Below, in pieces: positions 1-64,000 of a DNA stretch of 64,000 bases. The notes under the pieces are model-generated. The model did not search any database. It was not told where the DNA came from and worked only from the letters and a program-made list of their open reading frames with translations. The number at the start of each line of letters is the position of its first letter. Position 1 is the first letter of the stretch. The stretch is from positions 38,378,001 to 38,442,000 of the forward strand of contig NC_135879.1 of assembly GCF_964194155.1 (NCBI RefSeq). Reading direction: 5' to 3'. Both the position numbers and the translations under genes were made by a program. The DNA comes from Cetorhinus maximus. Its lineage: Eukaryota.

Positions 1-520
1 GCTGGAAATACTCAATTCAGGCGGCATCTGTGGAGAGAGAAGCAGAGTTAATGTTTCAGGTCAATGACCTGTCATCAGAACTGGAAAAAGAGACGTAACA
101 GTTTTTAAGTAAGTACAGAGGCAGGGAAAACGGGAGGGGAGAAAAGGGTAAAAGGGAAGGTCTGCGATGGTGGAAAGCAGGAGAGATTAAATGGCAAAAG
201 GGATGATGATTCAAGGCAAAAGGGGTTGGTAATGGATGTTAAAAGAAACAAAAGATGGGACGAGAGGAGGTGTAAATGTAAGAGAGTGGGAGAGGCGGTG
301 TAAATATCAGAATGCTGTCTGAAAAATGGGAGCAGTGGTTATGTTCTGAAGGACTTCCATAAAACTGTTACATTTCTAATGTTTTTTCAATTCCAATGCA
401 AGTCATTGACCTGAAATATGAACTTTGTTTCTATCTCTTCAAATGCTGCCTAACGTGTGTATTTCCAGCAATTTCTGTTTTTATTTCAGATTTCCAGCAT
501 CCATGGTATTTTGCTTTTGT
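1..520. mobile_element. Penelope-like element terminal (pLTR) inverted-repeat relic
   Basis: 1-82 is an imperfect reverse complement of ~391-470. Same terminal motif (gctggaaa..ctcag; ..atttccagcatcc) as 13087-13876 and 40512-40707. Confidence 0.7.
46..82 (-). ncRNA. Minimal type I hammerhead ribozyme motif (Penelope-type)
   Basis: Minus strand reads agtt-CTGATGA-C-AGGTC-ATT-GACCT-GAAA-CA-TT-aact: intact CUGAUGA and GAAA, 5-bp stem II, stem I agtt/aact. Confidence 0.65.
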
Positions 521-1030
521 ATTAGAGCATTAGAGAGTTGAGTGTGGAACTGACAGCATACGATGTGCTGAGGAAGAGGAGGGCAGTTTTATGGAACGGA
601 TGTAGCTGGAAAACACAGGATCTAAAGACTCGCTCAGGTTCGATTCGGACGCCAATGTTACAAATGGTGCGAATTGAGACCATAGCTAGTAAGGAAGGAT
701 GGAATTGGTGGCAAGGGTATTGCATTCCTGATGAGGTCTGATGACAATAACTTCAGCCTTCCCAATGGCTGCTGGATCAAATTACGGTTCACCCAAGACT
801 AGATGTCAAACAGTTTGTCAACACAAAGGCAGCGGGTCACAACTGGTGGTAGGGAGTTAGAACTGGGACTAATTAAGTAATTAGAACGATCATGTTTCTT
901 ATTGAAATGGTTTCTTTGCAGTTTATCTCACTTTTCTTCTCTCTAAATCTGATCTTATCACAGGTCCCAGACAAAAATTTGCAAATAAGTAAATTGGATA
1001 CAATACAATAATTTCCTGTTCCCGAGACCA

Positions 1031-1689
1031 GGGTTTTTTACTGAGCGGGCGGGCGCGCGCCTGACCCACTCGAGCGTTAAATGACGTGCGATGACTTCAG
1101 GCCAGCGTCCTGACGTCATCACACACTCGCATGATATTTTGGTTGGCGGGTGCGCGGAGTTGGCAGCGCGCCCGCCGACAATTAACAGGCCTATTAAGGC
1201 CATTAACAATGCAATTGATTTAAATTTTTCGCTGCCCGTCCAATCATACGATTGATGGGCAGGCGAAAAGGCCAGGCAGTCTTTGCATTTTTAGTGAAAC
1301 CTTATCCACGGACGGGATGAGGTTTTGATCCGTAATTTAAAAAATAAAAAATAAAATTCACCCTAATTTCTAACATGTCCCTGCTCACGTGACAGAGTCA
1401 TGTTTGTTAACATTTTAAAAATCTTTATTTTTCATTTTGAAAACTGTTCATCTCCCTGAGGCAGCTCTATGCCTCAGGGAGCTTTTCCAGCGTGCACCCG
1501 CATGCATGCGCGAACTTACGCACTCGCCCTCCTCCCCTCCACACGGGCAGCGCTGCAGTGCACGTTTGACACTGAGCGGGCCTTAATTGGCTCACCAGCA
1601 TGAAATCGCGGTCCGGCTCTGATCGCGGGCGGCGGCCGGCTTTCCACCCGCCCTCGTCGAGCCCGCCCGGCAAGGGCAAAATTCTGCCC
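1031..1689. mobile_element. Harbinger-type MITE, multi-hairpin family, copy 1
   Basis: Right TIR aaaattctgccc, left TIR degenerate. Homologous to 50197-50874 and, inverted, to 54096-54800. CpG-rich ends. Confidence 0.8.
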
Positions 1690-2639
1690 CTAGAATTACT
1701 TGCTTGACCTTTTGTTTTATAGCTAGCTGTAACATTATAAACGTTTGATCTATAGCTCCTAAATATGTGTACAATATTAATCTTTTAAAATATTATTTTC
1801 TGTTAATTAAAATCGATTTTTAGCTAAACAAATGTAAACGGCTTGCAAGTATATAAAAGGAAGGGATCCTACTCAGAAACTAATTAATCTGATAGTTTTT
1901 GTAGAACATGCCCCAACATGACCGAGGTTACATGCCAGACCATAATAATCAGTAGACATGCTTCCTTTCCATCTGCATTTTAAAGTGCTCTTCCTACGTA
2001 ATTTGGCAGCCGTTTAGTTAACATAAAATAGAAGATTTTGTCCTAAACGGCTGACTAAATCTTTCATCTGAAACCAAATGTCATCAACATGGAATTTTCT
2101 GAATGACTTAATGTTGCACAACAGTGTGGGTAGTGAATGATGCATAGACTAATTTATAATACAATGTCCGCTGAACCACCAGTTTAACAAAAACAAAGCC
2201 AGTGCTGTATCAAAAAGGAAATTAGAAATATCAAGTGGCTATTATGAAGGCTAATCTTTGAAGATCCGCTAGGAATTAAATGAGCTCTACTGTGTCCCAT
2301 TAAAAAGGAATGTGGTGATTTTTCAGTTAATAAAGTGTTATTTCTTTTTGAGAACTATCCTGTGCTCATTCTGTGAGATGGATGCTGAGATAAATTACTG
2401 AATGGGTCTCACTACATTTAACAGGTATTTTTATCAAACCCTATAACCTGACATCAACTAGCTCTTTAAGATCTAACAAGCATAATTGCCATTAATGGGA
2501 AAGGAACCTCTCAGGATAAGTATCAGTCATGGCATATATGAGCTTTTAATGGGCCTTAGATATTTAATTATTTTGAAACAATTGAAGTAAAGCATTCTTA
2601 AAATGCTAGTATCAGTAATAATGACCATGAAACTGCTAG

Positions 2640-2772
2640 GTTGTCATAAAAACCCTCTGGTTCACTAATATCCTTAACGGGAAGGAAATCTGCTGCCCTC
2701 ACTTACTGTGGTCTATGTGTAATTTCAGAAATGTGGTTGACTCTTAATTGCCCTCTGAAATGGCCTAACAGT
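2640..2772 (+). mobile_element. SINE/LINE-associated repeat fragment
   Basis: ctggttcactaa..ggaaggaaatctgc..gtggttgactcttaattgccctctgaaatggcc. The last motif recurs at ~38920-38960, ahead of the gcaa(t/c)aaatgctggcc tail. Confidence 0.5.
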
Positions 2773-2959
2773 GGGTGACTTGAACGTTTCTGTATTCTCT
2801 CCTAGAAAAAAATAAATTAAGCTTGTTTTTATGTTTATGTGGCCCCTGACTGATTTTGTCTATGTGTGATTGGCTCCTCATAAGAGAAAGGTTCCCCAAT
2901 CCTGACCTGGACACTGGAAAAGACAAAGGCACACTCTGCCCAGTTGACTCTGAAATATC

Positions 2960-3579
2960 CTCCCCACTAACATTTGCGGCTAAAATGGGAGAGCTAACCC
3001 CCAGGCTAGTCAAGCAACAGCCTGATACAGTCGTACTCACCAAATCATACCTAACAGCCAATGCCCCAGACTCCTCCATCACCATCCCTAGGTGTGTCCT
3101 GTCTCACTGCCTGGACAGACCCACGAGAGGTGGTGGCACAGTGGTATGTAGTCAGGACGGAGTGACCCTGAGAGTCCTCAGCATCGATCCTGGACCCCAT
3201 GAAGTCACATGGCATCAGGCTGAACACAGGCAAGGAAACCTCCTATTGATCACACCGCCACCTAAAGCCCTCCATCAGCTGATGAGTCAGTACCTCTCCC
3301 TGTTGAACACCATATGGAAGAAGCACTGAGGGTAGCAAGGGCACAGAATGACCCTGGGTGGGGACCTCAGTATCTATCACCAAGTGTGGCTCGTTAGCAT
3401 CGCTAATGATCGAGCTGGCCGAGTTCTGAATGACATATCTGTCAGACTGGGCCTGTGGCAGGTGGTGGGAGAACAACGAGACGTAAAAACCTACTTGATC
3501 TCATTCTCACCAATCTACCTGTCATAGATGCATCCGTCCATGACAGCACTCATGACCACACCGTCCTTGTGGAGACAAG
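2960..3579 (+). pseudogene. Non-LTR retrotransposon (CR1/L2 group) APE endonuclease fragment
   Basis: ORF 2856-3329: LVKQQPDTVVLTKSYL...DRPTRGGGTVV...GNLLLIT, matching APE motifs PDxVxLTE and DR..RGGG. Ends at a Harbinger TIR. Confidence 0.75.
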
Positions 3580-4677
3580 GGGCGGAATTTTCCGATCCCG
3601 CTGGCGCCGGGCGTGATGGGCAGCATGCACGGAAAATATGTCGCGACCTGCTTCACGACGGCGTGAAGGCAGGTTGTGATCATCCGCTCAGCGCACCAAT
3701 GGTGGGCCGCATTTCCCACCATCGATTGTCAGGGAGCTAATTGTAATACACCAGCATATAATTAAAAGGCCATCCCGCCAGGCTCTTTGAACCCCACTGT
3801 ATCATCCATCCACGTCAGCGGGAAAGCACGTCGATGTGTTTCCCAACAGCACACAGGTGACATGCACTTGGCAGCCTTCACTTCAGGGGAACTGAGGTGA
3901 ATGAGCAGTTACGTTCTCCACAACTTGCCTGTTGTTTACAAGCCCCGGGGCACCGGTGGGGGGGCGGTAGCAACTGATGTCTGGCCACTGAGGCGACTGC
4001 TGGGGGTGGGGGGGTGTCCAGGGGCAAGTGCTGGCCAGCCTCGGAGGCGAATGTTGTCAGTGGCGGGGGGGGGGGGGGGGGGGGTGTGGTCAAGTGCTGC
4101 CCTGGCGCTGCATCCTGCACACAAGGGAATCGAGGTGAGGGGCAGGGTAAGCAAGGGAAATGAAATGGCCACGCATTAGGGACACCTGTAAAACCTGACC
4201 ATGCTTCTGCAACTGAGACAGATCAGGCACAGCCACAGTGATATGATTGGGTCGGGCTCCTAGCCTGCCATGCAAGCAACGCAGAGGCACCAAAGGACCA
4301 CCAAGCACTCCATACCTTACCCCCACTACCCCCAACTCGGCACAGGCTTCAAGTCTGCCACTACTTTAATGAACCACAGAGCAGTTGGACTGCACACGTT
4401 GTACAATCTCCTCCCCAACGTTGGCCATGTAACAGTCACTGCTGGAGGTGCTCACAGCCCCTTGCAATCTCGGCATCCCAGTTTGGACCAGTGCCCTCCG
4501 TGTCGCAGGTTGACAGGGCAGCCATGCAGCGCACTCATCTCCGGCCATTAGAGGGGTGACCAGCACTCTGGGAAGCATTAAGGGGCAGCCACACAGGGCC
4601 AAGAAGGGTGCTAAGTACAGCCATGGTAACCACGTCTCTCTCTGTCTTTCATGCTGCAGGAGGACCACGTCAGGATC

Positions 4678-5491
4678 ATGGATCCTGGTGACCTAGCTGT
4701 ATGCCTGATGGCCTACAGAGACCGTAATAGACTGAGGAGAGAGTGACTGAGGCTCCTGGCTGCGCAAAGGCAGGAGCAGCAGCTTCATGAAGAAGGGGCA
4801 GCAGGGGCTCCTGCACATGCTGCTCAGAAACGACAGTGAGCTGTGGCTGCTCGGCGCCTAACGACACCCAGGGTCTATAGACGCCGCCTGCCATTCCTGC
4901 AGATGACTGCAAACCAGTGTCGCCGATGACTGCACATGCCTAGGGACCTCGTGGCTCACATCTGCCACTTATTGCAGGACTTGGCACCAAGGGGACATGG
5001 AGGGCATCCACTGCCAGTGGCTGTGAAAGTGACTGCGGCGCTAAATTTCTATGCCAGTGACTCCTTTCGGGGCTCCACAGGTGACCTCTGTGGGATTTCG
5101 CAAGCCGCTACCCACAAATGCATCCACGAGGTCACACATGCCATTTTCTCCATGGCACACAACTTCGTGCGTTTCGTCGAGGACCGGGACAACCAGGATG
5201 CAAAGGCCATTGGATTTGCCCTGATCTCGGGATTCCTACGGGTACAGGGTGCAATTGACTGCACTTGTGGAGTTCAGGTCTCCGGTCGCTACACTCAGTG
5301 GACTTCATCAACTACAAGGGCTTCCACTCACTGAATGTGCAGCTGGTGTGCGACCACCAGAAATTCATCCTGCAGGTGTGCGCACGGTTTCCAGGGACCG
5401 TGCATGACGCCTACATCCTGAGTCGCTCGCAGAGCCCTGCAGTCTTCAAGGGTCCACAGAGGCTGCAGGGTTGGCTCCTTGGGGACAAGGG
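4678..5491 (+). pseudogene. Harbinger (HARBI1-like) DDE transposase, frameshifted and truncated
   Basis: ALNFYASDSF..GDLCGISQ..GFLRVQGAIDCT / FINYKGFHSLNVQLVCD..ARFPGTVHDAYIL..GWLLGDKG. Splice acceptor tgctgcag at ~4659 upstream of the ATG. Confidence 0.92.
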
Positions 5492-6080
5492 ACTTCAGGG
5501 AGGGTGTCTTCAGATTCCTCTTCGGAGGTTTCTGCGGGGCTTGATTAGAGGCCCTGGGTCATGGGCTCTGTCGGCTGTTTGACAGATGTGCCTGCAAAAG
5601 CAAGGGAAGATAATTAGTACATGGCCTGTGAAGGAGGACACATCACTCACAGCATGGTTGCCTGATGGATGTTGCACTGCTGGATCCTCACTTGGTAGAA
5701 TAGCGCCGACCTCACCGTCAGCACAGGACCGGTCCCTGTCATCGCCGGCCAGCTGGATGGCTCTGTTTTCAAATTCTGTCAGAACTTTGATTTCTGGCAT
5801 CCCTCCACCTGTCTGCGATCTTTCCTTCCTGTTGTGTGCCAGTGTGTACTGCATGAATAGAGATGGGGAGAGTGTATCAGGACGCCTGCCGGGCCAGATG
5901 ATAAGTGTACCTGGCCGGTGTGGGTGGTGAGTATCCCCATGGATGGGATGAGGACAATGACGATGTGTGTGAAAGAGTGAATGGTGATGTCCCTTGCACT
6001 GGCAGTGAGTGAGGGCCCTGTGGATGTGTGATGGGTTTGTGAGTGTGTGAGTTGGGAGTGATGAAAAGAGTGACTTATAT
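5492..6080 (-). pseudogene. Harbinger Myb/SANT-like gene remnant (intron 1, exon 2, start of exon 3)
   Basis: LAHNRKERSQTGGGMPEIKVLTEFENRAIQLAG, homologous to exon 2 at 58854-59050. Confidence 0.75.
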
Positions 6081-6089
6081 TGCTGTTCC

Positions 6090-6270
6090 TTCACTGCCAC
6101 TGGTCCAAAATCCTGAAACTCCCTAACTGCACTGTAGAGATGTACCTAGACCACATGGACTGCAGCAGTTCAAGTTGATAGCCTTCCAACACTTTTTCAA
6201 GGGACGATTAGCCTAGGGCAATAAATGTTGGCTTTGTCAGTGACACTCACATACCGAGAACATATAAAAA
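6090..6270 (+). mobile_element. LINE 3' tail (gggcaataaatgctggcc family)
   Basis: Same tail occurs at ~31490-31560, ~38970-39040 and, reversed, at ~43870, ~52450 and ~61925. Confidence 0.65.
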
Positions 6271-7088
6271 GAAAAATTATTTTGTCATCTGCAATTTTTG
6301 GATAAGGCTGGAAGCCTCTCAAAGGTATCATATAATAATTAAGAAAAATACTTTAATAAAGAAGTGAGGCTGGAATCTCCCTCTCCATTTCAATACGGCT
6401 TATTTTAAATGGATTAGTTGCTGCTTAAAAGGTATGTACTGGACTGAAGAACAAATTGAAGCCTTTTTGCCCATTACAAAATGTTTATTATATTCTTTAT
6501 AAATCAGCAAAATGAAAATTAGCTTTTCTTCACTCATCTATGGATCTCCATAGAATACACTTTACACAGTGGGATATTAAATAGTTACTTCAGATGCATC
6601 GCTTCAAGGAATGTTTGTTAATTTTTTTGTCCCTGGGTATAGTTCTCCACTGTTTGGTCAGTTTAACATTTTGGTCAGATGCAGACAGAAAGGCTGGGAG
6701 ATGTCCTTTGAACTTCACAAGCCGTATATGTGACAATCTAAATTTTTGCACTTATATATTGGAACAAAGGACATTAAAAATAAACTGCTGGTCCTCTAGC
6801 ACACAAAATATTCTGGTAAACCATATTACAGTGGGAACCATATTACATTACTCCCTGATCAATTTTGCATTTTGATAATTTTGGCTGGGTAAATTCACAC
6901 TCTGATTCATTGGGCACACTTATAGCAATGGGGAGATTAAACCAAAGGAAAATATTTGGCATGAAAACCCAGAGACATAACATGCGTGTATTAGCTGAAC
7001 TTCACCTCTTAAAGATGCAAAAGTAGGGAACAAATATCAAGAGAAACACCATCTAATCATCAAAATAATGGTCATAACTAAGCAGAGA

Positions 7089-9200
7089 GGCTGGGACTCT
7101 CATATGTTTCAATGTGTGTTCATGTGCAGGGATTAAGGCATGTTAAGCCCCCAGAGAGGAAGACATGGAGACCTTGTTGTCTATCCATCCATTTCCTGGA
7201 TCGTGTATAGTAGAATTTTTCACTTTCTTCAGGAAGAGAAATGGGCCATGAAATTTAATTGCTTCGATTTTTGAGAACAGGGACCACAGTTGATGGCATG
7301 CTTGCACCTGTTAAGACTGAGGTGAAAAAGACACAAAATTGGTCTACCCACCTCATCTGAATATTTCTGCATAGGAATCTGTTCCACCAGCACTGGTTTT
7401 CTCCTCTCACCATTGCTGGCCTGGTCTGCACACACAAAGTTGCACCAGCAGCGTTGCTCCCTAATCATGTGGTACAGGTACCCTGCTTTTTCTTAAAGAC
7501 AGGCTGCGCCTTAAAGGGAAGGTGGCAGAAGAAAGATTGCCACAGTGAAAAGTGTTGGAAATTAACAGCAAGCAGGACACACAACAGGTTCCAGACTGGC
7601 TGATGTGGCACTGTATGCATTAGTGGTGCAGGAGGAAAGATGCCATGTTCCCACAAGGGGCCACGAGACCACCAATGGCCACTCTCAAAAGAGAGTGGGA
7701 GCAGGTGGCCAAGGAGGATAACTGCTGCAGCCTGGACCCGAGGATCTGGCAGCAGTGCCACAAGAGATCCAATGACCTTGCACGGATGGTCAACATCAGT
7801 GAATACGACTTCACAAGAATTCTTATACTCACTGCTCTACCAAATTGTCACGCTATTCAATGCACCGTACCTCTACCTTTCATCCATCAGCAGTCCCCAG
7901 CAATCAGGACTCAGCCTAACATTCAGATATTCCACTTCACACACCACTCCTGCTACTTCCACTTATCTCCAGCTATTCAGCTATGACAGGCACACCAACA
8001 AAACACAATCATCACAATCACTGACATTCTTCTCTTTCTCCCATTGGACAAGGTCACCTCGTACAGAAGGAAGCAGAGCAGAAACCATCACGCCTGGATC
8101 CCTTGAGTCCTACGGTGGAGATGGTTCTTCGTATCATGAGCCAGCAGTGATAGAGCCCATGGCATCCGGTATTGCTGAGAACATTTGAGGACGATGGTAT
8201 ATTACTACATTATGTCCCTTTTAAACTCCCTGATCACCCTCAGTCTACAATTTGACATGTTGAGAAATCAGCAAATGTTGTGACCGTAGACCTCTTGCTT
8301 TCCACTCATCTGCTTTCCGCTCATTCCTCACCAACTTTCCCTACCTGATTTTCTGCTTTTTAACACCCATGATCTGCCTAAGGAGGAGGAGAGAGAGAAA
8401 CTAATGAAGAAGCCCCATCACTTCATCTGACACTCCCAACAACCAGCTCAGATATTGGCACTGCATGTACCTTGGAGGTTAGTGTACAGTTGGCATCAGG
8501 ATATGTTGTGTCATCCGAGCACGAGTGGGCTGCAGTCAGGCCAGGGTTAAGGACTGTTTCTTTTGCTATCTGTCCAGAAGGTGAAGTCACAGATGAGTTC
8601 TGTTGCTGAGGACTCAGATGAGGATCTCAGTGGGGTGGCATAGAAGAGAGCGGCATATGAGTATGCACACCATATCTATGGGTTCATTGGCTGACCTGCC
8701 AGACCTGTCACTGTTGAGGAGCATGGAGGAGTCTGGCTGCAAATTAACAGAGAGCATGGTGCAGAGCTTATCTTTTCTGTAGCCTCTCCTCCATGTCCCT
8801 GTGTTGCTGCAGATCCAGAGGCACTTCCCTCATTACTTCCCTCATACCTGGAGCAGCCTTTGTGTGGACAGTGCACCTCCTCCTCCCCTGCCATCCATGT
8901 GAGTATGCAGCAACACTCCCTGGCAAAAGCATCAAGCCTTCCCAAACACACTCCTGAGTACTTTCAGACACTTTCCAGCGGAAGAGGTTCCATAAATTTT
9001 ACTTACCTGCAATCAGGGTGCCTAGCCCTATAAATAGTGCTACAGCAGGACCCATCTTGCTGTTTCACACTTTTTTAAGAACGGAGAACGCAGGCATTGC
9101 CAAGACCTCCATTGTCCAATTTTGGTATCCCAGTATCACTTCAGCCGGTTGGGCTGCATGATGTCAGGAAAGTGTAGTTTCTACATGTTTGGATGTAGGC
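7089..9200. mobile_element. Old Harbinger relic with a Myb-like exon
   Basis: 7640-7790 reads MFPQGATRPPMATLKREWEQVAKEDNCCSLDPRIWQQCHKRSNDL (Myb/SANT W...QC.KR.NDL). gggctgg start at ~7089. Confidence 0.6.
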
Positions 9201-10004
9201 AGGGGGCACAGCTGTGCACACCTATATCAAAGATGAACACCATGAAGGCCGTGCAGGTAGTGACCTGCAGCAGTGCCTGCCTCTGAAGAATTGAGGCAAG
9301 TCTGTGTAGTACCACATCACTACACGACTGAATTTCTCACTCATACTCTTTCTTATGTTGTCAAGTTCAATGATGCTGAAGGTCTCTGCAATATCTTTGA
9401 CCCTGTAATGATGTAACTGGCCTCCAGGAGGCATCGAGTAATCTTTGAAATCAATAAGTAAAAGAAAACATTTAGAGAAAAATATTTCTGGATGAGTGCA
9501 GTTAGATTGGGCTTGTGACAACAATGTCAGCTTTATAAACATATGCACTAAACACCCACCTGTCAGCTGAAGTTAGCTGCAGTAAACTGGCTGGCAAGGA
9601 GTTATGTTGCCTGATGGAAGCCAAGAATCCCAGCCTAAAGTAGACCAAAAAAATGGCTACTTATCTCACCCCACATTTTGTAGAAAAGGCAGATTAGGTA
9701 ACAGACTGACTCAGTCCTTACTGTTAGAGGGTTACGTTAGATATCGAAACAGTTTGTTATGGGAAGAAAGCTATTAGGAATTAATGATGGCAGTCAAAGA
9801 AGAATTCTGGAAATAGAAAATGTTGGTCTGAATATTTCAGGTCAGTGTTCCATTTTTCTCATAATTACCTAATCTGCCAATTCTGTTAAACTTGGCCCAC
9901 TTTACACTGCAACTTGTGGCAGTCTAAGTAATATCAATTTAAATAAGGAGTGTTCAGTGGTTTTGTATATTGTCCCTTTATCTCTGGGTTTGCTTTGACT
10001 CCAA

Positions 10005-10807
10005 GGGCAGGACTTTCCCTTGGGCTTTGGGACCCCAGTGTTGGGACCAAATGGGGGTTCCTAGCTTGCATTTGCTGGAGGTGGCCTCCTGATTGGTACC
10101 CTCTGCTCTCGCCATCCTAATAATGCCAGCAGGCAGACTCTCGATGCTGCCAGAAATTCTAAACCCTGGGAAAGGTGGGTGCTGCTGAGGCAGGGTTCGG
10201 GGGGTAGGGGGAGGGGGAGAGGGTGGTAGGATGGGTCAGGGGTTAGGATGGGTTGGGTATCGGGTGGTGGAGGGTAATCAGGGGGTCAGGAGGGTAGTCT
10301 GGGGTGGGGGTAGTCAGGGTATCGGATGAGTAGTTGGAGAGTACAGGGTTAATCGGAGGTAGTTGGGGATGGCTTAGTCGGGAGGGTGGGGGTTTAGTCA
10401 GAGGGGTAGGGAGGGTATTTGGAGGGGGGTGTAGTCAGGTGTTGCAGTGGGGGTAGTCAGGGTTGGGGAATTGGGTGGGGGTTTGGGGGGTTAGTCGGGG
10501 AGGTAGGGGGTATTTGGGGAGTGGGAGTGTAATCATGGGTAGGGGGTCACTAGTTACCTAGGAGTTAGAAGTGGTTTTAACCCTTCTAACTTTTCCTGCA
10601 TAGCTATACTGCTAAGAGAGTCAGAAGCATCCAAAGTCTCCGATTTACATCAGAGTATCAGAAGATTCCCAGTGCAGAGTAAATGCCCATCAGAAGTTTG
10701 AAATTCCCAGGCAATTGTCATGCAGTCCTTGCATGGGGATTTCCAGGGAATAATTTTCTGGGGTACCTCTGGGGCACGACTCCTCAGAGATTGGAGGTCC
10801 TGGGCCC
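10005..10807. mobile_element. Probable Harbinger-type MITE with internal G-rich tract
   Basis: Ends gggcaggactt / ggtcctgggccc. G-rich ggg(g)tagtc repeats at 10196-10548. 3' half homologous to 32960-33213. Confidence 0.65.
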
Positions 10808-11665
10808 TTATATTTTTAAACAAAGAGACTATTTAAAAGACGAGTTTGTGTGTGAGATTAAGAACAAATGACAGTTTACAACAGGTTAAACATCTGTTTT
10901 GGCTTTTGTTTTACGATCTATAAAGTTCAGAAAGCATGTTCAGGAAGCAGATTGTCTTTCCTCATTGTAATTTGAGTTAATTTTTCAAACAAGATTAGGT
11001 GAATTTTGAAGCAAACAACTATTGAGTATAATCCATTCTATGTTAAATTGGCAGAAAAGCCTCAGATTATTATCTGTGTTCATTTAAATATACAAGCTCC
11101 ATTCTCTTCCCAGAGGACCATTTTTCCTAATATTGCCTCTGAGCAACATGGATGTGTCTGGAGCATGAGCTCGGTGCATGAACTTTAATCCGGGAAAGTC
11201 CAGCAAGGTTGGGCAATTTGTTGTCACTTCAATCCATGCATTGGGTAATGAGGTAGCCAACTGAAATTTTAAAGAATTATTCACGTATATTTACACAACT
11301 CCCTGTGCATTTATTTATCTGGCTTGAAAGAATGAAATAATTGCATTTAACGAGCATCTTTTATGACCCCAAATCATTTCACAGTAAATAAAGTTCTTTT
11401 TTTGAACACTTTTTATCTTGAGAATTTTCTTCTGCAATCACTAGAATTATTCATTTGTATACAAAGAACACTCTGTTACCAATATCCTAAAATCCACAAC
11501 AAATGTAAAAATATTTCCACTGTGGCTACTACCTTAATTTTGTGGATTTTGCACTGTATGGAACAGTGAATTATAACACGAGTGGCTGTTGATAGATTTT
11601 GTAGCATCTTGAGAACCACATTAGCCAAATCAAAGCCGGAGTTTGTCCTTCTGTGGTCTACATAT

Positions 11666-12626
11666 TGTTACAATCTTGGTAGAGACCAGTAACTATTTTA
11701 AATAAAAGAAATACAATATCCCAGTTATTTACTAAAGAAATGAAGCCACAATATTCCTCAGTTCAAAACAGAAGAACTTTTACTATACAAGAACCAACCC
11801 AACAAACACTAAATATTTTCTGCTCTATGCTCTGATATCAAGCATAAACATGAGTTAAACATGAATTACCAGGCAAATTGTGGTTGAATATAAACTATAA
11901 TAACTAAGACAGATCTTATCAATTGGCTGAGCAGTCCACTCAGATTGTAGTGATTACACTTAGTCACAAAGTCCTCAAACTCTGGCCAGGATATCCTGCT
12001 CCCATGACTGGAAAATTTGGAGAGCAGTCAAAAGTCCATTGACTGTGGTTGGGAGATTACAGTCCCACCGCTGGCAGGACTGGAAAATCCTGCCCTTTGT
12101 CTTCTTCAAGAGGAATTTTAGCTCTGATCCTTTTACCAGCTAGCCTGATCCCCAGCCGACAGCAGTGCGCAACCCATCCGAGTTCCATAGGCACAGTCTT
12201 AATAGCCTTCACCACAAATGACACATATCTTCAGCACCTGCTCAACTTGGTCTGATTGTTACCTTTAAGTAACAGAAACAGCTGTACTAACTTATTCTCT
12301 TGGCTTATTCTCAGCTTCAGGATCTAGCCTCCTTCTTGATTCTTCTTCAGCTTGTCTGTTCTGTTCCAGTGGACTCAGCAACTGCTACTGCCCAGCTTGA
12401 ACTGATCTGTGTCCTTTTATATCTTTCAACAAGTTTTTGGTGTCAATTCCCCAACCTCAAAAACCTTTGTTTTTGGTTTCCTTAGAAACCGGGAAGTTCA
12501 GTTTCATTTCTAGGTTTACTTTTTCTGCTTCCCTTTCAGTTTCATTTTCAGTTTAGATTTCCGTCTTGAGGTAGGGTCTGCCTCAAAAACATTAAAATTA
12601 AATTTAAAAATATAGATTCCCTCACA
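11666..12626. mobile_element. Solo LTR (Gypsy-like)
   Basis: TG...CA termini (tgttac / ctcaca) flanked by a 4-bp direct repeat ATAT at 11662-11665 and 12627-12630. Confidence 0.6.
11984..12095. mobile_element. Short Harbinger-type MITE nested in the solo LTR
   Basis: TIRs ggccaggatatcc / ggaaaatcctgccc. Confidence 0.7.
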
Positions 12627-12974
12627 ATATTTATGAAAATGTGCTGTACTCTGCAAATACCTGCATGCCATGGCTGGAACTGTAGCAGAAGCCTAAATAT
12701 GAGACTCAGCATCCCTGCCGTCAGCCTTGGAGGGAATTAATAAAGACACAGCACTACAGTGACAAGCTGTAGGTGACACAATAGGAATGACAGGTTTGGA
12801 AATGCGGAATGCTGATGTGGTAATAGGAAGAGGTTGTTGATTTGACCATTAAGCTTCTCTTTTTATTCAAGGTGAGCTGGACTGTTTGCACAGTCAAGCA
12901 CAGAAGTCATTCTTGCTTTCTGGTAGGAAAACATTTGTTTATGGCTTAGGAGAGTGCAATGAATAAAATGTTCA

Positions 12975-13086
12975 CCCTGTGGCTCAGTTGGTAAAGGCAA
13001 GATGTAGGGTTATAGTAACCAGAAAATTCCAAGGGTTGATACTCATTCCTGATGGGTGTCTCTTAACCTATGCTGAAAGTTTAACA
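12975..13086 (+). mobile_element. tRNA-derived SINE head (interrupted)
   Basis: A-box-like TGGCTCAGTTGG at ~12980; B box degenerate. Confidence 0.45.
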
Positions 13087-13876
13087 AAAAAAAAAATACC
13101 TGGAAAATCTCAGCAGGTCTGGCAGCATCGGCGGAGAAGAGTACAGTTGACGTTTCGAGTCCTCATGACCCTTCAACAGAACTAAGTAAAAATAGGAGAG
13201 GGGTGAAATATAAGCTGGTTTAAGTGGGGGGGGGGGAGAGAGAAGGGGGGAGTGGTTGTTGGGACAAGCAAGCAGTGATAGGAGGAGATAACCAAAAGAT
13301 GTCACAGACAAAAGAACGAAGAGGTATTGAAGGTGGTGATATTATCTAAAAGAATGTGCTTATTAAGAATGGATAGCAGGACAAGCAAGGTACAGATAGC
13401 TCTAGTGGGGGTGGGGTGAAATAAGACTAAAAGGGCATAAAAGGTATAGATAAATGATCGGTGGAATACATTAAAAATAATGGAAATAGGTGGGAAAAGA
13501 AAAATCTATATAAATTATTGGAAAAAAACAAAAAGGAGGGGGAAGAAACAGAAAGGGGGTGGGGATGGAGGAGGGAGTTTAAGATCTAAAATTGTTGAAC
13601 TCAATATTTAAGATATGCAACACCTGCCCCTTCACTTCCTCTCTCCTCATCGTCCAAGGGCCCAAACTTCTCTCTCTCTCAACCCCCCCCACCCCCCTAA
13701 ACCAGCTTATATTTCACCCCTCCTATTTTTACTTAGTTCTATTGAAGGGTCATGAGGACTCGAAACGTCAATTGTACCCTTCTCCGCCGATGCTGCCAGA
13801 CCTGCTGAGTTTTTCCAGGTATTTTTTATTTTTTGTTTTGGATTTCCAGCATCCGCAGTTTTTTGTTTTTATCTTG
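13087..13876. mobile_element. Penelope-like element with inverted structure and TSD
   Basis: TSD tgaaagtttaaca at 13074-13086 and 13877-13889. Minus arm contains the ORF C-terminus LNIEFNNFRS*. Plus-strand fragment CNTCPFTSSLLIVQGPK resembles the Cys-rich linker before the GIY-YIG domain. Inverted arms ~150 bp. Confidence 0.85.
13145..13183 (-). ncRNA. Minimal hammerhead motif (A6U core variant)
   Basis: agtt-CTGTTGA-A-GGGTC-ATGAG-GACTC-GAAA-CG-TC-aact, with palindromic ACGT stem III. The + strand copy at 13735-13773 has CTATTGA. Confidence 0.6.
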
Positions 13877-13959
13877 TGAAAGTTTAACATATCTGGTAAT
13901 TGGTAAGGATAGGATTGTTCTTGGCCTGTTGTCACCCCTCCCTATCTCTTTAACCACCT

Positions 13960-14280
13960 CTAACTCTGAAACTCTCTAAGAACTCAAAATTCGTCCAACT
14001 CTGACCACTGGTCTATCCCCACTTCTTCGACACACTCCTGTCGACCATACATTCAGACATCTAGGCCATAAGCTCTGGAACCTGTGCTAAACTTCTCTGA
14101 CTCCGCTTTTCTCTCCCCTCCTTTAAGACTGCCCCTAAAGCATACCCTAACTTTTAGTGAGTTATCCGATACCTCCTTTTTTGACTTAATGTCCATTTTT
14201 GTCTGATTACACTCTTGTGAAGCACCTTGAAGTGTTTTACTATCTTAAATGTTCAATATAAATGCAAGTTCTTGTTGTTG
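13960..14280 (+). mobile_element. L2 LINE 3' end relic
   Basis: ctaggcc..agctctggaa..cctcctttaagac..gtgaagcaccttga..ataaatgcaagtt tail. Matches 55480-55760 in reverse. Confidence 0.55.
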
Positions 14281-14849
14281 TGATACCTCTGCAATCAAAT
14301 AACTAGCTGAGACCCACTGTCTAGATTGACAGATAATGGTCATTTAGGTGAGATATTGGAAGTTGTTTATGCCAGTTAAACTCATCCTAACAGGGAGTTA
14401 ATGCCTGCTGTGGAGGGAGAGAAAATAAGGCAAAAGATCAGCAACAAAAGTTAATGTTACAAAATGCATTTGCATTTTTAACCTGACTTGACCTATTGCA
14501 AACAGAACAGAAAACAGTTTTGTCAGAAAACAATGCAGGAAATCAGTGTTTTCAACTTGGCAGTTGCTTTTACCACATTTAACTCTTATAAATTGTGGAT
14601 TGAGAAGCAAAATAAATAACACCATAGGTATTCAATCCTGTTCCCCACTAAGTGACCAACCCCATAATAACCATCCCTAAGACTGAAGAAGACCCCCAAC
14701 TCTGACCAGTTAACTGCCTGATTGGCACTAAATCGGTTCAAGAGGAACATGGGATGACTGCGGCTGGGTTGTCCCTGGCTCCCCACCTGATGGACTTAAT
14801 GTGAGCATTAAATTCCATCCTTAGAATTGGGTGTGCAGGGCATAATTTT

Positions 14850-15920
14850 GAAATTTGTGCATTAGGCAAACCTTGGAAGTATTGTGAACTGCGAGGAGGA
14901 TCATGATAGACTTCAAGAGGACACAGGTAGGTGATGGAATGGATGGATACGTGGCAGATGAAATTTAATGCAAAGAAGTGTAAGTTGATACATATTTGTA
15001 GGAAAAACGAGGAAAGGTGATAGAAAATATAGGGTGCAATACCAAAAGGTTGCAGGAGCTGCAGGATCTGGAGCTATATGCACAAATCATTGGCAGGGCT
15101 GGTAGAAAGCAGCTCATAAGATGTGAGGGATTGTAAGGTTTATAAACAGGTATAGGGTACAAAATCAAGGCAGTTATGATGAATCTTTATAAAACACCAG
15201 TTTAGCCTCAACTGGAGTATTGTGGGCACCACACTTTAAGAAGGATAAGAAGGCAATTGAGAGGTTACAGAAAAGATTTATGAGAATGGTTCCAGGGATG
15301 AGGGACTTCAGCTACATGGATACATTGAAGATGCTGGGTCTGTTCTTCTTAGAGAAGGGAAATTTGAGAGAAGATTGGATAGAGATGTTCAAAGTCATGT
15401 GGGGGCTAGATAGAGTAGATAGGGAGAAGCTGTTCCCATTGCCAGAAGGGTCGAGAACCAGGGCACACTGATTTAAAGTGAATGGCAAAAGGATCAAAGG
15501 CAATATGAGAAAAAATACTTTAATGCAGAGTGTGATTAGGTTCTGGCATGCGCTGCCTGAGAACGGTGGAGGCAGATCCATTCGAGACTTTCAAAACAGA
15601 TTTGATAATTACCTGAAAAGAAAAAAATTGCAGAGTTATTGGGAAAAGACAGAGGAGTAGGGCTAGGTGAGTTTCTCTAGTGTAGAGCTGGAACAGACAC
15701 AATGTACCAAATGGCCTCCTTCTATGCTGTAACCATTTTATAATTCTATAACATTAGGAAACATTTTTTTCACAGCATTACCTGAAACTTGAAGGGACAA
15801 AATTTACAGGGTTACGGGGAAAGAACAGGGGAGCATGCTTCATTAGATAACTCTGCCAAAGAGCCAGCAAAAGCACAATGGACCAAATGGTATCTTTCTG
15901 TCTTGTATCATTCTACGGTT
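14850..15920 (+). mobile_element. CR1 LINE 3' relics (RT C-terminus and tails)
   Basis: WAPHFKKDKKAIERLQKRFMRMVPGMRDFSY..LGLFFLEK..DRVDREKLFP. Confidence 0.85.
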
Positions 15921-16589
15921 ATATGAAAAACTCGCTGTAGAAACAGTTTAACATTTAAGTGCTGCCTGTGAAACATATTTTCCGCTTTAAAAATGTGGCT
16001 GTGCTATCAAACCTCCTGTCATGACAATGTTGATACTAAATGGTACAAGCTGTAGCCATATTTATGTTCATTTCACTGATTCATGTAACTACGAAAATTT
16101 GTAAATGCTTTATTCAGGGGAACTGAGAGATTAAAATCCATGGTACACTGTAAACACCTGTACAGAAACTCTGATGCATATGAATCAAGACCCTGACATT
16201 CAGTGGGCCTTGATTGAAAACATTGCTATTCCATCAATTCAAAAATGCCCAGTTGGCTTTTAACCAGTTCTCAGAATAAAGATCAAATTCAGGTCATAGG
16301 GACCATTTAGTTATAACCATTGCAAGTAACAAGTTGCAGTTAATTAAAAAGAAATCTGCAGTTCGTCTGATGGCTGAACTTGTAAGTTTATTATGTACTG
16401 TGCACTGACTTATCAGACCTCAAATATAGAGATCATGGAATGTTAGAGGTGGCCTCAGCATCCATATTAAGAAGAAAATAAATCAACCACTGTTTTCACT
16501 TATGATTATAATACAGTGACTCTTGCTGAAAATTACTTTTGCGTGGTTGTCAAATGAGGATATGACTGGGCTCCTGTTGCCAAATAGTT

Positions 16590-17222
16590 TACAATTAAAG
16601 GACTGTGGTATTTTCTACTAACAGGATGCTGCTGTCAAGCCAAAAAGACGTTCTGCCTACCATACAAATGAATAATGCGGTCTATGAATTGCTGTGCCTG
16701 TGCTATGGCAGATACATGGGCTCCACGTCCCAAATGATTGGCAGATCATCAAGAAGCACCTCCCTTCGCACTAGGTGACTGGCCCATACTTGCAAAACTC
16801 AGAACATAATGTTTAATGTTAAATGTGATTCCGCGATTGGACATCACTTGCTGAAAAATCCCATGTGCTAAGAATTACACTAACAGCCAAGTTAAGATTA
16901 TCAGTCGGCCTTGCAATGTGGCTCACTTACCCTTGCTAGAAGCTACATATATTCATACGCTGGGACCTGTCCTCATAAGCAAGAAAGAACATGTCGAGGT
17001 ATTGCACCCTTTTTGAATTAAACAAAAGCATGGGACAGTAGTTTCCTGGGTACATTCTCCATGTCAACGCTTCAACCAATGAGAATTGACTTGGCAACCA
17101 ATCAGCACCCTTTTCTCATGTAATATAAATTGTTGCTCCCATTGAAATTTGGCATTCTTGCATCTGTCCTGATGAGTACAAGATGAAAAGCTTTGACAGC
17201 ATGAGTCTTTTTTTCAGCAATA
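16590..17222 (+). mobile_element. Penelope-like element 3' fragment: GIY-YIG endonuclease relic plus 3' terminus
   Basis: MNNAVYELLCLCYGRYMGST (VY...YIG-type), DSAIGHHLL, LEATYIHTLGPVL, followed by a hammerhead motif. Confidence 0.8.
17164..17199 (+). ncRNA. Minimal type I hammerhead motif
   Basis: ctgtc-CTGATGA-GT-ACAAG-AT-GAAA-AGCT-TT-gacag: 5-bp stem I, intact core, palindromic AAGCTT stem III, weak stem II. Confidence 0.7.
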
Positions 17223-17565
17223 TAGCATTTCCCTTTGACTATTAAAGGATTTTGTTTTTCAGCTTTTAATGTTGACACATCTTTCATTTAACCTCTGGAG
17301 CAGATTCTGTTCAAATTTCTCTAAGGGGTGAATCTTACAAATTAAACAGAAATAATTTTAGGATAAACACAAACATTGTGAGTAAGAAAAATTCAGAAAT
17401 GTAACAGTCCTTTAAGTGATATTAACTTATAAAAAGGACACTCATTTTACTTTTTGTAATTTTGTGGTTTTCAAGGATTTTGTTTTCTGCTAATTTCCTG
17501 AGATCTACAAATCTATACTGCAGGCTGGGCACCCGTTCAATCTTTCTTTCTTGTCCATCTTACAG

Positions 17566-17621
17566 GTGCAGTACTCGATGAAACTACTGGTAAAATTCTG
17601 GTTGTGCAAGATAAAAATAAG
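17566..17621 (+). CDS. NUDT6: Internal coding exon of NUDT6 (Nudix hydrolase 6, FGF2-antisense gene)
   Basis: Polypyrimidine tract + tacAG, 56 nt, then GTAAGT donor. Encodes (G)AVLDETTGKILVVQDKNK, versus human NUDT6 GAVFDESTRKILVVQDRNK as recalled. Confidence 0.88.
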
Positions 17622-18985
17622 GTAAGTTGAATGTTAATGAACCATTGATATTCCTGTCAGGTAAGCATGTCCATGTTCCAAGAAAAAGCCTGTCACTGAC
17701 AACATTTGTTTGATTGTTGTTGGCAAAACATCTAATAAGTCACCTATTCATATACTGGTCAGTTAATTGATGTCCATGCACTGTGATGCACTTACTTCAA
17801 TGGAGAATAAACAAAGTTGTATTTTACCTTCTGCTTAACCTACAAATAATCTCGCAGTTTGTGATACAAACCTGTACAAACCTGCATGAAATTTTCTCGC
17901 AGCATTGAATACAAGAATGAGGGAAATCTATTTATCATGACTTTATACATACAGCATTTGCTATGCTTCAGTCCACAATCTGAGCACCTCACACTGGCAG
18001 CCTACATTCTCTGGACATGAGACTTAGGGTACAAATTAACAGCTGTACGTTGGAGTACTTCCAAAGGTCATGCACATTTTTTTTTGTGAAAAACCTAATC
18101 ATAAGTAACTGGTTTATTTTTGTTGAGGTATAAGGTATGAAAAGATATCAGTTGATGTTTTTATGTATCATCCCAGCCTCATTAGTGAAAGTTTGTCATT
18201 TATTTTTAACTAAGGTGATTAGATGCAATAGAGCAGTTTTTGAAGAAAGGGTGAATTCTCTGTTCCCGTAATCCCAGTGAGAACCATGTACAAAGGGAAT
18301 TGAGGTAGGGAAAAGGTTGCAACACAGCAAATCTATGGTGCATTCCACAGGTTGCATTCCTATTGTCCCAGGTGATAAATATACAGGAGATCAGTAGAAT
18401 AGATGAGTAACTGGAGAGATCCCAGAAGAAGGCAAAACCCTCTGTCCCTCAAGAGTCTGCTTCTGTTGTTCATGGAAACAGCATATATATTTGTGTTACA
18501 TATACCACAAGCGACATATATATTGTAATACAGGTATTTTCTCCCATCCTGGGAGTAAATATCACTAACAGTTGGGAAGTTGATTCATGAGGTGACACCA
18601 GTTAATGGATAGGGTGGCAGCCTAAGGGCCAAATGGCCTTTTCTCACCATTTTATATTCATATTTTGTATTGAAAGATATTTGGACAAACTAAATGGATG
18701 GATCAAGGAATGGCAGATAACTTTTAATCTTGATAACAATAGGATAATACTCAATGATTAAGTAGAAATTGGCCATTTTGCCCAGTTGGGCTATGTCAGT
18801 GTTTATTCTCCACATAAGCCTCCTCCCAATCTACTTCATCTCACCCCAGCAGTGTATCCTTTATGCACGTATCTAGCTTCCTCTTAAATGCATCTGTGCC
18901 GTTCACCTAAACTACTCCTTGTGGTGGCAAGTTCCACACTCTAACCACTCTCTGGGTAATGAAGCTTCTCCTGAATTCCTTATTG

Positions 18986-21456
18986 CAGAGATTCCCAAAC
19001 TTTAATTCTGTCATATCCCCTTCCAGATCTACCAGCTGTCTATGTATCCCTACCAACTTACAGGTTTAGTATTTTAAACCACTTGATGCCCAAGCAATAT
19101 ACAAAATGTACAAATCATAATACACATATATTGCATCGTTGGTCCCTCAATATTGGGATGAGCTCTGCCAGGCTTCGTGATTTATGTGTCCTTAGATGAC
19201 TCAGCAGGTCAATCTCAGAGCCACACGTCTTTGGACAGAGAGGACAAGAGTTGCGCTAAGGGAGGGGGGTTCTCGAGCCAGGGATCTTCCCCCCACTGTC
19301 CACTTTTATTGCTTCTCCACAGCAGAGTCCATGTAGTCAGTCTCCGACTGTGCTGTGGCTCGCCGGATGAGACCTTATCATTTTCATTTACAACTTAAAC
19401 AATAGTTCAATAGTACTATTGACCATTAATATGATAGATGATTTTATGTATTTGAGCATAAGCACATAATATTTGGAGCGATAGGTGAAAGTTTGCATCC
19501 TAAGTTGTTTTCTATGCAAAGGCATTGACAATATTTTGACTTCATTTCAGTGAGTGATTAAAAATCCATTTTCACACAGGTAAGTTTCAGCAAATGGTAT
19601 CAAAACCTTGACAGCCCTGCCTGACAATTTGTGTAAATCTTTTTGCATTTGGACCAATGTTCCCTTTAAGCTGCATGGCTGCACAGCAATCCAAAAGTTT
19701 CCGCACAGGCTGAACAGAAGTTGGCCTCTTTAAGTTACTATACATGCAAGGTCAAGCAAAACATTTAAAAGCAACTGTGCACTCGCAGACTCTTAAAACA
19801 ATTTGAAGATATGTTGATTTGGACCCAAAACTATTACTGGAACTCAATCTTGAGTCCGTCATCCGTTGAGATGTCCAGCAGAGTCTCTTGTTCTTTTATT
19901 GACAAGTGACATGGGTACTGCAGAAAAAAATTGTGGAAAGTTAGCAGACCCAACTGTTCTCGTTGCTTATTGACGGAAAGGAACCACGTAATTGCCTTAC
20001 CAATGAACTGTTGCTTTATGCAAGCTTTAACACGGTCCTGCAACTGTAGTTTATTCACTATTAGGAACTCATGAAAGTTTGGGAAAATTTTAGTGTTTTT
20101 CTCCATAAAGTGAACCGAAAATTACATTTATCATTGACTCTGTTTCATCCTAGACATTGATGTTGGTTGCATTTAGCCCTTAAAGTTCGAAATGTAGCTC
20201 ACTCAGGCTATAGAATATATCTGACAGGTAGCCCAGCCTTGAGAGCCAGGATGGATCATGGGAACAGTGGAAGAGTAGGAATGGGTGGTCTATAAGGAAT
20301 AACTTGACCTCAGAGTGACGCTCAAAGAAATGTGCTAAGACCTGGCCATATGACAGCCATCAAACTGCTGTGTGGTGCAATAAATGTACTTCCTTCCTAT
20401 CTCAATGCATCGAGCAGAAGATATTCTGGAATTCAAGGGTTGAGCTTTTATAATGTTTGTCATGTTCACAGCGTTGTCCAGGGCCTCCTTCAAGATGTTA
20501 GGCATGCTTTTTGGTAGCGAGTGTTTCTCTCTGTACAGTATACTGCAATATACCCACATCGTATTGGCAGCAACTGCTCTGATAAACGTCAGTACTGCAC
20601 TGTCCCCATCAGTCATTGACTTTGCTCCATTGGTGCAGAAGACAATACTTTGACCAGACGATATCATGTTGATTTGTGAAGTTGCAAATCAACCAGAGAA
20701 TCTCCTCAGCTGTTGTTCTAGCAGTGTTTGGCAAAACAAAATGTTTTTCATTATTGCACCTTCGGAAATATACCTCACATACGCAAGGCAAGCTAAGCCT
20801 ACCACATCAGTGGATTCGCCCCGCTGTAGATTGAAGTACTGACTGCTAATAACACAGTTCACTCATTGATTTAGGACATTATTGACCAAGTCATTAGTTC
20901 AATGTGGCACTGTTGTTTGATAATGGCTGAGTCTTCAAGGGCCTTAACATTATCATCAGCAACAACAGAAAGCAAAACTGTCTTGCTTGCCATTAGCTGT
21001 GGTTGTGTCAACTTGAAAAATTCTGGCAGTTTGCGCTTATGTTCTTCATGTTTTGTTTCCATGAGTCTGTGTAGAAGCACTAGTTTTAGGCTGTTATTTG
21101 ATAGGACTTCACCACATGACACACACTGCAACTGGAGTATTCAGCAGCTTCAGTCCAAGTAGATCCTGTTTTGTGCAAGGTATCAATGTTTTGCTTCACA
21201 GGCTGAGATTCACATGTTGAATCAATAGCTGTTGTCTCACTGGTGATTAAGCAAGTGCATTGGTACGAGCAAGACAGATGTCGTTACTTTGTTTCTCAGC
21301 ACTAATACTTTGTATTTGTGAATTTGTGTTTTTTTAACACTACCTGTCTTTAGCCATCTGTCCATTTTTAATTTTTATTGCCCGGAAGATATAGTTATAA
21401 TGCAACATATAGAACTGAAAAAATCCCCAGGCCCCCAAAAATAATCTAGTGTCCCA
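18986..21456 (-). mobile_element. hAT transposon relic, Buster/Charlie (ZBED5/SCAND3-like)
   Basis: QCVSCGEVLSNNSLK..METKH (BED-finger region), ESTDV, CTNGAKSMT..CSILYRE (CTDGA..HCxxHRE). TIR-like cagagattcccaaac at 18986. Many stops. Confidence 0.8.
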
Positions 21457-24186
21457 GGGTGGAATTTTCCATGCCCATTGGCGGCAGACGTGTTTGGTGA
21501 GGTGAGCGGACAATATGGCAAGAAGGCCAAAAATCGGTTTCACGCAGTCATGAAACTGGTTTGCAATCAATCCCTCCGCCCATCAATGGTGGGCACGTTT
21601 TGGGAACTTCATTGTAATACATCTGCATATCATTATAAACCCAGCTTGCCAGAATCATCACTCCATGTCAAATTTACTACCCACGTCGGCTGGAAAACAT
21701 GCCGGTGCACAACATGTCTTGACAAGTGTGATGTGCAGAAGTCGGGAATTACGGTCAGGATCTTGCTCACATCACAAACATCCGAGGAACAGAAGATGCT
21801 GGAGCCCAACAGCAACGGGACCCTGGAGGAATGTTCATCGCATGCTTAGTGAATTCTCATGGACATGGCTCCGCCGCAAAGAAGCTCACGGAAGGTGGAA
21901 AGTCACCGTTGAGGGTCTGCTTTGGGAATACAGTGTCATGTGCCATGATCTACAACGGATGATCATCAAAGGGCTGGAGAGGAAGGTCCAGCTGTGAGTG
22001 GGAGGCGAAGATGTCGGAGGGGGGGTGGTGGGAGAGTGAGGTCTGTGTTCGATTGGGGGAGAAGGTATGTTGATGGGGAAGTGAGTTTGGGAGGGGGGAA
22101 CGAAGGTGTTGGGGGTGTTGAGGTTTGGTGGAGAGAAGCAAAGGTGTCGGGGGGTGATGTTTGGGGCAGGGAGTAGGGGGGAGGAGGGGGTAATGGGGGA
22201 GAGTACAGCAACTGGGAGGCAGGTGTAATGGGGGAGGAAGGAGAGGGCAAGGAGTCCAGAGAGGGAAAGGAGTAAGGATGGGGGAAGGAGTAAGGGTGGA
22301 GGAAGAAGTAAGGGTGGAGCAAGGAGTCGGGAAGGGGGAAGGAGTAAAGCCGGAAGAAGCAGTAAGGGGAGGGAGAATTAAGGGTGGGGTAAGGAGTAAG
22401 GCTGGAAGGGGGAAGGACTAAGGTGGAAGGAGTCCAGGGGTGGGGAGGAGTCCGGGGAGGGGAGGAGTCCGGGGGCGGGGGAAGGAGTTCCAAGTGGGGG
22501 AGGAGTTCCAAGGGGAGAAGGAGTTCCAAGGGTGGAAGGAGTCCTGAGCGGGGGTTATCCAGTTGAACGTGGAAAGGAAGGGTCTTTGGAGTCAATGATT
22601 GCCTTCTGGGGAGCAAACTGAGGCTGGGCATGGTAGGATGGAATGGGGAGAATGAAAGAGGGCAGAGTGAGGCGGTAGGGTGGGAGGGTGAGGGTGCAAT
22701 GGCATCGGTAGAAGGGACAGCAAGGGTGGTTGATGGGGACTCAGAGGCAAACACAGACCCTGGGAGTGGGAAGGAGGAGGTAAGGGAGGTTATTTGGATG
22801 GGGATGGGGGTTTCAGGAAGGAAGGGAACGTGCACTGTCACCTGGGCATCCCCAAAAGAAAAGGGTTGTGGCTGGTAGGTGACGGTGGGGAGGTGGAAGA
22901 TTATGCCAGGGCGTCGACAGTGATGGGGGAAAGAACATGGGTGACTGGGAGAGGGGAAAGGACAGGTGACCTGAAGCAAAATGTTAGACGCATCATGCTT
23001 GCAAATCCAAAAGTGAAACAAGACTCGTGGTAGACTAGAACAAGTGCTGCATGGGAGTGTGATCAGTGGGTGGGCAGAGATGCAGGTCAGCACGGATGGA
23101 CAACTGAAAGCAAAGCCCAGCAGGCAGCATTGAAAATGCTCAGGACATTAAGATGAGTGTGATGGGGGAAGGATCCACATGCGTGGGAGCATGCTTGCAC
23201 GAGGCTCTGGAAGGCCCTGCCAAACACACACTTTTCCCTCCAAAATCACTCGTGGGCTGGCTGCATGCAGCTGAGCTGCTGGTGAGGTGGGGTGATGCAG
23301 GGGGATGACTCGCGAATGTAAATGTAGCTGAAAGACACCATTACACATTATTCAGTGAAAGTGAATATACTTTCAGATTATAAAGTGACAAAATGCCTAA
23401 CGTGGGCCACTCCACCTCCGGTCTGGGACTTCTCCCTGCTACTTTGAGCTAGCTTCTCCTGTATGAAAACAGATAGAGGGAGTGTGAGCAGGACACATGG
23501 CACTGCTTGAAATGTTTGTGTAGTGAGTGGAGCCATGGACGCGATGAGGACAGGAGCTCGAGAGGATATAAGCCTGATGAAGATGTGAGAGTGTGCGCGA
23601 GAGTTAGTGGTGTTGTCCCTTGAGGTGTGAGATCCCTGTGGATGTGTGATGGGTTTGTGAGTGTCTAAGTTGCGAGTGATGAGAAGAGTGACTTACCCTT
23701 GCAGAACAGATGAGACTATTCATCCTCTTTCGACACTGGGTGGCTGTCTCCTTTTGCAGGGCATTAGTTCTGACCGCTGCAGCCACCGCCTTCCATGCTG
23801 GATTGGTGACCTTGCTTGCTGGTCTTTGCCCAGAGCGCGGGCGGCCCTCTATGGTGTCCAAAAGGCGCTTAAGGGTACGCGTCATTGAATCGAGGTACTG
23901 CAGTCTTCTTGCCTTTCGGGGCCATGTCTTCTATGCAGCAGTCCTGGGCTGGAAGCACTGACAAGTGTGCGCGCGGCTGCCCTTTAAAATGGCATGAGCT
24001 GATAGTGTGGCGGGCGAATGAGTGCCCCCCTCCTGCCACCCAAACGGTGTGTTTCCCGGGGAGGCATGATTAATGAAGCAGGATTGAGACAATACGGCTT
24101 GAAAAGCCATCATTGTAGCTGGCAGGTAAAATGCTCTTTTTCCTGCCCACTACCGTACTTAGTGCAAATCTGGGACAATTCAGCCA
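21457..24186 (-). mobile_element. Non-autonomous Harbinger D1: truncated Myb gene plus unexplained module, no transposase
   Basis: Ends gggtggaattttcc / gggacaattcagcc. Myb ATG at 23925 (-): MAPKGKKTA..LKRLLDTIEG..PAWKAVAAAV..TQCRKRMN. Donor at 23696, acceptor at 23459. Confidence 0.85.
22010..22560 (+). repeat. Purine/G-rich degenerate tandem repeat
   Basis: ~15-18 bp units such as ggaaggagtaagggt and ggaaggagttccaagg. Similar C-rich tract at 42420-42840. Confidence 0.85.
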
Positions 24187-25215
24187 GCCCTGCACCTAGC
24201 CCCCACTCAGCAAACAAATACCAACTGCCTGGGGTTCACCAAACACCCACTGCTCCCCAGTCCCTATCAGGGCCTGCTATTGGATGCAGGCAGTAATAAC
24301 TCATTAGTTCTCAGTGTCTAGAGTTATACACGTGGTCCACATGAGGCAACCAACACTTACTGAGTTTAAGAGCAGGTAGCTTCTATTGCGACTGGGTTAC
24401 TTCAAAAAGCAGCCCAAGAGGAGCTGAAATCCCAGTCTGAACAAAGTAGCCAGGAGTCCCAGACTGTTGTTCCTTAACTCACGCAAAGGAGTAGACAGGC
24501 CATCGGCTGAATTTGAACGGCACGCATCAGAGATCAGAAAGATTATGTCAATTAAATCTTATTTGCATTTTTGGAAAATCTCAAAACTTCAGAGGCCTAT
24601 TGTGGGATTGCAAGAGAGGTTTCATTTTACAGAGAAATTGTACATTACAAATGAAGAGAAAGCAATGGACAGAGTGCACACGAGAGAGCAGAGGAAGTAC
24701 GCAAGAGATAACCAGCTGAGGGAGCCAAGAGAGTGCATGAGAGCACAAGAGGTGACATGCAATAGAATCTGCCATTTGATAATTTGATCTCATTTGATAA
24801 TTACATCTCATACCATGCATACCACAGCTTGGAATTGCTATTTTATTGTATGTTAGTGACTGTTTTATATTTATGGCCCCTAGTTTTGGATTTTCCCACA
24901 GGTGGAAGAATAGGCCAAGATAATGTCAAAAGTATGTCATTCCCAACGTTGTAACCAGAACTGTGCACCACTTCCACTTTCTCTCTTTTTGCCTTTTTCC
25001 ACGTGATTATAATTACAATTCTAAGTGCCAGCAGCATGCATGCAAAACATGCAATTTAGCTCCAGGGGATACTTTTCATTGGTGAAACCTGCCATCAGCT
25101 GGCAATGCAGCATCTATGGGTGGCCAATTAAAGAGACTCCTGTTCAAACAGGGAGGCTGTGCATCACAACCCGCATGTTCCACCACTGGCTGAAAATAGC
25201 ATAATCTTCGCAGAA

Positions 25216-26915
25216 ATGTCTGAATCTCTCAGCAGACTATCCCCAAGTTTCAGCAATGCCTCTCTGCGCATTCTCCTCCAGGCCGTCAGGGAAAAGCGGG
25301 AGGTGCTCTTTCCTGAAGATACCAAGGCAGCCTGGATGGAGGTTGCAACCATGGGATCACCTGCCGAACCTGGGTCCAGTGCAGAAAATGGAGTAACAAC
25401 CTGCTCTGATCCGCAAGGATAAGTGCCAGTTTCGCATCTTCAACAGGAGCCTCTCGCATGGTCCTCAGTAGTGTAGATGTGCGAGTGGGCAGCAATGCTA
25501 GAAGAGTGCATGTGTGATTAGCCTTAGTACCACATGGCAATTGAGGCCAAAATGTCTGGAAGTTTGTCTTTTGTCTGCACTTAGATGCAACATTTGAATG
25601 ACCCAGCCGTATGTATGTGTGGTGGGGATGGATACAGACAAGGCGGGGTAAGTGTCACTTGACATGTCACCAACTCTGCACTTTGTCATGCAGGACAAGC
25701 AGACCCACAATGTCAGGGAGAGGAAACACACAAGAGGAGGTATTCCAGACCTGAGACTCCTCACAGCTGCCAAGGAAGAAGCAATGGAGATCACTGACGA
25801 GGAGGGAATGCAATCGGTAGCAGATGGCGAGGCTGGACCAACCAGGAGTAAGGTGGAAGAGGCAAACCAACCTGCTGGTGGCAAATGAGCACATAGGATG
25901 GTTGTAATGAAATGTGAAGCACTTAAACTGTGATGATTCTGAAAGCAATTCTTTTTGTTTTCCACTCCATTCATCACCATCCAAGGACCAGGCTGCAGCC
26001 AAGATAGGAGTCAGAAGACGGCACCTCTGGGGATGAAGCAGTCACTGCCCCAGAGGATACATCGTCATTTGCCTCACCATCTACCTCAGCCAGCACAGTT
26101 ACACACACGTGATCCACGGAGGGTTCGCATGAAGATTTGGGAGCACAACCTGGCGAGCACAATGCAGACATACCCCAGCAGGTGAGGGAGGATGTGACAG
26201 CCGCATCCACAGAGGATCGGAGGACTTCTAGAGATCAGGCTCTCGCTGAGCCCATGCTGATGACAGGCCTCGGTTCGTGACCACAAGAAGCCCACTGGAC
26301 ATGCTTTAGAGGCTAGGGGAAAATATGGTGGAGATGCCAGGGGTTATGCACAGCTTTGCACGGGATATGAAGGAATCCATGCTAGCCATGAGTTCTTGCA
26401 TGTCCCAGGATTTGAGTGCGTGTCTTCATCCATGGAGACAATGGCGACTGCCCTGGAGAGCCAGGTCAAGCATTCCATCACTCTAGCCATGGAGTCAGTG
26501 CAGCAGTGGATAAGTGGGTGGGCAACAAGGCACTTGGACCTCCCTCCAGGAGCTCCTTCCCCTCAAGGAGACAGGGAGGTGCCATCACGCATCCAGATTA
26601 AGGAGGAATGCCTGCCAGCTGCCCCAGGACCTTCGTCTCAGGCACCCCCAGGGTTAGCGATTGCTTCCTCACCCTCTCCACCATTGACCCCCAACAGCTC
26701 CAGCTGGTGAGGCCAAGAGGGATGCCCTTCCACCAGTGCTGAAGAACCCCACCAGTAGGCTGGACCCCTTAATGTCCCACGCCTCCAGAGGACGCCCGCC
26801 ATGGTCATCCAAGGCAAAGGGGCATGAAACTGAGCAGACAGCCTCCACCTCAGTTGCTGATGTCGAGTTTGCACTGAGATGTAGTGGAAGAAAAAGAAAA
26901 TTGAAAAAAGTATGA
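25216..26915 (+). pseudogene. Harbinger Myb/SANT-like gene, spliced and degenerate
   Basis: SPSFSNASLRILLQAVREKREVLFP..AAWMEVA; exon 2 DKQTHNVRERKHTRGGIPDLRLLT after a tgcAG acceptor. Confidence 0.75.
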
Positions 26916-27649
26916 GCGCTAAGGTGGCATATTTGATTTTTCCATTTAGTTTTGCATTAATAAAAAATGCACAATATAATTTTTTTGTTTAATCATTCAT
27001 AGTTATTGAGAATTGTTGGGGCATGTCGTATTATCTGATGTAACAGTCATGGCCTGCCCCATGTTTCTCACAATATGATGGCTAGAGAGGAGATAGAGAA
27101 ACAGACATTATTCCTGAATGAGATGTGTTGTGTCTTCGTGCATTCTTTATTGAATGTTCATGTGAATTGTTACTCCTGCGATGATCATTCTGTGAAACAT
27201 GGCTTTAAATGCAGACGCAGAATGCTTCCCTATGTGTACACTCTGGAGGATATTGGTCCACTTAATCAGCTATAAATGAGACAGGTGTAGTTGCATTCAA
27301 AGCACTTGAACTATGGTGCTTGATCAGAATAATTGGGCAAGGCAAGCTGTTATGTGGATGTCCATGTACCCCTAAGATGTTCCTAGTTCCAGATCTCACT
27401 AGTGAGTGTGTGACAAAGCTCTGCTCTCCATTCTATTCTAGGTGGTAGAGGATGCAGATTTAGAGTTAACCCGACAGGGGAGGATGGCAGAGCTAGGTGT
27501 ACACCCCAGGAAGGCGATGGAAGTCAGGCAATGGAACAATGGTCATGCAGTTGCATTATTGTTGTACAAATCTTGTGCAGATCAGGTTGTCCCTAGCATC
27601 TCTTGCATGTCTCTCCACGGCCCTGAAATTCATGAAAGGCTCACTTGGA

Positions 27650-28858
27650 TTTACGTGCTCTCCCTCATGCTCTGACAAATCCTCCTTGTCTAAGGAGGGC
27701 TGATCTTCCTCACGCTCTTCCCCTTGCAACATCTGTCTGCTTTGCAGTGCTCAGTTGTGCAGTGCATAGTAGACCACTATTATTTGTGACACCCGCAGGG
27801 GTACGTATTGCAGGAGACCCTCCAGACTGGTGAAGGCAGCGGAAGCACATTTTAAGAAGACCAATGGTGTGCTCGATGATGTCTCTAGTGGACACATGAG
27901 CTTGATTATTAGCACTTCTCTGCCTCACTCTGGGGATGCCTCACAGTCACCATCAGCCATGTACACAGGGGGTAGCCCTTGTCACCAAGGGTTCATCCAT
28001 CAACTTAGACTGCGACTTCAAAAAACTCTGGGAGCCTTGAATTGCACCAGATACATGCTTTGTGACAGTTCCCTGGGAAACACAGGTCTACATTATTCTT
28101 CTCCTGTGGTCATATACCAGCTGTATGTTCATGGAGTGAAAGCCTTTATGATTTACAAATGCAGCTGGTTCTCTGGGAGCTTTTATGGCCACATGAGTGC
28201 AGTCAACTTACACTCAAGGAACCCAGTGATGACAGCGAATTCAGCTGACTTTGCAGCCTGGCTGTTGTCTTCAGTGGTGAAGTGAGTAAAATAATTGACA
28301 TGACTAAATAGGGCATCAGTCACCTCCCTTATGCACCTATGTGTGGCAGCATGTGAAATGCCACATATGTTGGCCGTCGCGTCTTGGAAGCCACAGCTGC
28401 ATAGAAAATGAGCACCACTTTAACCTTGAGGGTGTGGGGTTCCACTAAAGCTGAATTCACTGTCATCACTGGGTTCACTTTGTTTCCTCGAGTGCAAGCT
28501 GACTGCACTCATGTGGCCATAAAAACTCCCAGGGACCAGCCAGTTGCATTTGTATCAAGACATCTTGATGAACGTCTTGAATCCGACATATCTCAGTGAC
28601 CATTTCCCAGGGCATCCTTGGATGTCTCTGGCATAGCCTTTCTGACATCTGGTGATAGTTTGTTCTTGTCCTCTGAATGCGTTGACATGCCACTGCCTGT
28701 CTTGGCCGATGCCTTCCCTGGATGTCTGCATCCAGACCAGCCTGCCCCTCTGGTGCTGCCTGCCGTTGGCTTTGCAGCCTCTGTTGTTGGACAGCAAGAG
28801 CTTTTCTTTCTCTCCTCCTGCTCCCAAAGCTGCAGGAAACTTGGGTGAATGAGACCAT
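27650..28858 (-). pseudogene. Harbinger transposase pseudogene
   Basis: HVSTRDIIEHTIGLLKMCFRCLHQSGG; GDKGYP-like gtgacaagggctaccc on -; DCTHVAI. Confidence 0.85.
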
Positions 28859-30039
28859 GGTTATGGCAGTAATTGCATGATGTGAAGAGGGCAGACATAC
28901 ATGTGAGAGCATGCTCGTCCATTGTTCTCTTCCATTTAACTAATTATTAGGGAGTCCCTTTAATTGGCCAATTTGGTGCAACATAAACTCAATCCATGCA
29001 AAACGACCCTCGTCCCACTTCAATCTGCGATCCTTGCAACTAAATGTGCCTTTTCAGCGAGCCAAATGGTGCGTGTTACACTCGGAACACGATCCCATAC
29101 CTTCTACCCTCCCCCTGTCACCCTCACACTCACCCCCATCACCTTTGACCTACCCAACATAATCTTTCCTCTCCCCTCTGTTATCTTTGAATCTCCCCCA
29201 TTACCATTTCCCTGCATATGCCATTTCTCCCCTCTGTGCCAACACCCGTGACCATCCCAATGCCCAATCTGAACCTGAACCCTCCCAATATCCTCCTTAA
29301 TGTATTTTTCTCTCCCTTGACCCACCCCATGAGATCTTCCAATACCTGGCCCTGATTCCGGACCTGCCTCCATACCAAGAACAACTTCCCCCTTTGACTG
29401 TGACTGTTTCCTCCGCCACACAGCATCCTCAATTCGACATTCAGGATCCCACCATTGATAGCACCAACAATGGCCTTTAAACCCTTCCTCCATCTCTTGG
29501 TTTCTGCTTGACCTGCCCACCTTCATCCCCTTACAGGACCACGACACCCAGGATGATTGGGTCTTTCCTCGCACCTTCTTGACCTGAACATTATCCTCTG
29601 TCCATCCTCCCTTCCCTCCACTGCACCACCCAGCACCTAACCATCAACTATTCAACATCTACCACCTTGTGCCACAGAGTTGAACATGAAAACCTGCTTA
29701 CCTTAGTCGCAACTCCACAAAGCTGGCTGGTGCACGCCACCTTTAAACAGCTGTGAACTGGGTGCCACGAGATTCTTCTGCACCGCTGACTTTATCCCGG
29801 GGGTAGTACTTTATTGAAAATTGTTCCGTGTTAATGAGTATTCATGGCATGCAAATACATTACAAGTACAAAGCCATCTCAGGCCGGCATAATTTTCAAC
29901 ATGCGGTAAACATGCGCTGACTTTATCGCTACATCTTAACTCACCGTCGGGAATTTGAAATTTTGCATCCCGCCTAATTAAGTCAGCCCACATGCCACGT
30001 TTCCCTCTCTTGTGGGCTGCTTGAAATCTCTCCCATATT

Positions 30040-32000
30040 CTCTATGTATAAAGAGAAACTATTTTCTCTGATGGGGAGTCCAGAGCAAGGGGGTAGAACC
30101 TCTCACCCAAAACGTTGTTTAGGTTAGGTTAAATGAAAATTTCAAAGTTTCAAATTTTTCTTACCCAAGTGTATAAAGGGTTACAGAAACAAAATGAGTA
30201 GATGTAGCTATATGGATTAACCATGTTCAAATTGATTGGAGGAGCAGGCATGAGCAGCTGAATGGCTGAACTGTAGTTCCCTGGAGTTTTTCTATCTTCC
30301 TTTTTAAATATAGAAATAACATTAGCTATCCATCGGTCCTCGGGGACTATTTCCTTTAATCATGATTTTTTTTCAATTTAATTGATTGTACCTCTTCTAT
30401 TTTCCCTTCTTCTAATATACATGTGTGCAATCCATCTAGACCAGGGTTTTATCCCTTCTAAGTTTGACTAATTTATCAATTATCTGCCTCCTTTTGTTAT
30501 AAAATGTCTTGATATCTTTTTTGATCTTTTCTTCTAATGTCATGTCCAGCCTATTTGTTTCCCTAGTAAATATTGAGGCAATGTAATTATTAATTATTTC
30601 TACCATTTCAATGTCATTACCTACAAGTTTATTTTGTACATCCCTTAATATCCCTATCCTTAACATGATTTCGTTTTTTTATTTATGCGTCTGTAGAATA
30701 TATTTTTTATATTCCTTGATAATTTCATTCCTCTTTGGCTTACTAATTGTATTTATTTCTTTCCTAAGCTCTTCATATTCCCTTTTGTCATTCTCTGCTT
30801 TATTTTCTCTGTACTTAGTTTATTCTGACTTTATTTTGTTTCGATGTTGCCCTTACCTCTCTATTTATTTTCTTCTTTACCTCTGAAACGTTTGCAATCA
30901 TCTTCAGCCAAAAGTGCTGAGTGGATGATCCACCTCAGCCTCCTCCTGAGGTCACTACCATCAGATGCCAGCCTTCAGCCAATTTGATTCACTCCACGTG
31001 ATATCAAGAAGTGGCTGAGTGCGCCTTGGGCTGTGACAAGTTCCTGGCAGTAGTGCTAAAGGCTTGTGCTCCAGATCTAGCTGCTCCTCTAGCCAAGTTG
31101 TTCCAGTACAGCTGTAATTTCGCTCTAACGAACAAAGTGGAGAGTTGCCCAGATACGTCCTCTTCAAAATAAGCGGGAAAAATTCAATCCAGCATGTTAT
31201 AGTTCATCAGCCTCCTCTCAATCATCAGCAAAGTGATAGAAGGTGTCATTGACAGTGCCATCAGGCAACAATTACCAATAACCTGCTCACTGATGCTCAG
31301 TTTAGGTTCCATCAGGGCCACCTGGCTCTAGACATCATTATAGCCTTGATCCAAACATGGAAAAAAGAGTTGAATTCCAGAGGTGAGGTTGGAATGATTG
31401 CAGGCAGCGGTTGATCAATTATGGCATCAAGAAACTCTAGTAAAATTGAAGTCAGTGGGAGTCAGGAAAAGTCTCCACCACCTTCTCAAGGGACATGAGG
31501 GATGGACAATAAATGCTGGCCTTGCCAGTTTCACCCATATCCCATAAATTAATTTAAAAAAGGAATTAATCCATGCTGTTTCATTATTGGCTAGTTTGTT
31601 TTTGCTTTAGACAGAATTTATTTCTCTGGAATTCTATTGATCACATTTTTAAATATTCCCATTGTGTTTCTAACCTCTTGGTTTGTCAATATTTTTTTCC
31701 TGTGTATCCTCTCTCGTTCCATTCCCATCTCCTCAATATTAGCTTTTTTCGATCTGTTACGTTAATATTGTCTTAATATGTCTTACTCAATAATTATCTT
31801 AAAATCTATATTGTTTTCAACATTACCTCGATGCTCACCGACACTTTTCTTATCTGTTCTGGTTCATTTTCCATTACAACATCCATTATTGATTGCACCC
31901 TTGTTGGACTTCTTTCAAATTGAGTAAGAAAGAAGCCCTGTGCACACTATAAAAACCCCATTCCATATTCCTCTTTCTCTACCTCTTCTTACTAGCTTAT
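30040..32000. mobile_element. Nested LINE relics: CR1 on -, RT fragment plus tail on + at ~30890-31560
   Basis: EMVEIINNYIASIFTRE on -; SLLSIISKVIE..DAQFRF on +. Confidence 0.65.
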
Positions 32001-32099
32001 TTGTGGGTAGTTGAAATTTTTGGCTTTTTCATGTCTGCACAATGGGGCAGGGAGCAAGGGAGGGAGCTGTGGAATCGGGTGGGAGTCGTCATTTCGGGC

Positions 32100-33213
32100 A
32101 TCCACTGCCAGGATCTTTGGGCAGAATTATGCCAGCAGCGGGGAGGCAGCGAGGGGGAGATGCCACATGTAAAAAACGAGAAGACAATTGTTAAAGAGGT
32201 AATTATGCTGCATTTGCATGCCTCTGATTGGAATTAAATATTACTTTCTGAATTAAACTCGTGGTGTGTGGGGGTCAGATCCCCGACCTTACAAAAGTTG
32301 TGGTGTCCAGGCAAGGCCTCAAACTCAGAGGCGAAGGTCAGCCATTGCGGAGCATCCTTCTATTGGATGGAATCTGCTGCCGAAAGAGGAGAGGAGGCCG
32401 GCAAACTCACAAAGCTGAGGGGCAGCTCAGAGGACCAGAAGCCAGAACTGCAAACCTTTGGGGAATGGCCAGGCCTGAGGACCACTACAGGATATTCCCT
32501 CCAAGAACAGCAGTCAGTAAAGACGGAGTGAACGAGACATGAGACTCATCCACCCAGCCCACCTGCACCCCGGAGTAGTGGGCAGTGGGAGGGTGGACCA
32601 GGCACCAGAGCCAGCAATGTCAGTGCAGCAGCAGCAAAAGGTGCAGGTGAATGAAGTGGTAGATGGCTAAGGTGGCAGGTGGGTGAGGTGGTGGGTGGAT
32701 AGGGTAGCAGGTATGTAGGGTGGTAGGTGGGTAGGATAGCATGTGGGTGAGGTGGTAAGTGGATCGGGAGTGGTCAGTTCAGGAGGGGTAGTCAGGTCAG
32801 GCTGGTAGGGGTCAGAGGGGTAGTCAGGTGGTCAGAGAGGGTAGTTGGGTCAGGATTGTAGGGGAGCTCAAGAGTTAGTCGGGGGGTTTGGGGCTTAGTT
32901 GGGGGTTGAGGGGGGAATTAAGGTGGGGGGGGTCTGTGTGATTGACTGGGAATTCAGTTCTGTAGTTAGCCAGGAGTTAGACTAGGATTTTTCTGTCTAA
33001 CATTTCCTGGGTAACTATTCAAGTAAGTCCAATGGAATCGTTCAAAGTCTCTGACTCTAGCCCAGAGAACGGACGAATTGCCCATCAATTGCAGTTAAAA
33101 CTAGCCAAGCAATTCCCATACAGGTCAGCACATCAGTTTTCTCTGGGGTCTTGCTGAATATCTTGAATCAAACGTCCAGTCTCAGACAATAAGAAAGCCG
33201 GAAGATCTGGGCC
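32100..33213. mobile_element. G-rich MITE family, second copy (relative of 10005-10807)
   Basis: gtagtcagg G-rich tract, then a segment homologous to 10551-10807, ending gaagatctgggcc. Left boundary uncertain. Confidence 0.55.
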
Positions 33214-33214
33214 T

Positions 33215-33445
33215 GAGGGGTTGTTTCTGCTGGCTGAGGAATCTGGAACGTGGGGCACAGTCACAGGATAAGGGGCTAATCATTTAGGACTGAGATGAGG
33301 AGAAATTTCTTCACTGAAAGGGCTGTGAATCTTTGGAATTTTTACCCCAGAGTGTTGTGGATGCTCTATCCAGTCTATTTAAGACTGAGATAGATCTTTC
33401 AGAGAATCAAGGGATATGGGGAGCGGACAGGAAAGTGGAGCTGAA
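33215..33445 (+). mobile_element. CR1 3' UTR fragment
   Basis: ttaggactgagatgaggagaaatttcttcac..gtgaatctttggaat..atcaagggatatggggag. Confidence 0.7.
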
Positions 33446-35170
33446 GCCCAGCTCTTTCCAATGCTCCACAGCGGCATGTGCGGGCTAGCCCAGACACTAC
33501 TACATTATGCAGTTTGCCAATGCCCTATTTAAGAGGGCTGGAGAGTTTGTGCTCCACCGCTGTACTCCCTCTTGATGCGCATTGGCACCTCCCTGCCTGC
33601 TGGAGATGGAAGGGCATTCGGAAGGGAGACCAGGCACCTTGTCCCCCTCTTGCCCAGCCACTGCTGCCAAGAACTCATCACCAGAGTGATGGCATGCAGG
33701 TCTGCGTGCATTTCCGACAGCCACTGAATGGTCTGCTGGATCTGGTTCTCCATGAGGTTCACCAGGCTCTCCATGGAGGAAGCCATGTGCTCAACACCTG
33801 AGACAAGGTTGCACTCATGACCTGGACGGACTCCTCCATCATCTCTCTATGGCTATGCATCGTCGGTGGCAGCGGTCCCTCAGAATTGAGAATGACGTCC
33901 GTCAGGCTTGGTGAGACTTCAGATGACTGAGGAGCCCAATTCTGGATCTACATGTTTTTCCACAGTGGGGGTACATTGTTGCGTAGGGGAGTGGAAATCT
34001 CAGCCCCGGGTTGGCTTCCTTCTCCTTTCTCTGCCGCACCTGTTCCGCCTCGCTGTCAAGTAGCTGAGCCTTGAAGTAGCTTACGCCTTGATGGACCAGG
34101 TGTTCTATGCTGAGCCATCAGCGGCATTCTCCTCCCAGTCAATGGTGTTAATGACTTCGTGCTTCAGGGCAACCTTGGACGTATTCTTATACCTTTTCCA
34201 ATGGTTGCCCTTTGAGCATTGGCCAACGGAGAGCTGTGAGAAGAGAACCTGTCATGGAGGTGGTTTTTGGGCACCCGGACGCAAATGCCTGTCCATCTGA
34301 GTTGGTTCCACAGAGCAAGGCTTCATTGCTGGTAGACACAGCTTCATGGATGATGTTGCGTTAGTCCAGCGGTTGTCCCATTTGATCCCCAGGTTTTGAT
34401 GCAAGCACCGCTGATGGAAGCTCTCAAGGATCACTCAAGGATCTCAAGGCTATGCGTAACCTCTGGCAGTAGAACTAGATGTTCCTGCAACTCCATTAAG
34501 TCCTGAGTGGCCAACACCAGAGGCCCGTCATCAGCATGGGCCTGGCCTCCAACAGTCCTCCAACTGTCAGGTCCCTTGGCTGTCTCATCCTCCATCATCT
34601 ACTCCTGCGTGTCTATGAGGTGCTCACCAGCTTGTGACCTCGAACCAATTCGTGAACACATACCCACTGAGGTGAATGTATCTGTACTGATGTAGCATGT
34701 CAGGGAAAGATATGGTGCTGCATCCTCTGATTTTGATGCCCTCCTCCTCAGAAGTGGACCAGAGGGCCACTGTTAAGGCAGCAGCCCATCCCTCCAGTAC
34801 ACAAAAACCTGCATTGGAGGACACAAACAATTAGGGCAAAGGCCTGGCAATCCCTCTTCACTTCCAAGCTTCCTATGAATTACCTTTCTGCCCAGAAGTG
34901 GATACCAAGCTCGAGACCTCCTCACTGTCTTCACTCTACAGTCCAATCTTGCCCGCCGCTATAGCCCAGCCTCCCTGCTTTCCAGCCAGGTGGAGAGCCT
35001 CCTTCTCAACAGATGTCAGGCTGCATACATCTGGCTCACCTCCATCCATCTTCACCCTTTCCCTGATGTTGTGGGCCCTTTCCTGCTGCAGGTGGAAGGG
35101 GAAAGTGAGTCTCCTCACAATTATCAACTGACCCTTAATCAGTTGGTATCCATCTGATACACAGTGGGGG
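33446..35170 (-). pseudogene. Harbinger Myb-like gene relic, interrupted by an RTE
   Basis: QERAHNIRERVKMDGGEPDVCSLT (exon 2 homolog); MASSMESLV..MHADLHAI (exon 3 homolog). Confidence 0.65.
34070..34440 (-). mobile_element. RTE-clade LINE C-terminal fragment
   Basis: LESFHQRCLHQNLGIKWDNRWTNA..QLRWTG. Confidence 0.7.
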
Positions 35171-35213
35171 TTCCTGGATCTCTCATACATATGTCCACCC
35201 TCATGAGACTTGG

Positions 35214-37400
35214 AATCACAGAATCACACAGTGCAGAAGAGGCCCTTCGGCCCATCGAGTCTGCACCGACACGTGAGAAACACCTGACCTACCTACCTAA
35301 CCCCATTTACCAGCACTTGGCCCGTAGCCTTGAATGTTATGACGTGCCAAGTGCTCATCCAGATACTTTTTAAAGGATGTGAGGCAACCCGCCTCCACCA
35401 CCATGCCAGGCAGTGCATTCCAGACCGTCACCACCCTCTGGGTAAAAAAGCTTTTCCTCACATCCCCCTTAAACCTCCTATCCCTCACCTTGAACTTATG
35501 TCCCCTCGTGACTGACCCTTCAACTAAGGGGAACAGCTGTTCCCTATCCACCCTGTCCATGCCCCTCATAATCTTGTGCACCTCGATCAGGTCGCCCCTC
35601 AGTCTTCTCTGCTCCAATGAAAACAACCCAAGTCTATTCAACCTCTCTTCATAACTTAAATGTTTCATCCCAGGCAACATCCTGGTGAATCTCCTCTGCA
35701 CCCCCTCCAGTGTAATCACATCCTTCCTATAATGTGGCCTCCAGGACTGAACACAGTACTCCAGCTGTGGCCTCACCTAGGTTCTATACAACTCCAACAT
35801 GACCTCCCTACTTTTGTAATCTATGCCTCGATTGATAAAGGCAAGTATCCCATAAGCCTTTTTCACCACCCCACTAACATGCCCCTCCGCCTTCAGAGAT
35901 CTATGGACATACGTGCCAAGGTCCCTTTGTTCCTCAGAACTGCCTAGTGTCATGCCGTTCATTGAATACTTCCTTGTCAAATTACGCCTTCCAAAGTGTA
36001 TCACCTCACACTTTTCAGGTTTAAATTCCATCTGCCACTTAACTGCCCATTTGACCATCCCGTCTATATCTTCCTGTAGCCCAAGACACTCAATCTCACT
36101 ATTAACCACCCGGCCAATCTTTGTGTCGTACGCAAACTTACTAATCCTACTCCCCACATCGTCATCTATGTTGTTTATATAAATGACAAATATTAGGGGA
36201 CCCAGCACAGATCCCTGTGGTACGCCACTGGACACTGGCTTCCAGTCACTAAAGCATCCTTCTGTCATCACCCTCTGTCTCCTACAACTAATCCAATTTT
36301 GAATCCATCTTATCAAATTACCCTGTATCCCATGTGCATTTGCCTTCTTTATAAGTCTCCCATGTGGGACCTTGTCAAAAGCTTTACTGAAATCCATATA
36401 AACTACATTAACTGCACTACCCTCATCTACACACCTGGTCACCTCCTCAAAAAATTCAATCAAATTTGTTAGGCATGACCTCCCTCTGACCAGCTCTTAA
36501 GCCACATATTCATCTGCACTATTCTCCTATTTCTGAGCTCGCTAGCATGTGGCACATGGGAGTAATCCAGAGATTACAACCCAAAAGGTCTTGCTTTTTA
36601 GTCTACTGCCTAACTACCTGAATTCTTGATGCAAGACCTCATCCCTCTTTCTACCTATGTCATTAGTAGCAACATGTACCATGACCTCTGCCTTATCACC
36701 CTCCCCCTTCAGGATGCCCTGCAGCCGTTCAGTGACATCCCGGACCCTGGCACCAGAGAGGCAACATACCATCCAGGAGTCACGTTGACGGCCACAGTAC
36801 CGCCTATCTGTTCCCCTTACTATAGAATCCCCTATTACTATTTATCTTCCTCCCTTCCTCCCCTCCTGTACAGACAGGCTGCTTGTGGTGTCAGAAGCTT
36901 GGCTCTGTCTGCACTCCCTGGAGGAACCAGCGCCCTCATCAGCCTCCAAAATGGAATATCGATTTGTGAGCAGGACCCCAGGGGACTCCTGAACTACCTG
37001 CCTGTTTCTCTTGGACTGCTTTGTGGTCACCCATTCCCTTCCTTCCTCAAGTCCCTTCATCTGCGGTGTGACCACCCCTCTAAATGTGCTATCCACGATG
37101 CTCTCAGTGTCCCTAGCCGCCGTTCCAGCTCTGAAACCCGAGCTTCCAGGAGCTGCAGCTGGACACACTTCCTGCACACATGCTGGCCCCGGGCACTGGA
37201 AATGTTCCCAGCTTCCCACATGGAGCACAAGGAGCACACCACGGCTTTGAGCTCTCCTGCCATGACTTATCCCTTTAAATTAAACCTTTTAAATCAGTTA
37301 CTCTAGGGCTCTTCTTTCCCGATCTTCGTTACTATAGAATATACAAACTATAAACCACAAAACGACCTTAAACTATAAGCGAGTAGTACAACAGCAGGCA
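35214..37400 (-). mobile_element. Relatively young CR1 LINE with a large internal deletion (ORF1 joined to RT)
   Basis: ORF1 MAGELKAVVCSLCSMW..CRKCVQLQLLEARVSELE plus SGNH esterase motifs (GARVRDV, VHVATND). RT 35297-36490: YMDFSKAFDKVPH, GVPQGSVLGP, FAYDTK. Tandem tail gaatcaca at 35214. Confidence 0.92.
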
Positions 37401-38480
37401 CGTAAACCCAAGGGACTTCATGGAGCACCCCATTGGAATGCTGAAGTTTAGCTTCAGATGCTTTGACAGATCTGGAAGCTCCCCATAGTACACATGAGCC
37501 TGAGTTTGCAGGACTAATTGTGGAATTCTGTGTCTAGCTTAATATTGTTTAACAAAGAGGATTGGAAATGCAGGATGAAGAAGGCCTGCAGTACTCATTA
37601 TCTGATGAGGAAAAGGATGGCGAGGAGCAAGATGGAAGGCATGGTGCACAGTAAGAAGAGCATCTAGCAGCCCAAGATGCAATGGACACTCTCATAGCTC
37701 AGAGCTTCACCTGGAGATCTCTTATTCCTCCTGCTCCTTTGTGCCCAGTCCTCTTGCACTAACATGCAACCTTTACTCCACTGTTTTACAGTACTCCAAC
37801 TTGTCACCTTGAACTCATGAAACCAACTTCCAGATCTGTGTCATAACTACAGAAGTTACCTGGAGAGCAAGGTCACATGAAAGTGTCAAAAGTGAGAAAG
37901 AATTTAATGTGGAAAAGGAAACAATTATTTACTAATCAAGTAATGAAACATGCAAGGCAGCAAAACCTGATTGCACTGGCTTCTGCTGTTAGGACCCGAC
38001 TGCAATGTTCCTGGAGGAGTCCACATCTTCCAGAGTATATTGCAGAGTTGAGAACATAACACCCTATGGTGGAAAGTGGACACTTACATCTGTTCTTCCA
38101 TGCCAAGACCGTCAATACCTCATATATTTTTCTCGTGTCTTTGGTATTTTCCTTATCATAGTTAGCCCCCAGAGTTGTCTATCCTTTTGAACAGAGCTTC
38201 GAGAGAATGACAGTCTCTGATGCTTGTTTCTCATGGCAGTCCTTATCACTACTTTATGTTTCTGCTCACTTGTATAGATGCCTGCCCATTTATCTCACTA
38301 ACACTTTCACTTGACATACCAGTCTCTGTGCTGGTGCCTGCAACACATGAGACCTGAAACAGTGAATACTTAGGAAGGATGACTTCCTCCAAGGCATCTT
38401 CTTCCACGAGCGACGGGAGCTCTGTCATTGGAGGAAAGAAAGATATGGTAATTAGCTGTAGTCCACAAAGGACTGTAGGC
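37400..38480. mobile_element. Harbinger relic (transposase C-terminus on +)
   Basis: IGMLKFSFRCFDRSG at ~37432-37476, followed by an acidic tail. Confidence 0.55.
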
Positions 38481-38489
38481 ATCTCTCTC

Positions 38490-38660
38490 CATTAGAGAGA
38501 GAGATTATTGGTTATATATCACTTGAGGGGCACCACTCAGCAAGCGTGGGGCAAGGCACAGAAGCAGGCCTGCATGAACTACCATGAGCTGGTATAGGGA
38601 TTGAACTCACATCGATAGCACCATTCTGCATCACACTCTAGCCATCTCATTAACTGACCC
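38490..38660 (-). mobile_element. tRNA-derived SINE
   Basis: Minus strand has B-box-like GTTCAATCCC (gggattgaac at ~38597). Confidence 0.45.
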
Positions 38661-40511
38661 CTACAGGAAAGAAAGGTGGAGATTTATTTATGTTCGTAAG
38701 AAGATTTAAATATGCGCATTCATGTGCACAATTGTATGGTTGATGTGCTGAAGGAGTCAAAGATCAACCATGATCTTGCTGAATGGTGCAGCAGCCTCAA
38801 GGGACCAACTGGCCTACTCCTGCTATTTCTTACATTCTTATTTAGGCTGAAGGTGTGGTTGATGGTTGAAGATGAGTGGGTGGTCATTCAAATCATTCAC
38901 CCTGCTCTACAGATCTGCCAGTGTGGTTGACTCTCAACTATCCTCTGGAATGACCTAACAAACCACTCAGTTCAAGGGCAATTCGGGATTGGCAACAAAT
39001 GCTGGCCCTGTCAGCGATGCACACATCTCATGAAAGAATAAAGAAACCTCACCATCACTAGTGTTACTGGTGCCAATTATTTCAAGAACTTCTTCCCCCA
39101 CTTGCATGAACTTTGGTGGTAATTATTGTTATGAGGACAGATTTGAAATATGAGTATATTTCCATCAGAGCAGAGAAGGCATCAGGAAATTTAATACAGG
39201 TTTGTTAAAATTATAAGGATTTTGCTAGATTGATGAGTGACAAGAGGTCATCAATTTAAAACGATTACTGAGAGTCGGGAGAAATGTCTCTACACAGGTT
39301 TAATGGCACCTGAAACATCTTGCCACAGGGGACAGTTGAATCGGAGATCATTGATGGAATTTGGATAAATATTTAATGCATTGGGAGATACAGAACATGG
39401 GGCAATGGGATTTGTTTTGGAATGCTCTTGCAAAGAGCCAGACACATTGGGCGGAATCCTCCCAGAATTGCACTTAGTGCGGTAGCGGGCATGAAAAATG
39501 ATGTTTTACCCACTGGCCGCAATGGTGGATTTTTGCACTGTATTGTCCCCTTCCTGGCGCGGCAAACCTCATTAATAATGCGTTCACGGGAAACATGTCA
39601 GATCGCTGGTGGATGGATTCAGATTTGCCGCCATGCCACGACCTCAGCGCTGCCTCGCTCCAGGCATCATGTTTAAAACGCACCAGAGCGCAGCCTACTT
39701 CATTTCTACAGACCAGGACTGCCCCAAGCGACAGATAGCTCTGAAAGCAAAGGTGACAGAAGCCCTCAAATTTAGTGACGTCTCTCTGGGGTGCCTGCTG
39801 GATGCAGTGGAAGGCCATCGCTAACTCCTCTACCCCCGCTGTGGCTGCAGGAGGTCCACCAGGGTCACTAATCTGGCCTGGGAGCTGGTGACAGCAGTGG
39901 CCAGTGCCAATGGAGCACAGAGGAGGTCAGCCATCCAGTGCAGGAAGAGGATGAATGCTCTCATCCGTTCCGCCAGGGTAAATCACTCTTCTCATTACTC
40001 TCAATTCACGCACTCACAAACCTATCACACATCCACAGGGATCTCACACCTCAAGGGACAACACTAACTCTCACACACACCCTCACATCTCCATCACGCT
40101 CATATTCTCTGGAGCTCGTGTCCTCATCCAGTCCATGGCTCCGCTCATCAGACAAACATTCCACGCAGTGGCATGCGTCCTGTTCACCTTCTCTCCATCC
40201 ATTTTCATGCAGGGGAAGCTGGCTCACAACAGGTGGGAGAGATGAGAGATTGCAGACTGGGGTGGAGGGGCCAACATTAGGCCCCTCACTCACTTTGAGG
40301 AGCATGCTATAATGCTGACTGGTGAGGATGTGGACCGTGCCTGCAGTGATGGTGAGGTCGATGGCAAACACCCACTCTCAATGCAACTGTGAGTGCTCTC
40401 TCTCTCCTGTTTTTGACTCTGCTGCCATGCACTAATTATCTCTACTTTGGTTCACAGGGAGATCTACCAAGGGACTGATGCCCTCAGCCAGACAGTCATT
40501 CAGTTCCACCA

Positions 40512-40707
40512 CAAAAACAGAAAATGCTGGAAAAACTCAGCAGGTCTAACAGCACCTGCGGAGAGAAAAACAGAGTTACCGTTTCGAGTCCATATGACTC
40601 TTCTTCAGAGCTGTTTTTCTCTCCACAGACACTGTTAGACTTGCTGAGTTTTTCCAGCATTTTCTGTTTCTGTTTCAGATTTCCAGCATCCACAGTATTT
40701 TGCTTTT
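40512..40707. mobile_element. Fold-back Penelope-derived mini-element inserted in the Harbinger Myb exon
   Basis: ~60-bp inverted arms 40513-40573 / 40611-40670. Degenerate TSD agtcattcagttccacc / agtccttcaactccatcc. Absent from the homologous site at ~59155. Confidence 0.85.
40574..40612 (-). ncRNA. Minimal hammerhead motif
   Basis: agct-CTGAAGA-A-GAGTC-ATATG-GACTC-GAAA-CG-GT-aact: canonical CUGANGA and GAAA, perfect 5-bp stem II, altered cleavage triplet. Confidence 0.65.
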
Positions 40708-43509
40708 AGTCCTTCAACTCCATCCAAGCCCTCATCTCCAGGGAAGAGGACACCTTCTCCAATGAAGAGCTGGAAATAAGCAGCCTGGAAGCCCTGTCAC
40801 AGCACTTACCCACATTCTCCACCAGCGCAGAGACACACACCTCAGTGGGACCTAGATCGAGAGCAGGCTCAGGTTCACACTCTGGTGGTCACTACATGGA
40901 CATGTGTCCACAGCAGGAGGAGGCAGGAGCAGGGGAGCCAAGCTCCCAGGCACTCGGATAGCTGAGGCCTAGGCGTCTGTGAGGTCCGAGTCAGATGACA
41001 AGCCTCTGGATTCGGACTTCTAACTCACCCTGGAGAGTCAGCAAAAGGTGGGGGAACATCACGCAGAGCTGTTGGAAGCACTCAACAGAGTGCCACGCAA
41101 GTCAGAGGAGTGCACCCGCCTACTCTCTGATGAAGTGGTGCCCACATGTGCACCCTGGTCCAGCAGAATGCGGAGATGCACACAGACCTGCACTCCATCG
41201 CAGTAGCCGTAGGTGAGCTCCTGCAGTGACAACGTGAGAGGGAAACGGGACACCTCGACATCCCTCCTGGTGCTCCTTCCCCTCAAGGAGTCAGGCCGAG
41301 GCCCTCGGGCACCCAAAGGGAGGAGGAGCAGCTGCTGGACACCCCTGGGTCATCCACTCAAGAATCTCAGAGGCTGTCCTCTCCCTTCAAGTCTCCTTTG
41401 CCTGTGGCCCCCTCAACCTCGTCGACTCACTGCAGAGGGAGCAGCTGGCCCACAGGAGGACAGCCAAAGCAAGCCGAGGCCCTCAAGGCCTTGGATCTTC
41501 AGAGGACGCACGCTGAAGTCATCAGAGGCAATGGGGCCAACCATTGCACAGGCTGTCTCCACCCCTGTTGAGGATGTCAGGGCAGCACTTAGAAGCAGTG
41601 GGTAGGCCTAGAAAAGTTAAGAAATTCCGATCACAAGTTGCACAGATGAACACATGTTGTCACTTCATGATCTGAAAATATATTCACTTTCATTGCATAA
41701 TGTATAATGTTGTCTTTCAGTTTCACGAGTCCTCCCCCTGCACCCCCCACCACCCCCACCAGCAGTTCAGCTGCATGCAGCCAGACCACTGTGAATTTGG
41801 AGGGAATAGTGTGTGTCATCTCACTGTCCTGAGCATTTTCAATGCTGCTTGCTGGGGTTCTCTTTCAGTTGTTCATCTGAGCCGACCTGCATCACTGCCC
41901 ACCAACTGATTGCAATCCCATGCAGCACCTGTTCCCGTCCAACACAAGGCTTCATCGACTTTCAATTTGCATAGCATGGTAGTTGTTAAGTTTTTGACTT
42001 GCTCCTCCATTCTTCCCCCTCCCCCAGTCACCCATGATCTTTCCCCCATCACAATCCAACCATCTGGCATCACCATGCACCTCCCCACTGTTACCCTACA
42101 GCCTGAACCCTTGTGATTCCACAATGTCCAGGTGAACGCGCACGTTCCCTACCATCCTGGAAATTCCACTCCCATTGACCTGCCCGACCTCTTCCTTCCC
42201 ACCACCAGGATCCATGTTTGCCTCCGTGTCCCCACCAACCATCTTTGTCACCCCTTCTACCGGTACCAATGTACCCTCACCTCTCCCCCCCCCATCCTAC
42301 AGGCTCCCTCTGCCGCCTCTCACACTCACCATTCCATCCTACCAGGCCCATCATGAGTTTGCTCCTCAGGAAGCAGTCATTGACTCCATTGACCCCTCCC
42401 TTGCGCATTCACTTGGACATTCTACCCCCCCTTACTCCTTCCTCCACCCTTACTCCTTCCTTCCTCCTGTATTCCCTTCTCCCCCCTGTACTCCCTCTCC
42501 CCTCCAAATTCCCTTGTCCTCCCGAACACCACCCCATTGCTGACACACATTCCTCCCCCTGTACATCCACCTCCCCACTTGCACCATTCCCCCCAGTTAC
42601 ACCCTCCTCCTCCCCACTTCCGACCTCACCCCCCCCACCCCCATGACACCTTCATCTCCCCCTCCCCTCCCAACCTCACCTTCCGTGCCACCTTTGCCCC
42701 GCCCCTCAACTTCACCCCCCTACCTCACGCCTCTGGCACTTTCACCTCCCCCACTTCCAACCTCAATCCTCCCCGGTACACCTTCCTCTCCCACTGACAC
42801 CGAGACCTTCCTCTCAGCGCCCACCTCCCCTCCCCACCGACTTCACCGATCATCCATACCAACCCATGGCAAAGTCCTTCAAGTTCCAAAGCAGATCCAA
42901 AGCGTCAAAGGAGACCAATGAAGGTGGTGCAAGCCCATGGCAAAGTCCTTGAAGTTCCGAAACCTCAGTGAAGTTGAAGCTGCTGCATGGAGACCTCCCA
43001 CCTTCCGAGAGCTGCTTCATGGTGGAGCCATGTGCATGAGGAGCCACCCAGCATGTGATGCATGTGTTCCTCCATGGTCTGGTAGCTGTAGGGCTCCAGC
43101 ATCTTCGTCTCCTTGGATGTCCGCGATCTGAGCAAGGCCCTAAAGATAATTCCCAACTTCTGCACGTCACACTTGTCCAGACGTGTTCTGGACCGGCGTG
43201 TTTTCCTGCCGGTATAATTGGCATTGGGGGACGATTCTGGCCGGCCATACTTTGTATTCGATTAGCGGGATGCAAATCGGGTTCATGCCAGCCTCCAGTG
43301 GGATTCGTGATCCGCCATGGTGGACTCCATCAGATGATCCCACTGTGATTTCACACCAGCGTGAAACTGATTTCTGCCGCTCCCACCAAATTTCCCCCAC
43401 CCACCATCATGCCCACCACTAACAAGAGCGGTAAATTCCAGCCATTGGGTGGAATTTTATGGTCCCTGTAAAGGGTAGGGGGTCGCTTCCTATGGAACTC
43501 TCCCTTGCT

Positions 43510-44640
43510 GCCAGAAGAATGCAGATATCTCAAAAGATTGTAGAGCTGGAGGAGATCACAGACATAGGGAGATAAGGCCTTGATGGGATTTGAAAATAAA
43601 ACAGAGAATTTTAAAATCAAAGCTTTGATTAACCAGGAGCCAATGTAGTTGAACAAGCACAGGTACTTGGTACAAGTTAGGACACACACACACGGAGTTT
43701 TGGATGACCTCAAATTTACAGAGGGTATAAAATGAGAAGGCCGCCCAGAAGAATGTTAGAATAGTCAAGCCTAGAATTCATAAGAACAAAGAAGGAAAAT
43801 GACTTTGGTGAATTACGTTGGCTTTCTGTCACCTAAAACATTACATTAAAAATCCTCACTCTTGTTTTTTTTTCATTCTTTCATAGGATGTGGGGGTTGC
43901 TGGCAAAGCCAGCATTTTCTGTCCATCCCTAATTGCTCTTGAGAAGGTGGTGGTGAGCCGCCTTCTTCTACCACTGCAGCCCATGTGTTGCAGGTAGTCT
44001 CACAGCGGTTAGGAAGGGAGTTCCAGGATTTTGATCCAGCGAAATGAAGGAATGGCAATATAGTTCCAAGTAATGATGGTGGGAAACTTGCAGGTGGTGG
44101 TGTTCCCATGTGTCTGCTGCCCTTGTCCTGTGTGGTACAGGTCCTAGGTTCAGAAGGTGCTGTTGAAGGAGCCTTGAATTGCTGCAGTGCATCTCGCATC
44201 TTTCTTGCATCAGTAGTGGAGAGAGTAAATGTTTAAGTTGGTGGATGGGCTCCAGATCAAGCAGACTGCTTTGTCTTTGAATCCCTCCAAAGCCTCACCC
44301 ACTCCCTCTCAGGAACTTTCTTAAACAACCGGTAGTCCCCCTGTAAGCTATAGTTTTCCTCCTCTGGACATGTGCACTGTTCCCTTTATTCCATCCTCGT
44401 TGGCAGAGCCTTCAGCTGCTTCAGCTCTACTCTCTGAAACCCACTCCCTAAATCCCTCTTTTTTTATCCAGTAGTCACCCCATCTTTAAAAAAAGTCTTC
44501 TTAAAACCCATCTTTTCAATCAGGCTTTTGGTCACCCCACTCCTAATTCCTCCCTGTATTTCTTGGCATCTGTTCTCTTGTCTATTTCTGCTCTTGAGGA
44601 AACTTGGGACCACTTTGCTTTCAATAAAAGCGCAATATAA
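43510..44640. mobile_element. L2 and LINE-tail relics
   Basis: IQNSVCV..PVLVQLHWLLV on -; reversed tail at ~43870-44280; L2 3' end at ~44330-44640. Confidence 0.6.
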
Positions 44641-47252
44641 AGTTATTATTGAGAACATGTATGAGGGACAAATAGGGAGCCTGTTAAGAGTTGGGCATTT
44701 GGAATTTTGTGGGAGTTCTGCTGATTTCCACCGTAACTTCCACAGGTGATTGATGGAAACCTTCCCAAAATTCTACTCCTAACGTTATGTAAGAAGTAAT
44801 GAAATGCCTGTGTGTGTGTGTGTGAGTGAGAGAAACACAATCAGCTAGACCGACAACAATGCAGAAGATACTGCAGTTTGAAGTTTTGAGGGTCAGCTTT
44901 ATTTTCCAGTTACTTTTCAAAGTATGGGTCATGGTTAGAAAGATAAACAAAACCGTGGAGAGGGAATTGACTAAACCAGGAAGGACATACCGATCTGTTT
45001 TGTGGCTGGCTACAACTGTTTTCAGATTGTTTCCCTTTCAATCTCAACCAGAACTATAACCAGTCTGTTCAACTCTCACAGCTATCCAACAAAAGTATAA
45101 TTTTCTTTGCAATTTCCTTGCCATATCAGCTATTAGAATGACATTGAGAGGTTTGTGCATTCTAAGTCAATTTTATTTATTGATTAAAATATGGAACTAA
45201 TTTTTGGGTGTTTGTCAACAACATCATTAAGGTAATCGAGTGCAGGCTTTTAGTCTTTTTTCTTTTGGCCGGAGGCAAATGTAGAAAGTAATTTGTCACT
45301 GGTAACTTTACAATCTAACAACCTCCAGATTCCTATCCTGAAGTGAAAACAGAAGCCTGTTACACCTCAAGGCCCGTTCTGTTTATGAATGCATGTTAAT
45401 GAAGATTGTGAAAGGATGTTATTCACAGGCAAGCTGAGTTATATTACTTCCTGTTACCACTATGAAGAGAGGGAAAAATAAGCACTACAGGAACAGACAC
45501 CCACTATTCGGGAAATAGTAAGGCTTTAACAATGTATTTTTTCAGTATCGAGTAAAACTGCTCTCAACCTCAGTGTTGGGCCCCAGTGGGTCTCAGGCAG
45601 TTTGGCAAGCACAATCTGCTTTTGGCAGGCGGCCTTCATTTGCAGATAGATTTTGTGTTTTTATGATGCAACAAGTACTCAGCTAACAAGATTTTTAAAA
45701 TATATTTGTAAAGAAATGTATCATTTTGACTGTATATAGATCTACAAATCACCAGTGAAGGCTTTAGAAGTTGCTAGCTGTCTTCTATGAAAAACGGTAC
45801 AAAATGGTTAGTGTGTGCGCTTTTTAAAAAATTCTAAATGTTCAGCTCAAGGATGCTGACACAGATAAGACAATTTGATACTGAGGGGCCCCTGGACATA
45901 TTCTCACAAGAAGTCATTAAAATCAAGTATGAGAAAATCGGATTCCAGAACTATTTTACACAATTTTATGGTAGGACTATGCAAAATATAGGTTTCGTTC
46001 CTGGAAAAAAGTACCCAGTATAGCTGTACTGAGTTAATTTCATTAGAATATTGGTTCAGTCCTTCTTCTTCTCCTTATTTCACCAGACTCCCAGATCTCT
46101 CCCCCTTTCCTCCCCCAACTGCAAGTACTGTAGTAATGTCCTGGAACACAACCACTGCCACAGGGCTTAAAATAAAAGTTGTACATAGAGAACAGCCACA
46201 GTAAAAAAAAATCCTGTCTGAGTTATGACTTGCTCATGTGTTACACTTCATTTTACCAAAACTAATGAATGCAAAGTTGTGCATAGTACTGCTGCTGATC
46301 CAATGGAAACAAAATTATTTTGAGCTCTGCATCATGAAGAGAGTCACGCGTATGTACATTGTGGAAGGCGAATAGTGCCTGTACTGTTCATAAAGTGTAT
46401 GCACTGGTGGAGAAAAGGAAGAGACAAGCATGTGTATTAAGAACTGTTAGGTCTGAACATGTAAAAATGTAACACAAGGAAAGGGCTTTGATGTATCACA
46501 TGCCTTATGAGTACTCTTTAAACATCAGTAAACCCAAAGATTTGTTTACACCTCAATTAATAACTGATTCCTATTCATCACATTGTCATAGCTTGATGGT
46601 CTAAATTTTGGGAATTGGAATTACTCTGTAAATCCAAATCATAATAACTACTTACATCTGTACCACCTATTTCCTTCCCTTCACCCTCTCCAAAAAGAGA
46701 TTTTGCTTCACCAGTTTAATTTCTAACTCAGTTACATTGCTGGCTCCTAAGTATTTTTTAAATTGTGAAAAAAACAGCACAGAGTTGCAGTCTTTAGCAC
46801 ACAATGGTCCGGCCGGGTAAGTTGCAGATCAGGGAATACCACTACATGTGTACTGAAAATCTGCTGTGGTCCACACTCAATAACTTTAAAGTTAAATCAG
46901 CTTGGATTCAGGTTGGATAAAAACATTTTGGGACAGTGAATCCCATATGCCCAATGTCCTCGCCATCTTTATGAAAGTGACAATCCAAGTGGACTGGGTC
47001 AATTATGGGATCACAAATTTTTCTAGTTTATGTTAGTAACATGAGTTCAAAATAAATGTGAATGGTAAACTTGCATATTGTATAAATTAGATTGGGGGCG
47101 GTGGGTGGGAGTGGATGTGGGGACAAGGTAGTAAGATTGGAGGGGGCAGCTCTGAAATTTGCAGAATAATTTGAATAAGTGATCAGAACAATGGCAGACG
47201 AAATTTCATGTGGACCAGTGTAAAACAAGTAAGGAAATAGGAACAGATTTAT

Positions 47253-47378
47253 GGGCAGAATTTTATAGCCCCTCCCATCAGTGGGATCTTCTGGTCTCCT
47301 CGGAGTCGATGGAGTTTTGAATGGCTTGCTGTATTTTCCGGCTCTGCACTCGCCATTACGGGCCATAAAATTCCACAG
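47253..47378. mobile_element. Short Harbinger-type MITE
   Basis: gggcagaattttatagccc ... ggccataaaattccac. Confidence 0.65.
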
Positions 47379-47534
47379 TGGAAGGAAGAATGAGCAACAC
47401 ACCTACTCCATGAATGCTAAAATAACTGCAGAAATTGAAAGAGACCTAACTCTAACAATGTCTACCAATGTAGAAAAATAATCAACAAAATCACTTGGGT
47501 GCTGAATTGTTGTTATAAAATTGTGCACTGTGTT

Positions 47535-48030
47535 GGCGGGAGGGGGAGATTAATGGTGAGGGAGATAGAATGTGTGTTCAGAGGGAGAGATCGGGCTGTG
47601 CAATGGGAGGGAGCAGATCGGACATCGTGGTGAGGGAGATGGGACATTGTGATGGGAGGGAGAGATCAGACATTATGTTTAGAGAGAGAAATCTGACTGC
47701 TCCTTGGGAGGGGGTTGATTGGACATCGCAGTGGGAGGGAGTGGTCGGACATTATGGTGGGGACATTGAGGTGAGGGAGCTAAGACATTGCTGTGAGGAT
47801 GAGATTGGACATTGCAGTGGAGGGGGGGGGAGATCAGATATCATGGTGGAAGGAAATCAGACATTGCAGTGGTAGGAGATCGGACATCGTGGTCGGGGGA
47901 GAGCGGACGTTATTGGTGAGAGGGAGAATGGAAATCACGGTTGGAGTGAGAAATCAGACATTGCATTTGGGGGGAGTTCAGACATTGTGGAGGAGGAGAG
48001 AAAGGACACTGGGATTGGAGGTGGGGGAGG
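47535..48030 (+). repeat. Degenerate minisatellite, ~23-28 bp unit
   Basis: Roughly 20 copies of a gagatc(a/g)gacatt(g/c)tggtg(g/a)ggg-like unit. Confidence 0.8.
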
Positions 48031-48449
48031 TCAGCAGTCAGGAGGGGAAGGGCCAAGCGCAATTGGTAGTTGGGAGTCTGATGACTTCCTTAAGTCGGCA
48101 GCAGCGGGACAAGCCCTGCTGCTCCTGGCCTACAAGGAGTGCTGTAAAAGACACTTAATCTTGTGGAACCAGCTGCTCCTTCTTCCCTTTCAATGCCAGG
48201 TTTCCTAACCCCTGGAAAACCCATATAGCAGCCATGAATTCTAAATCAGGCTCTCAATTACCCTGCGGGAGCCCGGATTAAATATTTTACTGAAGTGTCT
48301 CACCTCGCCATGGTAGGACACGCATGTGCCACAATATCCATTGTTATAAAAATGGCAACGGGTTGAGGTTGTGTTTTGCGCATTTGATGGTTTAATTTCA
48401 ACACCCTGCACCCCCTTACCATCTCCCAGCTGTCTTGGGGTGAGGATAA

Positions 48450-50190
48450 AGTGGTTATTATCAATGACCGAAGGTCTGAGTTATAAAAAGCTGAGAACTT
48501 TGAGAAACCTGGTAGGTGAGCTATATACACTAGTTAAAAGTATGAGAAAGGTAAATACAGAAAATTACTATTCACCATATTGCAAAAATTATGAAGAAGT
48601 ACTGGTTCAAACTAATAAAAGGCAAATTTGGATTGATTTTAGGAAGTTCTTCACACAGACTGATTAATACATGAAGTAGACTCCTATCTAGATACTTGAA
48701 CTGAAAACTTTGGAATTATTTAGGAAACAACTGGGATGCTACAATGGGGGATTTTATTATCTTTCTGGATGGACCAGCAAAAATAGTCTTCCTCATCAGT
48801 AATTATTTTGTGATCTACAGATTGCCTTTTATGTGGGAAGGAGATATCAGCTGGGCATGGTACAAGTGAAAGGGTTCCCTTAATTACAAGGAATCAAAAG
48901 TAGAACACCCTGAATAACTAATGGTACAGAGATTGAAATGAGACAGTAAAAGTATGATGTCAAGCTCACAAAACATATAGAACTGAAAAATAAAGTAAGG
49001 GGCAAAGAGACTGGATTAGAAAAGATTGGCAGGTAACATAAAAGGGAACATTTAAATCTTTTATAAACATATAAATTATGTGCCTGATTCGGGACTAAAA
49101 AGGAAATCTTTTGAAGGCAGAAGGCATGACTGAGATATTAAATGCACACTTTGCATCTGCCTTTACAAAACAAAATGATGCTGCCATTGTCACAGTAGAG
49201 AAGGAAGTAATAGAGAAATTGGATAGGATAAAAATAAATAGGTACTCAAAAGATTGGCAGCACCCAAATTAAGAGAGTCACCTGGCCTGGATGGTGTGGA
49301 TCCCAGGTAATGACAGTATGGATATGAAATTGACTAAGGAATAGAAGCAGAGAGTAGTGCTGAACTGTTATTTCTCAAACTGGAGGGAAGCATACAGTGA
49401 TGTCTCCCAGAGATCAGTATTAGGGCCACAGCACTTTTTAATATATATTAAAGACCTGGACTTAGGTTTACAGGTCATAGGTTTGCAGATAACACAAAAC
49501 TCCAAAATGTAATAAATAGTGGGGATTCTTGTAACAGACTTAATGCGGAAATGTGAAGTGGGCATTTTGGTAGGAAGAATACGGAGAGACAATATAAACT
49601 GAATGGTACAATTTTAAAAGGAGTGCAGGAACTGAGAGACCGAGGGAGATGCATGACACAAATCTTTGAACGTGGCAGGACAAATTAGAATGGCTGTTAA
49701 AAATGCGAACGGTATCCCTGCCTTTATAAATGCAGACATTGAATACAAAAGCAAGGAAGTTATGTTAGGCCTCAGCTGGAATGTTATGTTCAATTCTGGC
49801 ACAAAACTTTAACAAGGGTGTCAATGTTTTAAGATTTACTGAAGAAATTTACGAGAATGCTACCAAGGATATGAGACTTCAGTTAATGGAGAGACTAGAA
49901 AAGCTGGGGTTGTTCTCCTTGGAGGAGAAAGGGTTAAGGAGAAATTTAACATGTCTTCAAAATTATGAAGGGTTTTGATCAAGCAAATAATGAGAAACTA
50001 TTTCTAGTGAAAGAAGGGACCATAACCAGAGAATACAGAATTTAAGGTAACTAACTAGCAAAAGAACAAAAAATGAGATTAGGAGAATATTTTTTGTGCG
50101 GCAACTTCTTGTGAACTGGAATGCACTGCTTGAGAGAGTGGTGGAAGAAGATTCAATAATAACTTTCAAAAGGGAAATTGGACCCTTAGA
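48450..50190 (+). mobile_element. Old CR1 LINE relics
   Basis: PQRSVLGP (ccccagagatcagtattagggcc-like), MERLEKLGLFSLEEK. Confidence 0.7.
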
Positions 50191-50196
50191 ATCATA

Positions 50197-50874
50197 GGGC
50201 TGGATTTTCAGCTTGGCGTACAGGCGCATGCCTGACACGCATGAGCATGAAATAGTGCGCAATGACGACAGGCGAGCGTCCCAATGCATTCGCACAGTTG
50301 AGCGATATTTTGGTCAGTGGGCGCACGCGGGAGCCAGCAGCACACCCACTGACAATTAAGCGGGCTGTTAAGCCCATTAATAAATAAATTAAAGTGAAAT
50401 TTTCCCTGCCCATCCAGCCTTATGGTTGGCCGGCAGGCAAAAAGGCCAAGAGGCCTTTGGATTTTTGAGGAAACCTCATTTACGGGCAGGATGAGGCTTC
50501 TGATGTTAATTAAAAATAAAATAAAAATTTTTATATCTCATCTTTAACATGTCCCTGCTCATGTGACAGTCACATGAGGGGACATGTTTACCTTAATTTT
50601 AAAATCTTTACTTTTAATGTTAGAAATCTTCAGCTCCCTGAGGCAGCTCTGTGCCTTCAGAGATCTTTCACTGAGAGCACCCGCGCACATGCGCTGAGTT
50701 CCGCCCTCGCCCTCCTCCCCCCGCCAACCCAGGCAGCGCTGAGTGTTTCAGCATGCGATTCACTCTGGCTGGCCATTAATTGGCCAGCCAGCATGAAATC
50801 CCGTTCGGGGCCCAATTGCAAGCTGCTCCTGGGCCCACCCGTCACGCCTGCCCGACGAGGGGAAAATCCTCCCC
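50197..50874. mobile_element. Harbinger-type MITE, multi-hairpin family, copy 2
   Basis: TIRs gggctggattttc / gaaaatcctcccc; colinear with 1031-1689. Confidence 0.85.
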
Positions 50875-50959
50875 TTTGAATATTACAGGAAGGAGGGAGG
50901 GCATTCAGCCCATCTTTCCTGCGCTGGCCCATCTTTCCTGTGCTGGATCTTTGAAAGAG

Positions 50960-53720
50960 CTATATAATCATGCAAATTAGTTCTCTTAAAGTACACGTAC
51001 AATTGCCTTTTGAAAGTTCCTATGGAATTGGATTGCGCCACCTTTTCAGGTACGTGTTCTGGATCTCAACAAACTTACATGTGAAAAAATTCTTCTTATA
51101 TCGCTAGAATCTTAGAATGGTTACAGCACAGAAGCAGGCCATTTGGCCTGTAGAGTCCAGGCTGGCTCTCTGCAAAAGCAGATTATCTTGTCATCCACCA
51201 CCTTTACCCACAGCCCTGCAACTTTTTTTTTTCAGGTGCTTACCCAATTCTCTTTTGAAAGCCATGATTGAAACTGCCTCCACCACCCACCCAGGCAGAT
51301 CCTAACCACTAGCTTTAAAAAATGTTTTTCCTCTTGTTAATTTTGGCTCTTTTGACACTCATCTTAAATCTATGTCCTCTGGTTCTTGACCCTTCCGCCA
51401 ATGGGAACAATCATTTTCTATTTAGACTCCTCATGATTTTGAACACTGCCATCAAATCCCCTAACCTTCTCTTTCTCTAAGGAGGACAACCCCAGCTTCC
51501 CCAATTTATCCACTATAATTCTTTTGGCAATTATTTGATGAACTTGTTAGAGGAAATAGTTTCTCTCTACTTAGCGTATCAAACACCTCATTATTTAAAA
51601 ACTCTAATAGGTCTCCCCTTAACGCTCCCTGTTCTGAGGAAAATAATCCCACTTTTCCAACTTCTCCATAAAATTGAACTCACTCATCATTGGTATCACT
51701 CTGGTAAGCCTCTTCAAGGCCTTGGCATTCTTGTTAAAGGGTACTACCCAGAATTGTATACAATATTCCAGCTGAGACCTAATGAGTAATTTGAAAAGGA
51801 TTAGTTTGAATTTGTTGTTTTTGCTTTAAATACCCCTATTTACAAAGCCAAGTGTTCTATATGTTTTCTTAACCATCTTATCAACCTGCCCTGCCACCTT
51901 CAAAGATTTTTGAATATGCATCCTCAGGTCCCTCTGCTCTTGCCCACTTCCCCCCTCAAAGTAGTACTATTTAGGTTTTACAAAAATGAAATACTCCAGA
52001 TGCTGGAAATCTGAAATAGGAACAGAAAATGCTGGAAATATTTAGTTGGTCAGGCAGCATCTGTGACCTTTCATCAAAACCAATTAGATTTTACCGCTTC
52101 TCCATGTTTTACCCAAAGTGCATTACTTCACACTTATCTCCGTTAACACCCATCTGTCATGAGTCTGCCCATTTCACCCAGTTTATGTCTACTATGAAAT
52201 CTGTTACTATCATGCTCATTATTTATGGCATTGCCATGCTTGGTATCATCTGCAAACATTGAAATTGTACTCCCCATACCAAGGTCCAGGTCAATTATAT
52301 ATGACAAGAAAAGCAATGGTCCTGATACTGTTCCCTGGGAGACCCCACTTCATTCATTCTTCCAGTCAGGAAAACATCTGTTCACCACTATTCTCTGCCT
52401 CCTATCCCTTGTCCAAATACCAGCCGAGGTTTCCATCATCCCTTTTTTCTGGGATAATTCTTCAGATGTGGGCGTCACTGACAAGGCCAGCATTTATTGC
52501 CCATCCCTATTTGCCCTTGAGAAGGTGATGATGAGCTACCTTCTTCTACCCCTGCAGTCTATGTGGTGTACGTACGTCTACAGTGCTGTTAGGAGAGGAA
52601 TTCCAGGACTTTGCCCCAGCAACAATGTAAGAACGGCAATATAGTTCCAAGTCAGGATGGTGAGTGACTTGCAAGTGAACTTGCAGGTGGTAGTGTTCCC
52701 ATCCGTATTCTAACACCTGACTACCTAGGCCACTGTGCACTGGTGGTGGAGTGAATGTTTAAGGTGCTGGATGAAGCGCCAATCAAGCGTGCTACTTTGT
52801 CCTGGATGGTGTCAACCTTCTTGAATGTTGGTGGAGCTGCACTCATCTAGGCAAGTGAAAAATATTCTATCACACTCCTGACTTGTGCCTTGTAGATGGT
52901 GGACAGACTTTGGGGAATCAGGAGGTGAGTTACTCACTGCAGAATTCCCAGCCTCTGATCTGCTCTTGTAGTCACAATATTTATATGGCTTATCCAATTC
53001 ATTTTCTGGTCAATGGTAACCCCCCCAGGATATTGATAGCGATGGTAATGTCATTGAATGTCCAGGGGAGATGGTTAGATTTTCTCTTGTTGAAGATGGT
53101 AATTGCCTGGCAATTGTGTAGCATGAATATAACTTGCCACTTATCAGCCCAAGCCTGAATATTGTCCAGGTCTTGATGCATGTGGTCCAAACATGAACAA
53201 AAGAGCTGAATTCCAAAGGCGAGTTTAGAATAATTGACCTTAATATGGATTGCTTCAATATCTGAGGAGTTGCAAATGGCCCCCTACTGTGTAATCATCA
53301 GCAAACATCCACACCCTGACCTTATGATGGTGGGAAAGTTATTGACGAAGCAGATGAAGATGATTGGGCCAGGGCAATATTCTGAGGAACTCATGCTGTG
53401 ATGTCCTGGGGCTGAGGTGATTGGCCTCCAACAGCCACAACCATCTTCCTTTGTGCTAGGTATGACTCCAACCAGTGGAGAATTTTCCCCTGGTTCCCAT
53501 TGACTTCAATTTTGTTCGTCTCCTTGAAGCCACAATCGGTCAAATGCTGCCTTGATGTTAAGGTCAATTATTCTAAATTCGCCTTTGGAATTCAGCTCTT
53601 TTGTTCATGTTCAGACCACAGCTGTAATGAGGTCGGGAGCTGAGTGACCCTGGCAGAACCCAAACTTAGCATCGCTGAGTAGGCTGCTGCTAAGCAAGTG
53701 CCACTTGATACCATGACAAC
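50960..53720 (-). mobile_element. Stacked CR1 and CR1/L2-group LINE relics, with a Penelope terminus fragment at ~51981-52080
   Basis: QDLDNIQAWADKWQV on -; CR1 tails; gatgctggaaatctgaaa motif. Confidence 0.7.
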
Positions 53721-54095
53721 AACAATTTAAAATCACTTCTATAGTGAGAAAAAGAGTGAGTTAATAGACATACACTACTGCCTATAAGAGCCAGATAGTG
53801 AAAGGTGGATACAGAATTCCTTACAGTAAAAAATGAGAGTAGGAAAGAGTGAGAGAATTGCAATAGATACAATTTATTCATTTTTTTCAAAATTCAACAA
53901 CATAAAATACATAACACGTTGTGCAATACCCCTGTTGTTATAACATCAATTATTAAGAAACATATTCTCCAACACACCATTAACAATAGCTTAGGAGAGC
54001 TGCTCATGTGATATATTAACGGATACATAGAAGTGATTTAATTTGGCAAGGCTGCATGTATAGTTTATGACAATCTGAATCCTTATGGAACTAAT

Positions 54096-54800
54096 GGGCA
54101 GAATTTTCTGCCTACCGGGCGGACGGGCCCGACCCAATCTGCTGCGGGCAGGGAGCTGATCCCCGCCGGAGAAGCGGGCCCCGCCGCCATTTTAAGTGGG
54201 CAGCCAATTAAGGCCCGCCCAGCGTGACCTCTGCCGGGAAGCGCTATGCGCTTCCTGTGTGGGCGGGGGGGATTCCCCAAATGCGAGAGTGCGCTCTTTC
54301 GCACATGCGCACAAAAGAGCACACATCTCCCTGAGGCTAAGTGCTGCCTCAGGGAGATTGCTGACAGTTGTGAAAACATTAAAAATAGAAAAGAAAAATC
54401 CTTAACATGTCCCCCTCATGTGACAATGTCACATGAAATGGGACATGTTCATAAATTTCACTAAAACTTTATTAAACTTTTAAAATCCCTACATGAAACC
54501 TCATGCCACCGGTGGATGAGGTTTCATGTTTTTTCTATTGCCCGCCGGGGCTCCTGGCCTGCCCGCCAGCCTTAAGGTTGGATGGGCAGGTCCTTTAATT
54601 GTTTTAATGATCCTGTCAATGGCCTCATTTGGCCATTTACAGGTTGACGGGTGCATAGCTGATTTGGCTGTGCCCCCGCCTTCCTGAAGATTTAAATGGG
54701 GCGGGATGACGTCGGGGGGAACTCCCGACGTCATCCCGCGTCATTTTGCGTGTCGGCGAGCAGGCCCCGCCCCCTGCTCGCCGACGGCAAAATTCAGCCC
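54096..54800. mobile_element. Harbinger-type MITE, multi-hairpin family, copy 3 (inverted, CpG-rich)
   Basis: TIRs gggcagaatttt / aaaattcagccc. Confidence 0.88.
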
Positions 54801-55169
54801 TATGTCTTGTCATCACATCCAGCTACCAATTATTGGCTATTACAAAACCCTTAATTTTCTATTATTTTACTACTCAGTGGGTTCAGGTGCATCTTGTTTG
54901 CCAGTCATATACCTCTCCGTAAAACTGGTGATTAACCCCCTTTTCCCATTTCCCATAACCTTGCAAATCTTCCCCTCCAAGGTTTTAATTTTAGTGCTTC
55001 CAAATTTTAGTGATTTGAGGAGTTGGGTTGCAAACAAAGATTGATCAAGAGAACTGTAAATGAACAATGACAGTGAGTTTGGAGACAAACCAAGAGTTAC
55101 TAGGCTGGGAGACTATATAGGTCAGTAAGCACAGAAGTGATGTATGTACCAGATTTGGTGCACATTAGG

Positions 55170-57590
55170 ATGACTTCAAGTAGTGTAGTGGAGTGTAGAA
55201 AATGGGAGGTAGGCCAAGCGTGTGGAATAGTCAAGTCTAGAGGTAACAAAAGCATAGATGAGGATTTGAGCAGATGATGAGCTGAGGCAAGGGTGGCGTC
55301 GGATGATGTTTCAGAGATTGGAGGTAGACAGCCTTAGAAATGGTGCAGACAGGTGGCCAAAAGCATATTTCGCATTCAGATATGACATCAGGATGTTAAG
55401 TCTGGTTCAGCCTCAGACAGTTGCCTTGAAAAAGGATGGAGTTTGTGACAGGGATCAAAGACAATTAACAAAAACTTTTATTTATGTCGTGCCCTTAACG
55501 TAATAGAACACTCAACGGCACTTCACAGGAGCATCATGAAACAAAGTATGACACAGATTGACAAAAAAAAGATTTTAGGTCAGATGACTAAAAGCTTGGT
55601 CAAAGAAGTAGGTTTTAAGGAGTGTCTTAAAGGAGGAAAGCGCGTTGGAGAAGTGGAGAGATGTTGGGAGGGAATTCCAGAGCTTGGGGCCTAGACAACT
55701 GAAGATGAGGTCACCAATGGTGGAGCACTTAAAATCAAGAATATTCAGGAGGTCAGAATTAGAGGAGCACAGATATCTTGAAGGGTTCTGAGGCTGGAGG
55801 AGATTAGAGAGATAGGGAGGGGCAGAGCCATGGAGGGATTTGAAATCAAGGATGAGAATTTAAAAATCAAGACGTGCTTGACCGGGACCCAATGTAGGTG
55901 AGCAAGCACAGAGGTAATAGGTGAAAGGGACTTGGTGCGAGTTAAGAAACAGGCAACAGAGTTTCGAATGAGCTCAAGTTTACCAAGGGTGGAATGTGGA
56001 AGACCTGCCAAGTGAGCATTGGAACAATCAAGTCATGGATGAGGGATTCAGTAGCAGATGAGCTGAAACATGGGTGAAGTCAGGTGATATTATGATGCTC
56101 TTAGTGATAGCCTGAATATGTGGTTGGAAGCTCCACTTGGAGTGAAATATAATACCGAGGTTACAAATAGACTGGTTTAGACTCAGACTGTTGCCAGGAA
56201 GAGGGATGGAGTCGGTAGTTAGGGAACAGAGTTTGGAGCAGGGACCAAAACAATAGCTTAAGTCTTCCCATTACTTAATTGGAGGAAGTTTCTGCACATC
56301 CAGTACTGGATGTTGGACAGGCAGTCTGATGATTTAGCAACAGTATGGAGGAGCCGAGAGAGGTGCTGTTGAGGTAGAGCTGGATGTTGTCAACATATAT
56401 GTGAAAATGAATGCTGTACTTTTGGATAATGCTCCTGAGTGTCATGAAGCTATTAATGTATATAATATTATTGGAAAATATTTTTCTTTTAAAATAGAGG
56501 TTTAGTCTGCGGGTGTGTCTTAATTAGATTAAAGCCAGCTAGTCTGGGTGTTCTGATGTGTACTAGTTTTGATATGTGAGAGCAATAGCGTGCAATTGCA
56601 TTTTTTGAATAGAGCATTCAAGAAGTTGGGTGAAAACTACCACCTTGCTAGCAGATACCAAGTAATATGTTTATATTACTAATAAAATTGGTACTATGAA
56701 AGGGGTTTCATTGTTGAAAGGTGGAGTTCAAAGAGGCTGGTGTTACAATGAGAATTTACATTCAATGAGCGGTGCTAGGTATAACTTCAGCAGTTTTGTA
56801 TGTGCAAGGCAGAGGCAATGTGAGATATAAAGCAGCTGTAAGCCTCCAACTGTCTCCACAGGAACCAAAGTGAAAAGAACCTACTTTTGAATTCGTACGG
56901 TGAAAATGCTTTGCCTGGTATCTGGGAAAATATATGGGTTGCTGTTGCCTTAATGGAGATTAGTTTGGGAATTTGTTAAAAGTTAGGATAGTAGTAATTT
57001 GTAGCCATGTGCATATATATTTTAACCTGTGTAAATTAATAAAATGTTTCATCTAGTTTAATGTAAAACCTCAAGAACTGGTGGGATGATTCCTGAATTT
57101 AGAGTTGCATCTCAAACATAACATTTGAAGTTATAGGTTTTGACAGTTGTTTAAAGTTTCCCCTCTAGGATTTTGTTAAATAATTCAGCTGTACCAACTG
57201 CACGGTCATAACACTGAGGAGAGAATGTAAATGAAAAATAGGAGGGAGCAAAGGACAGATCCTTGGGGGACATCAGAGGTAATGGCACAGAAGTAGGAAG
57301 AGGAGCCATTGCAAAGATTCTCTGGCTACTATTGTAGATAATGGAATCAGGTGAGATCAGTTCCACTCAACTGTATAATAGTGGAGAAGTGTTGAAGGAT
57401 GTTGTGATTAACTGTGTCAAAGGTTGCAGACAGATCAAGGAAGGATAGTTTGCCTTAGTCACAGCCACATAAGATGTCATGAGTGACTTTGATAAGAACC
57501 ATTTCAGTACTGTGGCAGGAGCAGAAACCTGTTTGGAGGGATTCAAGCATGGAGTTCTGGAAAAGATGGGCACGGATTTGGGAGGCATTT
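55170..57590 (-). mobile_element. L2 LINE relics, interrupted by a solo LTR
   Basis: LPHSTLGKLELIRNSVACFLTRTKSLSPITSVLAHLHWVPV; VPQGSVL-like at ~57255-57270. Confidence 0.8.
56440..57213. mobile_element. Solo LTR
   Basis: tgtcatga ... tcataaca termini (7/8 inverted match). 5-bp TSD CTGAG at 56435-56439 and 57214-57218. The L2 resumes after it. Confidence 0.85.
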
Positions 57591-58115
57591 GGACAATTCA
57601 GCCAAATGCTACTAGCGCTTGAGGAATTATATCCACCCAGGTGTCACTAGCTTCAGAGAGAAACATAAGAAAAATATCTAAGAATTAATACGTTTATTGA
57701 ATCAATTTTCACCCAACCAGCAATCAACAAAGCCAATAGAATTCGGAACTTTAAAGTCAGATAAGAAGAATACAATCATATCATATAAAACTCTGGTCAG
57801 TCCAAACTTTGACTCATATGTTCATTTTTGTCCAGTACTGAGGCATTACTGGAAGCCACACAAAGAAAAGGCACAAGGCTGCTCTGCAGCCTTAGGCATC
57901 TCAGTTAGGACAAAAGATAGGAGAAACTTCAGCCCTGAAAGGAGATTGATCTTGTAGAGGTGTACAAGATTATGAACAGTATTGGAAAGTTAAATCCAAA
58001 ATGTTGCTTTAAATTAGATTGCAAAGATAGAACAAGATATCACAGGTCAAAATAACAAATGGCAAATATGTACTGGTAACAGCAAGTTCTCTTTAAATAG
58101 AACGGTCAACACATG

Positions 58116-60740
58116 GGGAGGAATTGTCCCAGATTTGCACTGAATGCAGTAGTGGGCAAGAAAACCACCTTTTACCCGCCAGCCACAATGGTGGCTTCTC
58201 ACACTATATTGACCCACTCCCGCCACATTAATTATGCATCCCTGGGAAACACGCCGTTTCCATGGCGTGTAGGCTGTCATTCGCCCACCACGCCATCACC
58301 TTGCTGCTTCTTCACGCTAGGTGCCATATTTAAAGTGCAGCCACGTGCACACCTCTCAATGCTTCCAGCCCAAAACTGCTGCAAGGAAGACTTGGCCCCA
58401 AAAGGCAAGAAGACTGCAGCCCCCAGGTTTAATGACGCATCCCTCGAGCGCCTTTTGGATGCAGTGGAAGCCCACCATGATGTCCTCCACCCCGCTATGG
58501 CTGCAAGATAGGCAGCAACATCACGAATCCGGCTTGGGAGGGGGTGGCAGCAGTGGCTAGTGCCAATGCCTTAGAAAAGAGGAGAGCCACCCAGTGCCGA
58601 AAAATGATGAATGATCTCCTCCGTTCCACCAGGGTAAGTCACTCTTCTCATCACTCTCAACTCACACACTCACAAACCCATCATACATTCACAGGGATCG
58701 CACACCTCAAGGTACAACACCACTAAATCTCACATCAGGCTTACACCCTCTGGAGCTTGTGTCCTCATCCTGTCCATGGCTCCGCTCACCATACAAACAT
58801 TCCATGTAGTGCCATGAGTCATGCTCACATTCTCTCCATCTGTTTTAATGCAGGAGAAGCCTGCTCACATCAGAAGGAAGAGGTCCCAGACCGGGGTGGA
58901 GTGGCCCACATTATACCCCTCCCTTACTTTGAGGAGTACGCCATTGCGCTGACTGGTGAGGATGTGAACCGTGCCTGCGGCGACTGTGAGGTCAGCGGCG
59001 TACACCTATCTGAGGATTCAGCACCACATGATCCCTCTCTCGATGCAAATGTGAGTGCTCTGTCTCCTGCTTTTGACTGTGCTGACATGCACTAATTATC
59101 TCTACTTTGGTTCGCAGGAAGCTCTGCCAAGCGACTGGTGCCCTCAGCGAGCCAGTCCCTCAGCTCCATCCAGGTCTGCACCTCCAGCCAAGAGGAAACC
59201 TCCTCCATTGAAGAGCTGGAAATAAGCAGCCTGGAAGACCCGTCACAGCACTTACCTACACCCTCCACCAGCGCAGAGACATAAATCTCAATTGCACCTA
59301 AATCCAGAGCAGGCTCCGGTTCACACTTTGTTGGTCACTGCACGGACACATATCTGCAGCAGGAGGAGGCAAGTTCTACTGAGCTCCCGGCATTCGGAGG
59401 ACTGCTAGTGAAGAGGCATTTGTGAGGTCCAAGTCGGTTGATGAGCCTCTGGATTTGGCCTTCCAACTCATCGTGGAGAGTCAGCAGAATGCGGTGGAAC
59501 ATCACGCAGATCTCTTGGAAGCCCTCAACAGAGTGGCACACGAGTCAGAGGAGTGCGTCCGCCTGCTCTTGGATGAAGTGGTGCACATGCGTTTGGAGCT
59601 CTCCGTGGGGAGGATGGTGGATGCCATTGAGGCCCTGGTCCAGCGGAACGCAGAGATGCTGCAAACCTGCAATTCATCACGGGTGAGTTCCTGCAGTGGC
59701 AACGCAAGAGGGAAACAAGGCACCTCAACATCCCTCCAGGTGCTCCTTCCCCTCAAGGAGTCATCCCTTTCCTTCCCGAAAATCCCACCCCTATCCATAT
59801 TAATCTCCCTGACTTCCTCCTTCCCACCCCCAGGGTCCATGCCTGCCACCAAGTCCCCAACCACTGACAGAGGATGAGGTTGAGGGACTCACAGGCAAAG
59901 GGGACTCGGAGGGAGAGGACAGCTTCTGAGATTCCTGAGTGGATGACCCAGAGGTGTCCAGCAAGGGCTGAGCTGGTAGGTGATGATGGGAGGAGGTAAG
60001 TGATACTTGGGGGGGCGGTCATCAGTGATGGGTGAAACGAAATGGGTGACTGGGGGAGGGGAAAGGACAGGGGAGCACACAAAAAATGTTAGTCACACTA
60101 TGCTAGCTAAATCGAAAGTGAAACGAGAACCATGGTGGGCAAGAGGAGGTGCTGCATGGAAATGTGATCAATGGGTGGGTGGAGATACCAGGTCAGCTCA
60201 GATGAAAGCGAACCTCAGCAGGCAGCATTGAAATTGCAGGATATTGAAATATGTTGCGGGAAGGATCCACTTGTGTGGGAGAGTGCTTGCACGAGGCTCT
60301 GAAAGGCCCTCTCACACACACACTTCTCCTTCCAGAAACACTCATGCTGGCTACTTGCAACTGAACTGCTAGAATAATGTGTAATAGTGTCTTTCATCTT
60401 AGCTGACAGGCTTTGTGAGTCCACCCCCTGCATCCCCTTCCCAGCCCCCGCTAGCAGTTCAGCTGCACGCAGCCGGCACATGAGTGATTCTGGAGAGAGA
60501 AATGTGTGTGTGACAGGGCCCTTCAGAGCCTCGTGCAAGCCCTTATAATGATATGCAGATGTATTACAATGAGGCTTCCGACATCCGAAGGTGGAAAACA
60601 TGGCCCGCCATTGGTGGGCAGAGCGGACAATCGCAAACTGGTTTTACAACATTGTGAAACCAATTTTTGGCCTTCTTGACATATTGTCCACTCACACCAC
60701 CGAACACACCTGACGCCAGCGGGCACAGAAAATTCCACCC
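58116..60740 (+). mobile_element. Non-autonomous Harbinger D3: Myb gene plus rearranged module
   Basis: TIRs gggaggaattgtccc / gaaaattccaccc. APKGKKTAAPRFNDASLERLLDAVEA..RRATQCRKMMNDL. Donors GTAAGT 58633 and GTGAGT 59051; acceptors 58853 and 59117. Confidence 0.88.
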
Positions 60741-61919
60741 AAGGAATCAATTTTCAAATGGAGCAGTGGAACATATGGCCTACAATTTGCTGTGGTAGAG
60801 CAATAAATGACATCTGCTGTTGGACTCACCCTTGCCCATTTAATGTCGCTGAGACTGCATGGAGAGCTGCTGGAAACGAGAGATGGAAATGACACTTTAC
60901 AGGGCATCTGGAATCTGAATGAACAGGGAAAGCAACTGTATCTCCTTAACCAATCAGATTGAAGGATTGTGAAATTAATAATTCATGGACTGAGTAGAAA
61001 GTGTAAGTTAGAATGGTGAAGTCAATAACAAATCAGGTACAGAAAGAGAAATAAAGAGTGGAAAGAAAAATTGAATTGAGAGAAAAAGTATAGTGTTTAA
61101 AAAAATTTGCAATTTTTAAAAAAAAATCACTAACAATTGAAACTTGAAAGAATGAAACCCCACATTTGTAATAGTTAATTTTCTGTGCCAGAGAGGGTGT
61201 TTGGAAGTAAATAACAATTAACATGTTGTTTGAAGGGAAATCTTGAAACAACTTGACTTAACTTTCTGTAGTGAGATTACTTCATAGCTACCACACAAAT
61301 ACAGCAACATCACATCATTCGATGTATCTGAATGGTGAGCAAGCCAGTGAGATGCCATTTTGGCAAAGTTAAATTTGCAATGACACATCTCTGACATTTA
61401 CTTTTCAACTTACAGGATTAATCACACCTCTGCCGTTGCCTGAAGTTGCCATGGCATTTGTACATAAATAACATTGACTCCTATTAGCCTCGCTGTTATT
61501 TTGATGACAAATTTGGGCAATAGTGTATAAGAATGGGGCTGCACAAGACACCCAACTACCACTTGACTTACCATGCAACCAAAGTAAGGTCAGTTGGCTA
61601 TAAAGTGGCAAGATTAGAGAGAAATTCGATGTCATTCCTTCAATTAGCTGAGCCAGAGAGGGAATCTTTTGTTGTTACCAATAATAAAACATCTGTGGTG
61701 TCAAGGGGAGGGCGTTGATGGCAAGAAGGAGGGATGGGGTGTCAGAAGCAAGGGTGGGGGTAGCTTTCTGATGGGTCAAGCTTTGGGAAGGGCTGCTATT
61801 AAGCACTGAATGCCTGTGAATGAGGGACCCCCCTGTCACCCCCCCTCCCCCCACCTGCCCAAAAGGCCTGTGGCAAACCTGACAGGTTTTGGGCAGCCTC
61901 CCTAGATGGTGAACTTATA

Positions 61920-62310
61920 TTTTATTCATTCAGTGGATGTGGGCTTCGCTAGCTAGGCTAGCATTTATCAGCCATTCCTAATTGCCCTTGAGGAGGTGGT
62001 GGTGAGCTGCATTTTTGAACCACCGCAGTCCATGTGGTTTAGGTACTGACACAGTGCTGTTAGGGAGGGAGTTCCAGGATTTTGACCCAGCGACAGTGAA
62101 GGAACTGAGATGTATTTCTGAGTCAGGATGGTGAGTGGCTTGTAGGGGAACTTTCAGGTGGTGGCGTTCCCATGTATCTACTACCCTTGTCGTTCTATAT
62201 GGTAGTGGTCGTGGGTTTGGAAGGTGCTGTCATAACATAAGAAATAGGACCAGGAGTAGGCCATTCAGCCCTTCAAGCTTGCCCCGCCATTCAATAAGAT
62301 CATGGCCACC
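61920..62310 (-). mobile_element. LINE tail plus CR1 3' tail fragments
   Basis: Reversed gggcaattagg..ataaatgct tail; cataagaaatagga..ggccattcagccc. Confidence 0.6.
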
Positions 62311-62499
62311 CCATCAACAGCCACCCCACCTCCAAACTCACCGTCCATTGAGTCACAAGAAGTGATATGGGGTTGGGGGGTTGGTTATGGAGCCTACAAG
62401 GGCAGGAAACATGGCATTCAAGATGACACAATTAGACAGGATGGTAAATTTTAATTTCCTGATGGCAGGTTCAGATGCAGAGATAAAGTCAGTTGCGTG

Positions 62500-63683
62500 T
62501 TTGTGGCGTGTCATGATTACACTAGCTTGCGGTGGGTTCATACTTGTAATAAACTTGTATGTCATGAATACCCATTAACCTGAAATAGTTTTCAATAAAG
62601 TCCTACCGTCAGGATAAAATCAGCAGCGCACGAGAATCTCATGGCATCCGGTTCACAATTGTTTAAAGGTGGCATGCACCAGTCGACTTTGTGCAGTTGT
62701 GACTAATGTTAGCAGTTCTCTGTGTTGAATTCTGTGGTAGAAGGCGGTGGTAGTTGAAAGGCTGGTGCTCAGGTGCAGGGAGGTGCGGTGGACAGAGGAC
62801 CATGTGTTTGTCCTGTTAGGGTCGAGTGGGGGGGGATGGGAATGGGTGGGTCAAGGCAGGGATTGAAAGATGGATGAAGGACTTAAAGAGCAGGGTTACT
62901 GCTATCAAAGGTGGGTATAGAGGGTCGAATTGAGGATGCTGGGTGGTGGAGGAAACAATCACAGTCAAAGGGGGAAGTTGTACTCAGTATAGGGGCAGGT
63001 CTAGAGTCAGGATCAGGTATTGGAATGTCTCATGGGGTGGGACATGGGGGCGAGCAAAAGCCTGGAGGAGGATAACAGGGAGGGTTCAGGGTCAGAGTGG
63101 GTATTAGGATGATCACAGGTGTAGGCACAGAGGGGAGAGTTGGCATGTTCAGGGAAATGGTAATAGGTCCAGAGTAATGGGAGGAGGTTCAAGGATAAGA
63201 GAGGGGAGAGGAAAGGTTATGTTGGGTGGGTCAAAGGTGATGGGGGCAAGCGTGAGGGTGACAGGAGGGTAGAAGGTACAGGGGGTTTGGAATGAAACAC
63301 GCACCATAATTTAAATTATTTTCTGAATATAAGATCGATTGAAGTGAGAGGAAGGTTTTTTTGGGTGGAGTTAATGTTGCATACAACTGGCTGATTAAAG
63401 GGACTCCCTAATAATTAGTTAAATGGATGAGCATGCTCTCACATCTATGTCTGCCCTCTTCACACAGTGCAATTACTGCAATAACAATGGTCTCATTCAC
63501 CCAATTTTCCTGCAAGCTCAGGAGCAAGAGGAGAGCTCTTGCTGTCCAACAACAGAGGTCGCAAGTCCAATAGCAGGCAACATGAGTGTGGGAGGCTGCT
63601 CCAGATGCAGACATCCAGGGAAGGCATTGGCGAAGGCAGGCATTGGCATATAAACACACCAAGAGGACAAGAACAAACTACCT
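62500..63683 (+). mobile_element. Harbinger family E 5' fragment (G-rich probable intron plus transposase N-terminus)
   Basis: Reverse-complement homolog of ~28660-29900: MVSFTQFSCK at 63487 versus MVSFTQVSCS at 28858. Confidence 0.8.
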
Positions 63684-63925
63684 CCCAGATTTTCCTCAGG
63701 GGTATGGCCCCTGGGAATTGGGTGGCTATATCCATAATGGTTAGGAGGTAGTGATAACCCACCCTAGTTTTTGGTAAGGGTCCTATCCCATCTACCAGAA
63801 CTCTGCTAAAGGGTTCATCAAATGCAAGTATGGGGATTAGTGGGGTGGGGTTAATTGCAGGTTGTGGTTTCCCAACAACCTGATAGATATGGCAAGTTCT
63901 GCAAAACTCAACTACATCTTTTAAG
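63684..63925 (-). pseudogene. Gypsy LTR retrotransposon integrase fragment
   Basis: DVVEFCRTCHIYQVVGKP..PFSRVLVDGIGPLPKT..YLLTIMDIATQFPGAIPLRKI (zinc-binding CxxC and first catalytic D region). Confidence 0.88.
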
Positions 63926-64000
63926 GGCGGGACCAATAAAGATGCTGGCTTATCCATGTCTGGGTCTTCCAGATACCCAAATGCCCAGCCATGGGAATTT

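Follow-up and report, generated by a model that had tools for sequence, protein, structure and literature searches.

How does a Harbinger family multiply without a transposase, and what takes the place of the missing enzyme? Harbingers are treated as two-gene elements; they are under development as genome-engineering tools and are studied as a source of domesticated vertebrate genes. The window, as we call the whole 64-kb stretch of Cetorhinus maximus DNA analysed here, holds three Harbinger members (D1, D2 and D3) with both termini and no DDE motif. To an earlier note on this DNA they were a helper or parasite subfamily, supplying Myb, borrowing transposase and carrying cargo of unknown function. 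In our reading the family they represent, D, is probably a non-autonomous Harbinger that lacks a transposase, keeps a Myb gene together with an antisense open reading frame, ORF3, and was likely moved by its sister family A2.

An amplified family with broken copies

The following features of the window are relevant here:
3580..6077, plus strand: copy A, a truncated member of the autonomous family A, with a DDE transposase fragment and without ORF3
21457..24186, plus strand: D1, subfamily R1, with a 1.2-kb internal Myb deletion at about 23395
39449..43443, minus strand: D2, a near full-length D element of subfamily R2, with terminal inverted repeats at both ends
39735..41630, plus strand: Myb/SANT gene of D2, decayed, exons at about 39735-39977, 40213-40376 and 40458-41630
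40511..40707, no strand: palindromic MITE-like insertion (197 bp), a later arrival inside exon 3 of the D2 Myb gene
41640..41975, minus strand: block 2b of D2, formerly the 3' end of the transposase leader intron, with the junction to the Myb 3' end
42403..42850, minus strand: G-rich tandem tract of D2, period about 18
42850..43241, minus strand: block 1 of D2, non-coding, with no source identified
58116..60740, minus strand: D3, subfamily R1, without block 1 and the G-rich tract

All three D copies are broken. D2, which had been thought to stop at 43398, ends at 43443, where an exact 3-bp target duplication is found (39446-39448 and 43444-43446); contigs of organism B span both of its junctions too. 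The spliced Myb gene ascribed to all three copies is not complete in D1, where the deletion has left no exon 3 and little of exon 2 (PF13837 matches exon 1 at E 8e-5, under the gathering score), and in D2 the start codon is mutated and exon 3 interrupted by the palindrome, on which all the Rfam matches to D2 fall, hairpins below threshold without exception. The ordered module common to D1 and D2 is borne out by self-BLAST (21648-21907 vs 43241-42989, 76%; 22517-23156 vs 42459-41816, 75%; 23224-23395 vs 41816-41653, 81%) and by G-rich tandem tracts in both copies (22081-22544 and 42426-42502, respectively). D3 is indeed rearranged, its inverted segment (about 59865-60372) holding part of ORF3, and the subterminal motif seen in common with copy A is present. 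The DDE fragment of copy A matches PF13359 (E 1.8e-10). A profile of 96 transposase fragments, which recovers the family-C transposase of the window at E 5e-31, finds nothing in six frames of the module, D1 and D2 (best E 2.2). With no match to this profile or to the N-terminal 100 residues, the module was rejected as a decayed transposase.

D is a 3.9-kb family with a three-exon Myb gene and without transposase. Because the same module-to-Myb junction recurs within one alignment in three sets of loci (26/39, 28/28 and 34/60), it is an amplified transposase-less subfamily, as had been proposed, and not the product of three chance deletions. None of 185 loci in five sets (39, 28, 60, 29 and 29) has a transposase in the module slot, these being top-scoring matches and not a random genome sample, with one A-type/D chimera among them and many of 58 end-selected loci stopping short of the slot. 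This agrees with the suggestion of a borrowed enzyme, and the full-length transposase-bearing D-type copies that would have made D1 to D3 simple deletions are equally absent from these loci. Among the loci examined there was no autonomous element with a D-type module; L172, considered as the autonomous parent of D, proved to be the chimera. Self loci and one duplicate locus were left out before counting, and the analyses of variation were made without the A-type or chimeric loci L051, L052, L057, L065 and L172, later also L221 and L226.

The ends of D carry imperfect inverted repeats of about 14-16 bp, of the same type as in family A. Of 40 end pairs, 15 are flanked by exact 3-bp target duplications, A/T-rich, whereas the adjacent triplet agrees in only 3; checked against the TWA consensus, only two of the 15 are TAA or TTA. 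The copies are old, about 7.5% from consensus (range 7.2-7.7%; copies 7-8% diverged), and they decay neutrally.

An antisense frame in the leader intron

The second block of the module, held by the earlier note to be unique, is homologous to the leader of the transposase-bearing element that lies in the window itself at about 25040-30030. Positions 1055-1480 of D align with the family-C leader over 429 columns (57% identity, 3 gap columns, E 7e-18); the profile scores 33 bits, whereas 200 local shuffles reach no more than 1.5. For block 2b the alignment with family C scores 42, where shuffled sequence reached 21 at most. As the 3' half of the module is homologous to the family-C transposase leader intron, most of it is something other than captured cargo. 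The earlier note had named an alignment of the module with the normal 5' intron or UTR of an autonomous Harbinger as evidence against its reading; such homology is found for block 2 and not for block 1, which matched no leader of families A, B or C. The whole module as a family A or B leader was rejected for lack of a match, and a Pfam search with 50 frames from the D1 and D2 modules gave one weak match (E 0.0055). Block 1 was also rejected as a coding exon, despite 147 open codons in D1, since it carries frameshifting indels of 2 bp and 28 bp common to subfamilies and no codon periodicity (p=0.75). As regards an origin of the module in a host gene or another transposable element, block 2 is native Harbinger leader, and a source for block 1 was not found.

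What had passed for cargo in block 2 is more likely a native third gene, ORF3. It lies at the following places in the window:
22576..22996, minus strand: ORF3 in D1, frameshifted
29066..29477, plus strand: ORF3 homolog, inside the leader intron of a family-C Harbinger at about 25040-30030 whose transposase lies on the minus strand
41976..42402, plus strand: ORF3 in D2, ATG at 41976, a conserved 142-codon region, broken here
62906..63307, minus strand: ORF3 homolog in a second family-C copy, an element that begins at about 62391

ORF3 is an unannotated frame of about 143 codons, antisense to the transposase and inside its leader intron; in D it runs about 36 codons into the G-rich tract until the stop of the majority sequence. 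In both D and C the frame is open, starts with ATG and lies on the Myb strand, with an identity by codon position of 0.58/0.66/0.45. It is present in 29 of 30 family-C loci (transposase in 27 of the 30) and in 20/20 further loci, themselves picked by ORF3. Families C, D, F, G and others carry it nested in the intron and antisense, the carriers beyond C and D comprising other transposase-bearing families, a second Myb+ORF3 family and an ORF3-only family. It was not found in families A and B. Nor was it found in A2 (0/20 loci), and ORF3 is therefore not required for Harbinger transposition. In the ORF3 tree D groups with other transposase-less Myb+ORF3 elements (support 97/99).

Its coding-type pattern of change makes ORF3 a likely candidate for the gene of a small accessory protein, and it was very probably translated. 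Between D and C, pS is 0.59 and pN 0.38 (p=1e-4), and the sole other frame with a signal of pS>pN contains 6 and 4 stops. Pairs of families show dN/dS of 0.29-0.59, at 47-77% identity and with the ATG retained; this ATG is kept in 101 copies and in all four subfamily majorities, amid variable neighbouring positions, and families C and F place the stop at the same codon. Within D, the non-CpG changes diagnostic of subfamilies avoid codon position 2 (15:3:20 by position, vs 1120:1238:1228 for private changes, p=0.002); the same test on the flanking non-coding blocks gives p=0.93 and 0.75. To be sure, an open frame of 142 codons is no rarity in so C-rich a strand, 6-11% of shuffles having one, and the frame on the opposite strand is open as well; the N:S ratio inside D (21:17 vs 2502:1084, p=0.074) is not significant, and one subfamily of 13 copies has a stop at a CpG site in its majority sequence. 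That selection on ORF3 continued past the loss of the transposase seems on balance the better bet, passive retention through deletions being possible because ORF3 lies near the left end.

The predicted product, about 143 amino acids with about 20% proline, gave a first model with a pLDDT of 55 and no fold match. Given a deeper alignment, AlphaFold returned an all-beta model at pLDDT 79, for which the best Z was 3.8 among 48,161 chains, with no Foldseek match in the PDB or in viral libraries; such a lack of match for a predicted structure does not prove a new fold. Searches for homologues returned none beyond seven weak matches, the five examined being short tandem repeats with unrelated heptads; Atlas searches gave 0.76 at best and then no usable match, and Pfam on 20 ORF3 members found no SET or TET/JBP enzyme. 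These heptads, as the only database matches, could suggest that the region is an old 21-bp G-rich minisatellite, or a structural DNA or RNA element of the leader intron, with a period that mimics codons. G makes up 54% of the strand, in which 6 G-quadruplex motifs lie, and D slid by 21 nt against C retains an identity of 0.40-0.42, vs about 0.30 at other offsets. In register, however, identity rises to 0.57, and the C-terminal 62 codons have a pS of 0.59 vs a pN of 0.38 (p=0.02); the conserved ATG, the common stop position and the pLDDT of the second model also count against a repeat, which we regard as very improbable.

Myb, the ends and the enzyme

Could D nevertheless have spread by supplying Myb in trans, with the module as captured foreign cargo? 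The majority Myb frame of D is open (465 aa in three exons) and homologous to the Myb of family A, exon 3 shows a synonymous excess against two G copies (p=0.002-0.003), and the missing source of block 1 would suit such an origin. The native leader in block 2 would not, and the autonomous families A, B and C each have their own Myb. A subfamily without the last 58 Myb codons was still amplified (14/60 loci), and subfamily-diagnostic changes in exons 2-3 amount to 8 nonsynonymous and 2 synonymous (p=0.46-0.73). In view of these sites, purifying selection on Myb inside D, as a consensus-to-consensus dN/dS of 0.20-0.25 in exons 2-3 had indicated, was rejected and the value dropped as majority-call noise at CpG sites. 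Since no selection on Myb was found during the spread of D, whose copies decay neutrally, the helper interpretation is unsupported, and we consider it improbable. An in-frame fusion of Myb and ORF3 in the deletion subfamily was rejected too, as the frames differ.

A more ordinary account grants that ORF3 is a real gene and makes D a plain deletion derivative, ORF3 and Myb having diverged under selection in autonomous parents, now rare, and being carried passively. The neutral look of the diagnostic Myb changes fits this account, and so does Caenorhabditis inopinata, where, in the accessible part of the report, one DDE locus serves many MADF-only copies (PMC13668399). It also draws on the Myb body (exons 2-3 and both introns), with 0 fixed R1/R2 differences over 1.3 kb, vs about 6 per 100 bp in the module. 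The Myb body being uniform and the module divergent, the parts of D were therefore shuffled, and left arms could stem from different parents. Against this account, no such parent appears among the 185 top-scoring loci; R1/R2 differences flank the deletion junction, running across it into the Myb 3' end; and the closest ORF3 and Myb relatives of D are transposase-less like itself. We find this account unlikely, if less than far-fetched, and a single transposase loss in an ORF3-bearing ancestor quite probable.

The relations of D differ by part: its leader is homologous to that of family C (57%), its Myb body to that of family A (72%) and its ends to those of A2 (90-98%). The best matches to the right end of D3 have an A-type body in 21 of 29 cases; of the 20 that were fetched, 18 include a transposase. 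D-R1, the main subfamily, shares both ends with the autonomous A2, at 90-98% in the initial 200 bp and, for the most part, 93-98% in the final 600 bp, vs about 72% inside; the ages agree (D 7.2-7.7%, A2 7.6-8.2%). R1 probably owed its transposase to A2; for R2, the subfamily of D2 itself, the end-matched loci included no autonomous partner. We return to a non-autonomous D moved from outside. The transposase coding region would have been lost once from an ancestor with ORF3, leaving Myb and, in the old leader intron, an ORF3 whose product was likely a small accessory protein. Without an enzyme of its own D would have borrowed one, for R1 from A2 via the common ends, and recombination would have exchanged ends and the Myb DNA-binding exon, keeping D matched to whichever transposase was active.

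A probable third gene among known Harbingers

Being Myb-only does not by itself make D new, contrary to what had been supposed: the MADF-only PIF/Harbingers of C. inopinata, Harbinger-1M_cIno and Harbinger-2M_cIno, were described in 2026 (PMC13668399). In the accessible portion of that report they are, like D, amplified, with terminal repeats, a Myb/MADF gene and no DDE, and their mobilisation in trans is inferred, not shown. They are simple partitions of a two-gene parent, with 19 MADF-only copies in the first family, whereas for D no direct two-gene parent by internal deletion was found. No third gene is named there, whereas D carries ORF3; D is also far older and dead, and, unlike them, shares its ends with an autonomous family of about 28% different interior.

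Canonical fish Harbingers resemble A and B, with short TIRs, 3-bp target duplications, a DDE transposase and Myb/SANT (PMC9179366; PMC4482050). As far as the accessible parts of these papers go, they describe two ORFs, both persisting in all fish elements studied (PMC9179366), and both state that the shark genome they looked at yielded no Harbinger; the intron-nested antisense ORF is an addition seen here in C, D, F, G and others. Accessory genes beyond the core pair exist in HarbingerS (SET domain), fungal PHISTA (TET/JBP and a third protein) and Vandal (the anti-silencing VANC); in what we could consult of the source these are mostly recognisable enzymes or chromatin factors (PMC12730594), whereas Pfam, sequence and fold searches leave ORF3 unmatched and, unlike them, it lies antisense inside a transposase leader intron. 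The accessible text of PMC5741667 and PMC9710019 makes no mention of a third ORF. Beyond the papers cited, the open-access literature searched gave no description of a third Harbinger ORF or of Myb-only elements. Casola et al. reportedly described in 2007 a third ORF in the PIF-like DPLT elements of Drosophila, and Smith et al. are said to have noted in 2012 a 'conserved region of unknown function' in coelacanth LatiHarb1; by these accounts both belong to the PIF/Harbingers and possess an additional region, conserved or coding, with no assigned function, resembling ORF3 by description only.

A conserved third gene in several abundant Harbinger families would be a new component of these elements. 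A trans-acting protein should not favour the copy that encodes it, so it is hard to see how selection could act on one within a non-autonomous DNA transposon; ORF3 would be a direct test case for cis preference or for family-specific anti-silencing. By analogy with VANC for Vandal, its job might perhaps be to favour the spread of carrier elements, for example by relieving the silencing of its own family, which would account for three different transposase-less families keeping it. Tentatively, and at somewhat less than even odds, there may be a vertebrate Harbinger clade with a third gene, nested antisense in an intron, whose small all-beta product has a PDB-unmatched fold and is of enough use to its carriers that purifying selection long preserved it in transposase-less lineages, Myb+ORF3 and ORF3-only, that swapped ends to follow active transposases. 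The end swaps would illustrate how a parasite family can keep in step with a transposase that changes, and ORF3, if all this is true, would be a selfish accessory gene outliving the enzyme it once rode with.

A Harbinger family that lacks transposase

The genome of Cetorhinus maximus (3.99 Gb) is Harbinger-rich, two transposase queries returning 85,178 and 99,510 first-look candidates genome-wide, figures that are not copy numbers. In family D, which has no transposase, the usual transposase slot is filled by a module of two blocks around a G-rich tandem tract, and the genome search gave 6,247 first-look candidates for block 1 and 4,662 for block 2. The three copies of the window, D1, D2 and D3, exist and are related to one another as the earlier note had described, some corrections aside. 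Judged from 29 near full-length copies, the element measures 3.9 kb and runs from the left end through block 1, the G-rich tract, block 2 and a junction to a Myb gene of three exons, which is encoded on the other strand and has an open majority frame of 465 codons. Copies differ from the majority sequence by 7.2-7.7% at non-CpG sites and decay neutrally, the N/S rate ratios of their rare alleles being 0.99 and 1.04. Exact 3-bp target duplications accompany 15 of 40 D end pairs (3 of 40 in the control). Both D2 junctions are spanned by contigs from another organism, whose flanking sequence differs by about 4%, so that this insertion predates the split of the two. A palindromic MITE-like repeat family is present at 13083-13837 and 40511-40707, one copy sitting inside D2. 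The window also contains a decayed Harbinger-like remnant (32638-34300), with a G-rich tandem tract and a Myb exon-3-like stretch (33529-33846), and, by eye, LINE reverse-transcriptase-like fragments on the minus strand (35297-36496).

No transposase lies between block 2 and Myb in any of five locus sets, chosen by block 1 (39 loci), block 2 with the junction (28), Myb exon 3 (60), the D2 right end (29) and the D2 left end (29); all are top-scoring matches, which a rare transposase-bearing parent could escape. A single alignment spans the junction in 26/39, 28/28, 34/60, 3/29 and 10/29 loci, respectively, most end-selected loci ending before it. Transposases near some D loci belong to adjoining elements, and L172, considered as a transposase-bearing D, is a chimera. 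The earlier note knew of no such subfamily, but Myb-only Harbingers are already described from C. inopinata (PMC13668399), and Harbinger-class elements with additional genes are known (PMC12730594).

The module and the antisense frame ORF3

The module is not a decayed transposase, and its block 1 is non-coding. The profile of block 2 matched the leader of family C, a transposase-bearing Harbinger also found in the window. Aligned with the majority sequence of 30 C loci, D shows 57% identity over 429 columns, 3 of them gapped (E 7e-18), a score well beyond that of shuffled sequences, and weaker homology continues to about where the C transposase begins. Block 2 is therefore the 3' part of a transposase leader intron. 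The earlier note had itself named an alignment to the 5' intron of an autonomous Harbinger as grounds against its reading, and block 2 gives such an alignment. In one C copy of the window, some 100 bp of the transposase are locally duplicated in inverted orientation (28154-28554).

An alignment this distant and almost without gaps suggested coding sequence. At its edge, in both C and D, an ATG begins an open frame on the Myb strand: ORF3, a third frame antisense to the transposase. It is 144 codons long in C; in D it continues into the G-rich tract and has 178. D versus C identity is 0.58/0.66/0.45 per codon position, with pS 0.59 and pN 0.38 (p=1e-4). The synonymous excess holds separately for the 80 repeat-like codons at the start (p=0.003) and for the 62 at the end (p=0.02); the sole other frame to show it is interrupted by 6 and 4 stops. 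Changes in ORF3 that are diagnostic of D subfamilies, CpG sites excluded, are distributed 15:3:20 over the three codon positions, unlike private changes (p=0.002), the same test finding no codon periodicity in the two flanking blocks. Counting against this are the N:S form of the within-D test (p=0.074) and a 21-nt repeat underlying part of the frame, while openness by itself is weak, being equalled in 6-11% of shuffles. By eye, a conserved 30-bp motif, possibly a promoter or splice element, lies about 100 nt upstream of the ATG (~41860-41900 in D2), at the same place in C and in two transposase-deficient relatives, families F and G. The Myb poly(A) signal, canonical in family A, is a one-base variant in most D copies (79 counted; ~41690 in D2), so that transcription of Myb might continue into ORF3.

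The predicted product has about 143 residues, is about 20% proline and rich in Thr, Leu and Val, and its conserved region is devoid of lysine. Searches for homologs, for Pfam families and for similar folds all came back without a match. From an alignment of 24 sequences, AlphaFold proposes an all-beta model with 12 strands (pLDDT 79, pTM 0.51); a shallower alignment gave pLDDT 55.

Relatives of D and exchange of ends

ORF3 occurs in 29 of 30 C loci and was not found in the leaders of 20 A1, 20 A2 and 19 B loci, all from transposase-bearing families. It is present in all 20 further loci chosen by the C-type ORF3 protein. Five of these (L360, L365, L371, L378, L379) have a largely complete transposase downstream. 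Nine aligned loci (L364, L367-L369, L372-L374, L376, L377) make up family F, an amplified 2.4-kb derivative without Myb, with an intact 144-codon majority ORF3 and a stub of the transposase, roughly 100 codons long. In family G (L362 and L363) the leader is joined straight to Myb without transposase, and 27 of 46 other matches span this junction whole, a table count using match coordinates only. G is a second amplified transposase-less family with Myb and ORF3. ORF3 family pairs show 47-77% identity with dN/dS 0.29-0.55; in the ORF3 tree, D, on a long branch, and the G-type loci are sister groups (support 97/99). The Myb of D is 59-60% identical to that of two G copies, against 54% for A2, with synonymous excess. 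No vertebrate Harbinger with a third ORF nested antisense in an intron came up in the literature searched, Repbase and Dfam being outside its scope.

Family A (~5 kb, transposase and Myb) has the left 270 bp and the Myb gene in common with D, at ~72-75% identity; no module sequence was found in it, and family B is more distant from D. D copies fall into three right-end types, R1 (49, including D1 and D3), R2 (18, including D2) and R3 (11), which differ by up to 20-40% in Myb exon 1 and ends and are near-identical in exons 2-3. The best 29 matches to the D3 right end comprise 21 with an A-type body, 5 with a D body and 3 short ones, and 18 of 20 fetched loci carry transposase. This subfamily, A2, is of the same age as D-R1; the two are 90-98% identical in the first 200 bp and, for the most part, 93-98% in the final 600 bp. 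Since Myb attaches to Harbinger ends and recruits transposase (PMC9179366), A2 is the likely transposase source for D-R1. No autonomous partner appeared for R2: D bodies accompany 27 of the 29 right-end matches, and block 1 follows the left end in 28 of 29. Autonomous A1 and A2 (L070-L089, L260-L279) are 90-100% identical across the greater part of the Myb body and only 70-90% in ends and Myb exon 1, so that ends are swapped among autonomous elements too.

Probable loss of transposase and proposed roles of Myb and ORF3

An autonomous ancestor carrying ORF3 would likely have lost the coding region of its transposase in a single event, so that leader, ORF3 and Myb remained. The lineage would then have diversified with ORF3 retained under selection, traded both its ends and the DNA-binding exon of Myb with other Harbingers, and multiplied by means of borrowed transposase. 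The main rival places selection on ORF3 in rare autonomous parents of D; it draws on the near-identical Myb body, which shows that recombination reshuffled D. However, R1/R2 differences lie on both sides of the junction and the nearest relatives of D likewise have no transposase, which argues, with moderate confidence, that ORF3 divergence came after transposase loss.

The helper supplying Myb, as the earlier note had it, fits poorly: no selection on Myb is seen as D spread, and a subfamily deprived of the last 58 Myb codons still amplified. It accounts for 14 of the 60 Myb-exon-3 loci (L127, L129, L132, L142, L149, L150, L152, L156, L158, L164, L167, L177-L179), where 350 bp flanked by two short direct repeats have been deleted and the Myb C-terminus and stop with them, ORF3 remaining intact. 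For ORF3 itself, the role we rate likeliest, if tentatively, is that of an accessory that may promote the spread of these elements.
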